DNA of 64,000 nucleotides from the NCBI GenBank assembly GCA_934256705.1, contig CAKQPF010000001.1, positions 40,850-104,849 on the forward strand. The letters are read 5' to 3'. Origin of the DNA: an uncultured Prevotella sp. (lineage in GTDB: Bacteria > Bacteroidota > Bacteroidia > Bacteroidales > Bacteroidaceae). Made by a program: the position numbers and the translations under genes. Below, piece by piece: positions 1-64,000 of this stretch (its first letter is position 1; every line of letters starts with the position of its first letter). Below the pieces are notes generated by a model. It ran no database searches. It had not been told where the DNA came from and saw nothing but the letters and a program-made list of their open reading frames with translations.

Positions 1-543
1 AAAGCGTTGACGGCAATAGACCTCTCTAAATTCAACACCGCCAACGTGACCGACATGAAGGGAATGTTCCGCGAATGCGCTGCCCTGACAGCTATCGATG
101 TATCAATGTTTGACACCAGGAACGTGAAGAATATGGAGGGAATGTTCGCTTACTGTCATGGACTCACCACTCTGGACCTCTCCGATTTCGATACGGAGAA
201 CGTGTGGAACACGTATGAGATGTTCAGCAACTGCTCTGCTCTCACCACCATATATGTCAGCGACAAGTTTGTCACCACTAACGTGACACACTCCAGATAT
301 ATGTTCCATGCCTGCGAAAAGCTGAAGGGCGCACGAGAGTATGACGTGACAAAGACAAACCACAGCTATGCCAACTACACCACTGGCTACTTCACTCTCA
401 AGCTCCCTACCTCCATCAATGCCATCAGCGGCAATGACAAGGCGGAATACTTCGACATCAACGGCAAGCGCGGCACAAAGCTTCAGCGCGGCATAAACCT
501 TGTGCGTCGCGGAAACAAGACTTACAAGGTGGTGGTGAAGTAA
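1..543 (+). CDS. BspA-family (DUF285-type) leucine-rich repeat surface protein, 5'-truncated by the window edge (C-terminal part only)
   Basis: The ORF runs in from the window start. It carries repeats of the form ...FxxCxxLTxLDLSxFDTxNVxxMxxMF... . Its last ~45 aa are identical to the C-terminus of the next gene. Confidence 0.7.
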   Translation, partial: KALTAIDLSKFNTANVTDMKGMFRECAALTAIDVSMFDTRNVKNMEGMFAYCHGLTTLDLSDFDTENVWNTYEMFSNCSALTTIYVSDKFVTTNVTHSRYMFHACEKLKGAREYDVTKTNHSYANYTTGYFTLKLPTSINAISGNDKAEYFDINGKRGTKLQRGINLVRRGNKTYKVVVK

Positions 544-656
544 AAGGAGACCCCCTCTTGTACCCCTCACAGGGGAATAAGAGGGAGTCTTATAATTCGA
601 GAAAACACATTTCAAGACAACAAGCACTATTATAACATCATAAAAACATTTCACGT

Positions 657-1907
657 ATGAAAAGAAATCTATTCCTATCATTCCCCAAGGCCGCAAGGCT
701 ATTACTGGCAGCATTGATTTGCCTGCCTTTCTGGGGCACCGCCTTGATGGCGCAGACTGCCCAGCCCGAAGCGTATGCCGTGTTCGATTCTTCCAACGGC
801 ACGCTCACATTCAAGTATGACGGCAACAAGCCTAACGACGCTTACCTGATGAATACCGGAACGGACTTTCCTGGCTGGAGTGGCAATAAAGAGGACATCA
901 AGAAGGTGGTGTTCGACCCTTCCTTTGCCGGGGCAAGACCTACAAGTTGCAATGGATGGTTTTACAATTGCAGGAATCTTACTGACATCGAAGGCATCTC
1001 CAATCTGAATACAGAGGAGGTGACAATTATGAGTGCTATGTTCGACGGATGTAAACAGCTCACATCGCTCGACCTCTCTTCTTTCAATACTGAGAAGGTG
1101 ACGGATATGAATTTTATGTTCAACAATTGTGAAAAACTCGCATCGCTCGACATATCTTCTTTCAATACCAAGAATGTGGAATATATGAGTGCCATGTTCC
1201 AAAATTGTTCTTCCCTCACATCGCTCGACCTCTCTTCTTTCAATACTGAGAATGTGAAGAATATGAGTTCAATGTTCTACGGCTGTTCTTCCCTCACATC
1301 GCTCGACCTCTCTTCTTTCAATACTGGGGAAGTGACAGATATGAGTGGTATGATCAGCAACTGCACTTCCCTCGAATCGCTCAACATATCTTCTTTCAAT
1401 ACTGAGAAGGTGACGGATATGAGTTTTATGTTCGACCGTTGTGAAAAACTCGCATCGCTCGACATATCTTCTTTCGATTCCAAGAATGTGGAATATATGA
1501 GTGCCATGTTCCAAAATTGTTCTTCCCTCGCATCGCTCGACCTATCAAATTTCAATACTGAGAATGTGACGGTTATGATATCTATGTTTAAAGGATGTCA
1601 AGCCCTGGCCACCATCTATACCAGCGACAAGTTTGTCGTGACAAATGTGGAATTGGATCATAATATGTTCGCTGAATGCTTAAAACTCAAGGGCGCAATA
1701 GAATATGATGAAAACAAGACGAACGGCAGCTACGCCAACTACACCACTGGCTACTTCTCTCTCAAGACCCCTACCTCCATCAATGCCATCAACGGCAATG
1801 ACAAGGCGGAATACTTCGACATCAACGGCAAGCGCGGCACAAAGCTTCAGCGCGGCATAAACCTTGTGCGTCGCGGTAACAAGACTTATAAGGTGGTGGT
1901 GAAGTAA
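657..1907 (+). CDS. BspA-family leucine-rich repeat (DUF285/LRR_5-like) surface protein with signal peptide
   Basis: Hydrophobic N-terminal signal peptide. About 8 tandem ~24-aa repeats (LTSLDLSSFNTENVxxMSxMFxxC). The C-terminal tail TSINAINGNDKAEYFDINGKRGTKLQRGINLVRRGNKTYKVVVK is shared with the upstream paralog. Confidence 0.8.
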   Translation: MKRNLFLSFPKAARLLLAALICLPFWGTALMAQTAQPEAYAVFDSSNGTLTFKYDGNKPNDAYLMNTGTDFPGWSGNKEDIKKVVFDPSFAGARPTSCNGWFYNCRNLTDIEGISNLNTEEVTIMSAMFDGCKQLTSLDLSSFNTEKVTDMNFMFNNCEKLASLDISSFNTKNVEYMSAMFQNCSSLTSLDLSSFNTENVKNMSSMFYGCSSLTSLDLSSFNTGEVTDMSGMISNCTSLESLNISSFNTEKVTDMSFMFDRCEKLASLDISSFDSKNVEYMSAMFQNCSSLASLDLSNFNTENVTVMISMFKGCQALATIYTSDKFVVTNVELDHNMFAECLKLKGAIEYDENKTNGSYANYTTGYFSLKTPTSINAINGNDKAEYFDINGKRGTKLQRGINLVRRGNKTYKVVVK

Positions 1908-2111
1908 AAGGAGACCCCCTCTTATCCCCCTGTAGGGGGAGGCTGGATACGCTCTGGCGACTTAGGGGCAGTGCATCATAATATAAATGAAGAATGGCTT
2001 GCGCAGTGGCGGAGCCCTTCTTATAGCCCCCTCATATTCCCCCTCACAGTGGGATATGAGGGGGCTTATATTATCCTCTTTTCTGAAAAATGTTCCCAAA
2101 AAACATCGAAA

Positions 2112-3551
2112 TCACGAAAACAATTCATCGGAAAGGATTATCTTCTGCACCTTTCCAGTATGCTTGCCATGCTGGAGCCCAAAGGTAGTGACCAGCGTAA
2201 GATGCACCTTTTTCCTTTCAGGCAACGTGCTGCTAAGCGCCTCCACGCGGTGTATCATCTTCAGTTCCTCCTCCTTGTCGATGGAATAAGGAGCGGTGGC
2301 AAATTTCATTTCGCAGAGGTTCACTATGTTGTCATCCCTCAATATGACCATATCCACCTGCGCACCTCGACTTGACTCCGTGCCTTTCAGGTTCCAGGCA
2401 GAGACTGAAGTCCTCACTCCCCCAATCTCCAGAGCCCGCTTTATCTGGTTGATATGCTGCCAGCATACCAGTTCGAAAGCCACGCCACGCCATGATTTCA
2501 TGATGCCTGACGTGCAGTTGTCATTCATGAAAGCGGCTTCCCGCTGATATCTATCCACATATCTGATCCAGAAAAGGCAGAAATTGTCTGTCAGCTTGTA
2601 GTGTTCTGTCACTCCCTTGCCGTATGGATTGTAGCGCATCAGGAAGTCACTTTCCTCCAATGATGCCAGCATAGCGGTCAGTCCACCGCCGAAAGGTATG
2701 CCCGTGGCTTGGGATATCTCGTCCCGCGTGAAACCGTAATTGCGCGTAGCAAGCAGACGTATGACCTTCTTGCAATCTTCCGCATTGGTGAAAATGGCAT
2801 TGAAGAGGCGGTTGAACTCATCGTTCAGACGCGGTTTTGCCCCGAAAAGTATCATGTCAGTATTTTTCTCAAAGCTATATCCCTTGCGGAAATAGCTGAG
2901 ATAATACGGCAGTCCGCCAAATACCATATACGTCTGCAGGATGTCATATCGGGACATCTCGATGTTCTCATGGTCAAAATATTCCTCACACTCCTTGAGA
3001 GTAAATGGTGACAGCTTTATCTGACAGGTGAGACGACCATACAGCCCTCCTTTGTTACGTGAGAGATTGGACAGTATCCAGGAGGTCGCACTGCCACAGA
3101 CTATCAGCATAATGTTGTCGTGACCGCTGCACCATCCATTCCAGAAACTCTCGAAAGCGGAGAGGAAACGGCTGCGGGGAGTGTCCATCCAAGGCAGTTC
3201 ATCGAGGAATATGACCATTCTCTGCCCCCTGTCCTGCGACTGCAGCAACTGGATCAGCTGGAAAAATGCCTCCATCCACGATTTAGGCTGCTGGTAGCCC
3301 TCAAGTCCATGGTTGAGCAAAGAGAAATAGAAACTTTCCAGTTGGGTCTTCATCCTGTTCCTTTCATCCTTCTGGTCCACTGGTGACACGCCGGTATGCT
3401 GGAAGGTGAATCTGCCTTTCAGAGCCTGCTTGATGAGGAAGGTCTTGCCTACTCGCCTTCTGCCATATACAGCGACGAACTCAGGTCTATCGCTGTCATA
3501 TAGCCTTTCCAGTTCCTCAATCTCATGTTTTCTACCTATTATCTTGCTCAT
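2112..3551 (-). CDS. AAA+ ATPase, ATP-binding protein (DUF4143/AAA_14 family)
   Basis: Walker A GRRRVGKT lies near the N-terminus. The 480-aa architecture is typical of the Bacteroides ATP-binding protein family. The start was chosen at MSKIIGRK, 25 codons inside the ORF. Confidence 0.75.
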   Translation of the reverse strand: MSKIIGRKHEIEELERLYDSDRPEFVAVYGRRRVGKTFLIKQALKGRFTFQHTGVSPVDQKDERNRMKTQLESFYFSLLNHGLEGYQQPKSWMEAFFQLIQLLQSQDRGQRMVIFLDELPWMDTPRSRFLSAFESFWNGWCSGHDNIMLIVCGSATSWILSNLSRNKGGLYGRLTCQIKLSPFTLKECEEYFDHENIEMSRYDILQTYMVFGGLPYYLSYFRKGYSFEKNTDMILFGAKPRLNDEFNRLFNAIFTNAEDCKKVIRLLATRNYGFTRDEISQATGIPFGGGLTAMLASLEESDFLMRYNPYGKGVTEHYKLTDNFCLFWIRYVDRYQREAAFMNDNCTSGIMKSWRGVAFELVCWQHINQIKRALEIGGVRTSVSAWNLKGTESSRGAQVDMVILRDDNIVNLCEMKFATAPYSIDKEEELKMIHRVEALSSTLPERKKVHLTLVTTFGLQHGKHTGKVQKIILSDELFS

Positions 3552-3869
3552 AATTACGCTATATTTTGCCACAAAGATACAAAAAAGGCAGCGTTTGGCA
3601 AAATATAATATACTATATTCTGCCAAATGCCCACTTTTTTTAACACTGTTTGGCAGATTATGAGGTCTCCCAGACCCCTTTACGGAGGGGCTTTTCTTTG
3701 GTTACAGATTGTCAGTTTGAGACCCAAGTAGCCAGTGCCTAACCTTTCATCCCCCAAGGGGGACAGGAGGGGGCTTAATCCGTGAAAGAACAGATCCGTT
3801 ACATCGGTGTTATCCGTGTTTCTCTTTGAACGCTTGTGGTCGTCGCGTAGCGATGAGCACATGATGATA

Positions 3870-4240
3870 TGTCTGGTACTGTCTTCCAGACAGCAATCTA
3901 CACATCAGTCGTAATCCCGAGACTTCGTCCCGGGTTACTCTCGCTACGCTCGGTATTGTCTTCCAGACAAAGCTTTTTCGAACTGTACGGTTGAAACGGG
4001 CTGAAGGCCCAAAAAGCTCATAGCCCAGGGCAACACCCTGGGTTATAATGGAATGAATACCAACGCCCTGCAAGGGCAAAAGCGTAACAGACTCATTGTT
4101 GTTGTAATGCTTTTGCCCTTGCAGGGCGTTGATATCATTCATCGTAATACCCAGGGCGATGCCCTGGGCTAAGAGCTTCTGCCCTTGCAGGGCGTATTAT
4201 GTAATTTCAACCGTACAGTTCGAGCTTTTTTCTTATATTG
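3870..4240. repeat. Composite nested palindromic intergenic repeat cluster (one arm of the 7961-8163 element plus several perfect hairpins)
   Basis: An inverted repeat cgaactgtacggttgaaa / tttcaaccgtacagttcg flanks the inner hairpins gcccagggcaacaccctgggt, cgccctgcaagggcaaaagc/gcttttgcccttgcagggcg and acccagggcgatgccctgggc. Nucleotides 3885-3960 match the right arm of the 7961-8163 element. Confidence 0.7.
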
Positions 4241-4353
4241 CCCGATAACGCGGGCAACACAGTGGCTTTGTCTTGTCGTTTGATTGTTTGGTATTATGAA
4301 TTGTGAATTATGAATTATTATAATGCACTGATGCGGTGTGGTTTCGCTTTATC

Positions 4354-4542
4354 CTAACCTTCTTTCCTCTTGCAGGCATCGTGGAGTGCGCAACCAGCGC
4401 AACCGGAACAATGGTCGGAACAATGATCTGAACCAGTGTCACAGCAGCTCTTACGCCCTTTCTTTTGGTAGAAATAGCGATAAGCCACTATGAGGAAGGC
4501 AGCGACTACTATTGATAGGAGGAGGAGGCTTATTGTGTTCAT
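4354..4542 (-). CDS. FeoB-associated Cys-rich small membrane protein
   Basis: 62 aa with an N-terminal TM helix and the Cys-rich tail CCDTGSDHCSDHCSGCAGCALHDAC. It sits immediately downstream of feoB. Confidence 0.7.
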   Translation of the reverse strand: MNTISLLLLSIVVAAFLIVAYRYFYQKKGRKSCCDTGSDHCSDHCSGCAGCALHDACKRKEG

Positions 4543-4682
4543 TGTTCTTTTGTTTTAATCGTATTACGAACGCCGTTGCGACATACGCCTCACGTCAGCC
4601 GATAACGCAGCTGACACAGGGGCGGAGACGCAAGCGGAGAACGTAACCAGCTTCCCCCTACAGGGGGATAAGAGGGGGTCTC

Positions 4683-7076
4683 CTAAAATATTACATAAGC
4701 GAAGAATGCGAAGAGGTAGGCGATGAGGCACTGACCTATGACGATGAGGACGGCATAGCGGGAGCCGAGCTCACGACGGATGGAGGCTATAGCAGCGACG
4801 CAAGGAGTGTAGAGCAGGCAGAAGACGAGGAGGGAGGCGGCAGCGGAGGTGGTGAGGATGCTGCTGATGCTCACTCCTGTGCCGAAGAGCACGCTCAATG
4901 TGCTCACCACGCTCTCCTTGGCAAGGAAGCCGGAGATGAGCGATGTGCAGATGCGCCAGTCGCCGAAGCCGAGCGGTGAGAAGACCGGAGAGATGAAATT
5001 GGCCATGATTCCCAGTATGCTGTCGTCAGGATTGTCCACCAGCTGGAGATGGAAACCGAAACTCTGGAGGAACCATATCACGATGGTGGCCATGAAGATG
5101 ACGGTGAAAGCACGCTGGAGGAAGTCGCTCGTCTTTTCCCAAAGCAGCATCATGGTGGAGCGGGCGGACGGCATACGGTAGTTTGGCAGTTCCATCACGA
5201 ACGGTATTGCCTCGCCTCTGAAGGCGGTATGCTTGAGCGCAAGCGCCACTATTATTCCGCTCACTATGCCCAGGAGATATAGTCCTACCATGACGAGAGC
5301 CGCTTTTCCGGGGAAGAATACGGCGCAGAAGAAGGCATAGATAGGCAGTTTGGCGGTGCACGACATGAATGGCGTGAGCATTACCGTCAGCCTTCTGTCA
5401 CGCATTGACGGCAGCGTGCGGCTGGACATGACAGCTGGGACGGAGCATCCGAAACCGATAAGCAATGGCACGATAGACCTGCCTGAGAGTCCGAGACGGC
5501 GCAGCGGGCGGTCCATGACGAAGGCGATGCGCGCCATATAGCCTGAATCCTCAAGCATGGAGAGGAAGAAGAAGAGCGTCACGATGATGGGGACGAAGGA
5601 TGCCACGGTGCCTACTCCGGCATATACTCCGTCGATGATGAGCGAGCGCACAGCGTCATTGACCTGCCAGCCGGCCATAGCCTCATCGGAAACCTGCGTA
5701 AACCAGTCGATGCCTTCCTCAAGCAAGGTCTGCAGTGTGCCGCCTATGACATCGAAGGTGAGCCAGAATATCATCATCATTATGCCGAGGAAGGCTGGTA
5801 TGGCGGTGTATTTTCCCGTCAGTACGGCATCGATGCGCTCCGAGCGTCGATGCTCCCTGCTCTCTTTCGGATGCTTTACGGAGAGGCTGCAGAGGCGCGT
5901 GATGAACGAGAACCGCATATCCGCCATTGCGGCGGCACGGTCGAGTCCGCGCTCTTCCTCCATCTGGCGGAGGATATGCTCGATGGTCTCCTGCTCGTTG
6001 GGCGACAGTTTCAGCGCATCCACGATGAGAGAGTCGCCCTCCACGAGTTTTGCGGCAGCAAAGCGTATAGGTATCTGCGCCGCTTTAGCATGGTCTTCGA
6101 TAAAGTGCATGATAGCGTGAAGGCAGCGATGCACCGCTCCTCCGTTGTCATCCTTCGAGCAGAAGTCCTGTATGGCAGGGCTTTCCTGAAAGCGAGCGAT
6201 GTGTACGGCATGGTCTATCAGTTCGGATATGCCCTCGTTCCTGGCCGCAGAGATAGGCACTACAGGGATTCCGAGCATCGACTCCATGACATTGATATCG
6301 ATACCTCCGCCGTTGCCTTCCAGTTCATCCATCATATTGATGGCAAGGACTATAGGCATATCCAGCTCCATGAGCTGCATAGTGAGGTAGAGATTACGCT
6401 CGATATTATTAGCATCCACGATATTGATGATGCAGCGCGGGCGGTCATTGAGTATGAAATTACGGCTTACCACCTCCTCGCTGGTGTAAGGCGAGAGGCT
6501 GTATATGCCCGGGAGGTCAGTGACATCGGTGTCCTTGTGTCCACGTATGGAACCGTTCTTGCGGTCCACGGTCACTCCGGGGAAGTTTCCCACGTGCTGG
6601 TTGGCTCCGGTAAGCTGGTTGAAGAGCGTTGTCTTGCCACAGTTCTGGTTGCCCACAAGGGCGAAAGTGAGTGTCTCGCCTTCCGGCAGCGGTGTCTCAT
6701 GGGTAGAATCGTGGTACATTCCCGGCTCGCCTATGCCCGGGTGGTTGGAGCGTGGCGACTGCTGTTTTGCCGTTTCGGGGGCTTCAGGAGCCGTTTTGCC
6801 GGCTTTGAGGTCGATGGGCTGTATGTCTATCTTCTCAGCGTCAGCGAGGCGCAGGGTGAGCTCATAGCCTTCCATCTCCATGGCCTTTGCAGGGTCATTG
6901 CCGGCAGAAGGGGCTACGAGGAGCTGCATCGGGTCGCCCATAGGGGCATATTTCTTGAGTGTGAGGACAGATCCGGGTATGACTCCCATGTCGAGGAAGT
7001 GCTGACGGAGGGAACCTTCGCCTCCTACTCGGGTCACTATTGCTGATTGGGATATGTTCAGTTCTCTTAGAGTCAT
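4683..7076 (-). CDS. feoB: Ferrous iron transporter FeoB with fused N-terminal FeoA domains (FeoAB)
   Basis: Two FeoA-like SH3 segments are followed by the G-domain GNQNCGKTTLFNQLTG, DxxG and NxxD motifs, and a long polytopic membrane domain. Total length 797 aa. Confidence 0.92.
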   Translation of the reverse strand: MTLRELNISQSAIVTRVGGEGSLRQHFLDMGVIPGSVLTLKKYAPMGDPMQLLVAPSAGNDPAKAMEMEGYELTLRLADAEKIDIQPIDLKAGKTAPEAPETAKQQSPRSNHPGIGEPGMYHDSTHETPLPEGETLTFALVGNQNCGKTTLFNQLTGANQHVGNFPGVTVDRKNGSIRGHKDTDVTDLPGIYSLSPYTSEEVVSRNFILNDRPRCIINIVDANNIERNLYLTMQLMELDMPIVLAINMMDELEGNGGGIDINVMESMLGIPVVPISAARNEGISELIDHAVHIARFQESPAIQDFCSKDDNGGAVHRCLHAIMHFIEDHAKAAQIPIRFAAAKLVEGDSLIVDALKLSPNEQETIEHILRQMEEERGLDRAAAMADMRFSFITRLCSLSVKHPKESREHRRSERIDAVLTGKYTAIPAFLGIMMMIFWLTFDVIGGTLQTLLEEGIDWFTQVSDEAMAGWQVNDAVRSLIIDGVYAGVGTVASFVPIIVTLFFFLSMLEDSGYMARIAFVMDRPLRRLGLSGRSIVPLLIGFGCSVPAVMSSRTLPSMRDRRLTVMLTPFMSCTAKLPIYAFFCAVFFPGKAALVMVGLYLLGIVSGIIVALALKHTAFRGEAIPFVMELPNYRMPSARSTMMLLWEKTSDFLQRAFTVIFMATIVIWFLQSFGFHLQLVDNPDDSILGIMANFISPVFSPLGFGDWRICTSLISGFLAKESVVSTLSVLFGTGVSISSILTTSAAASLLVFCLLYTPCVAAIASIRRELGSRYAVLIVIGQCLIAYLFAFFAYVIF

Positions 7077-7354
7077 ATTGTGGGTTGTGGGTTTCTGTTG
7101 TTATGTTATTCTACTATCCGCCGGTAACGCGGCGGACACAGTGGCTTTTACTTACGATGCAAAGTTAGTAAAAAAATGCGTTTTGTAGGTAGGAATAATG
7201 GGATAATCTCACTTTGGGATAGGAAAAATACCAACAAATGATGATGACAAGTGCAAAAAAAGGGTGTTAGGCTTGACTATCCGCTTTTTTATTAGTACAT
7301 TTGCAGTTCAAATGATTACCCGGCATTATCCAAAAAACTAAATATAAATAACCA

Positions 7355-7822
7355 ATGGAAAAATTGATTATCAACAACTACGAGGAATTCGCGAGCCACG
7401 AAGGCCAGGTCCTCGGCACATCAGACTTTGTAGAACTGACCCAGGAGCGCATCAACCTCTTCGCTGACGCTACTCTCGACCACCAGTGGATCCACGTGGA
7501 CACCGAGCGCGCCAAGAAGGAAAGCCAGTTCGGCACCACCATCGCCCACGGCTATCTCACCCTCTCCGTGCTCCCTTACCTCTGGAACCAGATAGTGGAC
7601 GTGCGCAACGTGAAGATGCTCGTCAACTATGGCATCGACAAGATGAAGTTCGGTCAGCCGGTGCTCTCCGGCCAGAGCATCAGCCTCACCACCAAGCTGC
7701 AGAGCATCCAGAACCTCCGCGGCGCAGTGAAGACCGAGGTGAAGTTTACCATGAACGTGAAGGAGACCGGCAAGAAGGCCATCGAGGGCATCGCCATCTT
7801 CATCTATTACTTCGAGAATTAG
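7355..7822 (+). CDS. MaoC-family (R)-specific enoyl-CoA hydratase/dehydratase
   Basis: 155 aa hot-dog fold with a MaoC-like signature (DHQWIHVD...AHGYLTLS). Confidence 0.8.
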   Translation: MEKLIINNYEEFASHEGQVLGTSDFVELTQERINLFADATLDHQWIHVDTERAKKESQFGTTIAHGYLTLSVLPYLWNQIVDVRNVKMLVNYGIDKMKFGQPVLSGQSISLTTKLQSIQNLRGAVKTEVKFTMNVKETGKKAIEGIAIFIYYFEN

Positions 7823-7960
7823 TTTTTTTCTTGTTGTTTGGTTGAGGAATAAAATATCAATAAATAAAAATAAATAAATATATCTTTTTTTGTTTTTCTA
7901 TATTGATGTTTTACTCAAAGACAAACAACTAAACAACAAGACAACAAAACAACAAACTCT

Positions 7961-8163
7961 GTCTGGAAGACAGTACCGAGCGAAGCAAGAGTAACCCGGG
8001 ACAAAGTCTCGGGGGGATATAGACTAAAAAGAAAGCTGTCTGGAAGACAGTACCTTATATATGCGTGGATAAGGTACTGTCTTCCAGACAGCTGTATATA
8101 TGTCTTCTTATATCCCGAGACTTTGTCCCGGGTTACTCTCGCTTCGCTCGGTATTGGCTTCCA
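7961..8163. repeat. MITE-like element with ~55-nt terminal inverted repeats and an internal palindrome
   Basis: ctgtctggaagacagtaccgagcgaagcaagagtaacccgggacaaagtctcggg ... cccgagactttgtcccgggttactctcgcttcgctcggtattggcttccagcc. A central ctgtctggaagacagtacctta/taaggtactgtcttccagacag lies inside. A one-arm copy occurs at 3885-3960 and a fragment at ~62025-62045. Confidence 0.7.
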
Positions 8164-8264
8164 GCCAAAGCTACCGACTACCGACAACCAACAACCTATC
8201 ATTATTTATTGATATTTTATTCTAACCTACCGACAACCAACAACCATCAACCGACAACCTATCA

Positions 8265-9287
8265 TTATAGCCCCTTCATCCTCTCCTGCAGAGCGGCAAG
8301 GAGATTGTCGGAGGAGGTGAGGGAGAGCTTTCGGCGGATGTTGGTGCGCTGGGTGTTGACGTTGGCTTCCGACTTTTCGAGGAGGGTGCAGATGCCGCTG
8401 AGCTTGTAGCCCTTGAGGATGAGCTGGACGATGTCTCGCTCGGAAGGCGTGAGTTCGGGGAAAGCCTGCTCGATGATCTTCTTGGTGTGGGTCTGCACGT
8501 TGATGTATTTCGTCACGTTGTCGATGATATAGTGCTGCGACCGCTCGCTGAACTGCTCGAATACGGTCTGCATCTCTTCCTCCGTGTATTCCTTCTTGGC
8601 GAGGCGGCTGATGCATTCCATCTGGTCCTTGTCGAGCATGAGGATGTGCATCAGTTCCTCTTCGCTGCGCTTTATGGCGATGTTCTCCTCCCGCAGCTGG
8701 CGCGAGATGCGCGAGATGTATAGCCCGAGAAGGCTGATGAAGACGAACACCAGCACCACCATGATGATATACTGGGAGATGATCCTGTCGTGGGCGATGA
8801 ACATGCACGTCACTGTGGCGCCCAATGCTATGGCTACATTGACCTGTGTGGCTACGGACTGGTATGTGGAGAGGCAGAACATGATGTTCGCCGTGAGGAT
8901 GAGCAGGTTGACGTATGTCACCATTACGGCATCCGGCACCGTGGGGACGAGGACGCTGTAGATGGTGTCCGTGGCTATGAACACCTGCGTGGTGACGCAC
9001 AGGAGCGAGACAAGATTGAGGACGGTGATGCGCCGGGTGCAGTATAGCGTCACCCATACGTACATCAGCACGAGCATCGTGGCGTTGGAGCACTTGAAGA
9101 ATATGTCGAACGCACCTGACAGTTCCAGCAGTTCGCAGATGATTCCGAGCGTCAATATGGCGACATACCATGCCCCGAGACACTTCCTCCGCTTGTCGAT
9201 AGTGTCCTCCTCCCGCGGCAGTTGCCGCGAGACCCATCGGGTGAAATGCCCGAACCATGTCCTTTTCCTGTTGCTGTCGTTCTCCAT
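8265..9287 (-). CDS. Multi-pass membrane protein with C-terminal LuxR/GerE-type HTH (no receiver domain)
   Basis: Five to six predicted TM helices in the N-terminal 200 aa. The C-terminal ERDIVQLILKGYKLSGICTLLEKSEANVNTQRTNIRRKL is a LuxR-family HTH. Confidence 0.65.
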   Translation of the reverse strand: MENDSNRKRTWFGHFTRWVSRQLPREEDTIDKRRKCLGAWYVAILTLGIICELLELSGAFDIFFKCSNATMLVLMYVWVTLYCTRRITVLNLVSLLCVTTQVFIATDTIYSVLVPTVPDAVMVTYVNLLILTANIMFCLSTYQSVATQVNVAIALGATVTCMFIAHDRIISQYIIMVVLVFVFISLLGLYISRISRQLREENIAIKRSEEELMHILMLDKDQMECISRLAKKEYTEEEMQTVFEQFSERSQHYIIDNVTKYINVQTHTKKIIEQAFPELTPSERDIVQLILKGYKLSGICTLLEKSEANVNTQRTNIRRKLSLTSSDNLLAALQERMKGL

Positions 9288-9300
9288 GTTTTTCCTTTTC

Positions 9301-12147
9301 TTATGCCACAGGCAGCGTGAGAGTGAAGATACTGCACTTTCCTTCCACTGACTGCACGGTGAGCGATCCGCCTATCTGGCGTGCTGTCTGGCGTGCCACG
9401 ACGAGTCCGAGACCGGTGCCCGGGATGAACTCGTCGAGCTTGACGAAGCGTTCGAAGATGGCTTCCGTCTTGTCCGGCGGTATGCCGCAGCCGGTGTCGC
9501 TGCACGAAAGGGTCAATGTTCCGCTGATATAGCGGCACGATACGGTGACGGTGCCATGGGAAGTGTATTTGGAAGCATTGCTGACCAGTTCCTCCACGAT
9601 GCTCATGATATGGCGGAAATCCACGTCGAGAGTGAGCTCGCCGTCAGGGATGTCGAGATGATAGCTTACTCCTTCCTGCAGCGGATACTCCTGGAAGAGT
9701 GTCCGGCAGGCGGTGCGGAGGGCGGAATAGACCTCTGTGGGCTCCAGGTTGACGGTCAGTCCGCTGGTGTCCATCATCGCGAGCTGGATGATGTTGTCCA
9801 TCAGTCTGATGAGGAAATGGCAGTTCTGGCGCATTATCTCCAGGTATTCATCCTTCTGCGAGTCGTCATCGGAGACCTTGAGAAGGTCAGCAAAGCCGTT
9901 GATGGCATTGAGCGGAGTGCGCAGTTCGTGGGTCATGTTGGCCATGAAGAGGGACTTCTGCCTTACGCTGTCGCGTGCTTTCTCCGTCTCCTTGCGGAGA
10001 TCTTTCTGCATGAGGATGAAGGGCGTGATGTCCTTGGCAAGGCCAAAGCCTCCCGTCACGTTGCCGTTGTCGTCATATACGGGTATGGAATTGATGGAGA
10101 ACCAGTGCGGGGAGTCGAATTTCTCGCCGCAGAATGAGCTGAGCTTGCGCGTGGCATGATAGGCTCCCTTGCTCTCCAGCATCACATCCACGGACCATGT
10201 ATCCACGTCCTCGTCGCCGTCGTTGATGAAAGTGGTCTGGTATTCCTCGCCCGTCATGAGGAAATCGTAATGCTCCCTGTCAGGTGCGACTGCCAGAAGG
10301 TCGCTCTCACGGGTATAATGGAACGGCGTGATGCGGCTCTTTTCCATGACGAAGCGCATGGAGTCCTTCACCTCTTCGAGCGCGGCAGCACGCTGCTCTA
10401 CGAGTCGCTGCAGTCTCTTGCACTCCACGTCTATGGCTCTTTCCTCCTGTTTGTGGAAGCCTATGACGACATATCCGATGTGCCTGCCGCCGCTGTCATG
10501 GACATGGCGGACACGGTATTCCACGTAATGGGCATCCTTCATGCCGGCGATGTCGGCGCAGTTGCAGGCATATATCTCCTCTTCCTTGACGAGATTGAAG
10601 TCGCGTCCACGGAAGAAAGGCAGGTCGAAGAGTCGCGTGCTCTGCATGAAACCGGCGCTTTCATCCCTTCCTCCGGGGAAGAAGAGGTGCTCGGCATTGG
10701 CATTGTTGAGCCTCATCGTGCCTTCAAGGTCATAGAATGAGATGATGGCTTCGGTCTCGTCGAATGCCTTTGAGAACGCCATATCCACGACTTCCAGTTC
10801 ATCTTCCTCGCGGATATGGTCGGTTACGTCATTGTAAGCCACGAAGACGGTGTCGGGATGACCGTGGAGGTCATGCAGTATGACGGAGCGTGATTCGAGG
10901 CTTCGGTATTCATCTCCCTTGCCGTAATGGCGCATACGGTAGGTGACGACAGGCATATCCAGCGATCCGTCATCCACCTTGGCACGGGTTTCATTCTCTA
11001 TCAGGAGGTCGTCAGGATGTATTCTCTGCTCGAATTCCTGCATGGTGATCTCGCCGTCGGGGAGGATATCACCGTGGAGATTGCGGGCACGGTAGCGCTT
11101 TGAATCGAAGGTTATCACGTCACAGTCGGACAATGCGAGCGACATATCCATGATGAAGAGATACTCCCTCCGCGCTTCCTCGATGAGAAGGTTGCGCCTT
11201 GTCACGAAGACGAAGAAGAGAACCAGGATGACGAAGATGCCTACGATGACGGATATGGCGGCAATGATGCTGAGACGCTCGTGGTCATCATCGTTTTCAG
11301 GGTCATCATCGAGCCATTTCTGTTGCGTCTTGGTTATGACATTGCTCTTCTCCAGGCGGTCGTAGATGCGGTCAAGCTCGTCGAGAAGCTGCCTGTCGGT
11401 GCTGAAGAAGCGGAATGAGCCTTCGGGGAAGTCAAGGAGTTCGTTGACGTGAATGTCGGCACCGTTGTAGTAGGTGCGCACATAATTGGTCAGCGCATGG
11501 TCGCCCCAGATATAGTATCTGCTGTTGCCGCCCATGAGCCATTCGCCCATTTTCTCCTTGCTGAGGTAGATGATGTGGAATGCGGGCTTGGTGTATTGAT
11601 TCCGGAAATATTCATCCACATAGCCGGAGTTCGCCATTGCCACCGTGTCGGTGGGGAGAAGGTCGGAGAGTTTCTGCACGCTCCGGCTGTTGGAGGTGTA
11701 TGCTATGCCTACTGTGTATGCGCCGAAGGAGCGGTTTCCGTAAGTCTGGTGAAAGTCTTCATCATTCTTCATCACCTCCATCATGAGGTGGGCTTTGCCG
11801 TTGATGACCTCAGCCTTGGCTTTTTTCCACTCCATAGGGCGGATTTCATACGGTATGTGGAGGCGGCCGAATATCTCATGCATGATGTCTATCTCAAAGC
11901 CTGAGGGCGTGCCGTCCTCGTCTGTGGATGAGTAAGGGGGGAAAGCCCAGTCCGTGACGATGATGAGGGGATGCTTCCTGGTGTATCGTATGCCGAGCGG
12001 CTGGGTGGAAGAGGAGGCCGATGTGACTGCTTCCTGCTCGGCATTGAGGGTGAAAAGCTCTGCGAGGCTCTCCTGGGCACACGCCTTCCTGCTGCCCATC
12101 AGGAGGATGAGCAGGGCTATTGCGGTGTATGTCAGGAGGTGCTTCAT
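9301..12147 (-). CDS. Sensor histidine kinase with periplasmic solute-binding (SBP_bac_3-like) domain, TM, PAS, HisKA/HATPase_c; no receiver
   Basis: Signal peptide and periplasmic domain. TM helix near aa 300. H-box MTHELRTPLNAI. G-box GTGLGL at the C-terminus. The protein ends directly after the ATPase domain. Confidence 0.85.
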   Translation of the reverse strand: MKHLLTYTAIALLILLMGSRKACAQESLAELFTLNAEQEAVTSASSSTQPLGIRYTRKHPLIIVTDWAFPPYSSTDEDGTPSGFEIDIMHEIFGRLHIPYEIRPMEWKKAKAEVINGKAHLMMEVMKNDEDFHQTYGNRSFGAYTVGIAYTSNSRSVQKLSDLLPTDTVAMANSGYVDEYFRNQYTKPAFHIIYLSKEKMGEWLMGGNSRYYIWGDHALTNYVRTYYNGADIHVNELLDFPEGSFRFFSTDRQLLDELDRIYDRLEKSNVITKTQQKWLDDDPENDDDHERLSIIAAISVIVGIFVILVLFFVFVTRRNLLIEEARREYLFIMDMSLALSDCDVITFDSKRYRARNLHGDILPDGEITMQEFEQRIHPDDLLIENETRAKVDDGSLDMPVVTYRMRHYGKGDEYRSLESRSVILHDLHGHPDTVFVAYNDVTDHIREEDELEVVDMAFSKAFDETEAIISFYDLEGTMRLNNANAEHLFFPGGRDESAGFMQSTRLFDLPFFRGRDFNLVKEEEIYACNCADIAGMKDAHYVEYRVRHVHDSGGRHIGYVVIGFHKQEERAIDVECKRLQRLVEQRAAALEEVKDSMRFVMEKSRITPFHYTRESDLLAVAPDREHYDFLMTGEEYQTTFINDGDEDVDTWSVDVMLESKGAYHATRKLSSFCGEKFDSPHWFSINSIPVYDDNGNVTGGFGLAKDITPFILMQKDLRKETEKARDSVRQKSLFMANMTHELRTPLNAINGFADLLKVSDDDSQKDEYLEIMRQNCHFLIRLMDNIIQLAMMDTSGLTVNLEPTEVYSALRTACRTLFQEYPLQEGVSYHLDIPDGELTLDVDFRHIMSIVEELVSNASKYTSHGTVTVSCRYISGTLTLSCSDTGCGIPPDKTEAIFERFVKLDEFIPGTGLGLVVARQTARQIGGSLTVQSVEGKCSIFTLTLPVA

Positions 12148-12292
12148 TTGCTTTGCTTTTTTATTAGACCCCCTCTTGTCCCCCTGTGAGGGGGAGGGTG
12201 GATACAGAGACCTCCCTTGCGTCTATTCCTCAAGACGAAGAACGTAACCTTCTTCCCCCTCACAGGGGGACAAGAGGGGGTCTTTCATTTCT

Positions 12293-15085
12293 TTATACCG
12301 CCTTCACCGGGAAGATGATAAGGGCGGAAGTGCCGTGTCCAGGCTTGGAGTCGAGGTCGATGGTGCCGTGGAGAAGGGTGAGGATGGACTTCACTATAGC
12401 CATCTCCAGCCCCGAGGTATTGTCGGAAGAGGACATCAGATTATCGACGAGGCGAGGCTGGAACACCTGCTTGAGCGATGTCTGGGGGATGATGTATTCA
12501 CCGGTCTCCACTATAATGGAGATGGTATCACGGCGATACATATACCTCATGCGGAGATATCCCGAGGATACGAAGCGGGCGAAGAGCGCTACCGTCTCGG
12601 CTATCACGCGGCGGATGAGCACGGCATCGATATGGAGCATGAGGCTCTTTTCACTCGTTTCCACGCCGTACTCCACCTTTTCGCTGCGGTATTTGTCCAC
12701 CGTCTCATGGAAAACGTCGGAGAGGAGCTGGCAGAAATCCACGTCCACGGGGTATTCCTTCATCATTCCGGCATCGATGCGGGAGAGGAAAAGCGTGTCG
12801 TCCATGAGGTAAAGCAGGCGTGAGACGTTGTCGCTGACCTTGGAGAGCTGGCCTTGCTCTACGCTCCTGTCGTCCGTCTGCGCCATGAGTTCTATGCTCT
12901 TTGCCATTCCCACGAGCGGATTGCGGACACGGTATGATATGTTGTTTATGAAACTCTGCTTGAGATTGTCGGTCTCCTTGGCGAGGGAAGTCTCCTCCGA
13001 GAGCTTCTGCTGCGACTCCACAAGGTCTGTAATGTCGGTGTGTATGCCGACATAGAGGCACACCTTGCCGTCCTTGTCGTGGACAGGCTGCATCTCCATG
13101 TGTATGTTACGGTAACAGCCGTTGCTGTAATGCGTGGTGGTGCGGTAGTTTGCAGAGACGTTTCCGTCGGTATAGCTGTCCATGAAGGTGAATATCCGGA
13201 AGAGTTCGGGCAGCGTATCGCTGGAACATTCGGCGAGCATCTGCAGCTGCGGCAGCGCAAGAGGCGCTTTCTTGTCCATTCTCGTCGTGCTGACAATCTT
13301 GGTCTTGGGGTCATATTTCCCCATTCTGGTGCCGCCGATGTCAAGGGTATAGTCGAGGTAAGCTGACTGCACGTTTATCTCCTTGAGCAGTTTCTCGCTG
13401 TCATCAGCCAGCTTCTGCGCCAGTTCCCTCTTGCCCATCAGGTCGCTTTTGTCGGAAAGGCTGACGATGAAGCCCAGCGTATTGCCCGCCTTGTCGATGA
13501 TGCGCTCCATCGATGCCTTGTAATGGAACACGGCTTCGGTCTGCCTTCTGCCTTCGTCCACGAGGACAAAGCCGTCAGGACGGTCGCTGAGAGCGATGCT
13601 ACCGGTCAGCGTCACCTTCTCTGTGGAGGCGAGCTGCGCCTCGGAGAAGAGCGTGAGATGATGGATGTTTATGCCCTTCTGCAGCGCTTTCTCCTGACTT
13701 TCCACTCCCATCAGAGTGCATGCAGCCGGGTTGATGGACGTGAGATTGCCGTCGGCATCGAATCTGTAGAGGCATGTCACTCCCGCATCAAACAGGGTGT
13801 TGCCGAGGAATGCCTTCTCCCTCTTGCTCCTGAGCTTGGCTTTTCCCTCCGTGATGTCACGCTGAATGCCGACGATGCACTTGATATGCTTGTATCCGTC
13901 GAGCATGGTTCTCATGCTTAGCTCTATGTCGAGCTGCTTGTTGATGTCGGAAAGGCAATATCCTTTCACCTGCATCATGATGGAGGAAGCGTCTCCTCTG
14001 AGCATGGCTGCGACTTTCTGGTTGATTTTCTCAAACTCATCCTTCGGATAGAAGAGCGAGAACTCGAAGGTGGAATACTGCTGTCCGGTGTCGCCATGCT
14101 TGTCCATCCATGAGTATTTGCCCGTAACGGGGTTGTAGATCCACACTTTTATCTTGTTGGCATGATTGACCAGGGCCAGCTGCAGAATGGCGTCACGGAG
14201 CCTCAGACGCATCTTCCTGCGCTTGAAATGCACTATGACGACTGCCGCCACGATGACGATAACGAAGCAGACGATGACATACCGCGCTATCATCCACACG
14301 AGAGGGACGGTCCTCTCCACCTTTTCCGGGTAGAGCCACTTGTCGAAGATTGCGTCAAGTTCATGGTTCCGGCGCATCGCTTCGAGGGCACTGTCGAGGC
14401 GTGCGAGGAGCTTTTCGTCACTGGTAACAAAGCTTGTTTCACCAATAGGGATATCCACTGTGCCGACGGAGAAGTCATGGAGATTGTATTTTCTCTTGTA
14501 ATAATTGAGCGATACTGCGTTCCAGACCACTATGCCACTGTCTGCCATGGCGAGATCCATAGCGACCTGTTCCATGTCTTCCGCCTGGGTCATGGCGTAA
14601 TCATAGCCACGGCGCGAGAGGAAACGCTGGGAAGCGCTGCCCTTATGCACGCTGAAGCGGAGGTTGTAGAGTTGCTCCTGCGTCACCCTTGTCAGGGAAT
14701 CCCTTGTCGGAGCGAGTATGCCGCCACGGAAAGTGATGATCGGGACTTTGCCGAACTGCCCGTATTGCGCGTTGTAATCCTTCCTCATGCCGATAGTCAC
14801 GTCGGCTTTTCCGCCCGTCATGTCACGCCTCACGTCGGTTGAAGGGCGGAGATTTATCTTGTAAGGTATCTGGAGACGTTCGAGGATGGTCTTTATCAGT
14901 TCGACATGCAGTCCGTCTGGCTGTCCGTCCTTGTTGATGAAGGCGAAAGGTCGGAGGTTCCATGAGTCCTCATATACGAGTGGTCTGCCTTCTGAATACC
15001 GCACATCTGTTCCTCCTGCTTCTGCTCCAACGGGGGCAAAGACAAGCATGAAGATGAGTATTATTAGCCTTGCGATATTCAGCAT
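12293..15085 (-). CDS. Sensor histidine kinase paralog (periplasmic solute-binding domain, TM, PAS, HisKA/HATPase_c; no receiver)
   Basis: Same architecture as 9301-12147. H-box SYRVRNPLVGM. C-terminal HATPase domain (GHGTSALIIFPV). Confidence 0.8.
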   Translation of the reverse strand: MLNIARLIILIFMLVFAPVGAEAGGTDVRYSEGRPLVYEDSWNLRPFAFINKDGQPDGLHVELIKTILERLQIPYKINLRPSTDVRRDMTGGKADVTIGMRKDYNAQYGQFGKVPIITFRGGILAPTRDSLTRVTQEQLYNLRFSVHKGSASQRFLSRRGYDYAMTQAEDMEQVAMDLAMADSGIVVWNAVSLNYYKRKYNLHDFSVGTVDIPIGETSFVTSDEKLLARLDSALEAMRRNHELDAIFDKWLYPEKVERTVPLVWMIARYVIVCFVIVIVAAVVIVHFKRRKMRLRLRDAILQLALVNHANKIKVWIYNPVTGKYSWMDKHGDTGQQYSTFEFSLFYPKDEFEKINQKVAAMLRGDASSIMMQVKGYCLSDINKQLDIELSMRTMLDGYKHIKCIVGIQRDITEGKAKLRSKREKAFLGNTLFDAGVTCLYRFDADGNLTSINPAACTLMGVESQEKALQKGINIHHLTLFSEAQLASTEKVTLTGSIALSDRPDGFVLVDEGRRQTEAVFHYKASMERIIDKAGNTLGFIVSLSDKSDLMGKRELAQKLADDSEKLLKEINVQSAYLDYTLDIGGTRMGKYDPKTKIVSTTRMDKKAPLALPQLQMLAECSSDTLPELFRIFTFMDSYTDGNVSANYRTTTHYSNGCYRNIHMEMQPVHDKDGKVCLYVGIHTDITDLVESQQKLSEETSLAKETDNLKQSFINNISYRVRNPLVGMAKSIELMAQTDDRSVEQGQLSKVSDNVSRLLYLMDDTLFLSRIDAGMMKEYPVDVDFCQLLSDVFHETVDKYRSEKVEYGVETSEKSLMLHIDAVLIRRVIAETVALFARFVSSGYLRMRYMYRRDTISIIVETGEYIIPQTSLKQVFQPRLVDNLMSSSDNTSGLEMAIVKSILTLLHGTIDLDSKPGHGTSALIIFPVKAV

Positions 15086-15616
15086 GATGTATTTTTTTTA
15101 AATATTAGTATGCCTTTACTGTATTTCTACGTTGACATAATCCTGTTTTTTGTCGCTAACAGGGTATCTGCCACCCCGTCGCGACGATGTTCTGATACTG
15201 TTTCTGTATTCTGGTCTTTAGTAATTAAGGCTCACCACGGAGCACTGTTTCGTCCATTCTTAGCAAGGTCAGTATATCTTTAGCGGTGTAAATATCAAGT
15301 CATTAGCCTGCCCTTCAGGCCTTGTGGACCGCTTTATGTTGTCAGATTTACATTTAATTCATTGCAAAAGTAATCAAAGTTTTCCTTTTTTCCAAACTTT
15401 TCCTTGGATATTTTAATCCCCCATTCCATTATTTTCTGCCCTTGAGGGGGTTGGGATAACGGGATGGGGGTGTTTTGTTGTCTTGTGGTCTTGTGGTTTT
15501 GTTGTTTTGTTGGTATGTTGGTAACCAACGGTAAAAGCCGTTGGCACAGTGGCGGCCAACTGAGGCAAGCCACCAAACAACCAGACAACTAAACCACAAA
15601 ACCACTAAACCACATA

Positions 15617-16372
15617 TCAGTCAGCGAGCTTAGCGCAGATGTACTCACGGTTGAGGCGAGCGATGTTGGCGATAGACTCGTTCTTAGGGCATACAGCCTC
15701 GCAGGCACGGGTGTTGGTACAGTTACCGAAGCCGAGCTCATCCATCTTGGCGATCATAGCCTTAGCACGCTTAGCAGCCTCAGGGCGACCCTGTGGGAGG
15801 AGAGCGAGCTGGCTTACCTTAGATGAAAGGAAGAGCATAGCGGAACCGTTCTTACAAGCAGCCACGCAAGCACCGCAGCCGATACATGTAGCGCAGTCCA
15901 TAGCCTCGTCAGCATTCTGCTTAGGGATGAGGATAGCGTTAGCGTCCTGAGCCTGACCTGTGCGGATAGTGTTGTAGCCACCGGCAGCGATGATCTTGTC
16001 GAATGCAGAGCGGTCAACCATGCAGTCCTTGATGACTGGGAAGCCAGCAGAGCGCCAAGGCTCTACGGTGATGGTCTCTCCGTCGTGGAAACGACGCATA
16101 TAGAGCTGACATGTAGTAGCTCCCTGCTCGGTCTTTCCGTGTGGTGTACCGTTGATATAGAGTGAGCACATACCGCAGATGCCCTCGCGGCAGTCGTGAT
16201 CGAACACGAATGGCTCCTTGCCTTCGCTGATCAACTGCTCGTTGAGCATATCGAGCATTTCAAGGAATGAAGTATCGTCAGGGATATTCTTCATCTCACG
16301 CTCTTCGAAATGACCCTTTTCCTTTGGGCCATTCTGCTTCCAATATTTTATTGTGAATGAAATGTTTGCCAT
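15617..16372 (-). CDS. frdB: Succinate dehydrogenase/fumarate reductase iron-sulfur subunit
   Basis: 2Fe-2S motif CREGICGMC and 4Fe-4S/3Fe-4S motifs CATCIGCGAC...C. 251 aa. Confidence 0.92.
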   Translation of the reverse strand: MANISFTIKYWKQNGPKEKGHFEEREMKNIPDDTSFLEMLDMLNEQLISEGKEPFVFDHDCREGICGMCSLYINGTPHGKTEQGATTCQLYMRRFHDGETITVEPWRSAGFPVIKDCMVDRSAFDKIIAAGGYNTIRTGQAQDANAILIPKQNADEAMDCATCIGCGACVAACKNGSAMLFLSSKVSQLALLPQGRPEAAKRAKAMIAKMDELGFGNCTNTRACEAVCPKNESIANIARLNREYICAKLAD

Positions 16373-16487
16373 TGTTTGTTATATGGTTGTGGGTTGTTGG
16401 TTGTGGGTTGTTGGTATATTAGTATTTACTTCTTAGGGATTTCTGGTTACAGCTTCATTCCAAGAGAAATACATATTTTGGAGTAGA

Positions 16488-16847
16488 TCAATATTTGCTT
16501 CTTGCGCTTATCAGCATCCTTAATTTCGCATTTACCTCATTGTTCATCGCTTCAAGCAACTCATATTGCGCCTTGCTGATGAATTGAAGATTATATGCCA
16601 GGATAATCTGAGTCTCCAGTTCATTGGAAGAACCGAGGGATATATATAGAAAATGTATAAGTTCAGTATTGCTGGAGCGTCCATATCCCTCTGCTATATT
16701 AGAGGTAATGGATACTGCGGCACGACGCATCTGGCTTACTAATCCATATAATTCATCACGGGGAAAACCTCTTGTGATCTGATATAGTTCAGTAGCAAAC
16801 AGCATTGCCTTTTGCCAAACTTGAAGATTTCTATAAGGTCCTAACAT
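16488..16847 (-). CDS. Four-helix-bundle protein (23S rRNA intervening-sequence protein family, TIGR02436-like)
   Basis: 119 aa. The conserved N-terminus YRNLQVWQKAMLFATELYQITRGFPRDELYGLVSQMRRAAVSITSNIAEG is diagnostic for this family. Confidence 0.85.
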   Translation of the reverse strand: MLGPYRNLQVWQKAMLFATELYQITRGFPRDELYGLVSQMRRAAVSITSNIAEGYGRSSNTELIHFLYISLGSSNELETQIILAYNLQFISKAQYELLEAMNNEVNAKLRMLISARSKY

Positions 16848-16900
16848 AAGAAGACACGTAATCTACCGATAACCAAAAACCGACAACCAAAAACCATTTG

Positions 16901-18913
16901 TTAGTTCTTATAATTTCTAGTCTGAACCTTGATTATCTCATACTCAAGTGGTTCCTTCACGAGGACAGGAGCAGTCTCGTCGTTGCCCTGGTAATCCCAG
17001 GCACCTACGTAGAAGAAGTGCTCGTCGTCACGCTTTGCCTCGCCTTCCTCGGTCTGGTGCTCCTCACGGAAGTGACCGCCACAAGACTCCTCACGGTGGA
17101 GGGCGTCGTAAGCGATGAGCTCACCCATGATGATGAAGTCGCGGAGGTGGATAGCCTTGTCAAGCTCTACGTTGAGACCTTCCTTGGTGCCTGGCACGAA
17201 GAGGTTGGTGTTGAATTCCTTGCGGAGCTCCTTCATGAGCTTCAAGCCTTCCTCAAGTCCTTCCTTGGTACGACCCATACCTACATGCTCCCAGAGGATG
17301 TGACCGAGCTCCTTGTGGATAGAGTCAACGGAACGCTTGCCCTGGATGTTGAGCAGACGTGTGAGCTCTGCGTCAACTGCCTTCTCTGCCTCTGCAAACT
17401 CTGGCATATCAGTAGAGAGACGTGGCCAGATAGACTGGTCAGCGAGGTAGTTCTGGATAGTGTAAGGGAGTACGAAGTAACCATCAGCAAGACCCTGCAT
17501 GAGAGCGGAAGCACCGAGACGGTTTGCACCGTGGTCAGAGAAGTTACACTCACCGATAGCGAAGAGGCCAGGGATTGTGGTCATAAGCTCGTAGTCCACC
17601 CAGATACCGCCCATGGTATAGTGGATAGCTGGGAAGATCATCATTGGCTTGTAGTAGTCGAAACCACCCTCTGAGCGTACGAACTCGCCTGGGTTTACGT
17701 CAGTGATTTCCTCATACATATCAAAGAGGTTACCATAACGCTGGCGGATTTCGTCGAGACCGAGACGCTGGATTGACTCAGAGAAGTCGAGGAATACAGC
17801 GAGACCGGTGTTGTTTACGCCGAAGCCCTTGTCGCAACGCTCCTTAGCGGCACGTGATGCAACGTCACGTGGCACGAGGTTACCGAATGCTGGATAGCGA
17901 CGCTCGAGATAGTAGTCACGATCCTGCTCTGGGATATCCCAGCCCTGCTTGGTGCCTGCCTGGAGAGCCTTTGCGTCCTCAAGCTTCTTTGGTACCCAGA
18001 TACGTCCGTCGTTACGGAGTGACTCAGACATAAGGGTAAGCTTGGACTGGTTGTCACCATGCACTGGAATACATGTAGGGTGGATCTGCACGTAAGAAGG
18101 GTTAGCGAACATAGCGCCCTTACGGTAGCACTGAACAGCTGCTGTACAGTTACATCCCATAGCGTTTGTAGAGAGGAAGTAAGCGTTTCCGTAGCCACCG
18201 GTAGCGATTACTACAGCGTTTGCAGAGAAGCGCTCAAGCTTGCCGGTAATGAGGTTCTTGGCGATGATACCGCGAGCACGGCCGTCGATAATTACTACGT
18301 CTTCCATCTCATAGCGGGTAAAGAGCTTTACCTTGCCAGCGTGAACCTGGCACATGAGTGAAGAGTAAGCACCGAGAAGCAACTGCTGACCGGTCTGTCC
18401 CTTTGCATAGAATGTACGTGATACCTGTGCACCGCCGAATGAACGGTTGGCGAGCATGCCGCCGTACTCACGTGCGAATGGTACACCCTGTGCCACGCAC
18501 TGGTCGATGATATTATTTGATACCTCTGCAAGACGATATACGTTAGCCTCACGTGCACGGTAGTCACCGCCCTTTACTGTATCATAGAAGAGGCGATATA
18601 CTGAGTCACCGTCATTCTGATAGCACTTGGCTGCATTGATACCACCCTGTGCTGCGATAGAGTGAGCACGACGTGGAGAGTCCTGGATGCAGAAGTTCAA
18701 TACATTGAAGCCCATCTCGCCGAGTGAACTTGCAGCGCTGGCACCTGCCAGACCGGTTCCTACTACGATAATGTCGAGCTTCAGTTTGTTCTTAGGGTTT
18801 ACCAGACGCTGGTGTGCCTTGAATTCGGTCCACTTCTGTGCTACTGGTCCTTCTGGTATTCTTGAATTTAAAACTTTAGTCATTTTTGTCTTTGATTTTT
18901 GCAGTTTCGTCAT
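16901..18913 (-). CDS. frdA: Fumarate reductase/succinate dehydrogenase flavoprotein subunit
   Basis: FAD-binding [15 protein letters not shown] and the catalytic HYTMGG motif. The true start may be the second Met ([12 protein letters not shown], coordinate 18883). Confidence 0.93.
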
Positions 18914-18981
18914 GTTGCCGTTCCGTCAGCCTCGCGGGGCGTGGGGGATGGCGCTACGACCAAACAACTATTTTTTCAACG

Positions 18982-19659
18982 TTAGCAGCAACCGAAGAGA
19001 TTGCAAGCGAAGAAGTAGAGCACTACTACTGCGAAGCCGGCAAAGAGCAGGGTAGCATAAGCGATGCTGATTACCTTCCAGCGGCAGAACCATGTCTTGC
19101 CGTTCCAACCCATTGTCTGGATAGCGCTCCAGAAACCGTGGGTCAGGTGGAACCAGAGTGCACCGAGCCAGATGAGATACAGGATAACATAGATAGGCTG
19201 GCTGAATGTCTCGCGAATCCAGTGAACACCGTCAGCAGCAAAAATAGTGTTGCCGCCAGGGAGAAGCTCCTGAGCCATCATGTTCCACCAGAAATTGTAG
19301 AGGTGGAGCAGAAGACCTACCAGCACGATGATACCGAGAACGAGCATGTTCTGAGATGCCCACTCCACCTTGGAAGGCTTGTCAACGACTTCATAACCAT
19401 CGGTACCACGAGCCTTGCGGTTCTGTGCGGTAAGGATGAAAGCATACAGGATGTGAAGCACTGCCAATGCTGCAAGACCCAATGTAGCTGCTACGGCATA
19501 CCAGTTGGCACCGAGCATCTCACAGATCATGTTGTAGCCTTCTTCTGAGAAAAGCGCCACCACGTTCATTGACATGTGGAATGTTAAGAACAGGATGAGG
19601 GCCATACCTGTCAATGACATTACAACCTTCCTTCCGATTGATGAATTAAATAACCACAT
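18982..19659 (-). CDS. frdC: Fumarate reductase cytochrome b subunit (Bacteroides-type membrane anchor)
   Basis: 225 aa with 5 TM helices carrying conserved His. First gene of the frdC-frdA-(4HB)-frdB transcription unit. Confidence 0.85.
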   Translation of the reverse strand: MWLFNSSIGRKVVMSLTGMALILFLTFHMSMNVVALFSEEGYNMICEMLGANWYAVAATLGLAALAVLHILYAFILTAQNRKARGTDGYEVVDKPSKVEWASQNMLVLGIIVLVGLLLHLYNFWWNMMAQELLPGGNTIFAADGVHWIRETFSQPIYVILYLIWLGALWFHLTHGFWSAIQTMGWNGKTWFCRWKVISIAYATLLFAGFAVVVLYFFACNLFGCC

Positions 19660-19888
19660 AAATGATAGTTGTTTTGATTAAAAAAAAGTTATTAAATTGA
19701 TGTTTTTTGATATTTTTCTGCAACAAAGGGGCAATCCTCATTTTTACTGCCGACAACGCATCATCGACCAATAAGGACACATAATATTATATAAACGACT
19801 ACAAAATTAGTAATTTTTAATTAAAAGACAAACTTTTCCTCTTGAAAATTCAAAATTTCTTGTTAATTTTGCCGAAAATTTCAAGAAA

Positions 19889-21808
19889 ATGACAACTCTG
19901 TATTACGATGTTATTGTTGTAGGCGGTGGTCACGCCGGATGTGAAGCCGCACACGCAGCCGCTAAAATGGGCGCTAAGACTTGCCTCATTACGATGGACA
20001 TGAACAAAATAGCCCAGATGTCCTGTAACCCAGCCGTAGGTGGTATCGCCAAAGGACAGATAGTACGCGAAGTCGATGCACTCGGAGGAGGCATGGGTAT
20101 CGTCACCGATGCCACTGCCATACAGTTTCGTATGCTCAACAGAAGTAAGGGACCTGCCATGTGGTCGCCACGAGCGCAATGCGACAGAGAGAAATTCATC
20201 TGGCAATGGCGACACGTCCTCGACCATACCGACCGGCTCGACATCTGGCAAGACCAGGTCGATGAACTCATATACGACTCCACCTCTTCCTCCACCACAA
20301 GCATCAAAGGCGTGCGCACCATCTGGGGAGTGGAGATTATGGCGCCTGCCGTCGTAATAACTGCCGGCACCTTCCTCAACGGACTCATGCACGTGGGACG
20401 CAAGATGGTGGCAGGAGGACGATGCGCCGAGCCTGCCGTACCTCATCTGACGGAGTCCATCAATGCCATCGGCATCAAGTCGGCAAGGATGAAGACCGGA
20501 ACGCCTGTGCGCATCGACAAGAGAAGCGTGCACTTCGAAGACACCACCATACAGCCGGGCGAGAATGACTACCATCAGTTTTCATTCATCGGAGAACACC
20601 GACACCTGGAGCAGTTGCCTTGCTGGACTTTCGACACCAACAAAGAAGCACACGAGACTCTCCTCAAAGGACTTCCTGACTCACCGCTCTTCAATGGTCA
20701 GATAAAATCTACCGGACCACGCTACTGTCCTTCAGTAGAGACTAAGCTCGTCACATTCCCCGATCGCGACCACCATCCGCTCTTCCTCGAACCGGAAGGC
20801 ACGGAGACAAACGAGATGTATCTCAACGGATTCTCCAGCAGTATGCCTATCGAGATTCAGTTGGAAGCGCTGCGAAAGATTCCTGCCCTGCGCGATGTCA
20901 AAGTATATAGACCGGGCTACGCCATAGAGTATGACTACTTCGACCCTACCCAACTCACCCACTCTCTCATGAGCAAACTCTGCGACGGTCTCTTCTTCGC
21001 CGGACAGGTGAACGGCACCACGGGATATGAGGAAGCCGCAGGACAGGGCATTATAGCCGGCATAAACGCCACTCTCTTCGCCGGAAGCCGTGGCACTGCC
21101 GATTGCGACGCCAGTATCGGCAAGCCTTTCACACTCTCTCGCGACGAAGCATATATCGGTGTACTCATCGACGATCTCGTCACAAAGGGCGTAGATGAAC
21201 CGTATCGTATGTTTACCTCCAGAGCGGAATACCGCATCCTGCTCCGACAGGACGATGCCGATGCCCGTCTCACCGAGCGTTCCCACGCTGTAGGTCTCGC
21301 CTCCACCGACCGTCTCAACTGGTGGATGGAGAAAAAGAAGCACATAGAGGACATCATACGCTACTGCGACATCACAAACGTCAAACCGAAGGAAGTGAAC
21401 GCTGTGCTCGATTCCATCGGCACTACCCCACTCCAATGCGGATGCAAGCTCCGCGAACTCATCGCCCGACCGGGTGTCTCAATCCATCAGATTGCGGAAG
21501 CATTGCCGGGACTGCACGCCCTCCTCGACGCTCCAGCCAACCGTCATCAGGAAATCGCGGAGACAGCGGAGATTCAGGTGAAGTATCAGGGATACATCGA
21601 GCGCGAGAAGCAAGCAGCAGAAAAGATGCACCGACTGGAGAACATCCGCATACAAGGTCACTTCAAATACGATGAACTCAACGGTCTCTCCACCGAAGCA
21701 AGGCAGAAACTCACCGTCATAAATCCCGAGACTCTCGCCCAAGCATCCCGAATCCCAGGCGTATCTCCAAGCGACATCAACGTCCTCCTCGTCCTGATGA
21801 AAAGATGA
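19889..21808 (+). CDS. mnmG: tRNA uridine 5-carboxymethylaminomethyl modification enzyme MnmG (GidA)
   Basis: N-terminal YDVIVVGGGHAGCEAA, length 639 aa, C-terminal helical domain. Confidence 0.95.
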   Translation: MTTLYYDVIVVGGGHAGCEAAHAAAKMGAKTCLITMDMNKIAQMSCNPAVGGIAKGQIVREVDALGGGMGIVTDATAIQFRMLNRSKGPAMWSPRAQCDREKFIWQWRHVLDHTDRLDIWQDQVDELIYDSTSSSTTSIKGVRTIWGVEIMAPAVVITAGTFLNGLMHVGRKMVAGGRCAEPAVPHLTESINAIGIKSARMKTGTPVRIDKRSVHFEDTTIQPGENDYHQFSFIGEHRHLEQLPCWTFDTNKEAHETLLKGLPDSPLFNGQIKSTGPRYCPSVETKLVTFPDRDHHPLFLEPEGTETNEMYLNGFSSSMPIEIQLEALRKIPALRDVKVYRPGYAIEYDYFDPTQLTHSLMSKLCDGLFFAGQVNGTTGYEEAAGQGIIAGINATLFAGSRGTADCDASIGKPFTLSRDEAYIGVLIDDLVTKGVDEPYRMFTSRAEYRILLRQDDADARLTERSHAVGLASTDRLNWWMEKKKHIEDIIRYCDITNVKPKEVNAVLDSIGTTPLQCGCKLRELIARPGVSIHQIAEALPGLHALLDAPANRHQEIAETAEIQVKYQGYIEREKQAAEKMHRLENIRIQGHFKYDELNGLSTEARQKLTVINPETLAQASRIPGVSPSDINVLLVLMKR

Positions 21809-21930
21809 TGGCAATTCATAATGCATAATTCATAATGCATAATTCATAATGCCAAAAGAGTATCTCCAGCGAAAATAATTAAGAATTATGAATTATGCAT
21901 TATGAATTATGAATTGAAACCGTCTGTTCC
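21806..21930. repeat. Palindromic tandem cataattcataatgc repeat element
   Basis: (ATAATGCATAATTC)n on one arm and gaattatgaattatgcattatgaattatgaatt on the other. The same family occurs at 39196-39305, 62846-62915 and 4290-4325. Confidence 0.8.
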
Positions 21931-21963
21931 ACGTGAAACAATATCAACAAAAACCATATCAAC

Positions 21964-22497
21964 ATGAATAACCCAATCCTAAAGAAGCATCTGAGAGTAG
22001 TTCCAGACTTCCCGATTCCAGGAATCCAATTCCAGGACATCGCCACCCTATTCGACAATCCTGAGTGCCTCCACATCATGCGCGATGAGATGGTGGAGCT
22101 CTACAAAGGCAAAGGCATCACAAAGGTGGTAGGCCTCGAAAGCCGCGGATTCCTGCTCGGCCCTATCATTGCCAGCGAGCTCAATACTGGTTTCGTAATG
22201 GCACGCAAGCCAGGCAAACTGCCAGGCGAAGTGATAGAATACGAATACAAGAAGGAATACGGCACCGATAAAATCGCCATGCTCAAGGATGCCATCAGCC
22301 CAGACGATGTCGTGCTCATCCACGACGACCTCCTTGCCACCGGTGGCAGCATGCTCGCGGCCTACAATCTCGTGAAATCGTTCAATCCGAAGAAAATCTA
22401 TATCAGTTGCATCATCGAACTGACCATCGAGGGTCTCAACGGTCGTGAGGTGCTCAAGCAGACCGGCTCTGAGGTCACCTCCCTCCTTGTAGTATAA
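21964..22497 (+). CDS. apt: Adenine phosphoribosyltransferase
   Basis: 177 aa with the PRPP-binding motif VLIHDDLLATGGS. Confidence 0.92.
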   Translation: MNNPILKKHLRVVPDFPIPGIQFQDIATLFDNPECLHIMRDEMVELYKGKGITKVVGLESRGFLLGPIIASELNTGFVMARKPGKLPGEVIEYEYKKEYGTDKIAMLKDAISPDDVVLIHDDLLATGGSMLAAYNLVKSFNPKKIYISCIIELTIEGLNGREVLKQTGSEVTSLLVV

Positions 22498-22559
22498 TCG
22501 AGCCAAGCGGTGTTTTCCTCCACGAAAGCACCGTTTCTTCGTATTAAAACGCCCCCATT

Positions 22560-22750
22560 CCAATAGCATAGGTATTGCAATGTAAAAGCATAGTTATTGC
22601 AACGTAAAAGCATAGCTATTACCTCGCAATATCTATGCTATTGCACACAGCCCCCAAAATGCCCATTCCAAGGCATCCATCCAGCCGCCACCGCGTCCGC
22701 CCGCCAATAAAAAGGATAGCCACTGTGTCCGCCGCGTTACCGGCGGATGT
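22560..22750. repeat. Intergenic repeat module: aatagcatagNtattgcaa tandem/palindrome plus GCCACTGTGTCCGCCGCGTTACCGGCGGAT hairpin
   Basis: aatagcataggtattgcaatgtaaaagcatagttattgcaacgtaaaagcatagctattacctcgcaatatctatgctattgc is followed by the 31-nt hairpin at 22719-22748. The same module is at 38120-38225 and 62600-62720. Confidence 0.75.
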
Positions 22751-22935
22751 AAGCAGGCCCAGGCAAGGAAACGCAAGCAAGGCATCCCGGCGGCGTCAGC
22801 CATTCTTCATTCTTCATTCTTCATTTACATTCACCCCGATTCCATCGCAATGTTTCGCACTTAAAGCATTACTTTAACGCCAATCATAATTCGCTGATTT
22901 TGAATAAATAAAGATAAAATTGTTTCACGTGGAAC

Positions 22936-24933
22936 ATGAACAGACCGCAAGAAGATAACAAAGCACGCATAGAGCGACTCAAGCAGATAGTACTCGCCAT
23001 GCCAGAGAAGCCTGGATCGTACCAATACTACGATGTGGACGGAGTAATCATATACGTAGGAAAGGCGAAAAACCTCAAGAAAAGGGTCTCTTCCTACTTC
23101 CACAAAGAGGTGGATAGATTCAAGACAAAAGTGCTCGTTTCGAAGATTCAAGACATCACATATACCGTAGTAAATACAGAAGAGGACGCCCTACTCCTGG
23201 AGAACGCACTCATCAAAAAATACAACCCAAAATACAACATCCTACTAAAGGACGGAAAGACATACCCAAGCATCGTAATAACAAACGAGCTATTCCCCAG
23301 AATATTCCAGACAAGGCGAATAAATAAGGTCACCGGCTCCTATTACGGCCCATATTCTCACCTCGCCTCCATGTACACCATCCTCGACCTTATACGCAAA
23401 CTCTACCACCCGCGCACCTGCAATCTTCCGCTAAACCGCGACAATATAGCAAGCGGGAAATACAAGCCGTGCCTGAAATACCATCTCGGCAACTGCGGAG
23501 CACCATGTGCCGGAAAGCAAAGCTACGACGATTATATGGAGAATATCCGTTCGGCACGCGAGATATTGCGCGGCAACACGCGCCATCTCTCCGCCATCAT
23601 CTACGACGAGATGCTGAAAAAGGCGGAGGAACTGAAGTTTGAGGAAGCCGAAGAACTGAAGCAGAAATACCTCCTTATCGAGCAATTCTGCGCCAAGAGC
23701 GAGGTGGTCAGCTTCACCATCGATGACGTCGATGTCTTCACTATCGACGACGATGATAACCGCGCCAATGCGTACATCAATTATATGCACGTGAAGAATG
23801 GCGCAATAAACCAGAGCTTCACCTACGAATACAAGCGAAAACTGCAGGAATCGGACGCCGAACTGCTCCTTCAGGTGGTCCTGGAAATACGCGAGCGTTT
23901 CCATTCCACCGCCAAGGAAATAATCGTGCCATTCGAGATGGAATGGACGGTGCCCGATGCTTCGTTTTTCGTGCCACAGAGAGGCGATAAGAAGCATCTG
24001 CTGGAATTATCCATCATAAACTGCAAACAGTACCGCATCGACCGCCTGAAGCAGTCGGACAAGCTCAATCCGGAGCAGAAATCCGTCCGTCTGATGAAGG
24101 AATTGCAGGAGAAACTCGGTCTGCCGAAATTGCCTTACCACATCGAAGCCTTCGACAACTCCAACATATCCGGCACCGATGCCGTGGCAGGCTGCGTGGT
24201 CTTCAAGGGCATGAAACCGTCGAAAAAGGACTATCGCACGTACAATATCAAGACCGTAGTGGGACCGGACGATTACGCCAGCATGCAGGAGGTTGTCTAT
24301 CGCCGATATAGCAGACTCATGCAAGAGGCAAAAGAAGCCGAAAAAGCAACCACAGAAGCCACCTCAGAGGAAAATATGACAAGCACCCAAATGGAGCAAA
24401 ACGTAACCAAAGAAAGCTCCCCCAAGGGGGAGTTGAGGGGGGCTTCCTTCCCCGACCTCATAGTCTGCGACGGAGGCATAGGTCAGATGAACTGCGTGCG
24501 CAAGGTGATAGAGGAAGACCTAGGTCTCTCCATCCCTATCGCAGGTCTTGCCAAGGACGACAAGCACCGCACCAACGAACTGCTTTTTATCCCACTCCAG
24601 GACCCGAACAACCCGCTGATGGACCGTCATCCCGTCACGATACAGATAAAGCCCACATCGGAGCTTTTTCACGTCCTTACGCAGTTGCAGGATGAGGTAC
24701 ACCGCTTCGCCATCTCCTTCCATCGCAATAAGCGCTCCAAGCACGCCCTTCACTCCGAACTGGACGACATCAAAGGCATTGGTCCGAAGACAAAGGATGC
24801 CCTCCTCAAGCATTTCAAGAGCGTCAGACGCATCAAAGAGGCTACAGTGGAGGAACTGTCCAGCGCGGTGGGAGAAAGTAAGGGAGGGGTCGTTTTCCGG
24901 CATTTCCAGGAAAAAATGAAGAATGAAGAATAG
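22936..24933 (+). CDS. uvrC: Excinuclease ABC subunit C
   Basis: GIY-YIG N-terminus (YQYYDVDGVIIYVGKAKNLKKRVSSY), UvrBC motif, C-terminal (HhH)2. 665 aa. Confidence 0.93.
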   Translation: MNRPQEDNKARIERLKQIVLAMPEKPGSYQYYDVDGVIIYVGKAKNLKKRVSSYFHKEVDRFKTKVLVSKIQDITYTVVNTEEDALLLENALIKKYNPKYNILLKDGKTYPSIVITNELFPRIFQTRRINKVTGSYYGPYSHLASMYTILDLIRKLYHPRTCNLPLNRDNIASGKYKPCLKYHLGNCGAPCAGKQSYDDYMENIRSAREILRGNTRHLSAIIYDEMLKKAEELKFEEAEELKQKYLLIEQFCAKSEVVSFTIDDVDVFTIDDDDNRANAYINYMHVKNGAINQSFTYEYKRKLQESDAELLLQVVLEIRERFHSTAKEIIVPFEMEWTVPDASFFVPQRGDKKHLLELSIINCKQYRIDRLKQSDKLNPEQKSVRLMKELQEKLGLPKLPYHIEAFDNSNISGTDAVAGCVVFKGMKPSKKDYRTYNIKTVVGPDDYASMQEVVYRRYSRLMQEAKEAEKATTEATSEENMTSTQMEQNVTKESSPKGELRGASFPDLIVCDGGIGQMNCVRKVIEEDLGLSIPIAGLAKDDKHRTNELLFIPLQDPNNPLMDRHPVTIQIKPTSELFHVLTQLQDEVHRFAISFHRNKRSKHALHSELDDIKGIGPKTKDALLKHFKSVRRIKEATVEELSSAVGESKGGVVFRHFQEKMKNEE

Positions 24934-24977
24934 TCTAAATGAAGAATGAAGAATGGGAGTTACGTTTTTCTTGCTTT

Positions 24978-25135
24978 AGTGAAAAGTGAAAAGTGAAGAG
25001 TGAAAAGTGAAAAATCGCGCTGACGCGGTTGCGGTTTCTTGCTCTTCACTCTTCACATCTGCCACTCCCGTAGTTCCAAATCCCGTTAGGCGATTTTTCA
25101 CTTTTCACTCTTCACTTTTCACTTTTCACTCTTCA
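24978..25135. repeat. Long hairpin element built of GTGAAAA/GTGAAGA heptamer arrays around an ATCGCGCTGACGCGGTT core
   Basis: (gtgaaaagtgaagag)n aaaaatcgcgctgacgcggtt ... on one side, with gcgatttttcacttttcactcttcacttttcac as the reverse complement. The same family occurs at 26768-26905, 30783-31040, 38268-38333 and 39306-39372. Confidence 0.85.
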
Positions 25136-25189
25136 TCCACCCCGGCTGATATATAAAAAAGAAAAAGAACAACAATAACAACATAAGAA

Positions 25190-25642
25190 ATGCGCATAGT
25201 AATACAAAGAGTAAAGCACGCTTCAGTGACCATAGACGGCACTGTAAAGTCAAAGATCGGACAGGGAATGCTTATCCTTGTGGGTATAGAAAATGCAGAC
25301 ACGCAGGAGGACGTGGAATGGCTCGTCGGCAAGACAGCCAAGATGCGTATCTTCGACGATGAAAACGGCGTCATGAACCTCGCCTTGGGCGACATAAATG
25401 GCGAAGCATTGGTAGTGTCACAGTTTACGCTGTTCGCCTCATGCAAGAAGGGTAACAGACCTTCCTGGTTTCGTGCCGCCACGCACGACATCAGCATCCC
25501 GCTCTATGAGGCTTTCTGCCGGCAGTTGAGCACCGCCATAGGCAAGGAGGTAGGCACGGGCGAGTTCGGCGCCGACATGAAGGTAGAACTGCTCAATGAC
25601 GGCCCCGTGACCATCATCATCGACTCCAAGAATAGGGAGTGA
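25190..25642 (+). CDS. dtd: D-aminoacyl-tRNA deacylase
   Basis: 150 aa, MRIVIQRV...SQFTLFA...GNRPS signature. Confidence 0.93.
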   Translation: MRIVIQRVKHASVTIDGTVKSKIGQGMLILVGIENADTQEDVEWLVGKTAKMRIFDDENGVMNLALGDINGEALVVSQFTLFASCKKGNRPSWFRAATHDISIPLYEAFCRQLSTAIGKEVGTGEFGADMKVELLNDGPVTIIIDSKNRE

Positions 25643-25867
25643 CGTTTGTTGTTTGGTTGTCTGGTTGTTTTGTTGTCTGGTTGTTTTGTTGTTTGGTTGA
25701 ATGTTTTGTTTCATTGTTACAACTGCAAACAACAAGACCACAAAACAACTAAACAACAAAACCACATATTCCATAAAAAAACAAAAAAAGGGAGGGAAAA
25801 GGGCAAGTAATTGGAAATAGTTTATTACTTTTGCAAAATAGCATTATAAAATAACAAATTAAATACT

Positions 25868-26767
25868 ATGGAAGTAAAAGAACTGAGTAAATACGAACAA
25901 GCATTGTCAAAGTACAATGTAGAGCTCGACGACGCTGCTGTAAAGGCTGCCGTGCGCGACATCATCGCAAATAAAGTAGCAGAAAACGACACCCTCGAAG
26001 TAAAGAAATTCCTCTTTGGCAGCATCGAACTGACCACCCTCAAGACCGAGGACAGCGATACTTCAGTGATGGCTTTCACAGAGCGCGTAAACGCATTCGA
26101 CAATGAATATCCTGATATGCCTCACGTGGCTACTATCTGCGTCTATCCTTGCTTCGCCGAGATAGTAAAGGACACCCTTGAGGTGGAGGGCGTAGAGATA
26201 GCTTGCGTATCCGGCTCATTCCCAAGTTCGCAAGCTCGCATCGAAGTAAAGGTGGCAGAGACATCCCTCGCCGTGAAGGATGGCGCTACTGAAATCGACA
26301 TCGTAATGCCTGTGGGCAAGTTCCTCAGCGGCGATTACGAAGGCATGTGCGAGGACATCAGCGAACTGAAGAATGCCTGCGGCAAGGACGTTGCCATGAA
26401 GGTAATCCTCGAGACGGGCGACATCAAGACTGCAAGCAATATCAAGAAGGCTTCTATCCTCTCTATGTACGCTGGTGCAGACTATATCAAGACTTCCACT
26501 GGTAAGGAGAAGATCAGCGCCACTCCAGAGGCTGCTTACGTGATGTGTCAGGCTATCAAGGAATACTATGACGAGACAGGCATTCAGATAGGTTTCAAGC
26601 CTGCTGGCGGCATCAATACTGTCATGGACGCCATCACTTATTACACCATCGTAAAGGAGGTGCTGGGCGAGAAATGGCTCACCAATAAGTGGTTCCGCCT
26701 CGGCACTTCACGCCTCGCTAATCTCCTGCTCTCTGAGATACAGGGAGAGGAAGTGAAGTTCTTCTAA
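25868..26767 (+). CDS. deoC: Deoxyribose-phosphate aldolase (long, DeoC2-type)
   Basis: Class I aldolase TIM barrel with the Schiff-base Lys region ADYIKTSTGKEK. 299 aa. Confidence 0.8.
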   Translation: MEVKELSKYEQALSKYNVELDDAAVKAAVRDIIANKVAENDTLEVKKFLFGSIELTTLKTEDSDTSVMAFTERVNAFDNEYPDMPHVATICVYPCFAEIVKDTLEVEGVEIACVSGSFPSSQARIEVKVAETSLAVKDGATEIDIVMPVGKFLSGDYEGMCEDISELKNACGKDVAMKVILETGDIKTASNIKKASILSMYAGADYIKTSTGKEKISATPEAAYVMCQAIKEYYDETGIQIGFKPAGGINTVMDAITYYTIVKEVLGEKWLTNKWFRLGTSRLANLLLSEIQGEEVKFF

Positions 26768-26905
26768 TGCCCAAAGTGAAGAGTGAAAAGTGAAAAGTGA
26801 AGAGTGAAAAATCGCCTGCCGGATATTGCAACTCAAACAAATATCCTATTGCGTCAGCGCGATTTTTCACTCTTCACTTTTCACTCTTCACTTTTCACTT
26901 TAGAT
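26768..26905. repeat. Heptamer-array long hairpin (same family as 24978-25135)
   Basis: aaagtgaagagtgaaaagtgaaaagtgaagagtgaaaaatcgcc...gcgatttttcactcttcacttttcactcttcacttttcac. Confidence 0.85.
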
Positions 26906-26906
26906 A

Positions 26907-27884
26907 CTAAAGTTTTCTCCCAATCACATAATCAACATAAGCCCCGAGGGCATCAGCGATGGAGGCATCCTCCACCCTATTTCTGACGAAAGACATACAC
27001 TCCTCGCTCATGCGTTCCATGACGCTTTGAGCATACTCTATACCGCCGTTCTCTTTTGTGAAAGCCACGAGTCGGGCTATCTCTTCCTTGGTGACACTGT
27101 GAGCCTTCACTTTATGCGCTATGGCAAGCATTTCAGCATTGCCGGAAGTCAGCACGCAGTGGATGACAGGAAGAGTGAGTTTACCCTCAGCCATGTCGTT
27201 TCCAGTAGGTTTTCCTATCTCCTGAGAGTCGTAATAATCAAAGATATCATCACGTATCTGGAAGATGATTCCGAGGGTTTGACCAAACAAAGACGCGGCT
27301 TTCACATCCTCTTCTGACGCTCCCGAACTCATGGCTCCCATAGCACAGCACGCCTCAAAGAGCGCTGCCGTCTTCTGCTTTATCACGTCGTAATAAGTCT
27401 CCTCGGAGATGTTCTCACCACCATTGCTGGTGAGCTGCAGTATCTCGCCGTTTGCCAATGTCTGACCGAGACGTGCGAGGTAACTGACGATGCGGTTATT
27501 ACCCGTCTGCGACACATTGAGAAGGGCGGTGGAGAGGATATAATCACCCACGAGGACTGCCACTTTATTATCGTAGAGCGCATTGACAGACTGCTGTCCG
27601 CGACGCTCTCCCGACTCATCCACTACGTCATCGTGCACGAGACTGGCAGTATGCAGCAACTCAAGTCCTACTGCCGAATGCTGTGTGGAGGCATTCACCT
27701 CACCAAAGCATTTTGCCATCAGCAGGATAAGCATCGGACGCATACGCTTTCCAGCACGCTGGCGAATATGATTGAGCACGGTCTCAAGCATTCCGTCGGT
27801 ATGCGAAAGCGAGTCATTGAAGAGGGAAATGAAGTCCCCCAACTCCGTTTCTATTGGTTTTCTGATATGTGATAGATAATCCAT
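26907..27884 (-). CDS. ispB: Polyprenyl (octaprenyl/all-trans) diphosphate synthase
   Basis: First DDxxD motif LVHDDVVDE and second motif QIRDDIFD. 325 aa. Confidence 0.88.
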   Translation of the reverse strand: MDYLSHIRKPIETELGDFISLFNDSLSHTDGMLETVLNHIRQRAGKRMRPMLILLMAKCFGEVNASTQHSAVGLELLHTASLVHDDVVDESGERRGQQSVNALYDNKVAVLVGDYILSTALLNVSQTGNNRIVSYLARLGQTLANGEILQLTSNGGENISEETYYDVIKQKTAALFEACCAMGAMSSGASEEDVKAASLFGQTLGIIFQIRDDIFDYYDSQEIGKPTGNDMAEGKLTLPVIHCVLTSGNAEMLAIAHKVKAHSVTKEEIARLVAFTKENGGIEYAQSVMERMSEECMSFVRNRVEDASIADALGAYVDYVIGRKL

Positions 27885-28018
27885 TACTATACTTATATTT
27901 GCATTTTTCGTTGCAAAATTAAGAAAAAATTTTCGGTTTCACATGAAGATAGTCGATAATTTAATATTTAATTTGTATATTTGCACCTACATATCATAAA
28001 ATCAAATCACAACGACTA

Positions 28019-30781
28019 ATGGACAAACTCTTTCTCATCGACGCATACGCGCTGATATACCGCAGTTACTATGCCTTCATCAAAGCACCTCGCATCAATT
28101 CCAAAGGAATGAATACGAGCACCATAATGGGCTTCTGCAATACGCTCAACGAGGTACTGACCAAGGAAAAACCAACTCATCTCGCCGTCGCTTTCGACCA
28201 CGGAAAGACGTTCCGACACGAGGCTTTCCCTGCTTATAAAGCGCAGAGAGAGGAGACTCCTGAGGACATCAGACTGGCTGTACCTATCATCAAGGATATC
28301 CTCTCTGCCTATCATATCCCTATCTTGCAGGTGGATGGATTTGAGGCGGACGACATCATCGGCACCATAGCCCACAAAGCCGACCTCGAAGGCATCGACA
28401 CATTCATGGTGACGCCCGACAAGGACTACGCCCAGCTCGTCACCGACCACGTCAGGATGTACCGCCCTCGCCACGGAGGCGGCTATGAAGTCATGGGTCC
28501 GAAGGAGGTATGCGAGAAATACGGCATAGAGTCAACGGCGCAGGTCATCGACCTTCTCGGACTGATGGGCGACTCGGCTGACAATTTTCCGGGCTGTCCG
28601 GGCGTGGGAGAGAAGACTGCCGCCAAACTGATAAACCAATTCGGAAGCATCGACAGCCTACTCTCCTCCACCGACCAGCTGAAAGGAAAGATGAAGGAAA
28701 AAGTGGAAGACGCGGTGGAAGACATCAAGATGTCAAAGTATCTTGCCACCATCCGCCAGGATGTCCCTGTCTCTTTCTCTTTCGATGAAATGAAAGTCAA
28801 TGAGCCAGACGAAGCCCGACTGAGAGAAATCTTCACCGAATTGGAGTTTAAGAGCCTTGCTGACAGAATTCTGAAAAAACCTGTTCAAAAGCAAAAAAGC
28901 GTTAATTTACAGCTTGATTTGTTTGCAGAAAATCCGACCAACGGGCAAGATTTATTTGAAAATGCCACTCTTGATACGTTTCAGACATCGGGAGCAAAGT
29001 ATCATTTGGTTGAAACAGAAGAAGATGCGGAGAAATTATCCGAACTTTTAGTTACAAAGCAAATCGTCAGTTTTGACACAGAGACCACTTCTGTCTGTGC
29101 TATCGACGCGGAATTGGTCGGCTTGAGCTTTGCTTTCGAGGAAAAGGAGGCTTGGTATGTCGCCGTTCCGGCAGAACGTAAAGAAGCTGAAAAAATCGTT
29201 AATATATTCAAAAAGGTATATGAAAGCCCGAAAATCATCAAGGTAGGGCAAAATGTGAAGTACGACATACAGGTGCTGAAGAATTACGGCATCGAAGTGA
29301 AAGCGCAGCTTTGGGACACCATGATTGCCCACTACCTCATCAATCCTGGTCGTGAGAACAACATGGACTCTATGGCGGAGACACTGCTCCACTATCAGAC
29401 CATCCACATCGAGCAGCTCATCGGACCGAAGGGACCGGCGCAGAAGTCCATGCGAGACCTCAGTCCTGCGGAGGTATATCAGTATGCCGCCGAGGATGCC
29501 GACATCACCCTTCGCCTCAAGAACGTGCTCGAACCAAAACTGAAGGAGGTGGGTGCCGAAGCTCTTTTCCATGACATTGAGATGCCGCTCGTCCCTGTCC
29601 TTGCGGATATGGAGCGCAACGGCGTGCGTCTCGACACCAAGGCGCTGGACGAAGTGCACACCACATTCACCAGACGAATGGGCGAACTGGAACAGGAAAT
29701 CTACCAACTGGCGGGTGAAAGCTTCAACATCGCTTCGCCGAGACAGGTGGGCGAGATACTGTTCGGCAAACTGAAAATCGTGGAAAAGGCGAAGAAAACC
29801 AAGACGGGACAGTATCAGACATCGGAGGAAGTACTGCAGTCGCTCAGTTCCAAGCACCCTATAGTGGAGAAGATTCTCGCCCATCGCGGTCTGAAGAAAC
29901 TCATTGGCACTTACGTAGATGCGTTGCCACGACTCATCAATCCTAATACCGGTCACATCCATACGTCATTCAACCAATGTGTCACCACCACGGGACGACT
30001 CTCCAGCTCGGATCCTAACCTCCAGAATATCCCTGTCAACAGCGAGGACGGCAAGGAAATCCGCAAGACCATCATCCCTGACGAGGGAGAAATCTTCTTC
30101 TCCGCCGACTATTCACAGATCGAACTGCGCGTGATGGCATCCATGTCGGGCGACGAGAACATGATAGAAGCCTTCACATCAGACGCTGATATCCATGCCG
30201 CAACATCGGCAAAGATATTCCATAAGCCGATAAGCGAGGTCACCAAGGAAGAGAGAACCAAGGCAAAGCGTGCCAATTTCGGCATCATCTATGGCATTTC
30301 AGCCTTTGGTCTGGCACAGAATATGGGCATAGACCGCAGTGAGGCTAAAGCATTGATAGACGGTTACTTCGCCACTTTCCCCGGTGTGCAGTCCTTCATG
30401 GAGGAAAGCAAGAAGACGGCAGCCGAGAAGGGCTATGCCGAGACCATGTTCCATCGCCGTCGCTACCTGCCCGACATCACGTCGCGCAACGGCACCGTCC
30501 GTGCGATAGCAGAGCGAAACGCCATCAATGCGCCTATCCAGGGCACGGCGGCCGACATCATCAAGATTGCCATGGTGCGCATATACCAGCGCTTCAAGGC
30601 AGAAGGATTGAAGTCGAAGATGATACTTCAGGTGCATGACGAACTCAACTTCTCCGTGGTTCCCGAAGAAAAGTTCCACGTGAAACAATTAGTACTCGAA
30701 GAGATGCAAAATGCTGCAGCACTGAAAGTTCCCCTGATTGCTGACTGCGGCTTCGGCGACAACTGGCTGGAGGCTCATTGA
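28019..30781 (+). CDS. polA: DNA polymerase I
   Basis: 5'-3' exonuclease N-terminus, 3'-5' exonuclease domain, and polymerase motifs (DYSQIELR, QVHDEL). 920 aa. Confidence 0.96.
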   Translation: MDKLFLIDAYALIYRSYYAFIKAPRINSKGMNTSTIMGFCNTLNEVLTKEKPTHLAVAFDHGKTFRHEAFPAYKAQREETPEDIRLAVPIIKDILSAYHIPILQVDGFEADDIIGTIAHKADLEGIDTFMVTPDKDYAQLVTDHVRMYRPRHGGGYEVMGPKEVCEKYGIESTAQVIDLLGLMGDSADNFPGCPGVGEKTAAKLINQFGSIDSLLSSTDQLKGKMKEKVEDAVEDIKMSKYLATIRQDVPVSFSFDEMKVNEPDEARLREIFTELEFKSLADRILKKPVQKQKSVNLQLDLFAENPTNGQDLFENATLDTFQTSGAKYHLVETEEDAEKLSELLVTKQIVSFDTETTSVCAIDAELVGLSFAFEEKEAWYVAVPAERKEAEKIVNIFKKVYESPKIIKVGQNVKYDIQVLKNYGIEVKAQLWDTMIAHYLINPGRENNMDSMAETLLHYQTIHIEQLIGPKGPAQKSMRDLSPAEVYQYAAEDADITLRLKNVLEPKLKEVGAEALFHDIEMPLVPVLADMERNGVRLDTKALDEVHTTFTRRMGELEQEIYQLAGESFNIASPRQVGEILFGKLKIVEKAKKTKTGQYQTSEEVLQSLSSKHPIVEKILAHRGLKKLIGTYVDALPRLINPNTGHIHTSFNQCVTTTGRLSSSDPNLQNIPVNSEDGKEIRKTIIPDEGEIFFSADYSQIELRVMASMSGDENMIEAFTSDADIHAATSAKIFHKPISEVTKEERTKAKRANFGIIYGISAFGLAQNMGIDRSEAKALIDGYFATFPGVQSFMEESKKTAAEKGYAETMFHRRRYLPDITSRNGTVRAIAERNAINAPIQGTAADIIKIAMVRIYQRFKAEGLKSKMILQVHDELNFSVVPEEKFHVKQLVLEEMQNAAALKVPLIADCGFGDNWLEAH

Positions 30782-30782
30782 C

Positions 30783-31040
30783 TTCTATAGTGAAAAGTGA
30801 AGAGTGAAAAGTGAAAAGTGAAAAATCGCGCTGACGCGGTTGGGGCTTTAAGGTAATAGGAAATAGGAAATAGGAAATAGGAAATAGGAGATTACCTTTT
30901 CTTCAAGCGAGCTACGCCCAGATGCAGTAGCTCAAGCAAACTATGGTAATGTCCTATTCCCTATTACTATTCTCTATTACCCTACCCAACCGCGTCAGCG
31001 CGATTTTCCACTCTACACTTTTCACTCTTCACTTTTGTTA
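30783..31040. repeat. Heptamer-array long imperfect hairpin with internal (AAATAGG)5 tandem repeat
   Basis: tgaaaagtgaagagtgaaaagtgaaaagtgaaaaatcgcgctgacgcggttgg...ggaaataggaaataggaaataggaaatagg...ccaaccgcgtcagcgcgattttccactctacacttttcactcttcactttt. Confidence 0.85.
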
Positions 31041-31230
31041 TTTCAGAAAAAAACACTGCAAACTGTTGCAGTTTTAATATTTTTTTGCTACTTTTGCAAA
31101 TGATAAAGCAAATTGTTTAACTATAGTACCCCACCAATAACATATACTACACGTACGTTTTGATGCTTGGGAAAAGCAGAAATTACAAGGTGGGGGACTC
31201 AAAATGTTTAACTTAATAACATCAACTATT

Positions 31231-34200
31231 ATGAAAAAGCGACACCTACACTCCAAGGGAAGCGCACAGTTTGGATGCTTCCTGGTCGGCGGTATGCTGA
31301 CGATGGGAATGCTCGGCATGGCTTTGCCACAGACAGCCTTTGCGTCTGTCAGCACTGTGCAGCAGAAAGAATCCATCTACGGAACTATCACGGATGCCAA
31401 CACCAATGAGCCTATCGTCGGCGCAAGTGTCATGATAAAAGGCACTTCCATGGGATCAGTTACTGATTTCGACGGCAAATTCAATGTCAATGTCAAGAGT
31501 TATCCGGTGACATTGGTAATCACTTATGTTGGCTATCAGAAGAAGGAAGTGAAGGTGACGAAGAGCGGAAGCATCAATATCACCATTTCAGAGGACTCAC
31601 AAATCATGGACGAAGTCATCGTGACGGGCTACGGCACGTTCAAGAAGTCTGCCTATGCTGGCTCTGCCTCCAACGTGAAGGCGGACAAGATGGCTGACGT
31701 GCCTGCCGTTTCCTTCCAGGACATGCTCCAGGGCAATGCCACAGGCGTGCAGTTCTCTGCCTCTTCAGGACAGCCTGGCGCATCCTCCAGCCTCAATATC
31801 CGAGGCATGGGCTCCATCAATGCGAGCAATTCCCCGCTCTATGTCATCGACGGCGTGCCGGTGATGAGCGGCTCCATCAATTCCATGTCGTCCGACTCCG
31901 GACTCGACATCATGTCCACCATCAACACCAGCGACATCGAGAGCATCACGGTAATCAAGGATGCTGCAGCCGCTTCGCTCTATGGTTCACGCGCTGCCAA
32001 CGGCGTTGTCATCATCACCACAAAGAAAGGTGTGCAGGGCAAGGCGAAGGTATCGCTCAAGGCAGACTGGGGTTTCTCCGACTTTGCCATGGAATATCGC
32101 CCTGTGATGAACGGCCAGCAGCGCCGTGACTACATCTACAACGGTCTCTATGCCGGACAGATACGCAAGGGCAAGAGCGCTGAAGAGGCTACGGAATATG
32201 CTGACGAGAACATCGACGACTACGCTCCTGTGCCTTGGTGCGGCTTCGTGGACTGGGATGACATCCTCTTCAAGAAGGGCAACCACCAGCAGTATGAGGC
32301 TTCTGTCTCTGGTGGCGTGGACAGATTCAAGTATTATTCTTCTCTCGCTTACCTGAAGCAGGAGGGTATCACCCACCGTTCTGGACTGGAACGTCTGAGC
32401 GGTCGCATGAACGTGGATTACCAGGCCACCGACAGGCTCAACCTCGGTGCCAACCTCCTCTTCTCCAGCGTCAATCAGGACGTTTATAGCGAAGGCTTCA
32501 CCTACACCGCACCTTTCTATTCTTCACGCAGCGCCGTGACCCCTTCCGACCCTGTATATAATGAGGACGGCACATGGAACCGCGCATTCATCCGCATCGG
32601 TGACCGAAACCCAGCGCTCGCAAATGAGTATGACACTCAGCGTGAGTATGTCACACGTACATTCAACACCATCTATGCACAGTATGAATTCGTCAAGGAC
32701 CTCAAGCTGAAATCCACCTTCAGCTATGACTATGTCACCACAAAGGGCAAAGACTGGGCTGACCCTCGCACTTCCAACGGCGAAGATGTCAATGGTGGCA
32801 TGAGCAAGAAGTTCTACGAGCGCAAGAAGATGGTATGGGGCAACCAGCTGATGTATAACAGGACATTCGCTGAGGTGCATCATTTCGACGGCCTTCTGGG
32901 CTATGAAATCGATGATACTTACCGCGATTACCTCTCCGGCTACGCCACCAATTTCGCTACTCCTGACAGGAATGACATCGCCAACGGCAAGAAGAAGGAG
33001 TCTGTAGGCGGTGCAAGCAGCCGTACAAGGATGGTGTCCTACATCGGTCGATTGAACTATGACTTCGACAACAAGTATTTCCTCGGTGCCAGCTATCGCG
33101 TCGATGGCAGTTCACGCCTTGAGCGTTCCCATCGCTGGGGCAATTTCTGGTCAGTGTCAGGCGCTTGGCGCATGATCGAGGAAGACTTCATGAAGCCTGC
33201 TTCTTCATGGCTTACAGACCTCAAGCTACGCGCTTCCTACGGTGTCAACGGCACACTGCCGTCTGATTATTTCGGCTATATGGCGCTCAGCAGCCTCAGT
33301 GCGGCATACAATGAACAGCCTGCCATCGTCATCTCACAGCTCGCCAACGCCAACCTGAAGTGGGAGACCAACTACAATCTCAACATCGGTCTCGACTTCG
33401 CACTCTTCGACCGCGTGAACGTCACATTCGAGTATTACCTCCGCAACACCAAGAACCTCCTCATGGACAGCCCGGTATCAATGACCACAGGCTTCAGTTC
33501 TTACCTCATGAATGTGGGACAGCTCAGAAACCAGGGCTTTGAAATCGAAATCAGGTCATCCAACATCAAGACAAAGGACTTCGACTGGAAGACCACTTTC
33601 AACCTCTCACACAACAAGAACAAGGTGGTGAAGCTCGACGGTGACCAGACTCAGATTATCAGCGGAACGCAGATCCGCAAGATAGGTCACCCTTACCGCA
33701 CATTCTACATGATAGAATTTGCCGGCATCAACCCTGAGAACGGCAACCCTCAGTTCTACACCAACGACCTGCTTGAGGACGGAACCTACAGCAAGGAAAT
33801 CACCGAAAAGGCTTCTGAAGCCAAGGCTATCATGCTCGATAAGCACGCTGAGCCGGCTGTCAACGGAGGTCTCTACAACAGCATACGCTACAAGTGGTTC
33901 GACCTCGGTTTCCTCTTCAACTACCAGTTTGGCGGCTATGCCTACGACACTTGGGCACAGAAGACCGAGCATGGCGGCTATGACCTGGAGGCAAACATCC
34001 CTACCTACTATGCAGACAGCTGGAAGAATCCTGGCGACCAGACCAAGTATGAGCAGTTCTATGAGAAGAGCTCAAGCGTCGCTATGCACAAGATCACCAA
34101 CAGCCGCCGTCTCCACAGCACTGACTATATCCGCCTCAAGACCATCACCTTCGGCGTTTCCCTGCCTAAGCAGTGGCTCGCTCCTGTGGGATTGACTAAT

Positions 34201-34344
34201 GCACGCCTCTATATGTCTGCCAACAACCTCTGGACATGGGCGGCATGGGACTACTATGACCCGGAGTCAGTGGTCAATGGCAGTGCCACACAGACCACTC
34301 CTCCGCTCAAGACCGTGACCTTCGGCGTAAACATTAACTTCTAA
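31231..34344 (+). CDS. SusC/RagA-family TonB-dependent outer-membrane transporter
   Basis: Signal peptide, CarboxypepD_reg-like N-terminal domain (GTITDANTNEPIVGASV), TonB plug, and a 22-strand barrel ending in the terminal F. Start chosen at MKKRHL. Confidence 0.9.
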   Translation: MKKRHLHSKGSAQFGCFLVGGMLTMGMLGMALPQTAFASVSTVQQKESIYGTITDANTNEPIVGASVMIKGTSMGSVTDFDGKFNVNVKSYPVTLVITYVGYQKKEVKVTKSGSINITISEDSQIMDEVIVTGYGTFKKSAYAGSASNVKADKMADVPAVSFQDMLQGNATGVQFSASSGQPGASSSLNIRGMGSINASNSPLYVIDGVPVMSGSINSMSSDSGLDIMSTINTSDIESITVIKDAAAASLYGSRAANGVVIITTKKGVQGKAKVSLKADWGFSDFAMEYRPVMNGQQRRDYIYNGLYAGQIRKGKSAEEATEYADENIDDYAPVPWCGFVDWDDILFKKGNHQQYEASVSGGVDRFKYYSSLAYLKQEGITHRSGLERLSGRMNVDYQATDRLNLGANLLFSSVNQDVYSEGFTYTAPFYSSRSAVTPSDPVYNEDGTWNRAFIRIGDRNPALANEYDTQREYVTRTFNTIYAQYEFVKDLKLKSTFSYDYVTTKGKDWADPRTSNGEDVNGGMSKKFYERKKMVWGNQLMYNRTFAEVHHFDGLLGYEIDDTYRDYLSGYATNFATPDRNDIANGKKKESVGGASSRTRMVSYIGRLNYDFDNKYFLGASYRVDGSSRLERSHRWGNFWSVSGAWRMIEEDFMKPASSWLTDLKLRASYGVNGTLPSDYFGYMALSSLSAAYNEQPAIVISQLANANLKWETNYNLNIGLDFALFDRVNVTFEYYLRNTKNLLMDSPVSMTTGFSSYLMNVGQLRNQGFEIEIRSSNIKTKDFDWKTTFNLSHNKNKVVKLDGDQTQIISGTQIRKIGHPYRTFYMIEFAGINPENGNPQFYTNDLLEDGTYSKEITEKASEAKAIMLDKHAEPAVNGGLYNSIRYKWFDLGFLFNYQFGGYAYDTWAQKTEHGGYDLEANIPTYYADSWKNPGDQTKYEQFYEKSSSVAMHKITNSRRLHSTDYIRLKTITFGVSLPKQWLAPVGLTNARLYMSANNLWTWAAWDYYDPESVVNGSATQTTPPLKTVTFGVNINF

Positions 34345-34356
34345 AACCCTTGTACT

Positions 34357-35850
34357 ATGAAAAAGATTTTTCAATATATAATGATTGGAGCCATGGCTGC
34401 GGGCTTCTCTTCCTGCGGCAATGACTGGCTCGACCTGGAGCCTTCCACCGACGTGGAGACCAACGTAAAGACGATTTCCGACGTGGAATTCACCCTCAAC
34501 GGAATCTACAGCACCATGCAGAGCTCTGACGCTTACTCCGGACGACTCGTCTATTACGGCGACGTCACAGCCGATGACATACAGGCTGTCAGCTCCACCA
34601 AGCGCACGGCGAACGCTTATCTCTATGGTTTCACCAAGACAAACGCTCCGGCTTCATATTGGAGAATACCGTATGAGATAATACAGAACTGCAACGTCAT
34701 ACTCAAGAACATTGATGGTATCCAGGTCACTGACAAGCAGAAGGATGCACTCAATGACCTCAAAGGCCAGACGCTCGCCATCCGTGGCTTGGCCCTCTTC
34801 GACCTCACTAAGCTCTTCGGCTATCCTTACACTATGGACAACGGCGCTTCCCTGGGCGCTTGCATCGTCACTGACGTGCTCGAAAAGGACGCTATGCCTC
34901 AGCGCAGCACGGTGGCTCAATGCTATGACCAGATTCTGAAAGACCTCGAAGAGAGTGTCAAACTGCTCGGAAAGGAGTTTAATAAGGGCAAGATTAACAG
35001 ATGGGCTGCGCTCACTCTGCTCAGCCGCGTGTATCTCTATCACGGCGATGACGCCAAAGCGCTCACTGCTGCCAAGGAGGCTATCGAGGGAGCTGAGAAG
35101 AATGGCTACGCACTCTGGACCAATGAGGAATATCCTGCCGCATGGGCAAACGATGCAAGCAAGCAGAAGCCGGGCGAAGTGCTCTTTGAAATAGTCAATC
35201 TCACCACCGATTCTCCAGGCAAGGAGAGCCTCGGATACCTCTATGCCCCCGGTGGTTACGCTGACGGATGCGTCACAGCGTCTTTCTATAACCTGATGCT
35301 AAAGGATGCCAAGGACGTGCGCCTCAAGATTATCAATGTCGCTACCAAGGACAAGTACTCCTCTTCTTCCATCTATGGCAGGGCTTTCGTCAATAAGTTC
35401 CAACCTCAGCAGGGCGAGAACCTTACCGATGCCAATATCCCGCTCATCCGTCTCTCCGAGGCTTATCTCAATGCCGCAGAGGCTGCTGCCAAGCTTACCA
35501 CTGCTGGCGACGACCATAATGCAGAGGCTGCACTGTATCTCGATGCCATCGTAAATCGTGCTAACCCTGACAAGCACGTCGTTGCTGACAATCAGATTAC
35601 CCTAAAGCAGGTGCTCGAAGAGCGTCGTAAGGAGCTCGTAGGCGAAGGTCATCGTATGTTCGACCTTCTCAGAAATGGTATGAAGGTAAAGCGTATCAAG
35701 GAAAGCAACAAGCAGTTGAGCAAGACTAAGCACACCTGCTCTGACGAGTATATGACCATAGGGCTCGACAATTACAAGATTGTGCTCCCTATTCCGCAGT
35801 ATGAACGCAACGTCAGCCATATCCCTAACAACCCTGGTTACGGTGAATAA
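34357..35850 (+). CDS. SusD/RagB-family nutrient-binding outer-membrane lipoprotein
   Basis: Lipoprotein signal (AAGFSSC). TPR-like SusD fold length. Immediately follows susC. Confidence 0.88.
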   Translation: MKKIFQYIMIGAMAAGFSSCGNDWLDLEPSTDVETNVKTISDVEFTLNGIYSTMQSSDAYSGRLVYYGDVTADDIQAVSSTKRTANAYLYGFTKTNAPASYWRIPYEIIQNCNVILKNIDGIQVTDKQKDALNDLKGQTLAIRGLALFDLTKLFGYPYTMDNGASLGACIVTDVLEKDAMPQRSTVAQCYDQILKDLEESVKLLGKEFNKGKINRWAALTLLSRVYLYHGDDAKALTAAKEAIEGAEKNGYALWTNEEYPAAWANDASKQKPGEVLFEIVNLTTDSPGKESLGYLYAPGGYADGCVTASFYNLMLKDAKDVRLKIINVATKDKYSSSSIYGRAFVNKFQPQQGENLTDANIPLIRLSEAYLNAAEAAAKLTTAGDDHNAEAALYLDAIVNRANPDKHVVADNQITLKQVLEERRKELVGEGHRMFDLLRNGMKVKRIKESNKQLSKTKHTCSDEYMTIGLDNYKIVLPIPQYERNVSHIPNNPGYGE

Positions 35851-35862
35851 TTATCATAAAGA

Positions 35863-36996
35863 ATGCTTAAAAATAAATTTTCCTACATCCTAATGGTGAT
35901 GCTGACATTGTTCAGCATCACCGTTTCTGCCAAGAAAGGCAACGATAAAGACCAACGCCTATCATGCGACGGCCCGTATGTAATCTATCAGCCTGACGGC
36001 AAAGTGAGAGTAATCAGCGTGACTGTGAAGGGCGAAATCAAGGACACCACATACAATTCTCTCCCTAATAATTTCACTCTCCATGTCACTGACCATGAGG
36101 GGAAATACCCATTCGACGTGCAGCTCCACCCCATCAAGCGACAGCCGGCTATACAGAATCCTGCCAAGAAGACCTTTATCATGTCCGACCCGCACGGCAG
36201 GCTCAATCTCGTAGTCAATCTCCTACAGGCTAATGGTATCATCGACAATCAGCTACACTGGACCTTCGGAGACAATCAGCTCGTCATCATCGGTGATGTC
36301 TTCGACAGAGGATATGACGTGCCACAGATATTCTGGCTTCTTTACAAACTCGAAGCAGAGGCCGCAACGCATGGAGGACGCGTCACTACGATGCTCGGAA
36401 ACCATGAACCGATGGCTCTCGCCGGAGATATGCGCTACGCCATGCCGAAATACAAGATGCTGGCTGACTCGCTCGGCATATCCTATCGGCATCTATTTGG
36501 CAAGGACACCGAACTGGGCAGGTGGATCGGTTCGCTCAATGCCATTCAGGTGATTGGCAGGAATATGTATGTCCACGCTGGTATAAGCAAGGAATTCTAC
36601 GACCGCGACCTCTCAATCCCTACCGTCAACTATGCCATCAGCGAGGTGCTGTTCATGAAGAGCAAGGAGAGAAAGAAGCATTCGGAATTCTCCAAGTTCC
36701 TCTATGGCAACCGTGGTCCTATCTGGTATCGTGGTATGGTCTTAAAGAGCAAGAAATGGTCACATCTCCCAAGCGACTCTCTCGACATGATTCTCAATCG
36801 CTATAACGTCGATCGCATCTTCGTGGGCCACACCATCTTCCGCGACATCAAGCGATTCTATCAGGGCAGGGTCATCGCCGTCAATGTCGATAACCTCAAG
36901 AACTACAACCACAAGCGTGGCAGAGCTGTCCTCATCGACGACGACCGCATCTTCGTGGTAGGCGACAAAGGCATCAAAAGGGAGATAAAGAAATAA
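35863..36996 (+). CDS. Secreted calcineurin-like metallophosphoesterase
   Basis: Signal peptide. Phosphoesterase motifs SDPHG, GDVFDRG and GNHE. Confidence 0.8.
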   Translation: MLKNKFSYILMVMLTLFSITVSAKKGNDKDQRLSCDGPYVIYQPDGKVRVISVTVKGEIKDTTYNSLPNNFTLHVTDHEGKYPFDVQLHPIKRQPAIQNPAKKTFIMSDPHGRLNLVVNLLQANGIIDNQLHWTFGDNQLVIIGDVFDRGYDVPQIFWLLYKLEAEAATHGGRVTTMLGNHEPMALAGDMRYAMPKYKMLADSLGISYRHLFGKDTELGRWIGSLNAIQVIGRNMYVHAGISKEFYDRDLSIPTVNYAISEVLFMKSKERKKHSEFSKFLYGNRGPIWYRGMVLKSKKWSHLPSDSLDMILNRYNVDRIFVGHTIFRDIKRFYQGRVIAVNVDNLKNYNHKRGRAVLIDDDRIFVVGDKGIKREIKK

Positions 36997-37001
36997 GGGA
37001 A

Positions 37002-37035
37002 GCCACCACTGTGTCCGCCGCGTTACCGGCTGATA
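37002..37035 (+). repeat. 31-nt GC-hairpin element (GCCACYGTGTCCGCCGCGTTACCGGCGGATA family)
   Basis: Stem tccgccg/cggcgga with a 6-nt loop, 6 nt after the stop of the preceding gene. Copies also at 38335, 39384, 40229, 42735, 44003, 44696, 46640, 55244, 62118 and 62574 (+ orientation) and at 4239, 4594 and 7116 (- orientation). Confidence 0.85.
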
Positions 37036-37099
37036 AATAAAAAAAATCCCCCCATTTATTTGCATATAATAAAGGAAATGAGTACTTTTGCATCGTCGA

Positions 37100-37180
37100 A
37101 CATCAAAAGGGTGCCTCAATGTGAGGCTGAGATCATACCTTCATACCTGATGCAGGTAATACTGCCGGAGGGATTGAGTC
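37100..37180 (+). promoter_or_regulatory. TPP (THI-box) riboswitch aptamer
   Basis: GGGTGC...GCTGAGA...ACC...ACCTGAT..GGTAATAC.GCCGGAGGGA matches the THI-element core motifs. It lies ~140 nt upstream of thiD. Confidence 0.8.
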
Positions 37181-37221
37181 GGTGATTTTTCAAGCAAAAA
37201 AGCAAACAATAAGATAATCAA

Positions 37222-37256
37222 GGTCATGATGTTCCAGTCATGGCCTTTTTTTGTTT
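37222..37256 (+). terminator. Stem-loop plus T-tract (candidate riboswitch expression-platform terminator)
   Basis: aaggtcatgatgttccagtcatggccttttttt, an imperfect stem followed by T7. Confidence 0.5.
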
Positions 37257-37314
37257 CCACACATTGAAGGCGCTCTAATGTCGATAACATATCGTTTTTC
37301 CAACATAAGAGCTT

Positions 37315-38118
37315 ATGAAACGTTACAATACCGTGCTGACCATAGCCGGAAGCGACTGCTCCGGCGGAGCGGGAATACAGGCTGACATCAAGTCCATCTC
37401 CGCCCTCGGAGGCTACGCCGCAAGTGCCATCACGGCAGTTACGGTGCAGAATACCGTCGGTGTCACAGCCGTTCATCCCGTCCCTGCCGACATAGTGGAA
37501 GGTCAGATAAGGGCTGTCCTCGACGACATCGGAGCGAAAGCCATCAAGATCGGAATGCTGCAGTCAGCAGAAATAGTCCTTCTCATAGCCCGCCTCATCA
37601 GGGAATACGGCATCAGGAATGTAGTCCTCGACCCGGTCATGGTCTCCACAAGCGGACACCGCCTCATTGAGGAAAGCGCCATCTCCGCCCTCCAGACCGA
37701 ACTCATACCCCTGACCCGAGTCATCACCCCGAACATTCCCGAAGCCGAAATACTCCTCGACGGCAACGCCATCACCCTCCAGAAGGATATGCCACAAGCT
37801 GTCAAAGCATTGTCACAACGCTATCACACCTCAGTCCTCCTCAAGGCAGGACACCTCACCGAGGATAACCTCGTCGATTATTTCTACGATGCCGAGCAGG
37901 ACGAACTCACCCTTCTCCCTTCCGTCCGTGTTCACACCCGCAACACCCACGGCACCGGCTGCACCATGTCCTCCGCCTTCGCCACCCTATTGGCTAAAGG
38001 CGACACACTCCAGCAAGCCGCAAAGGGAGCAAAGGACTACATTTCCCGAGCCATCATCGCCGGCGCAGATTACGACATAGGCAAAGGCCACGGCCCCGTC
38101 AACCACTTCTTCCAGTAG
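37315..38118 (+). CDS. thiD: Hydroxymethylpyrimidine/phosphomethylpyrimidine kinase
   Basis: LTIAGSDCSGGAGIQADIK N-terminus, 267 aa. Confidence 0.92.
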   Translation: MKRYNTVLTIAGSDCSGGAGIQADIKSISALGGYAASAITAVTVQNTVGVTAVHPVPADIVEGQIRAVLDDIGAKAIKIGMLQSAEIVLLIARLIREYGIRNVVLDPVMVSTSGHRLIEESAISALQTELIPLTRVITPNIPEAEILLDGNAITLQKDMPQAVKALSQRYHTSVLLKAGHLTEDNLVDYFYDAEQDELTLLPSVRVHTRNTHGTGCTMSSAFATLLAKGDTLQQAAKGAKDYISRAIIAGADYDIGKGHGPVNHFFQ

Positions 38119-38119
38119 C

Positions 38120-38370
38120 CCCATTTTTCCGCCCCGGGCAATAGCATAGATATTGCATTGCAAAAGCATAGATATTACCACACAATAGCATAGCTTTTAC
38201 CCCGCAATATCTATGCTATTACAGCCCACACCGCGTCAGCCGCGTTACCGCCCGATTATCGCAAGAAGCCACCACCGCGTCAGCGCGATTTTTCACTCTT
38301 CACTCTTCACTTTTCACTTTTCACTAAAGAAACAGCCACCGTGTCCGCCGCGTTACCGGCGGATATAAAA
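38120..38370. repeat. Intergenic repeat module between thiD and thiS (aatagcatag palindrome + GC hairpins + heptamer hairpin)
   Basis: See the sequence at 38125-38367. All three repeat families are concatenated here. Confidence 0.8.
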
Positions 38371-38382
38371 AAATCCCCAAAT

Positions 38383-38580
38383 ATGAAAATCCAAATCAAC
38401 AACACCCCCCAAGAGACCCAATCCACCACCCTCTCTGCCCTCATCTCCGAAGCAGGCCTTCCAGAGAAAGGCATAGCGGCAGCCATCGACAACAAGATGA
38501 TTCCACGCACTGAATGGGCCTCTACCCCACTCCACGAAGGAGCCAACATAGTAATCATCAAAGCCGCCTGCGGCGGATAA
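38383..38580 (+). CDS. thiS: Sulfur-carrier protein ThiS
   Basis: 66 aa ending in GG (…IIKAACGG). Confidence 0.85.
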   Translation: MKIQINNTPQETQSTTLSALISEAGLPEKGIAAAIDNKMIPRTEWASTPLHEGANIVIIKAACGG

Positions 38581-38602
38581 AGCATCCCGACGACAACGCA
38601 AG

Positions 38603-39220
38603 ATGATACAGTTCATTTCTCATTTCAATGATAAGTACTCTTATCTCGACAGCATCAGAATAGCTCTCGAAGGCGGTTGCAAGTGGGTGCAACTGAGGAT
38701 GAAGGATGCCTCCGAAGAGGAATTTCTCTGCAATGCCCACGAAGCCAGGAGGCTGTGCGACCGATACCAAGCCACGTTCATCATCGACGACCATGTCGAA
38801 CTCGTCCGTGAGTGTGGCGCCGATGGTGTTCATCTCGGTAAGAACGATATGCCAATAGCCGAAGCCAGACGCCTTCTCGGCAATGACTTCATCATCGGTG
38901 GCACGGCAAACACGTTCGAAGATGTCCTCCATCACTATCATTCCTCAGCCAATTACATCGGTTGCGGTCCGTTCCGTTTCACCACCACGAAGAAGGGACT
39001 CTCCCCTATCCTCGGGCTTGAAGGCTACCGCGACATCGTCACCAGAATGAAGGCTGAGGACATCGACATCCCCGTCGTAGCCATAGGAGGCATCACCGCC
39101 GCCGACATCCCCTCCATCATCGCGACCGGCATCAACGGCATAGCCCTCTCCGGTACCGTCCTCAACGCCCCCGACCCCGTCCAGGAGATGAAAAGAATAA
39201 TAATAATTCATAATGCATAA
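38603..39220 (+). CDS. thiE: Thiamine-phosphate synthase
   Basis: 205 aa TIM barrel with VQLR, DDHVELV and GADGVHLG motifs. Confidence 0.88.
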   Translation: MIQFISHFNDKYSYLDSIRIALEGGCKWVQLRMKDASEEEFLCNAHEARRLCDRYQATFIIDDHVELVRECGADGVHLGKNDMPIAEARRLLGNDFIIGGTANTFEDVLHHYHSSANYIGCGPFRFTTTKKGLSPILGLEGYRDIVTRMKAEDIDIPVVAIGGITAADIPSIIATGINGIALSGTVLNAPDPVQEMKRIIIIHNA

Positions 39221-39372
39221 TTCATAATGCATAATTCATAATGCATAATTCATAATGCATAATGCATAATTCATAATTCATAATGCATAATGCATAATGC
39301 ATAATTGCCCCGCCGCGTCAGCGCGATTTTTCACTTTTCACTTTTCACTCTTCACTTTTCACTTTTCACTAA
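39196..39372. repeat. cataattcataatgc array fused to heptamer hairpin, between thiE and thiG
   Basis: taataattcataatgcataattcataatgc... followed by gcgatttttcacttttcacttttcactcttcac. Confidence 0.85.
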
Positions 39373-39456
39373 AGCAAAGAAGAGCCACCGTGTCCGCCGC
39401 GTCACCGGCGGATATAACCAAGAAACAACAATAACAAAAATAAATAAACAAAAGCA

Positions 39457-40227
39457 ATGAAAAAACTAACAATCGCAGGAAGAGAGTTCAATTCCCGTCT
39501 CTTCTTAGGCACAGGTAAGTTCAACAACAACGCCCTCATGGCTGAAGCTATCAAGGCTTCACAGACCGAGATGGTCACAGTAGCAATGAAGCGCATCGAG
39601 CTCAACGACGCCCACGACGACCTCCTCACCCACATCACGCAGAACCCTGACATCCAGCTTCTCCCTAACACCAGCGGTGTGCGCAACGCCGAGGAAGCCG
39701 TCTTCGCCGCTCAGATGGCACGTGAGGCTTTCGGCACCAACTGGCTCAAGCTCGAGATTCATCCTGACCCACGCTATCTCCTCCCTGACTCCATCGAGAC
39801 ACTGAAGGCTACAGAGGAGCTCGTAAAGCTCGGTTTCGTGGTTCTCCCTTACTGCCAGGCTGACCCTACCCTCTGCAAGCACCTCGAAGAAGCTGGCGCT
39901 GCCACAGTCATGCCGCTTGCCGCTCCTATAGGCACCAACAAGGGACTCCGCATGAAGGACTTCCTCCAGATCATCATCGAGCAAGCCACAGTCCCTGTAG
40001 TCGTTGACGCTGGTATCGGTGCGCCAAGCCACGCTGCCGAAGCAATGGAGATGGGTGCCGACTGCTGCCTTGTCAACACTGCCATTGCCGTAGCCGGCGA
40101 CCCTGTCCAGATGGCGGATGCCTTCCGTCAGGCTGTCATCGCCGGTCGTCAGGCATACGAAGCTGGTCTCGGTGCCGTAGCCGACTGCGCTGAAGCAAGC
40201 AGCCCTCTCACCGCTTTCCTCAACTAA
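39457..40227 (+). CDS. thiG: Thiazole synthase
   Basis: [23 protein letters not shown]-terminus, 256 aa. Confidence 0.93.
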
Positions 40228-40275
40228 AGCCCCTGTGTCCGCCGCATCACCGGCGGATAATAAGAATAATAATAA

Positions 40276-42029
<1,754 letters not shown>

Positions 42030-42030
<1 letters not shown>

Positions 42031-42722
42031 TGGACAACAGATACGACAGGCAAATCCTTCTGCCTGAAATAGGTGCAGAAGGACAACGCAAACTGTCCCA
42101 AGCCAAAGTACTGATAGTGGGCGCGGGGGGATTAGGCTCTCCCATTGCCCTCTATCTGGCTGGCGCTGGAGTAGGCGTCATAGGACTCATGGATGATGAC
42201 AAAGTCAGCGTAAGCAATCTCCATAGGCAGGTGCTCTACGATGAAACGCAAGTCGATATGCCTAAAGCCGAATGCGCTAAGCAAAGACTCAATGCGCTCA
42301 ATTCCGACATCATCATCAATGCCTACCCTCATCGCCTGACCAAGGACAACGCAAGCACGATAATATCACAATATGACATCGTAGTGGATGCCACCGACAA
42401 TTTCGCCACTCGCTTCATTATCAGCGACGTATGCCAAGCCCTCGGTAAGCCATACGTCTATGGAGCTATATGTGGACTCGACGGTCAGGTAGCCGTTTTG
42501 TGCAAAGGAAAAGCCACTTACCGCACGCTCTTCCCTGACGAGCAGGAGACCATCTCCATGCCTCATCCTGGCAAGCAAGTGACGGGAGTGACACCAGGCA
42601 TTGTGGGCACAGTCGAAGCACTGCAAGTCCTACAGCTCATCTGCGGTTTCGGCACGCCCCTCATCGACCGCCTTTGGACTATAGACCTCAGCACCCTACA
42701 GACCTTCACAGTGGAAATATAG
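42030..42722 (+). CDS. thiF: ThiS adenylyltransferase (ThiF/MoeB/HesA family E1-like)
   Basis: RQILLPEIG...VLIVGAGGLGSPIALYLAGAGVG Rossmann motif. The start overlaps the thiC stop. Confidence 0.85.
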
Positions 42723-42797
42723 TGAGAAAAGAAGAGCCACTGTGTCAGCCACGTTACCGGCTGATATAAAAAAACAAAAAAAATAACCACAACAAAT

Positions 42798-43928
42798 ATG
42801 TTTTCAGAAGAATTAAAGAAAATCAGTTGGGAAGAGACCACAGAGCGAATAGCCCACATGACCGACAACGACGTGCGACGTGCCTTGGCAAAGGACCACT
42901 GCGACGTCAATGACTTCATGGCACTCCTCTCACCTGCTGCCGAGCCATACCTCGAACAGATGGCACGCCTCTCACGCAAATACACAGAAGAGAGATTCGG
43001 AAAGACCATGTCTATGTTCATTCCGCTCTATATCACAAACGCATGCAGCAACTCATGCGTCTATTGCGGCTTCCACCGCGAAAACCCGATGGCACGCACC
43101 ATCCTCACGCCTGAGCAGATAGAGAATGAATACAAAGCCATCAAAGAGCTCGCACCATTCGAGAATATCCTCCTCGTGACAGGTGAGAATCCTGCCAAAG
43201 CTGGTGTCCCATATCTCGCTAAAGCTATCGACATAGCAAAGAAATACTTCTCTAACATCAAGATTGAGGTGATGCCTCTCGCAACTGAAGAATACGCCGA
43301 ACTCACACACCACGGACTCAACGGAGTAATATGCTTCCAAGAGACTTACCACCGCGAAAACTACAAGCTCTATCACCCACGCGGCATGAAGAGCAAGTTT
43401 GAATGGCGTTGCGACGGCTTCGACCGCATGGGACAAGCCGGCGTCCACTCCATCGGAATGGGAGTACTCATAGGTCTCGAAAAAGACTGGCGCACCGACG
43501 TCACCATGATGGCATACCATCTGCGCTATCTCCAGAAGCACTACTGGCGCACAAAGTACAGCATCAACTTCCCACGTATGCGCCCGGCGCAGAATGAAGG
43601 CTTCCAGCCAAACTGCTACATGACCGACCGCCAGCTTGCGCAAGCCACCTTCGCGATGCGCATCTTCGATCACGACGTGGACATCTCATACTCCACACGT
43701 GAGCCAGCCTTCATCCGCGACAATATGTGTACCCTCGGTGTCACAACAATGTCAGCAGAGTCAAAGGTAAACCCTGGCGGTTACCACACATATCCACAAG
43801 CCCTCGAACAGTTCACCGTCTCCGACGAGCGCACAGCAAAGGAAATCAACCAGCGACTCAAAGACCTCGGTCGTGAGCCGGTATGGAAAGACTGGGATGC
43901 CTCCTTCGACCTCTTCAAAGTGGTATAA
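42798..43928 (+). CDS. thiH: 2-iminoacetate synthase (radical SAM tyrosine lyase)
   Basis: Radical SAM CNSSCVYCGF motif, 376 aa. Confidence 0.9.
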   Translation: MFSEELKKISWEETTERIAHMTDNDVRRALAKDHCDVNDFMALLSPAAEPYLEQMARLSRKYTEERFGKTMSMFIPLYITNACSNSCVYCGFHRENPMARTILTPEQIENEYKAIKELAPFENILLVTGENPAKAGVPYLAKAIDIAKKYFSNIKIEVMPLATEEYAELTHHGLNGVICFQETYHRENYKLYHPRGMKSKFEWRCDGFDRMGQAGVHSIGMGVLIGLEKDWRTDVTMMAYHLRYLQKHYWRTKYSINFPRMRPAQNEGFQPNCYMTDRQLAQATFAMRIFDHDVDISYSTREPAFIRDNMCTLGVTTMSAESKVNPGGYHTYPQALEQFTVSDERTAKEINQRLKDLGREPVWKDWDASFDLFKVV

Positions 43929-44052
43929 GCCCAAATATCCCATAGCATTGGTTGCCAGTTGAATAACAAAAACAACTGGCAACCATTCTTCATTTAACAA
44001 GCAGCCACTGTGTCAGCCACGTTACCGGCTGATATCTACATCATCCCGCACA

Positions 44053-44658
44053 ATGAAAATAATAATAATAACCACCCCCGAAATCCGCCAAGGCGAGACC
44101 GCCATCATCAACGCCCTATTCCAGGAAGGCCTCCAGCGCCTCCATCTCCGCAAGCCCTCAGCCACAGCCTCACAGATGGAAGAATACATCAACCAGATAG
44201 CCCCTGCCTACCGCAGCCGAATAGTGCTCCATGACCACCACGACCTCGTCCGCAAGATGCACCTCGGAGGCGTGCACCTCAACTCCCGCAACCCTCTTCC
44301 CCCCACATGGCTGGCAGAAGCCACCCACCCCATCACCATCTCCCGCTCCTGCCACTCCATAGCAGAAGCCCGCGAGCAACTCCCCCACTCCGACTACATC
44401 TTCCTGAGCCCCATCTTCGACAGCATCTCAAAGCAGGGCTACCACTCCGCCTACACCGAAGCCGAGCTCCGTCAAGCCGCCGAAGAAGGCATCCTCACCG
44501 CAAAGACCTACGCATTGGGAGGCATCTCCCTCACCAATCTCCCCATTCTCCACCGCCTCGGATTCCAAGGTGCCGCCATCCTCGGCGACCTCTGGTCCCG
44601 TCCCATCCCCGCCATCCTCCCCCATTTCCGCGCCTATCTCTCCGCTATCAAGGGATAG
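44053..44658 (+). CDS. Thiamine-phosphate synthase family protein, second copy (TenI-like)
   Basis: 201 aa ThiE/TenI fold. Last gene of the thi cluster, as in other Bacteroides thiSEGCHF-tenI operons. Confidence 0.75.
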   Translation: MKIIIITTPEIRQGETAIINALFQEGLQRLHLRKPSATASQMEEYINQIAPAYRSRIVLHDHHDLVRKMHLGGVHLNSRNPLPPTWLAEATHPITISRSCHSIAEAREQLPHSDYIFLSPIFDSISKQGYHSAYTEAELRQAAEEGILTAKTYALGGISLTNLPILHRLGFQGAAILGDLWSRPIPAILPHFRAYLSAIKG

Positions 44659-44981
44659 CCACACACAGCGTCAGCCTTTCTTCATTTGACAACCCGCCAC
44701 TGTGTCGGGCGCATTACCGCCCGATATAATCAAGAAAATACCACAGCACAAATAGCACAAACACACAAAATGCAAGGAAAAAGAAACATTTTCTGACAAT
44801 TTATGTTGTAATTTCAAAAATTATGCTTAATTTTGGAGCGTCATATTATTTAGCAACTGATTTCCACGCCCTGTGCACCGCCACAACCTGCGGTCAGCAG
44901 GACATCTGAATAGATGCTGGAAAAATGGGAATCAGGAAGAAACATCACATTAACCTATAACAATCCACAAACAAGAAGACT

Positions 44982-45164
44982 ATGACTGGAGCAATAATAA
45001 TACTTATAATAGGAATACTCGTAATGGCAGTCCTGCCAAACTTCCTTTCCGGCTCCAAGCGGAGCAAAGCCAAGAGGCAGAAAGTGCTTATCTGCAAGAT
45101 TATCGGCTGGCTACTGATATTCCTGGGAATATATGATGCGCTCAGCGTGCTGCTCGGCGCATAG
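44982..45164 (+). CDS. Small two-TM membrane protein (hypothetical)
   Basis: 60 aa with two hydrophobic helices separated by KRSKAKRQK. First ORF after the AT-rich region at the left edge of the cassette. Confidence 0.35.
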   Translation: MTGAIIILIIGILVMAVLPNFLSGSKRSKAKRQKVLICKIIGWLLIFLGIYDALSVLLGA

Positions 45165-45276
45165 GCAGCAGATGCTGTCCCCTCTTCTTCTGCAGCTAAC
45201 CACACAGCAGCAGTAACTCCATTCAGAAAAACCATCCCACAGAAAGAAAACAACAATCAAATAAACATTACGCACT

Positions 45277-46611
45277 ATGATAAACAAGATTTTATCTCTC
45301 ATCACAGTATGTATCGGTATGGCATGGCTTTCGTCATGCGGTTCATCAGCCAGAGTGGACGACATGAGCAACATCGGCGCATTCCACAAATACAGTTCAA
45401 TCAAGGAAGCCAACGTCCTCGCCACTGACGACAAGGGCGACGGCGGCGCAGTAGTGGACCTTTACATCGACTACTCCGACTGCATGACCACCGCAAACGA
45501 GTCTCCTTACTACAAGAGCGTGCAGCCTGCCATCATAGCATGCAACCCTAACTACTACTCCATCAAGGGCAATACCATCACATTCGAGTCCAACGACAAG
45601 ATGAAGGTGCACCAGTTGCTCAACTCCATCACCAACGTGGATTTTTCCAACATCAAGGGCGCGGTGGACAGCATCATCAAAAACCGCCACGAAGCCATGA
45701 TCATCACCGACGGTGAATTCTACCAGCAGGGCATCGGAGCAAACCTCAACAACCCTTACCTCGCCGACGAATTCAAGCAGTGGCTCGGCATGGGCCTCGA
45801 TGTCTATGTCTATAGCGAGCCTTACCAGTCCGGCAAGTTCGTGAAAAACCGCTATTACATGCTCTTCACCGACCATCGCCTCAACAACAACATACAGCAG
45901 ATATTCTCACGCGTGGCTCCAAGCCAGGCTGACGTGAAGATGGTGCACCTCTACAGCGGCATCCCTTCTGCCAAGGTGGGCAAGGACGGCGTGGACCTCA
46001 ACGAGCAGCTGCTCGCCACTGACGAGAAGGAAATCAACCAGGCTGCAGGCTACGAATGGCATATCCTCGACGAGAAATGGACCAATGTCTTCGACTATAT
46101 CCTCAATGCTACTGACGACAACGGCAACCCTGTCAAGGGTGGCGACTACTATCTCAGGGGCATAGACCTCGGCGTGACGGCTGAAGATGCTTACAAGCCA
46201 GCTGAAATAGAGGTGAAATGCTATGAGATCAGCGACCTCTATGATAGCTTCAACCCTTCAGCAAAGAAGAAGGTGGCTCTGCCTGAACCGCTCAAGAACA
46301 TGTTTGTCATCGACGAAGCGGCATGGAAGAGCGGCAAGGTGGTGGTGAAACTCGACCCTGCATTCGACGGCAGTTCGCTGACCGGAAGCAACGGCAACCT
46401 TCTCCGCCTCGACATCTGCGTGAAGGAGTCAAAGGAGAATTTCTCATCCAATCCTGAGATAGGCGACAAGTTCAAGTTCGACTCTCCTTACGGTCTCAAC
46501 ACCTCCGTCTATGAGAGCCTCAAGCAGACCCTCCTCGACCCTGCCATCAGTCCGGAAAAGAGCGGCAACCCTGTCATCTACAGCATCTACCTCTCCACTT
46601 ACGGCAATTAA
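45277..46611 (+). CDS. Lipoprotein with vWA-like (MIDAS) domain (cassette gene 1)
   Basis: Lipoprotein signal LSSCGSS. VVDLYIDYSDCMTT resembles a DxSxS MIDAS motif. AMIITDGEF resembles the conserved vWA LTDG motif. Confidence 0.55.
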   Translation: MINKILSLITVCIGMAWLSSCGSSARVDDMSNIGAFHKYSSIKEANVLATDDKGDGGAVVDLYIDYSDCMTTANESPYYKSVQPAIIACNPNYYSIKGNTITFESNDKMKVHQLLNSITNVDFSNIKGAVDSIIKNRHEAMIITDGEFYQQGIGANLNNPYLADEFKQWLGMGLDVYVYSEPYQSGKFVKNRYYMLFTDHRLNNNIQQIFSRVAPSQADVKMVHLYSGIPSAKVGKDGVDLNEQLLATDEKEINQAAGYEWHILDEKWTNVFDYILNATDDNGNPVKGGDYYLRGIDLGVTAEDAYKPAEIEVKCYEISDLYDSFNPSAKKKVALPEPLKNMFVIDEAAWKSGKVVVKLDPAFDGSSLTGSNGNLLRLDICVKESKENFSSNPEIGDKFKFDSPYGLNTSVYESLKQTLLDPAISPEKSGNPVIYSIYLSTYGN

Positions 46612-46797
46612 AAGGACAGCAATCAGAAGAACAAGGACAGCCCCTGTGTCCGCCGCGTTACCGGCGGATATGTCCAGCACCCTGTGACCAAAGAAAGCCC
46701 CTCCAGGGAGGGGATGGGGAGGGCTCCCACTCTTCATTCTTCATTTATAAAAAGATTCTTCATTTATAAAATAATAACCTAAAAAAATAATATCACT

Positions 46798-47187
46798 ATG
46801 GCAAGTTTCTCACAGAACATCACAACGGCAGCGCAGCTCCACTCAGCTGAAACCGCTACCTACCTCATTGACGCAGTAATCGGCGTGGCATTCGTCGTTC
46901 TCATCCTCATCGTGGCTAACATGATCTCATGGCAACCGGGAGCTCACGACCCATCACCTGCCAAGCGCAGAACATGGTTCTGGATATTGGGAGTAGCCAC
47001 ACTGTTCACCAATCTCGCCGTGGATTACTTCAACTGGATGCGCCATATCACAAAGGCACAGTTCACCAGCGAATACACCATCCACATGATTGCAGCCTCT
47101 GTAGTGGGCGTGCTCATCTATGGCATCGTGACTTTCGCCATCTGCAAGATGCAGAAGAAGGACACTAAACTGGCTTCTATGTTTTGA
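46798..47187 (+). CDS. Small 3-TM membrane protein (cassette gene 2)
   Basis: 129 aa with three hydrophobic helices. Confidence 0.5.
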   Translation: MASFSQNITTAAQLHSAETATYLIDAVIGVAFVVLILIVANMISWQPGAHDPSPAKRRTWFWILGVATLFTNLAVDYFNWMRHITKAQFTSEYTIHMIAASVVGVLIYGIVTFAICKMQKKDTKLASMF

Positions 47188-47254
47188 TCTGTCATCTGGT
47201 GGGCTTGATGTTTTATGGTAAAAAAAGACATCCCACCTCTTCACCCCACTTTAT

Positions 47255-47287
47255 TTAACGGTGGCAATTTACAGAACCACCCTAAAA
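47255..47287 (+). promoter_or_regulatory. Conserved 32-nt element with GGTGG-N12-CCACC inverted repeat and Bacteroidetes -7-like box, 14 nt upstream of the FtsZ-like gene
   Basis: ttaacggtggcaatttacagaaccaccctaaa. A near-identical copy, ttaacggtggtaatttatagaaccaccctaaa, lies at 59239-59270, 11 nt upstream of the membrane GTPase gene. Confidence 0.55.
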
Positions 47288-47301
47288 AAGAACCATTACC
47301 T

Positions 47302-48873
47302 ATGAATTCATTCAACGTAATAGCGATAGGAGGAACAGGAATGCGCTGTGCAGAGTCTCTCGTACATCTCTGCTCCATGGGTATGTTTGACAATACCGAG
47401 ATACATCTCCTCGCCCTCGACACCGACTACAAGAACGGAAACTTCAAGAGGCTGAAGACTCTGGTCGATAATTACAACAGCATCACGGCCGACAGGGACG
47501 GCGTCGCTTCCGACACGCTCTTCTCGGCAAAGATTGTATATTACACCTTCAGCCCTGACTATAATGCCGGCACCAACTACGACATCGTGGCGCACTATTC
47601 CGATGCCCAGACATCAACGCACGACGAAGACGGAGTGAAATGGCAGGAAAGCGACCTCGCTGACCTCTTCCTCGACCCTAACGTGCGCAAGATGGACCTC
47701 CAGCATGGCTACCGTGCACAGACGCAGATGGGCTCCATGCTCATGTATCATGCCATCAAGGAAGAGGCATACAAGAACAAGGGAAAAGGCTCCGACCTCG
47801 TCAGATACGTGGAAAACCTTATGACAAACTCTAACCATATCGTGTTCCTCTTCGGTTCGGTATTCGGTGGCACCGGCGCTTCTTCCATCCCTGTGCTCCC
47901 TCGTGCGCTGCAGGAGGCTGCCAAGATAATATCCAAGGATAGCAACGGCGACGTGCTCTCAAATAACTATTTCGGCACCGTCATGCTGACAAACTACTTC
48001 TGTTTCGACGTGCCGAACACGCACGAGGCGGTATATGCCACATCCGACAAGTTTGCGCTCAACTCCCAGGCCGCCCTCTCTTTCTACAATGAGGACGAGA
48101 CAATAAGGGATACCTACAAGAGACTCTACCTCATAGGACGTGACAAACCGCGCAACGTGACCCGACACGAGGCTCAGAGCGTGACGGGAGGCGATGCACA
48201 GCGCAATCCGGAAGACTACATCGAACTGCTCGCCGCTTCCGCCGCCTACGACTTCTACCAGAGCGCACTGGCGCATATGCAGAAGCCGGTATTCGGCAAT
48301 GAGGCGCAGATATACTATCGCACGCTGGCTTCCGACGAGGGCGACTGCCTCACATTCGAGTCTTTCTTCGGAGAAGACAAGGACAAGTTTGCACAGAAAT
48401 GTGGCATCATGATGGCTTCCGCCTTCCTCTTCGGACCGCAGGACTTCGCCAACAACCGCCGTAACCACTCTTCCTTCCAGGCGCTCACAGAGCAGAATGT
48501 CAAGGACATACGCGACTATTTCCGCAAGTTCTATGACCTTGAGGAACTGGACGAGACAGAGCCGGGCAGCGGATGGATCAAGCAGATGCAGGAATCTGCC
48601 ATCGACATCGGCTACAAGGGCTTCCTCTTCGACCAGGCGGCATACAGCACATCTGCCAATTCGGCACGAAAGTTCAAGTACAACGACAAGCTCTTCCCTG
48701 CCGGCTCTGCCTACAAGTACAGCGTCTCGCTCATGAGCAGCGCCTTCGACACGTTCAAGAAGGAGTTTGGCGACACCGTCTTCAGTGACAGCGACAAGAC
48801 TGCCGTCTCCGCTCTCCTGAAGCGCACGTACGATACTTTCACACGTCTTTATGGTTTCACTGTAAAAAACTAA
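47302..48873 (+). CDS. Divergent FtsZ/tubulin-superfamily GTPase (cassette gene 3)
   Basis: N-terminal NVIAIGGTGMRCAESL resembles the FtsZ T1 loop. The segment GSMLMYHAIKEE...NHIVFLFGSVFGGTGASSIPVLPRAL parallels FtsZ GRKAAEES...[26 protein letters not shown] (T4/tubulin signature). The C-terminal ~300 aa are unrelated to the FtsZ C-domain. Confidence 0.6.
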   Translation: MNSFNVIAIGGTGMRCAESLVHLCSMGMFDNTEIHLLALDTDYKNGNFKRLKTLVDNYNSITADRDGVASDTLFSAKIVYYTFSPDYNAGTNYDIVAHYSDAQTSTHDEDGVKWQESDLADLFLDPNVRKMDLQHGYRAQTQMGSMLMYHAIKEEAYKNKGKGSDLVRYVENLMTNSNHIVFLFGSVFGGTGASSIPVLPRALQEAAKIISKDSNGDVLSNNYFGTVMLTNYFCFDVPNTHEAVYATSDKFALNSQAALSFYNEDETIRDTYKRLYLIGRDKPRNVTRHEAQSVTGGDAQRNPEDYIELLAASAAYDFYQSALAHMQKPVFGNEAQIYYRTLASDEGDCLTFESFFGEDKDKFAQKCGIMMASAFLFGPQDFANNRRNHSSFQALTEQNVKDIRDYFRKFYDLEELDETEPGSGWIKQMQESAIDIGYKGFLFDQAAYSTSANSARKFKYNDKLFPAGSAYKYSVSLMSSAFDTFKKEFGDTVFSDSDKTAVSALLKRTYDTFTRLYGFTVKN

Positions 48874-48883
48874 TCACTGAATC

Positions 48884-51800
48884 ATGGCAATTACAAGCAA
48901 CCTTTTACCAAAGTGCCTGAAAGGTCACGATACTCAGATGGCAAAGCCCAACACCTGGCAGAAGATGGAGCAGGCCCGACAGTTTATCGACAGCATCGAT
49001 ACCACGGGCGGAGAAATGGACGAAACCGCCAAATTCAATCTCCTCGTCTCCAGTGTGCCATCACCTTGGGCAAGAGTTCATCTCACCCAGCACGCCATCA
49101 TGCCCGGCAATGAAGCCGGCGACACACGCACTCTGACACAGTTCTACGCCTTCATGCGAAGCGAATGGCGCGGACTCATCGCTGCATACGTACTCTATCC
49201 TGAGGACTTCGAACTGACAGACCCTATCGACCTCGTGCCTAAGGACATGGCAAGCAGGTCAGGACAGTTCGACATCCTCAGCACCTACTCCGAGATGCTC
49301 TTCGAGAATGCTCCGCTCTGGAAGCACCAGAAGGGCGATAAGGAGAAGCCAAGGATGCAGTTGCTCTATTATCACAACGGTGACAACCGATTCGTCATCG
49401 GTGGCACTTCGCCGTTCAGCATCCTCTTCGCTGGCATGAACTACAGCATTCCTGACGATGACCAGAGGATATACTGGGTAAACGGCGGCAAGCTCCAGGA
49501 CCCTGCATCCAGGGAATACGAGACTTACTACAAGAAAGACGGTGCCAAATACAACGACAAGCACTTCAACAACCTCAAGAAGCTCTATTCCTTCCTCAAC
49601 GGCATCCAGAAGAATTCCGCTGAATACGTCAATACGCTCAAGAGCATCTGGGACACTGACCATAAACTGATTGACCAGCCGAGCACCACTGATGCAAGAT
49701 ACCATATCATAGGCATGGTGCTCAATGGTGCCGTGGCAAGCTGGATGGACGACATAAAGAGTATTCTCGGCAACGCAATAGCAGAGAAGGCAAAGAACAT
49801 TCCTGTCAACCACAAGCGTCCGGAAGGTCCTCTTGGACAACTGCTTGACATCAAGGCGAAATACTATTGGAGAAATGGCATCTTCTACACCAAGCCGATT
49901 GAGACCGCCAATGTCGTGGCGGAGGTCAAAGATGTGGTGGTGGAAAATGTGGAAAGCCTCTTCATCGACAGCGACTATCTGGCAGGATGGCGCGACTGTG
50001 CCGTGCCTTCCACCGACAATATGGGCAGAGCCACGGCAAGGATGGAAAACGACTACCGCATGTCTCCTGTCCATTTCCTCACCGCCATCGACGAGCAGGA
50101 CGGCAAGACATGGTTCTTTGCCGTGCCGTTCAGTGAGTTCGCACTCATGGATGTATTCAAGCAGGAGTTTGAATCCATCATCAAGGGACTTAACAAGAAC
50201 GTCATCGTCAAGGCGGAAATAAACGGCAAAAGGGTAGATGTATATCTCAAGGCACGCATCGACGGAGAGGGCGAATGGATCAACATACGCAACCGCTCAT
50301 TCAACATCGAGGTGCCTAACTCCACAAGGAAGGTATTCGCATGGCCTAACTTCTGCTCTTCCAAATGGCAGAAGTACTACTATTACAGCGAATTCCCTAC
50401 CAATGCCACCACCGATGTGCAGATGGTGCCGGTGTTTGATGAAATCGCTGACATAGAGGACAGCAACATGCTTAGCAAGGTCTCCAAGGAGGCATTCCTC
50501 AAAATGGTGAAATATCCTGCCACAGCAACGTCCGACACCCATGCATACGAAATAATAAGGACCAACAAACCGCTGAGACGCATCAAGATACGCAAGTGCA
50601 TAGGCAATTCCGTAAGCGAACTCGGATGGCTTGTATTGCGCAGGGTGCAGTACAACAATCCTGACGAGCCGCGGGGCATACAGGTCATCAGAGACACAGA
50701 CAAGTTCTCCGGCACCACCGTGGGATTCGACTTCGGCAGCACCAACTCATGCGCCTACTACTCAGGTCAGGACGCAAATGACATACGTCCGGTTCCGTTC
50801 TCCAACAGAAGACTCGCGATTATCGGCTTCGACAACAAGCCGGTGTTCACAGCGGAGCCTAACGAACTCCTCTTCATCTCCAACGAAGAGCCACGCAACA
50901 AGAACGGACAGATAAAATCATGGCTGCATGAGCACGACCAGATGTTCATCGACCCTAACATGATGGGCGAGGAACTCATCGGCGGCGTGCCTGTCAATGA
51001 GACAAACATCACCGTCAAGAGCATGACTCCTTACGAGATCACCACCAATGCCGGCAAGCTGCATTACAACATGAAGTGGCTCGTGGACTCTGACGGAAGC
51101 CGCAGAAAGGCAGCGTTCGTCAAGATGGTATGGATACAGATATGCGCCGACCTCTTCGCTGAAGGGCTTTATCCAAAGACGCTCAACTGGTCTTACCCAA
51201 GCGCTATGGGCGCAAATGACATGAGTGCATTGCAGAGCATCTACGCTGGCATTCCTTCACCATGTCCTGAATACAAACTTGATGACAGGGAGAAATTCTC
51301 CTTCACCGAGGCTGAAGCCGTCTGCTCATACTTCCTCGACAAGCGAATAGCTCTCGCAGACTACAATCTCTTCGTGGGTATCGACATTGGCGGTTCCACA
51401 TCCGACATCCTCGTGCTCGGCAAGGACACACAGGATTACTGCAACGGACAGCCTGAGACAGCCAAGCCTACCGAACCGCAGCCACAGCCTAAACCGCAAC
51501 CACAGGCGGCTCCTGCCATCAATTATGATGACTATGGCAGGAATGAGCTGGCTGATTTGGCATTCAAGCGCGGGCTCGCCACTGAGAGGGAACTGGACGA
51601 CATGGGCAGAAAGGACATCGTGGAACTGCTCAAGGCCAACGATTCCGGACAGCCAAATTACGACGACATGAGCCGCAGCGAGCTTTGCAAGGAAGTACGC
51701 CGCCTCGGTCTGGAGCATCTCATCGACCTCGAAGAGGTGAGCAGGAGCGAGATAGTGGAATTCCTCAAGAAACATTCCGGCACGCAGTCCATCGACTATA

Positions 51801-53095
51801 CCGCCATGAGCCGCAAGGAACTCTGTGACCTTGTGCGCCAACGCGGACTGGAACACCTCATCGACCTCGAAGAGGCTGGCAAGACGGACATCATCAATTT
51901 CCTTAAGGCGCACGAGACTGCTGCCGCTCCCCAGCCTGTCACTACAGCCGCTCCGGAGCCTCGACAGCAGACCAGAAGTACCGCTCCCACACGCAATGAA
52001 CGTGAAAAGACCGACGGCAGACTCTACACCCAGTGCTCTGTACGCATGGCAGCTGGCGTGTTCTTCGATGCCATCATCGACTCCAAGAAGTTCCGTGACT
52101 GCATCAGGAGTTTCCACGCTTCAAGGACTACCGACATCAAGGTGGAGGACATCGACAGCATCGAGGTGGACAAACTCAGAGCTCCTTATTATCTGAACAA
52201 CATCTTCGACCAGCTGCACGGCGACCAGGACTTCAAGAAGTTCTACGAATACCTCAAGATCGACGTGCCGTTCGTGTTCTCTCTCCCTGCCTACATCGTG
52301 GGCGCGCTCATGGCTTACTCGGGCATGCTCGTCAGAAACGCCATCATCACGCAGAGGATGGACAAGGTGGAAGAGGTGCATTTCCGCTACTTCGGCAAGG
52401 GTGGCCGTCTCTTCGAGTGGCTCTTCTTCACATTCGAGAAGGAGAAAGTGGAGGCTTATCTCGATGCTTGCTTCGAGGTGGGCATAAAGAATTCCGCCAT
52501 CAACGAGGCGCTCCACCGCAGTGATGACTTCGCCATCAGGTGCATATATGACAACTGCAACGAGTATAACTACGGCTGCAACGAAAACTCCGAGAACAAA
52601 TCCGAGGTGGCACGCGGTCTCGTATCACGTCATGAGATCACCGGCATCCAGCCTAACCGCAAGAATATCTACGGCAAGCGAAGCGACAAGGCGAAGAATG
52701 AATATGACGCACGCAAACAGGAGGTTATCGGTGAGGTGGGCATCAAGCTCAATGGCGTGGAGCAGGATGAGCTTTCTCTCGTCAATGACAACTTCTATGA
52801 GAGCAAGGAAGCTATATCCTTGCCGCGCACATTCCATAATTTCTCCGAATTCATGGAGATATTCCTGCAGTTTATAGGCAAAGAGGCTGCTCTCATTCAA
52901 ACAAAAGAACTTGAAGAGAAGATTGACAACGTGGAGAATGTGTGGAGTTTCATCATTAACGACCCTGAATACAAGAAGTACCTCGCAAACATCATCAAAA
53001 ACAATGATGACTCTTACCGTATGCCTGTATTCATCGCCACTGCCCTCTATTACCTCGAAGAGGTGCTGCTGAAGGAAGTCTTTGCTACCAATTGA
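48884..53095 (+). CDS. 1403-aa protein with Hsp70/actin-fold (ASKHA) ATPase core and three inserted HeH/Rho-N-like repeats (cassette gene 4)
   Basis: Phosphate-1-like TVGFDFGSTNSCAYY (compare DnaK IGIDLGTTNSCVAV) at aa ~605. Phosphate-2-like VGIDIGGSTSDILVLG at aa ~830. A PQPQPKPQPQ linker is followed by 3 x ~38-aa repeats (ELADLAFKRGLATERELDDM / ELCKEVRRLGLEHLIDLEE / ELCDLVRQRGLEHLIDLEE). An adenosine-motif-like FGKGGRLFEW comes later. The N-terminal ~590 aa are unassigned. Confidence 0.55.
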   Translation: MAITSNLLPKCLKGHDTQMAKPNTWQKMEQARQFIDSIDTTGGEMDETAKFNLLVSSVPSPWARVHLTQHAIMPGNEAGDTRTLTQFYAFMRSEWRGLIAAYVLYPEDFELTDPIDLVPKDMASRSGQFDILSTYSEMLFENAPLWKHQKGDKEKPRMQLLYYHNGDNRFVIGGTSPFSILFAGMNYSIPDDDQRIYWVNGGKLQDPASREYETYYKKDGAKYNDKHFNNLKKLYSFLNGIQKNSAEYVNTLKSIWDTDHKLIDQPSTTDARYHIIGMVLNGAVASWMDDIKSILGNAIAEKAKNIPVNHKRPEGPLGQLLDIKAKYYWRNGIFYTKPIETANVVAEVKDVVVENVESLFIDSDYLAGWRDCAVPSTDNMGRATARMENDYRMSPVHFLTAIDEQDGKTWFFAVPFSEFALMDVFKQEFESIIKGLNKNVIVKAEINGKRVDVYLKARIDGEGEWINIRNRSFNIEVPNSTRKVFAWPNFCSSKWQKYYYYSEFPTNATTDVQMVPVFDEIADIEDSNMLSKVSKEAFLKMVKYPATATSDTHAYEIIRTNKPLRRIKIRKCIGNSVSELGWLVLRRVQYNNPDEPRGIQVIRDTDKFSGTTVGFDFGSTNSCAYYSGQDANDIRPVPFSNRRLAIIGFDNKPVFTAEPNELLFISNEEPRNKNGQIKSWLHEHDQMFIDPNMMGEELIGGVPVNETNITVKSMTPYEITTNAGKLHYNMKWLVDSDGSRRKAAFVKMVWIQICADLFAEGLYPKTLNWSYPSAMGANDMSALQSIYAGIPSPCPEYKLDDREKFSFTEAEAVCSYFLDKRIALADYNLFVGIDIGGSTSDILVLGKDTQDYCNGQPETAKPTEPQPQPKPQPQAAPAINYDDYGRNELADLAFKRGLATERELDDMGRKDIVELLKANDSGQPNYDDMSRSELCKEVRRLGLEHLIDLEEVSRSEIVEFLKKHSGTQSIDYTAMSRKELCDLVRQRGLEHLIDLEEAGKTDIINFLKAHETAAAPQPVTTAAPEPRQQTRSTAPTRNEREKTDGRLYTQCSVRMAAGVFFDAIIDSKKFRDCIRSFHASRTTDIKVEDIDSIEVDKLRAPYYLNNIFDQLHGDQDFKKFYEYLKIDVPFVFSLPAYIVGALMAYSGMLVRNAIITQRMDKVEEVHFRYFGKGGRLFEWLFFTFEKEKVEAYLDACFEVGIKNSAINEALHRSDDFAIRCIYDNCNEYNYGCNENSENKSEVARGLVSRHEITGIQPNRKNIYGKRSDKAKNEYDARKQEVIGEVGIKLNGVEQDELSLVNDNFYESKEAISLPRTFHNFSEFMEIFLQFIGKEAALIQTKELEEKIDNVENVWSFIINDPEYKKYLANIIKNNDDSYRMPVFIATALYYLEEVLLKEVFATN

Positions 53096-53194
53096 TTACA
53101 ATAATGGGGGAGGAGAAGTGCTATCTTCTCCCCCACTCTGTTCGTTTTTCCTTCTCATCAAATGGAAGAGGATGGATGACTAATAAATACATCT

Positions 53195-55237
53195 ATGGCT
53201 AAATACCTGCAATTATATCTCGACAACGACTACATAATACCCATTGGAATGGGCGACTCAGGCAACGTCAACAAATACGTTGACCAGCAGGCGTCAAGGC
53301 GTATGTGGCTCTTCTTCTCGAATGCCACCAGCAATGGCGCATACAATTCCAGCGAGACCAACAAGGCAAATGCCGAAGCCGGAAAGGAAGGCTTCTTCGG
53401 GAATTTCTGGAACCACATTGCCAAAGCCGACAAAGTGCCGGGCGAACCCTACCTTTTCATCGAGCTGCTCGACCTCTCCGGCATCATCTCCACGCTGAGG
53501 GAATGGGCAAACATGACACTTTTCACGGAGTCACCTGAGGTGGTGCTCCATTTCTCGTCCGTCATACCTCTCAAGGCAAGGCGCGCTTTCGCCGATTACA
53601 TCGAGAAGAAACTGGGCAAGATACGCAGTTACAGCAAGGAAATCAATGACTTGCTCGCAGAGAAGGTGAAATGGGACAACAGTTCCATGACCGCTGCCTT
53701 CGGTGACCAGATGCTCGTCATACAGTCTTCCGGCAATGACATCCTCCTTTCCGTGCAGACATGGTGCGGAGAGCAGTTCATGCAGGGCGACGAAGCCGTC
53801 CGGCTGAAGAAGAAAGGCAGTGAGTTCCTCAAGATGGAGCTCGCCAAGATGGTTGTCGATTTCTATGAGAAAAGCAACAACATGCTCCTGCAGCCGCAGA
53901 AAGAGCAGGAGTATGTCTATCAGATGCAGTTCACTGAGACATGGCTGAAAGGACGGAAAGGCGACAGTGATTTCTGGGTCGATAACTTCCATTACTCGCA
54001 GAATCCGGGCAAGATATACCCGCCTGTACTCATTGACGGCAAGCAGCTCAACCTCATCGAGAAGGAAGCCATACGCAATACCATCAATGCCATATCCAGA
54101 TACAGCAGCGAGAACATACGAAACAACCTCCTGCATACCATCCTTATGGGCGACGTCTTCAGGGAAGAGATCTTCCTGAGAGACTGTGTCAGCGTCACCT
54201 CAAGCGACGGCAAATACACTTTCTTTGACGACAACGCCATTCAGGAGGCTCTCGGACGCTACAATGTAAAATACTCCACGCTGGTGGAGGATCTCCGTGA
54301 CCTGGAGCGCACATACGCCGACAAGGCTAACGAGAGGGCAAGGATAGGCACATACGTGCATAATGCCGAAGAGCTCGGAATGCTGAAGTCTCTCTCCGAA
54401 GAGGCTGAGACGAAGATAAAGAAAGCTTACGACCGTGTCAACGATGCCAACAAGGACCTCAGGGAGTCATGGGATTCCTTGATGCGCCACAGCGACTTCG
54501 AGAAGGCGAAGGACACTATTGCAAAGATGTCCACAAGCGACGAACTGACCATTGCCAAGGCGGAAGCCATGGAGTGCCTGAAATCCATCGAGCAGAAGAA
54601 CTCACTGCTCATCGACCTTCACCAGCTGCTGGAGGTGCGAGACATCGTGGAGAGCATCAGAGGCAGGGAAACGGCCATCAGAACGTATGTCAAGCAGGTG
54701 GACGACCTTCGCGAACTGCCCGACAAGCTCCGTGACCTCGTGAGGAAATATGAGGACATCTACCCCAAGTATCTGGAAGTCAAGTCACAGTTTGACCATG
54801 AGGCGACCCTCGTGGGCAGGCGCAGACTGATAGAAGAGATGAAGCCGCTGACTATGGAACCGATGCCTGTGGTGGATGTAGAGACCATCAAGGGCACCAT
54901 CAGCGTCAAGAGCGAGTCGTCAGGCGGCTTCCTCGGCATAGGAGCGAAGAAGTGCATCACCATCCGTCTCCACATAGACAAGCCGCTCCCGTGCCGTGGT
55001 GTCCTCGTCATTGCTCCGGATGTCATCATCAATATCCCGGACGGAAGATGCGGTATCCACTGCATCGACGTGGAAAAAGGCGAGGAAGGCGATGTCATAG
55101 AGATGAGGACCGACCTCCAGTCGCTCGGTCTGAACAAGTCTGCCAAGTCCCTCTTCATCAAGTTCTGGCCCCACGAAGATGAGAAAGTGCCTATCAACCG
55201 CTTTGAGATCCGCGGCACAGGCACGGTGAAAGTGTGA
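53195..55237 (+). CDS. 680-aa hypothetical protein with central coiled-coil and C-terminal beta-rich domain (cassette gene 5)
   Basis: Heptad-rich helical stretch at aa ~340-540. No recognisable catalytic motif. N-terminal IIPIGMGDSGNV is of unclear significance. Confidence 0.45.
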   Translation: MAKYLQLYLDNDYIIPIGMGDSGNVNKYVDQQASRRMWLFFSNATSNGAYNSSETNKANAEAGKEGFFGNFWNHIAKADKVPGEPYLFIELLDLSGIISTLREWANMTLFTESPEVVLHFSSVIPLKARRAFADYIEKKLGKIRSYSKEINDLLAEKVKWDNSSMTAAFGDQMLVIQSSGNDILLSVQTWCGEQFMQGDEAVRLKKKGSEFLKMELAKMVVDFYEKSNNMLLQPQKEQEYVYQMQFTETWLKGRKGDSDFWVDNFHYSQNPGKIYPPVLIDGKQLNLIEKEAIRNTINAISRYSSENIRNNLLHTILMGDVFREEIFLRDCVSVTSSDGKYTFFDDNAIQEALGRYNVKYSTLVEDLRDLERTYADKANERARIGTYVHNAEELGMLKSLSEEAETKIKKAYDRVNDANKDLRESWDSLMRHSDFEKAKDTIAKMSTSDELTIAKAEAMECLKSIEQKNSLLIDLHQLLEVRDIVESIRGRETAIRTYVKQVDDLRELPDKLRDLVRKYEDIYPKYLEVKSQFDHEATLVGRRRLIEEMKPLTMEPMPVVDVETIKGTISVKSESSGGFLGIGAKKCITIRLHIDKPLPCRGVLVIAPDVIINIPDGRCGIHCIDVEKGEEGDVIEMRTDLQSLGLNKSAKSLFIKFWPHEDEKVPINRFEIRGTGTVKV

Positions 55238-55312
55238 TGGAGAGCCACTGTGTCAGCCGCGTTACCGGCTGATATACCAAATCATTAACAAAAGAAAAAA
55301 AGATAAATAGCC

Positions 55313-56536
55313 ATGGCAAAGACAATATTATGCCCATACTGCTTCGAGTCGTTCAAGAACACCGAGGTTATGGTGCAATGCGAAAACTACACCACACGCA
55401 CCATCGACGGAATGCCGAAGGACGTATGTCAGAGAGAAGAAAACAAGCGTTTCAACAACCATTGGGACAGCATGGTAATGTCAAAGCACGTCTTCTATCC
55501 GCATATCGGACTGAAAGACAAGCTCATGGGCTATAAGCCAAGGGCGTGCGAATGCGACCAGTGCGGCGCTCCATCCACCAGATTCGTATGTCCTCACTGC
55601 AACAACTGGCTGCCTACCGAGATGATCGAGAAAGGCTCTGAAATCATTTCCGTCATAGGCGGTCCGGCAAGCGGCAAGTCAAACTATATCGTAGCCCTCA
55701 TCCAGCAGCTACAGAAGTACGGCTACAAGCTACAGCTCGGACAGATCCTACCGCAGCTCGTGGGCAGGACTAAGGCGGAATATACCCGCAATCTCTATGA
55801 GAAAGCCAAGGACTCCATCTTCAAGGACCATCAGCCAGTGGCTAAGACTGCCGTCACATCCCACCCTATCCCATGGATCTTCCGACTCGAAAGCCACGCC
55901 ACGAAGAAGGCTGTCTATCTCGTCTTCTACGATACAGCAGGCGAGAGTTTCAAGGATCCGGAGGAAATAAAGAAGAATGCCAAATACCTGGAGAAGTCAA
56001 AGGCGGTCATAGTGCTCCTCGACACCCTCTCTCTGCCTTATATCCAGAAGATTCTCGCTGCCAAGAAGATTGTCAATCCCGACAAGGCTACACCGTTCGG
56101 CGAGACCATGGATGCGCTCAAGAACTTCGCCACCGAGAATCCTCAGCTACTCAAGACACCGTTCGCGTTCGTCATGAGCAAGTTCGACTCCGTCATACAG
56201 AACCAGGAAGACCTCGACTTCGACATCGAACCGTTCAAGCACAACAGTTCGTTCATACAGACCGGCACTCTCTCCCTCAGCGAGGTGGACGAGGCAAGCA
56301 AGACCATACAGAACTATATGGAGAACCACTGGGACGAAGGTGCCCTCGGATATGACATCACCCAGAAATGGGGCGACAACGCAAGATTCTTCGGTGTCTC
56401 AGCTCTCGGTGCAATGACTAACGACAAGATGAAGATCGGAATCCCTGACGATGAGCAGGTAAAGCCGTTCAGAGTAATGGACCCACTCATCTGGCTGCTC
56501 CATAAAGTCGGTGGATTCGGCATACCTGTCCAGTAA
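55313..56536 (+). CDS. Zinc-ribbon + Ras-like small GTPase (cassette gene 6)
   Basis: N-terminal CPYC...C...C...CECDQC...CPHC (two CxxC pairs plus extras). G1 VIGGPASGKS, G3 FYDTAGESF (DTAGE as in Ras DTAGQE), G4-like VMSKFD. Confidence 0.6.
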   Translation: MAKTILCPYCFESFKNTEVMVQCENYTTRTIDGMPKDVCQREENKRFNNHWDSMVMSKHVFYPHIGLKDKLMGYKPRACECDQCGAPSTRFVCPHCNNWLPTEMIEKGSEIISVIGGPASGKSNYIVALIQQLQKYGYKLQLGQILPQLVGRTKAEYTRNLYEKAKDSIFKDHQPVAKTAVTSHPIPWIFRLESHATKKAVYLVFYDTAGESFKDPEEIKKNAKYLEKSKAVIVLLDTLSLPYIQKILAAKKIVNPDKATPFGETMDALKNFATENPQLLKTPFAFVMSKFDSVIQNQEDLDFDIEPFKHNSSFIQTGTLSLSEVDEASKTIQNYMENHWDEGALGYDITQKWGDNARFFGVSALGAMTNDKMKIGIPDDEQVKPFRVMDPLIWLLHKVGGFGIPVQ

Positions 56537-56589
56537 TGCTCCTTCATCCTAAATAGAGTTTCTTCACCTGATAACCAAACACTTTCCCT

Positions 56590-59061
56590 ATGAAATACTA
56601 TCACGTTATATACAATTCCTCCGAATGCTCAATGCTCGGGGGCACTGGTTTCGGACTGAGAACTGCCACTGAAGGCACGCCTGACTCACTCCTCAAGGCC
56701 ATCGACGCGCTCAATTTCTTTCCTGCCGACGACTGGGAGACATATCAGAACACGCCTACACCGGAGCAGATAATGCAGAATCCGGAGTGCATGGAGAATA
56801 TCCCGATGGACTATGCCGTCACCGCAATCTCTGACGACCAGGGAAACAGATACCATCTCATAGCGAGAAGGGCTTACGTCGGCTTCGACTATTCATTCTA
56901 CAAGACCGGCTCCGCAACGCGTCCGGGAAATTTCGTCATAGACTATTACATCTTCGAACAGGCTCCCGACAGCTCCGCTTACCAGATTCTCTATGAGAAA
57001 GCGCTTCCGGAGTCCAACCATTTCATTCCGGCTTCCGTCAGACCTACTGCCGACAATGAGGAAATGCGCACCATCTCCATCGGCAAGCAGCCGCTGCTGC
57101 CAGTGGAGGACAAGCCTTTCACTGCCGACGTAGAGAACGCCCTCGACAAGGATGTGGTCAAACTCTTCTTCCATTTCCTCGCCGCAAGGCAGGCAGGAAA
57201 GAAGCTATATGTCAAGGCTGACAGACAGCGCGCGCTCAAGATCACAGCAGACTTCTACCGTATGCTCGACGTAAAGTCTGCCACGGAAATACATACTCGC
57301 GTCAACCACCGTGCGGAGGGTCCTAACGAGAACTTCGACATCTACTTCATCCTCGACTCTTATCCGCATCAGGTCTATTCGGGAGGCTTCTACAGCTATA
57401 TCGAGCTCGACTCCGCCACCATGCCCGACACCGACGAGGCAAAGACCTTCAGCCACGAACTGGAGGACTTCGTCTCCGCTTCGTTCTCGGAAAACAAGAG
57501 CGACATCGATGACATCCTACGCTGGCTACTCATGCCGGAATATTCTTCGGTGAAGAAACTCTCCAAGACCACCAACGACGCATTCTTCCTCTACTGCATA
57601 CAGCCGGGAAATTTCTCCTACAGCAATTTCAGAGACAGCCAGGGACGGCTCAATGAAGAGTTCCTCAATGTCCTCATGCCTTACACCAAGAAGGAGAAAA
57701 CCAACGCCAGACTGTTCGACTCTCTCGTCACCGAGACCATCAACGATGCCACATACCAGGACATCATCCTGCTCATCAAGGAGTTCCATAAGTTTGAAGC
57801 CCTCGGCTTTGACATGAAGGAAAACAATGAGGCGGTCAGACAGCACGTCAGCGAGTGCATCCTCACAAGCCCCGACGTGCTCAGAGCCGTGCTCGACAAG
57901 ATAGGATATGACAGCGTGGTGCAGTTCTTCGACAAGGACGTTTTCGAGCGAAACGGCGACTTCACGCTCGCCAAAGTGCTCGATGCGGATATGCTGAAGC
58001 TCTACCGCCACTTCCTCTCCGATGCCGAACTGCGCGACAGGGAGACCATGCTCTACGACCGTTTCCTCGCATGCGGCATGGAGAGCAAGTATCTCATCCC
58101 TATCATCGACGACATCTACGGCGGGGAAAACGACGGCAAACTTCTCTTCTTCATCCATGTGCTCAAGGATGAACAGAAGCCGTTCGGCACCGTATGGCCT
58201 TACATGGAGCATTATCTCCAATCCACACCTTGCCCGGATTTCCTCAAGCTCTTCCAGCATAAGCTCACCGACGGACAGTACGCACCGATGTTCTATTTCT
58301 CCATCAAGGCGCACAAAGCCGACTTCTCGTCCATCGAAAGCATACAGGCACTCACCGATATTCTCCACGGCAACGAGAAACTCAAGGCGCTCATACAGGC
58401 AGGCTACCATCAGGACGGCATATATTCCGACTTCAAGGGCAATGTAAAGACGCTCTATATGCAGCATCATGACAAGGCTCAGGAAGCGCTCACCGCCATA
58501 AATGTCAATATCCTCGGATTCTTCACTGCCGTCAAGGACGACCAGCTCGCAGACCTCGCACTCTACCTCGACATGGTGGCAAACAATGGTTACCAGAGGC
58601 TCCACGAGAGGAAAGTGCCGGTGGTGTTCTCCCTCGTCAGCCTGCTCAATGACGATGAGACGTTCGGACAGATGATTCCTGCATTCGTCAAGGCTTACCA
58701 GAAGGGCGACATCCCTGCCGAAGAGCTTGCCAGACTATATGACAAGTTCAACCACGGCGTAAGCACCGGCGACATGATCGACGACCTCGACGCGAAGCAT
58801 TCCGTACCTATGCTCGGCATCATCATCTGCAAGATGAAGAAAATGCCGTTCGAACAGGCCTATGCCCTCGCCAAAGACCTCGGCATAGACAAGGACACGA
58901 GAGCCAAGGTGATGGAGGAAAACTATCAGAAAGAATACAAGTCATACCTCCGCAGCAAGAAGATAAAAGGATTCTTCAAGTCCATCATACGCATCTTCAT
59001 CCCGGCAGACAAGGACAAGAAGGATGCGAAAGCCAAGGACAATGCCGGAAAAAAGAAGTAG
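56590..59061 (+). CDS. 823-aa alpha-helical hypothetical protein with Lys-rich C-terminal tail (cassette gene 7)
   Basis: No TM segment. N-terminal SMLGGTGFGLRT glycine-rich loop. C-terminal KDKKDAKAKDNAGKKK. Confidence 0.45.
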   Translation: MKYYHVIYNSSECSMLGGTGFGLRTATEGTPDSLLKAIDALNFFPADDWETYQNTPTPEQIMQNPECMENIPMDYAVTAISDDQGNRYHLIARRAYVGFDYSFYKTGSATRPGNFVIDYYIFEQAPDSSAYQILYEKALPESNHFIPASVRPTADNEEMRTISIGKQPLLPVEDKPFTADVENALDKDVVKLFFHFLAARQAGKKLYVKADRQRALKITADFYRMLDVKSATEIHTRVNHRAEGPNENFDIYFILDSYPHQVYSGGFYSYIELDSATMPDTDEAKTFSHELEDFVSASFSENKSDIDDILRWLLMPEYSSVKKLSKTTNDAFFLYCIQPGNFSYSNFRDSQGRLNEEFLNVLMPYTKKEKTNARLFDSLVTETINDATYQDIILLIKEFHKFEALGFDMKENNEAVRQHVSECILTSPDVLRAVLDKIGYDSVVQFFDKDVFERNGDFTLAKVLDADMLKLYRHFLSDAELRDRETMLYDRFLACGMESKYLIPIIDDIYGGENDGKLLFFIHVLKDEQKPFGTVWPYMEHYLQSTPCPDFLKLFQHKLTDGQYAPMFYFSIKAHKADFSSIESIQALTDILHGNEKLKALIQAGYHQDGIYSDFKGNVKTLYMQHHDKAQEALTAINVNILGFFTAVKDDQLADLALYLDMVANNGYQRLHERKVPVVFSLVSLLNDDETFGQMIPAFVKAYQKGDIPAEELARLYDKFNHGVSTGDMIDDLDAKHSVPMLGIIICKMKKMPFEQAYALAKDLGIDKDTRAKVMEENYQKEYKSYLRSKKIKGFFKSIIRIFIPADKDKKDAKAKDNAGKKK

Positions 59062-59238
59062 AACATATTAAAGGGTGGTTCTAAAAATTAGCTTTGTTAT
59101 ATTTCGAGGCTATTTTCGAGATCAAAGTGCAAGTGAGCGAAGGAGTTATGCGGTGCATAACGACTGAACGAACTTACGCTTTGAGCCGAAAAGAGACCGA
59201 AAGATAACAAAACGTCATCCTTACAATTAAGTTTTATA

Positions 59239-59270
59239 TTAACGGTGGTAATTTATAGAACCACCCTAAA
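59239..59270 (+). promoter_or_regulatory. Second copy of the GGTGG-N12-CCACC promoter/operator-like element
   Basis: ttaacggtggtaatttatagaaccaccctaaa, 11 nt upstream of the ATG at 59282. Confidence 0.55.
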
Positions 59271-59281
59271 TACAAGCACTT

Positions 59282-60934
59282 ATGACCAACGCCATATCAA
59301 GCATCATGCCACTCGCGGCAGAGTACAGCCTCGACCAGAACGGTTCGATAGTCATCTGGTCATTCGCCATTCTAAGCGCGATAATCTTCCTCCTCACGTT
59401 CCTTTCCGACATATGGAAGAACATCTGGAGCAATATCGGAGGCGAATATGACGACAACAACATGCGCAGACTGTTCATGTTCAACAAGCAGCCTTACATG
59501 GCAGTGCTCTTCATAGCCGTGTCGCTACTCATATCAGCCCTCATAGCCGGAATATGCCTCTTCATCGTGGGAGGTGCCGGATACCTGCTCCTGTGGCTCG
59601 TCAAACTGCTGATATGGGCGCTTATCATAATAGGATGGATATGCGTCGTGGCTGGCGTACTGTGTCTCATCGGCACCCAGCCCGTCGGATGTCTGCCGCT
59701 CATCATAGGTGGTGTCATAGTATATTTCAGCGACAATCTCAAGGCATTCGCAAATGCCTGTGTAGAAGCAGGTTTCAATTTCTACAGCGCACTCAACGTA
59801 TGGGACCTCGGAATGTTCATGATTTCGGAATACGGCGTAGCATTCCTATGCGTCGTGGCCACTCCGATAGTCATAGGCATCATAGCGGCCGTCATCACAA
59901 TGATCATAGCCGGCATATTCTGGCTCGTGGAGACCATCATGACATCCAGATACAACATCAAGCATCCATGCCCGTTCTGCCATAACCCGTCAGAGCCTGC
60001 CACATATCTCTCGGAAGGCTACGAACTGCCCATCAAGCTCCGCCCTGGAATGTACGGTCTCTTCCACATCAAGCACCCTATCACACAGGAAGAAATGCCT
60101 ACGATGATTCTCAACGGCAGAGACGACCTCGAACGCATCTGCCCGCATTGCAACCGCAGAATAGGCTATCAGACCGGTGTGGAGAAGCACATCGCTTTCG
60201 TGGGTCTCCCTGAGTCCGGAAAGACCTGCCTCACATACCGCTTCGTAGGCAACATGATGAAACGCTATGCGGAAATCACGTTCACCGACAATGTCAGCAA
60301 CGAAGCCAAGCGAATCATAGCAAATATCAAGGAAGGAAAGAAGCAGGAACTCGCTGCCAAGACCAGCGTATCCGACATGAAAAGAAGTCTCCAGATCATC
60401 GTGCCGGGAAAAGGACGAATGCCTTACCATTTCTTCATCAATGACGTGGGCGGAGAACTCTTCACCGACAGCGGTGTTAGGCAGGACTATATGCAGTTCT
60501 TCAAGGACGTGCAGGTAGTCTCCATACTCATAGACCCGTTCACCATGGACTTCTCCGAATACGACATCGACGGTGAATTCGCCAAATGGTACAAGGAGAA
60601 CATCACAGACAAAGGCGTTGCAAAGAAGGAAAAGCTCTCCAATGTCATACAGACCATACAGACCATGTCGCAGCAGTTCACGCACAAGACCGACAAGATA
60701 CACGTCAATCTCATCCTCGTCAAGGCCGACACAGGCTACATACATCGCAAAGACAAGCAGGACGAAGGCAAAATCCGTGACTTCGTGGCACAGCAGATGG
60801 GAATGGCAGGAGAAATCAACAATCTGGAGAATACCTACGCATCACTGCATTTCTATGCCGTCTCTGCCCTGCAGGACACCGGTATCGACCAGATGACCGA
60901 CGGCATCATCGAACAGCTCAAGGTAAAACTGTAA
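59282..60934 (+). CDS. Polytopic membrane protein with cytoplasmic zinc-ribbon + GTPase domain (paralog of 55313-56536; cassette gene 8)
   Basis: About 6 TM helices in aa 20-215. Then HPCPFCHNP...CPHCNRR zinc ribbon. G1 GLPESGKT, G3 FINDVGGELF (DVGGE, Arf/G-alpha-like), G4-like LILVKAD. Confidence 0.6.
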   Translation: MTNAISSIMPLAAEYSLDQNGSIVIWSFAILSAIIFLLTFLSDIWKNIWSNIGGEYDDNNMRRLFMFNKQPYMAVLFIAVSLLISALIAGICLFIVGGAGYLLLWLVKLLIWALIIIGWICVVAGVLCLIGTQPVGCLPLIIGGVIVYFSDNLKAFANACVEAGFNFYSALNVWDLGMFMISEYGVAFLCVVATPIVIGIIAAVITMIIAGIFWLVETIMTSRYNIKHPCPFCHNPSEPATYLSEGYELPIKLRPGMYGLFHIKHPITQEEMPTMILNGRDDLERICPHCNRRIGYQTGVEKHIAFVGLPESGKTCLTYRFVGNMMKRYAEITFTDNVSNEAKRIIANIKEGKKQELAAKTSVSDMKRSLQIIVPGKGRMPYHFFINDVGGELFTDSGVRQDYMQFFKDVQVVSILIDPFTMDFSEYDIDGEFAKWYKENITDKGVAKKEKLSNVIQTIQTMSQQFTHKTDKIHVNLILVKADTGYIHRKDKQDEGKIRDFVAQQMGMAGEINNLENTYASLHFYAVSALQDTGIDQMTDGIIEQLKVKL

Positions 60935-60946
60935 CCACCTTACAAA

Positions 60947-61984
60947 ATGCAAGACATCAGCAGCAAAATATTCATCATATACGCCTGGGAGGACACAGCG
61001 AGAGTCAACAGCATTCTCAAGGAATGCGAGTATGAAATCAACGCCAAGCTCACAGCTGACATCGACACCGGCCACTCTCCAATCCTCGAAGACAAGACCA
61101 CAAAAGCCATCGAGGACGCTAAAGTAGTCATGGTATTCATCAGCGATGCAGCAAAGAAGTCAGACTACGTGAAGGCCGCCGTCACATATTCACTCAACGT
61201 AAACAAGAACATCCTCCCCGTCAACATCGACAAGAGAAGCATGTTCAGCTCCATGCCCGAAGAATTCAAATTCAGGGCAAAGCCGTACAACATCAACGAT
61301 GACGAGTCGAAAAACATGCTCATAGCACAACTCAAAGCCACTCTCGGCATCAACATCGAGAATGGAGACGAGTTCGGAACGCTCATCCACATCGTCACTG
61401 ACCGCAACGCCAAGATAATGCGTTACGGCGAAGACCTCGGCACCGCCGAAGCAGGAAAAGACTGCAAGATAAGGCTCGCCAACGGCTACCACCGCCTCGA
61501 ATTCATCGACACCGAAGACCCCTCCATAAGATGCATCGTGCATTACAATGTCGAAGACAATGTCAAGGAGCAGTTTCTCGAAGTGCCTATCATGCTGCGA
61601 TATGAGCAAAAACTCAGAGCCGACGAAAAAGCCAAAAGGGAAGAGGAAATCAAAAGGCAGTTCGACGAACAGAACTACAAGAAAAACCTCGAAATCGAGC
61701 AGCGCAACCGCGAACTGGAACTGAAACAGCGTGAGCGCGAAGCCGAGAGAATACATCAGAAGCAGCTCCAGGCAGCAGAAGAAGAAAGGAAGCGCAAGCA
61801 AAGGGAAGCTGAGGAGGAAGAAAGACAAAGGCAGGAAGAAGAAAGGCAAAGGCAGAAAGAAGAAGAAAAAAAGAAAAACAAGCCAAGCGGCTGTCTCATC
61901 ATCATCCTGATATTCCTCGGCATCGCCTTCCCCATCTCACTAATCTTCTCCATCCCTTATCTCATCTATAAATACAAGGATTAG
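60947..61984 (+). CDS. TIR-domain protein with charged coiled-coil and C-terminal TM anchor (cassette gene 9)
   Basis: KIFIIYAWEDTARV (TIR beta-A-like) and VVMVFISDAAKKSDYVKAAVTYSL (beta-D/alpha-D-like). Then EERQRQEEERQRQKEEEKKK coiled-coil. Terminal GCLIIILIFLGIAFPISLIFSIPYLIY TM helix. Confidence 0.55.
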   Translation: MQDISSKIFIIYAWEDTARVNSILKECEYEINAKLTADIDTGHSPILEDKTTKAIEDAKVVMVFISDAAKKSDYVKAAVTYSLNVNKNILPVNIDKRSMFSSMPEEFKFRAKPYNINDDESKNMLIAQLKATLGINIENGDEFGTLIHIVTDRNAKIMRYGEDLGTAEAGKDCKIRLANGYHRLEFIDTEDPSIRCIVHYNVEDNVKEQFLEVPIMLRYEQKLRADEKAKREEEIKRQFDEQNYKKNLEIEQRNRELELKQREREAERIHQKQLQAAEEERKRKQREAEEEERQRQEEERQRQKEEEKKKNKPSGCLIIILIFLGIAFPISLIFSIPYLIYKYKD

Positions 61985-62084
61985 ATTCCCCCATCACATC
62001 CACGAGCCCCCTCTTATTCGCTATAGGTGGAAGACAGTTACGCTCTCCGCCAGCGTCTCTTCCTCAAGGGAGGTCTCAGTATAT

Positions 62085-62140
62085 AGCCTCCCCCTCACAG
62101 GGGGATAAGAGGGGGTCTCCCGCCGCGTTACCGGCGGATA
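62085..62140. repeat. AGACCCCCTCTTATCCCCCTGTGAGGGGGA-family hairpin fused to a truncated 31-nt GC-hairpin element (right border of the cassette)
   Basis: cctccccctcacagggggataagagggggtctcccgccgcgttaccggcggata. Family copies at 548-600, 1905-1950, 2020-2070, 3745-3775, 4650-4690 and 12160-12290. Confidence 0.8.
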
Positions 62141-62164
62141 GAACAATAAAAAAAAGAAAGAACA

Positions 62165-62557
62165 ATGAAAACAAATCCCCTAATCCAAGCCCTCCTGATA
62201 GCTATCCTGTCCCTCGTCCTCACAGCCTGCAACAAGCAGGAGCAAGCCATCGATGACCTCCGCTCCTTCTCAGAGCAGCTGAAGGAAGAATCCGCCGACT
62301 ACACCGAGGAAGACTGGCAGCAGGCAGGCGAGCAGTACCAGCAGCTCGTCGAGGAAATCAACCAGTACGAATTCACCGACGAGCAACTCAAGGAAATCGG
62401 CCGTCTCCAAGCCGTCTGCATCAAGCAGATGAGCAAAGGTGCCATGAAGATCATGCGCCACAACATGAACAGCATCTCCAAGCAGCTCGAAGGAGCCCTC
62501 GAAGAATTCATGTCCCCCGACACCGACCAGCCGGACCAGGACGACCAGGAGGAATAA
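62165..62557 (+). CDS. Small acidic lipoprotein (hypothetical)
   Basis: Lipobox LVLTAC. 130 aa with a D/E/Q-rich C-terminus. Confidence 0.55.
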   Translation: MKTNPLIQALLIAILSLVLTACNKQEQAIDDLRSFSEQLKEESADYTEEDWQQAGEQYQQLVEEINQYEFTDEQLKEIGRLQAVCIKQMSKGAMKIMRHNMNSISKQLEGALEEFMSPDTDQPDQDDQEE

Positions 62558-62966
62558 GCCCTCATCGCACACCGCCACTGTGTCAGCCGTGTCACCGGCT
62601 GATTACCAGCCCCTTGCCATCCCCCACAGCGATAGCCATGCCATCATCCCCCAATAGCATAGCTATTACAACGCAAAAGCGCCGTTATCAGGAAGCAAAA
62701 GCATAGCTTTCACTCCCTGATAACGGCGCTTTCATGAATTTTCCAGAAAGATTTTGTAATCTGCAGATTTTATAGTAACTTTGCACCCCAAATAGGCTGT
62801 TCCGAACGCAGCCTCGCCACAAGGCTCCACCAGCGGAAATGATTTGCATTATCAATTGTGCATTATGAATTATGCATTATGAATTGTGCATTATGAATTA
62901 TGCATTATGAATTGCCCCCTTACCGCCCGACATCAAGATAACAGACACCAACAAAGGAAAGAAGAA

Positions 62967-64000
62967 ATGACGACAACAACACGCAACGAAATAATCCAGG
63001 CTATGCGCTCCAGAATCCTCGTCCTCGACGGAGGTATCGGCACATACCTGCAGAAACTACAGCTCAAAGAGGAGGACTTCCGAGGAGAAGCCTTCCTGAG
63101 CCATCCAGTGCTGCTCAAAGGATGCAACGACGTGCTCTGCATCTCTAATCCGAAGGTGGTCATCGACATGCACCGCGACTACATCGACGCGGGCGCTGAC
63201 ATCATAGAGACAAACTCCTTCAACTGCAATTTCTTCTCCCTATCCGACTACGGACTCGAAGACAAGGTCTATCAGATAGCCAAGGCAAGCGCACTCTGCG
63301 CCAAGCAAAGCATACCCGAGAGCAGACGGAACGAACAGCATCCCGTACTCGTGGCAGGCTCCGTCGGACCGACAAACCGCACCTCCTCCATGTCCGCCGA
63401 CGTCAATGACCCGGCAGCAAGGGAAGTCACCTTCCAGCAGCTCGTCGATACCTACTCCGACGCTGTCAGGGGATTGCTCGACGGAGGCGCCGACATCATC
63501 ATCATCGAGACCATCTTCGACACCCTCAATGCCAAGGCGGCGCTCAAGGCTGTCGATGACATAAGCCAGGAAAGAGCCACCGACATCCCCGTCATGGTCA
63601 GCGGAACGCTCTCCGACGCTTCGGGCAGAACGCTCTCCGGACAGACAGTCGAGGCATTCGCTGCTTCCCTGTCACACGCCAATCTCCTCTCCATCGGTCT
63701 CAACTGCGGCTTCGGAGCCAAGCAGCTGAAGCCATGGCTCAGCCGTCTCGCAGCAGCTACTGAATACCCTGTATCAATGCATCCTAACGCAGGATTGCCT
63801 AATGTGATGGGTGGCTACGACGAAACGCCAGAGACTTTCGCAGCTGTAGCCGAGGAAGTATTCAGCGAAAAGCTCGTCAATATCTACGGCGGATGCTGCG
63901 GCACAACGCCAGAGCATATCAAGGCTGTAGCCGAAATAGCAAAGAAATACCAACCAAGGGAGATAAAAACAAAGGAACAACACGCCTGTATCCTATCTGG
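62967..64000 (+). CDS. metH: Methionine synthase (homocysteine S-methyltransferase domain), 3'-truncated by the window end
   Basis: MTTTTRNEIIQAMRSRILVLDGGIGTYLQ... with the Hcy-binding domain motif GGCCGTTPEHI near the window end. No stop codon before position 64000. Confidence 0.88.
   Translation, partial: MTTTTRNEIIQAMRSRILVLDGGIGTYLQKLQLKEEDFRGEAFLSHPVLLKGCNDVLCISNPKVVIDMHRDYIDAGADIIETNSFNCNFFSLSDYGLEDKVYQIAKASALCAKQSIPESRRNEQHPVLVAGSVGPTNRTSSMSADVNDPAAREVTFQQLVDTYSDAVRGLLDGGADIIIIETIFDTLNAKAALKAVDDISQERATDIPVMVSGTLSDASGRTLSGQTVEAFAASLSHANLLSIGLNCGFGAKQLKPWLSRLAAATEYPVSMHPNAGLPNVMGGYDETPETFAAVAEEVFSEKLVNIYGGCCGTTPEHIKAVAEIAKKYQPREIKTKEQHACILS

Follow-up and report, generated by a model that had tools for sequence, protein, structure and literature searches.

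Within the window (the whole 64,000-nucleotide stretch of Prevotella DNA that was analysed), three forward-strand open reading frames with products of 407, 823 and 550 aa (55313-56536, 56590-59061 and 59282-60934, respectively), whose boundaries agree with those first stated, make up the core of a cassette that we defined as nine genes, from a 444-aa lipoprotein through a 130-aa lipoprotein. The predicted products follow one another in the order vWA-like lipoprotein, tubulin-like protein, 1403-aa ASKHA-like protein, 680-aa protein, GTPase, GAP1 (GTPase-associated protein 1), transmembrane (TM) GTPase and TIR protein.

The first core gene (55313..56536, +) encodes a soluble DO-GTPase, which matched the Pfam models DO-GTPase2 (32.7 bits) and DO-GTPase1 (31.0 bits) above the gathering threshold (GA, 27). 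The motifs quoted in a preliminary description of this DNA were present, with GGPASGKS at residues 116-123 (P-loop, nt 55658-55681), DTAGE at 207-211 (nt 55931-55945) and SKFD at 289-292 (nt 56177-56188), together with the G5 motif GVSA (nt 56393-56404). The zinc ribbon reported ahead of the GTPase domain was also found, except that there are two N-terminal Cys4 ribbons and not one: C7/C10/C23/C39 (ZnR1, nt 55331-55429) and C81/C84/C93/C96 (ZnR2, nt 55553-55600). Across 15 orthologs (40-81% identity) all eight cysteines were invariant, as were G116, G121, K122, D207, T208, G210, E211, K290 and D292; among the G-domain residues of these 15 sequences, K178-T179 (the switch-I Thr candidate), D207, K290/D292 and S363 were invariant or nearly so. 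A wider search found 263 homologs, mostly in Bacteroidales.

The third core gene (59282..60934, +) encodes a membrane DO-GTPase, identified by a DO-GTPase2 match above GA (32.0 bits vs 27; DO-GTPase1 reached a sub-threshold 19.3 bits), hydropathy, its AF2 model and Foldseek. Its N-terminal part, aa 19-222 (nt 59336-59947), is a polytopic TM block; a Cys4 zinc ribbon comes next, at aa 230-290 (nt 59969-60151), ahead of the GTPase motifs, which read as first quoted: GLPESGKT at 308-315 (P-loop, nt 60203-60226), DVGGE at 388-392 (nt 60443-60457) and VKAD at 480-483 (nt 60719-60730), then G5 AVSA (nt 60857-60868). Here the reported ribbon is indeed a single one, its knuckles lying 53 residues apart with beta strands between them, and 60 homologs shared invariant C230, C233, C287, C290, G308, G313, K314, D388, G391, E392, K481 and D483. 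The N-terminal anchor, first described as having six spans, was confirmed as a polytopic block, with a span number of five or six: hydropathy delimited blocks at 19-46, 69-153 and 176-222, and the AF2 model placed helices at 21-39, 70-130, 134-148, 150-171 and 174-227. Since relatives of this protein carry a signal peptide and an ectodomain before the same TM block (an N-terminal SH3 domain occurs in relatives), an odd number of spans is needed, and we infer that five spans plus an interfacial helix are more likely than six. The same model (pLDDT 87) shows a Ras-like hairpin of beta2 (367-374) and beta3 (382-389) that ends in D388, and the invariant K360-T361 precedes beta2. When it was compared with the PDB using Foldseek, the top matches were all TRAFAC GTPases (TMt 0.65-0.72), among them Ras (KRas), Ral, Arl (Arl6), Rab, EF-Tu and Era.

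The claim that the two proteins are paralogs held, at considerable depth: profile-profile comparison with hhalign aligned them over 238 columns, from the last zinc-ribbon knuckle to G5, with a probability of 98.5% (E 2.4e-15), and pairwise BLASTP also linked them (E 8e-5, 21% identity). Both are GTPases of the TRAFAC type that carry zinc ribbons at the N-terminus, match DO-GTPase profiles above threshold and keep an invariant P-loop, DxxGE, xKxD and SA; PF19975/PF19993 annotations were precomputed on nearly all of 263 plus 121 homologs. The profile matches of the P-loop domains were to GTPase families and not to AAA/ABC ATPases, and the K and D of the G4 motif were invariant in 15 sequences of the 407-aa protein and 60 of the 550-aa protein. 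As judged from the alignments, both GTPases retain every residue predicted to be needed for guanine-nucleotide binding. The Walker-B Glu of DxxGE, a signature of the DO-GTPase family (Kaur et al. 2020, PMC7159879), was invariant as E211 in the 15 sequences and as E392 in the 60.

The gene between the two GTPases (56590..59061, +) starts 53 bp after the 407-aa gene and keeps this order in all loci. By profile comparison with GAP1-N2-bearing relatives, its 823-aa product is a divergent GAP1 of the N2 type. The protein alone remained below threshold for GAP1-N2 (PF20013; E 0.051, 14 bits vs 24); its syntenic ortholog in locus L007 scored 31.6 bits, and 28 of the 41 remote relatives retrieved by the 823-aa family profile matched GAP1-N2 at E <= 0.001 (best 3.1e-12), one of them scoring 41.4 bits, above the GA of 24. 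Moreover, hhalign joined the family to the GAP1-N2-bearing relatives over 744 columns reaching the C-terminus (probability 100%, E 1.7e-57). GAP1-M gave weak matches in 2/23 close and 1/41 remote homologs (best 3.8e-4), and GAP1-C was never detected by profile in the 823-aa protein or its homologs. The predicted architecture starts with a longin-like domain of alpha/beta type (aa 1-136, nt 56590-56997), continues with a further alpha/beta domain at aa ~185-275 (nt 57142-57414) and an alpha-helical solenoid (aa 282-803, nt 57433-58998), and ends in a disordered Lys-rich tail. The suggestion that this helical protein is a GTPase partner was right, the gene being a dedicated partner gene identified as GAP1 by profile comparison. 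One relative (P0161) is a fusion of GAP1 with DO-GTPase2, and GAP1-DO-GTPase fusions have been described for GAP1 (Kaur et al. 2020, PMC7159879).

Four genes precede the core. The first (45277..46611, +) encodes a predicted 444-aa lipoprotein whose signal peptide ends in LSSCG and whose vWA-like DxSDxM and ITDGE motifs are conserved in the alignment of its family (A8); since it had no Pfam match, the vWA assignment is by motifs only. It is syntenic in L001, L002 and L004-L006, weakly so in L007 and L009, and is a probable periplasmic component of the cassette. The second (47215..48873, +) specifies a divergent tubulin/FtsZ-superfamily protein of 552 aa with a T1-like IAIGGTG and a T4-like GSVFGGTGASS; the GSVFGGTGASSIP block was invariant in its family, as was the GGTGAS T4-like loop. 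Its match to Pfam Tubulin was sub-threshold (E 0.0024), as were those of its orthologs (9/11 to Tubulin, 4/11 to Tubulin_2), and no PDB match was obtained by sequence. The third (48884..53095, +) encodes a giant protein of 1403 aa with phosphate-1/phosphate-2-type motifs, GFDFGSTNS (614-622) and GIDIGGSTSD, both invariant in alignment A5, as well as a Pro-rich linker insertion and, around residues 885-1015, three repeats of HeH/SAP-like type. We tentatively regard it as ASKHA-like (Hsp70/actin-like); the assignment is tentative because hhalign of the family against the DnaK NBD recovered the phosphate-1 motif only (18 residues, probability 55%) and the protein had no Pfam or PDB match. The fourth (53195..55237, +), syntenic in all loci examined, encodes a conserved 680-aa protein whose fold was not assigned by profile: no Pfam, PADLOC or NCBIfam match was found, and hhalign showed no similarity of its family to the 1403-aa family or the DnaK NBD. 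Its middle part is rich in coiled coil and its C-terminal ~120 residues look beta-rich, which could hide a divergent beta-sandwich; no fn3-type Pfam match was found in the nine cassette proteins (E <= 10 for the unannotated ones).

Downstream of the membrane GTPase lies a TIR-domain protein of 345 aa (60947..61984, +), a putative output or effector. The TIR domain occupies aa 8-96 (nt 60968-61234; TIR_2 37.3 bits vs GA 28); beyond it come a conserved middle region rich in beta structure, a coiled coil of Glu, Arg and Lys and, at aa 311-341 (nt 61877-61969), a TM anchor at the C-terminus. A weak ThsB_TIR match recalls the TIR anti-phage systems (Thoeris ThsB, TIR-STING), from which the protein differs in its coiled coil and C-terminal anchor and in lacking a ThsA-like partner or a PADLOC match. 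It may also differ in its active site: in the TIR alignment (A7), with the register set by the SxWCxxEL-type motif that we take to hold the catalytic Glu, that position reads A/C/F and its neighbour A/E/Q/D, so that the canonical Glu seems, tentatively, not to be conserved; no solved TIR structure aligned with this domain by sequence. The TIR gene is syntenic in 5 of the 6 Prevotella/Bacteroidaceae loci, its position is taken by a longer multi-TM TIR protein in Paludibacteraceae, and it is missing from L002 and the Muribaculaceae locus L011; TIR is therefore not an obligatory output. An acidic predicted lipoprotein of 130 aa (62165..62557, +; LVLTACNK), conserved directly downstream in L001-L003 and with no Pfam match, is possibly the final gene of the cassette.

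Gene order was conserved across three Bacteroidales families, as given above in Prevotella/Bacteroidaceae MAGs and in reduced form in Paludibacteraceae and Muribaculaceae. The GTPase pair was present in all six Prevotella/Bacteroidaceae loci and in Muribaculaceae, and a single copy in Paludibacteraceae. With the pair and GAP1 travel the tubulin-like, giant ASKHA-like and 680-aa genes and, in most loci, the TIR-membrane gene, and by this conserved synteny the TIR and tubulin-like genes are linked to the cassette, a point on which the preliminary description was right. In 185,579 species genomes, 10 loci were picked up by a pattern scan whose reach is limited to close relatives, and 190 representatives among 1.84 billion were retrieved with the GAP1 profile. 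Flanking genes differ across lineages (thiamine genes here, folE/tpiA in L011, RhuM and WYL-WCX genes in L013), which fits a mobile cassette, and the distribution as a whole fits a sporadic, mobile element. Identity across loci was 76-82% for the GTPase, 41-54% for GAP1 and 43-48% for TIR, and the TIR-type and multi-TM genes at the end of the cassette varied by locus.

We consider it probable that this DNA encodes the central switch of a 'GTPase-centric' (DO-GTPase) conflict cassette of the GAP1-N2 type, in a version belonging to Prevotella-like Bacteroidales. Double-GTPase plus GAP1 cassettes were predicted computationally as a bacterial conflict (defence) system in 2020 by Kaur, Burroughs, Iyer and Aravind (eLife 9:e52696, PMC7159879), who described ZnR-/TM-fused GTPase pairs with a downstream partner gene, in the neighbourhood of tubulin and HSP70 genes and with effectors of the TIR type; Pfam holds models for these families (PF19975, PF19993, PF20013, PF20014). 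The novelty implied for the paired GTPases thus falls away, and the locus does not represent a novel class of Ras/Arf signalling in bacteria. The likeness to GAP1-N2 systems extends from the two paralogous TRAFAC GTPases, which share the Walker-B Glu and of which one has two N-terminal zinc ribbons and the other N-terminal TM helices, to GAP1 directly downstream of a GTPase, neighbours tentatively assigned as tubulin-/Hsp70-like, membrane-proximal parts with SH3 ectodomains in relatives, and a sporadic, mobile distribution. In contrast to the published systems, the host here belongs to Bacteroidales, the tubulin-like and ASKHA-like genes co-occur, GAP1 is too divergent for the Pfam threshold, and the membrane GTPase is without a C-terminal TM helix, with SH3 domains N-terminal in its relatives. 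Furthermore, a TIR-TM protein stands at the end of the cassette, which in the paper is an effector type of N1 systems, and the protein with rapidly evolving FNIII repeats listed for N2-type systems (Kaur et al. 2020, PMC7159879) was not found among the nine proteins. What is new is modest: the Bacteroidales host, a TIR output on an N2-type system and an undetected FNIII protein. The defence role and the entire mechanism of DO-GTPase/GAP1 cassettes are predictions, no experimental test of any such system having been found in the searchable literature.

The alternative that survives best, which we nevertheless regard as unlikely, is a housekeeping cytoskeletal or envelope machine (division-site, polarity, cell wall) with no immune role, in which the membrane-anchored GTPase pair and a longin-type regulator would steer tubulin-like and actin/Hsp70-like polymers by analogy with MglA/MglB. 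It would account for the most conserved block being the tubulin-like, 1403-aa, 680-aa, GTPase and GAP1 genes, kept without TIR in L002 and L011, for the envelope-facing lipoproteins and, in relatives, SH3 ectodomains, and for a TIR domain that may lack its catalytic Glu; PADLOC, too, had no model matching the cassette. It is less easily reconciled with so sporadic a distribution, with flanks that differ between loci and in one case include RhuM and WYL-WCX neighbours, with GAP1 and TIR evolving fast relative to the GTPase, with the varying terminal genes, or with the variable effector-like partners in the published family-wide analysis (PMC7159879). As for MglA/MglB, the likeness would lie in a bacterial small GTPase with a dedicated roadblock/longin-superfold regulator and a cytoskeletal/polarity output, whereas MglA is single, belongs to another GTPase family, has neither zinc ribbon nor TM anchor, and is chromosomal housekeeping in motile bacteria, unlinked to TIR/tubulin genes.

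Far less probable is a sequential relay in which two eukaryote-like small GTPases, one of Ras and one of Arf/G-alpha lineage, flank a classical GAP or GEF. Ras and Arf share with the cassette GTPases the TRAFAC core fold and G1-G5 layout and provide the best structural neighbours (KRas, Ral, Arl6, Rab), DxxG superficially resembles DTAGQ and DVGGQ, and GAP1 has a longin-like domain such as GEFs and GAPs of eukaryotes employ. However, the identity shared with structures of Ras and Arf amounts to 10-16%, EF-Tu and Era match with equal scores, and the two GTPases are closer to each other than to Ras/Arf proteins. The reading of DTAGE as Ras-like and DVGGE as Arf/G-alpha-like did not survive alignment, since the middle residues vary inside each orthologous group (DT[AP]GE; D[VIL][GAS]GE) and the equivalent of the catalytic Gln61 is an invariant Glu, a family trait. 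Large helical inserts after alpha1 and alpha3 and the N-terminal ZnR/TM fusions set the cassette proteins further apart. Pfam Ras/Arf and TIGR00231 small_GTP gave no match to the 407-aa protein; Ras (PF00071) membership was rejected at 15.9 bits vs a threshold of 21.6, at the P-loop only, and small_GTP membership at 20 bits vs 42.5. Both proteins belong to the DO-GTPase family and are of neither Ras nor Arf type. Equally improbable are ATPases or inactive pseudo-GTPase scaffolds. Variants of xKxD that genuinely specify guanine are known from septins (AKAD) and dynamin (TKxD). To the ATPase or scaffold reading the change of the N of NKxD (to S/T in the soluble GTPase and to V/P/T/A in its membrane paralog), the Glu in place of the catalytic Gln and weak RecA and VirB11 matches in PDB profile searches might point, against G1 GxxxxGK[ST], G3 DxxG, G4 K and D and G5 SA being invariant and the switch-I Thr candidates (K178-T179; K360-T361) invariant or nearly so in 15-60 homologs, and against RecA/VirB11 matches that span about 30-55 residues at the P-loop only.

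Within the conflict-cassette reading, we infer the steps of a mechanism by combining the 2020 model with the anatomy of this cassette. An envelope event (phage attack, wall damage) would be reported by the membrane paralog through its TM block, with sensing perhaps also by the cassette lipoproteins and, in relatives, the periplasmic SH3 domain, and the G domains would pair this paralog with its soluble counterpart. The longin-like N-terminal module of GAP1 may dock the GTPase pair and set or read its GTP/GDP state, which would act as a threshold; the helical solenoid could then recruit the outputs, namely the TIR protein with its tail anchor and the tubulin-like and ASKHA-like proteins, which would form polymers in an NTP-dependent way, so that growth would stop or the cell would die. 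Tentative likenesses to the longin-like part are seen in the eukaryotic longin/DENN GTPase regulators Mon1-Ccz1, DENND1A, GATOR1 NPRL2/3, folliculin-FNIP and in archaeal Roadblock-Longin proteins. It is conceivable, if rather doubtful, that GAP1 controls the nucleotide state of the DO-GTPase pair as a bacterial regulator of longin(-DENN) type, a true platform for GEF or GAP activity. The cassettes would in that case be a prokaryotic counterpart of eukaryotic small-GTPase/longin-regulator modules (Mon1-Ccz1, GATOR1, DENN), which in Bacteroidales would join an envelope-embedded sensor GTPase to a membrane TIR protein and to NTP-driven polymers, tubulin-like and actin/Hsp70-like. A longin/DENN fold relationship of GAP1 is not mentioned in the 2020 family description (Kaur et al. 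2020, PMC7159879). The Bacteroidales cassette (gut, rumen), compact and well conserved, is a concrete candidate for testing the 2020 prediction of a threshold-setting immune switch, and with this locus one could examine whether small GTPases of bacteria, like those of eukaryotes, are controlled by longin-type regulators. Confident structural models exist for GAP1 and for the membrane GTPase.

Both zinc-ribbon GTPases of the locus, a soluble 407-aa protein (55313-56536, plus strand) and a 550-aa membrane protein (59282-60934, plus strand), belong to the DO-GTPase families by Pfam gathering thresholds (27 bits for both PF19993 and PF19975). The soluble protein scored 32.7 bits with PF19993 and 31.0 bits with PF19975, and the membrane protein 32.0 bits with PF19993; Pfam Ras and TIGR small_GTP matched the P-loop only, below threshold. 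Almost all of the database homologs (263 and 121), of which the named ones came from Bacteroides, Paludibacteraceae and Muribaculaceae, carried the same precomputed DO-GTPase labels. For the 550-aa protein, AF2 modelled a Ras-like core (pLDDT 87) whose beta2-beta3 hairpin ends in the Walker-B Asp, and its best PDB neighbours were all TRAFAC GTPases (KRas, Ral, Rap, Arl6, Rab, EF-Tu and Era; target-normalised TM-scores 0.65-0.72, identity 10-16%). PDB sequence searches with the profiles of both GTPases returned no solved relative, only P-loop, zinc-ribbon or helical-repeat noise. Both proteins therefore belong to the TRAFAC GTPases and keep the Asp that confers guanine specificity; neither of the outcomes that the preliminary description gave as refuting, an ATPase family or a G4 motif lacking specificity for guanine, was obtained.

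Every motif quoted in that description was located in the two proteins and is strongly conserved. Among 15 orthologs of the 407-aa protein (40-81% identity), the eight Cys residues forming two Cys4 ribbons (C7/C10/C23/C39 and C81/C84/C93/C96) are invariant, as are G116, G121 and K122 of the P-loop, D207, T208, G210 and E211 of DTxGE, K290 and D292 of xKxD, and the G5 FGxS residues. The 60 homologs of the 550-aa protein invariantly retain C230/C233/C287/C290, G308/G313/K314, D388/G391/E392 and K481/D483. Consistently with the paralogy first proposed, profile-profile comparison aligned the two families over 238 columns that start at the last zinc knuckle and end at G5 (probability 98.5%, E 2.4e-15, 18-21% identity); the two proteins are genuine, ancient paralogs. 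The contrast drawn between a Ras-like DTAGE and an Arf-like DVGGE motif was rejected, since the D-to-G residues vary inside each orthologous group and the terminal Glu is a stated hallmark of DO-GTPases (Kaur et al. 2020, PMC7159879).

The membrane anchor of the 550-aa protein is real, judging from its hydropathy blocks (19-46, 69-153 and 176-222) and from long helices at the same places in the AF2 model. The six spans originally counted are, in turn, more likely to be five plus an interfacial helix, because many relatives place an SH3-containing ectodomain, itself preceded by a signal peptide, ahead of the same TM block, which requires an odd number of spans.

The 823-aa protein encoded between the two GTPase genes (56590-59061, plus strand) is identified by profile-profile homology as a divergent GAP1. 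Taken alone it matched GAP1-N2 below threshold (E 0.051), and its close homologs gave weak matches to GAP1-N2 (10 of 23) and GAP1-M (2 of 23). Searched against 1.84 billion representatives, the family profile retrieved 190 proteins only; 28 of 41 remote relatives found in this way matched GAP1-N2 at E <= 0.001 (best 3.1e-12), and hhalign joined the close set to the remote GAP1-N2 set over 744 columns (probability 100%, E 1.7e-57). The assignment is further supported by the syntenic Paludibacteraceae ortholog, which scored 31.6 bits with GAP1-N2 (threshold 24), and by a 1433-aa metagenomic relative (P0161) that carries a GAP1-like protein and a DO-GTPase2 domain in one polypeptide, a fusion lending independent support to a physical GAP1-GTPase partnership. 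In the AF2 model (pLDDT 89), the N-terminal domain has the topology b-b-a-b-b-b-a and is followed by another alpha/beta domain and then by an alpha-solenoid of ~520 residues; the proteins compared with it are Mon1 (7.0), NPRL3 (7.0), DENND1A (6.9, over 207 residues), CCZ1, Lst4, FNIP2 and TagF, and the fold is tentatively regarded as longin-like. PDB sequence searches with the profiles of GAP1 relatives gave no solved relative, only noise.

A family already described, with Pfam models, accounts for the finding. DO-GTPases and GAP1 define the computationally predicted "GTPase-centric" conflict systems of Kaur et al. (2020, PMC7159879), whose GAP1-N2 type is described as having a GAP1 gene downstream of a GTPase gene and two GTPases, one of which bears two zinc ribbons at its N-terminus and the other N-terminal TM helices plus domains that bind peptidoglycan, for example SH3; tubulin, HSP70, vWA and FNIII components are added in a lineage-specific manner. 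In its core, our locus matches this description point for point. Specific to it are its host, a member of the Bacteroidales, tubulin-like and ASKHA-like genes occurring together, a terminal TIR-TM gene in a system of the N2 type and the tentatively longin-like fold of GAP1; no FNIII protein was detectable, although FNIII is listed for the type. The topology of the membrane paralog also differs, the ectodomain or SH3 lying N-terminal of the TM block in the homologs and after the C-terminal TM in the published systems. One supplement of that paper contains no Prevotella or Paludibacter entries. Since literature searches for experimental work on DO-GTPase/GAP1 yielded only the 2020 paper, the locus is a reasonable test case for these systems.

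The coordinates given in the preliminary description match exactly those of three co-directional ORFs, encoding the two GTPases and GAP1, which are part of a longer block of plus-strand genes separated by short gaps (10-220 bp). At its head lies a conserved 444-aa lipoprotein (45277-46611, plus strand), in which VDLYIDYSDCM and ITDGEFY resemble a vWA MIDAS site; it had no Pfam match, its vWA likeness coming from these motifs, and it would be the extracytoplasmic vWA component described for tubulin-type systems (Kaur et al. 2020, PMC7159879). In the 552-aa tubulin-like protein (47215-48873, plus strand) the T4-like loop GSVFGGTGASS is invariant, and its orthologs gave sub-threshold matches to Tubulin (9/11) and Tubulin_2 (4/11); the family profile found no solved relative in the PDB. 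The following 1403-aa protein (48884-53095, plus strand) has invariant ASKHA-type phosphate motifs and nothing further detectable: its family aligned with the DnaK NBD at the phosphate-1 motif only, and a PDB sequence search gave no solved relative. Between its phosphate-2 motif and the remaining domain (~aa 860-1040, nt ~51460-52000) are inserted a Pro/Gln-rich linker and three ~23-aa helix-extension-helix (SAP/Rho-N-like) repeats with the consensus SRxELCxLVRxRGL...LDxxSRxEIVELLKANE. Tandem Repeats Finder detected no DNA-level repeat there; Paludibacteraceae orthologs have a Gly/Leu/Ser low-complexity stretch at this site, and one homologous locus (L002) has extra repeat copies. The next protein, of 680 aa (53195-55237, plus strand), was considered as a second Hsp70/ASKHA domain and rejected, showing no similarity to the 1403-aa family or the DnaK NBD.

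The last large gene of the cassette encodes a 345-aa TIR protein (60947-61984, plus strand; TIR_2 37.3 bits, threshold 28) in which a coiled coil and then, at the C-terminus, a TM anchor come after the TIR domain. At the position that usually holds the catalytic Glu in TIR NADases (aa ~70-85), its register judged from a motif of the SxWCxxEL type, this protein appears to have Ala, and the residue seems not to be conserved among orthologs; the domain may be non-catalytic, acting as an oligomerisation or adaptor module. A PDB sequence search with the TIR-protein profile aligned no solved relative. In one Bacteroidaceae locus (L006, 16448-18611) two extra genes follow the TIR gene, encoding a 295-aa protein weakly resembling the TIR protein and a 412-aa protein, which suggests that the output module has been duplicated or varies.

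Six Prevotella/Bacteroidaceae MAG loci share the order 444-aa lipoprotein, tubulin-like, 1403-aa, 680-aa, GTPase, GAP1, TM-GTPase and TIR, although the TIR gene is missing from one of them. Paludibacteraceae loci keep all except the TM-GTPase; their TIR protein is longer and multi-TM, with a MORN protein after it. A Muribaculaceae locus has the core and a TM-GTPase (681 aa, with an extra N-terminal region) and no TIR gene. Loci without TIR would suit a housekeeping cytoskeletal or envelope machine, the main rival reading, which we consider unlikely given the sporadic distribution and variable context of the cassette. Because gene order is kept, flanking genes differ among lineages (RhuM and WYL-WCX genes adjoin one locus) and GAP1 and TIR are the fastest-diverging members, the data fit the proposal of the 2020 paper, a mobile cassette in which the switch is conserved and the output varies, its defence role being a prediction.

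Beyond the established identities of the parts, their conserved catalytic residues and zinc ligands and the genetic coupling of the cassette genes, the membrane paralog would sense an envelope event and pair with the soluble paralog. GAP1 might dock through its longin-like module and read or set the nucleotide state, and its solenoid could recruit the TIR-TM protein as well as the tubulin-like and ASKHA-like proteins, which would form polymers.

Most Muribaculaceae-type homologs of the 550-aa protein (P0203-P0274 in its alignment, A3) are ~680 aa long, with an extra signal peptide and a ~100-aa N-terminal ectodomain; their precomputed labels include SH3_3 (PF08239) in some and PF00542 in some others. 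In Paludibacteraceae-type loci (L013, 15387-21230; L007-L009, downstream of the TIR-like gene) the gene next after the cassette encodes a conserved MORN-repeat protein of 396 aa, and beyond it lie RhuM-family and WYL-WCX (BrxR-like regulator) genes, a defence-island-typical context. In the window, a thiamine-biosynthesis cluster (thiE-like, thiG, thiC, thiF, thiH-like radical SAM and tenI-like; 38603-44658) lies directly upstream, so that the setting of the cassette is ordinary chromosomal DNA. No relevant match to any of the seven proteins scanned came from PADLOC or NCBIfam, and scanning the cassette for sigma-70 promoters and terminators, with a tool that does not cover Bacteroidetes promoters, gave results no different from those on shuffled sequence. 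A 130-aa lipoprotein gene (62165-62557, plus strand) is followed ~125 bp downstream by a hairpin with a perfect-looking 20-bp stem (62681-62727), the strongest inverted repeat of the scanned region, which may be a bidirectional terminator at the cassette end.
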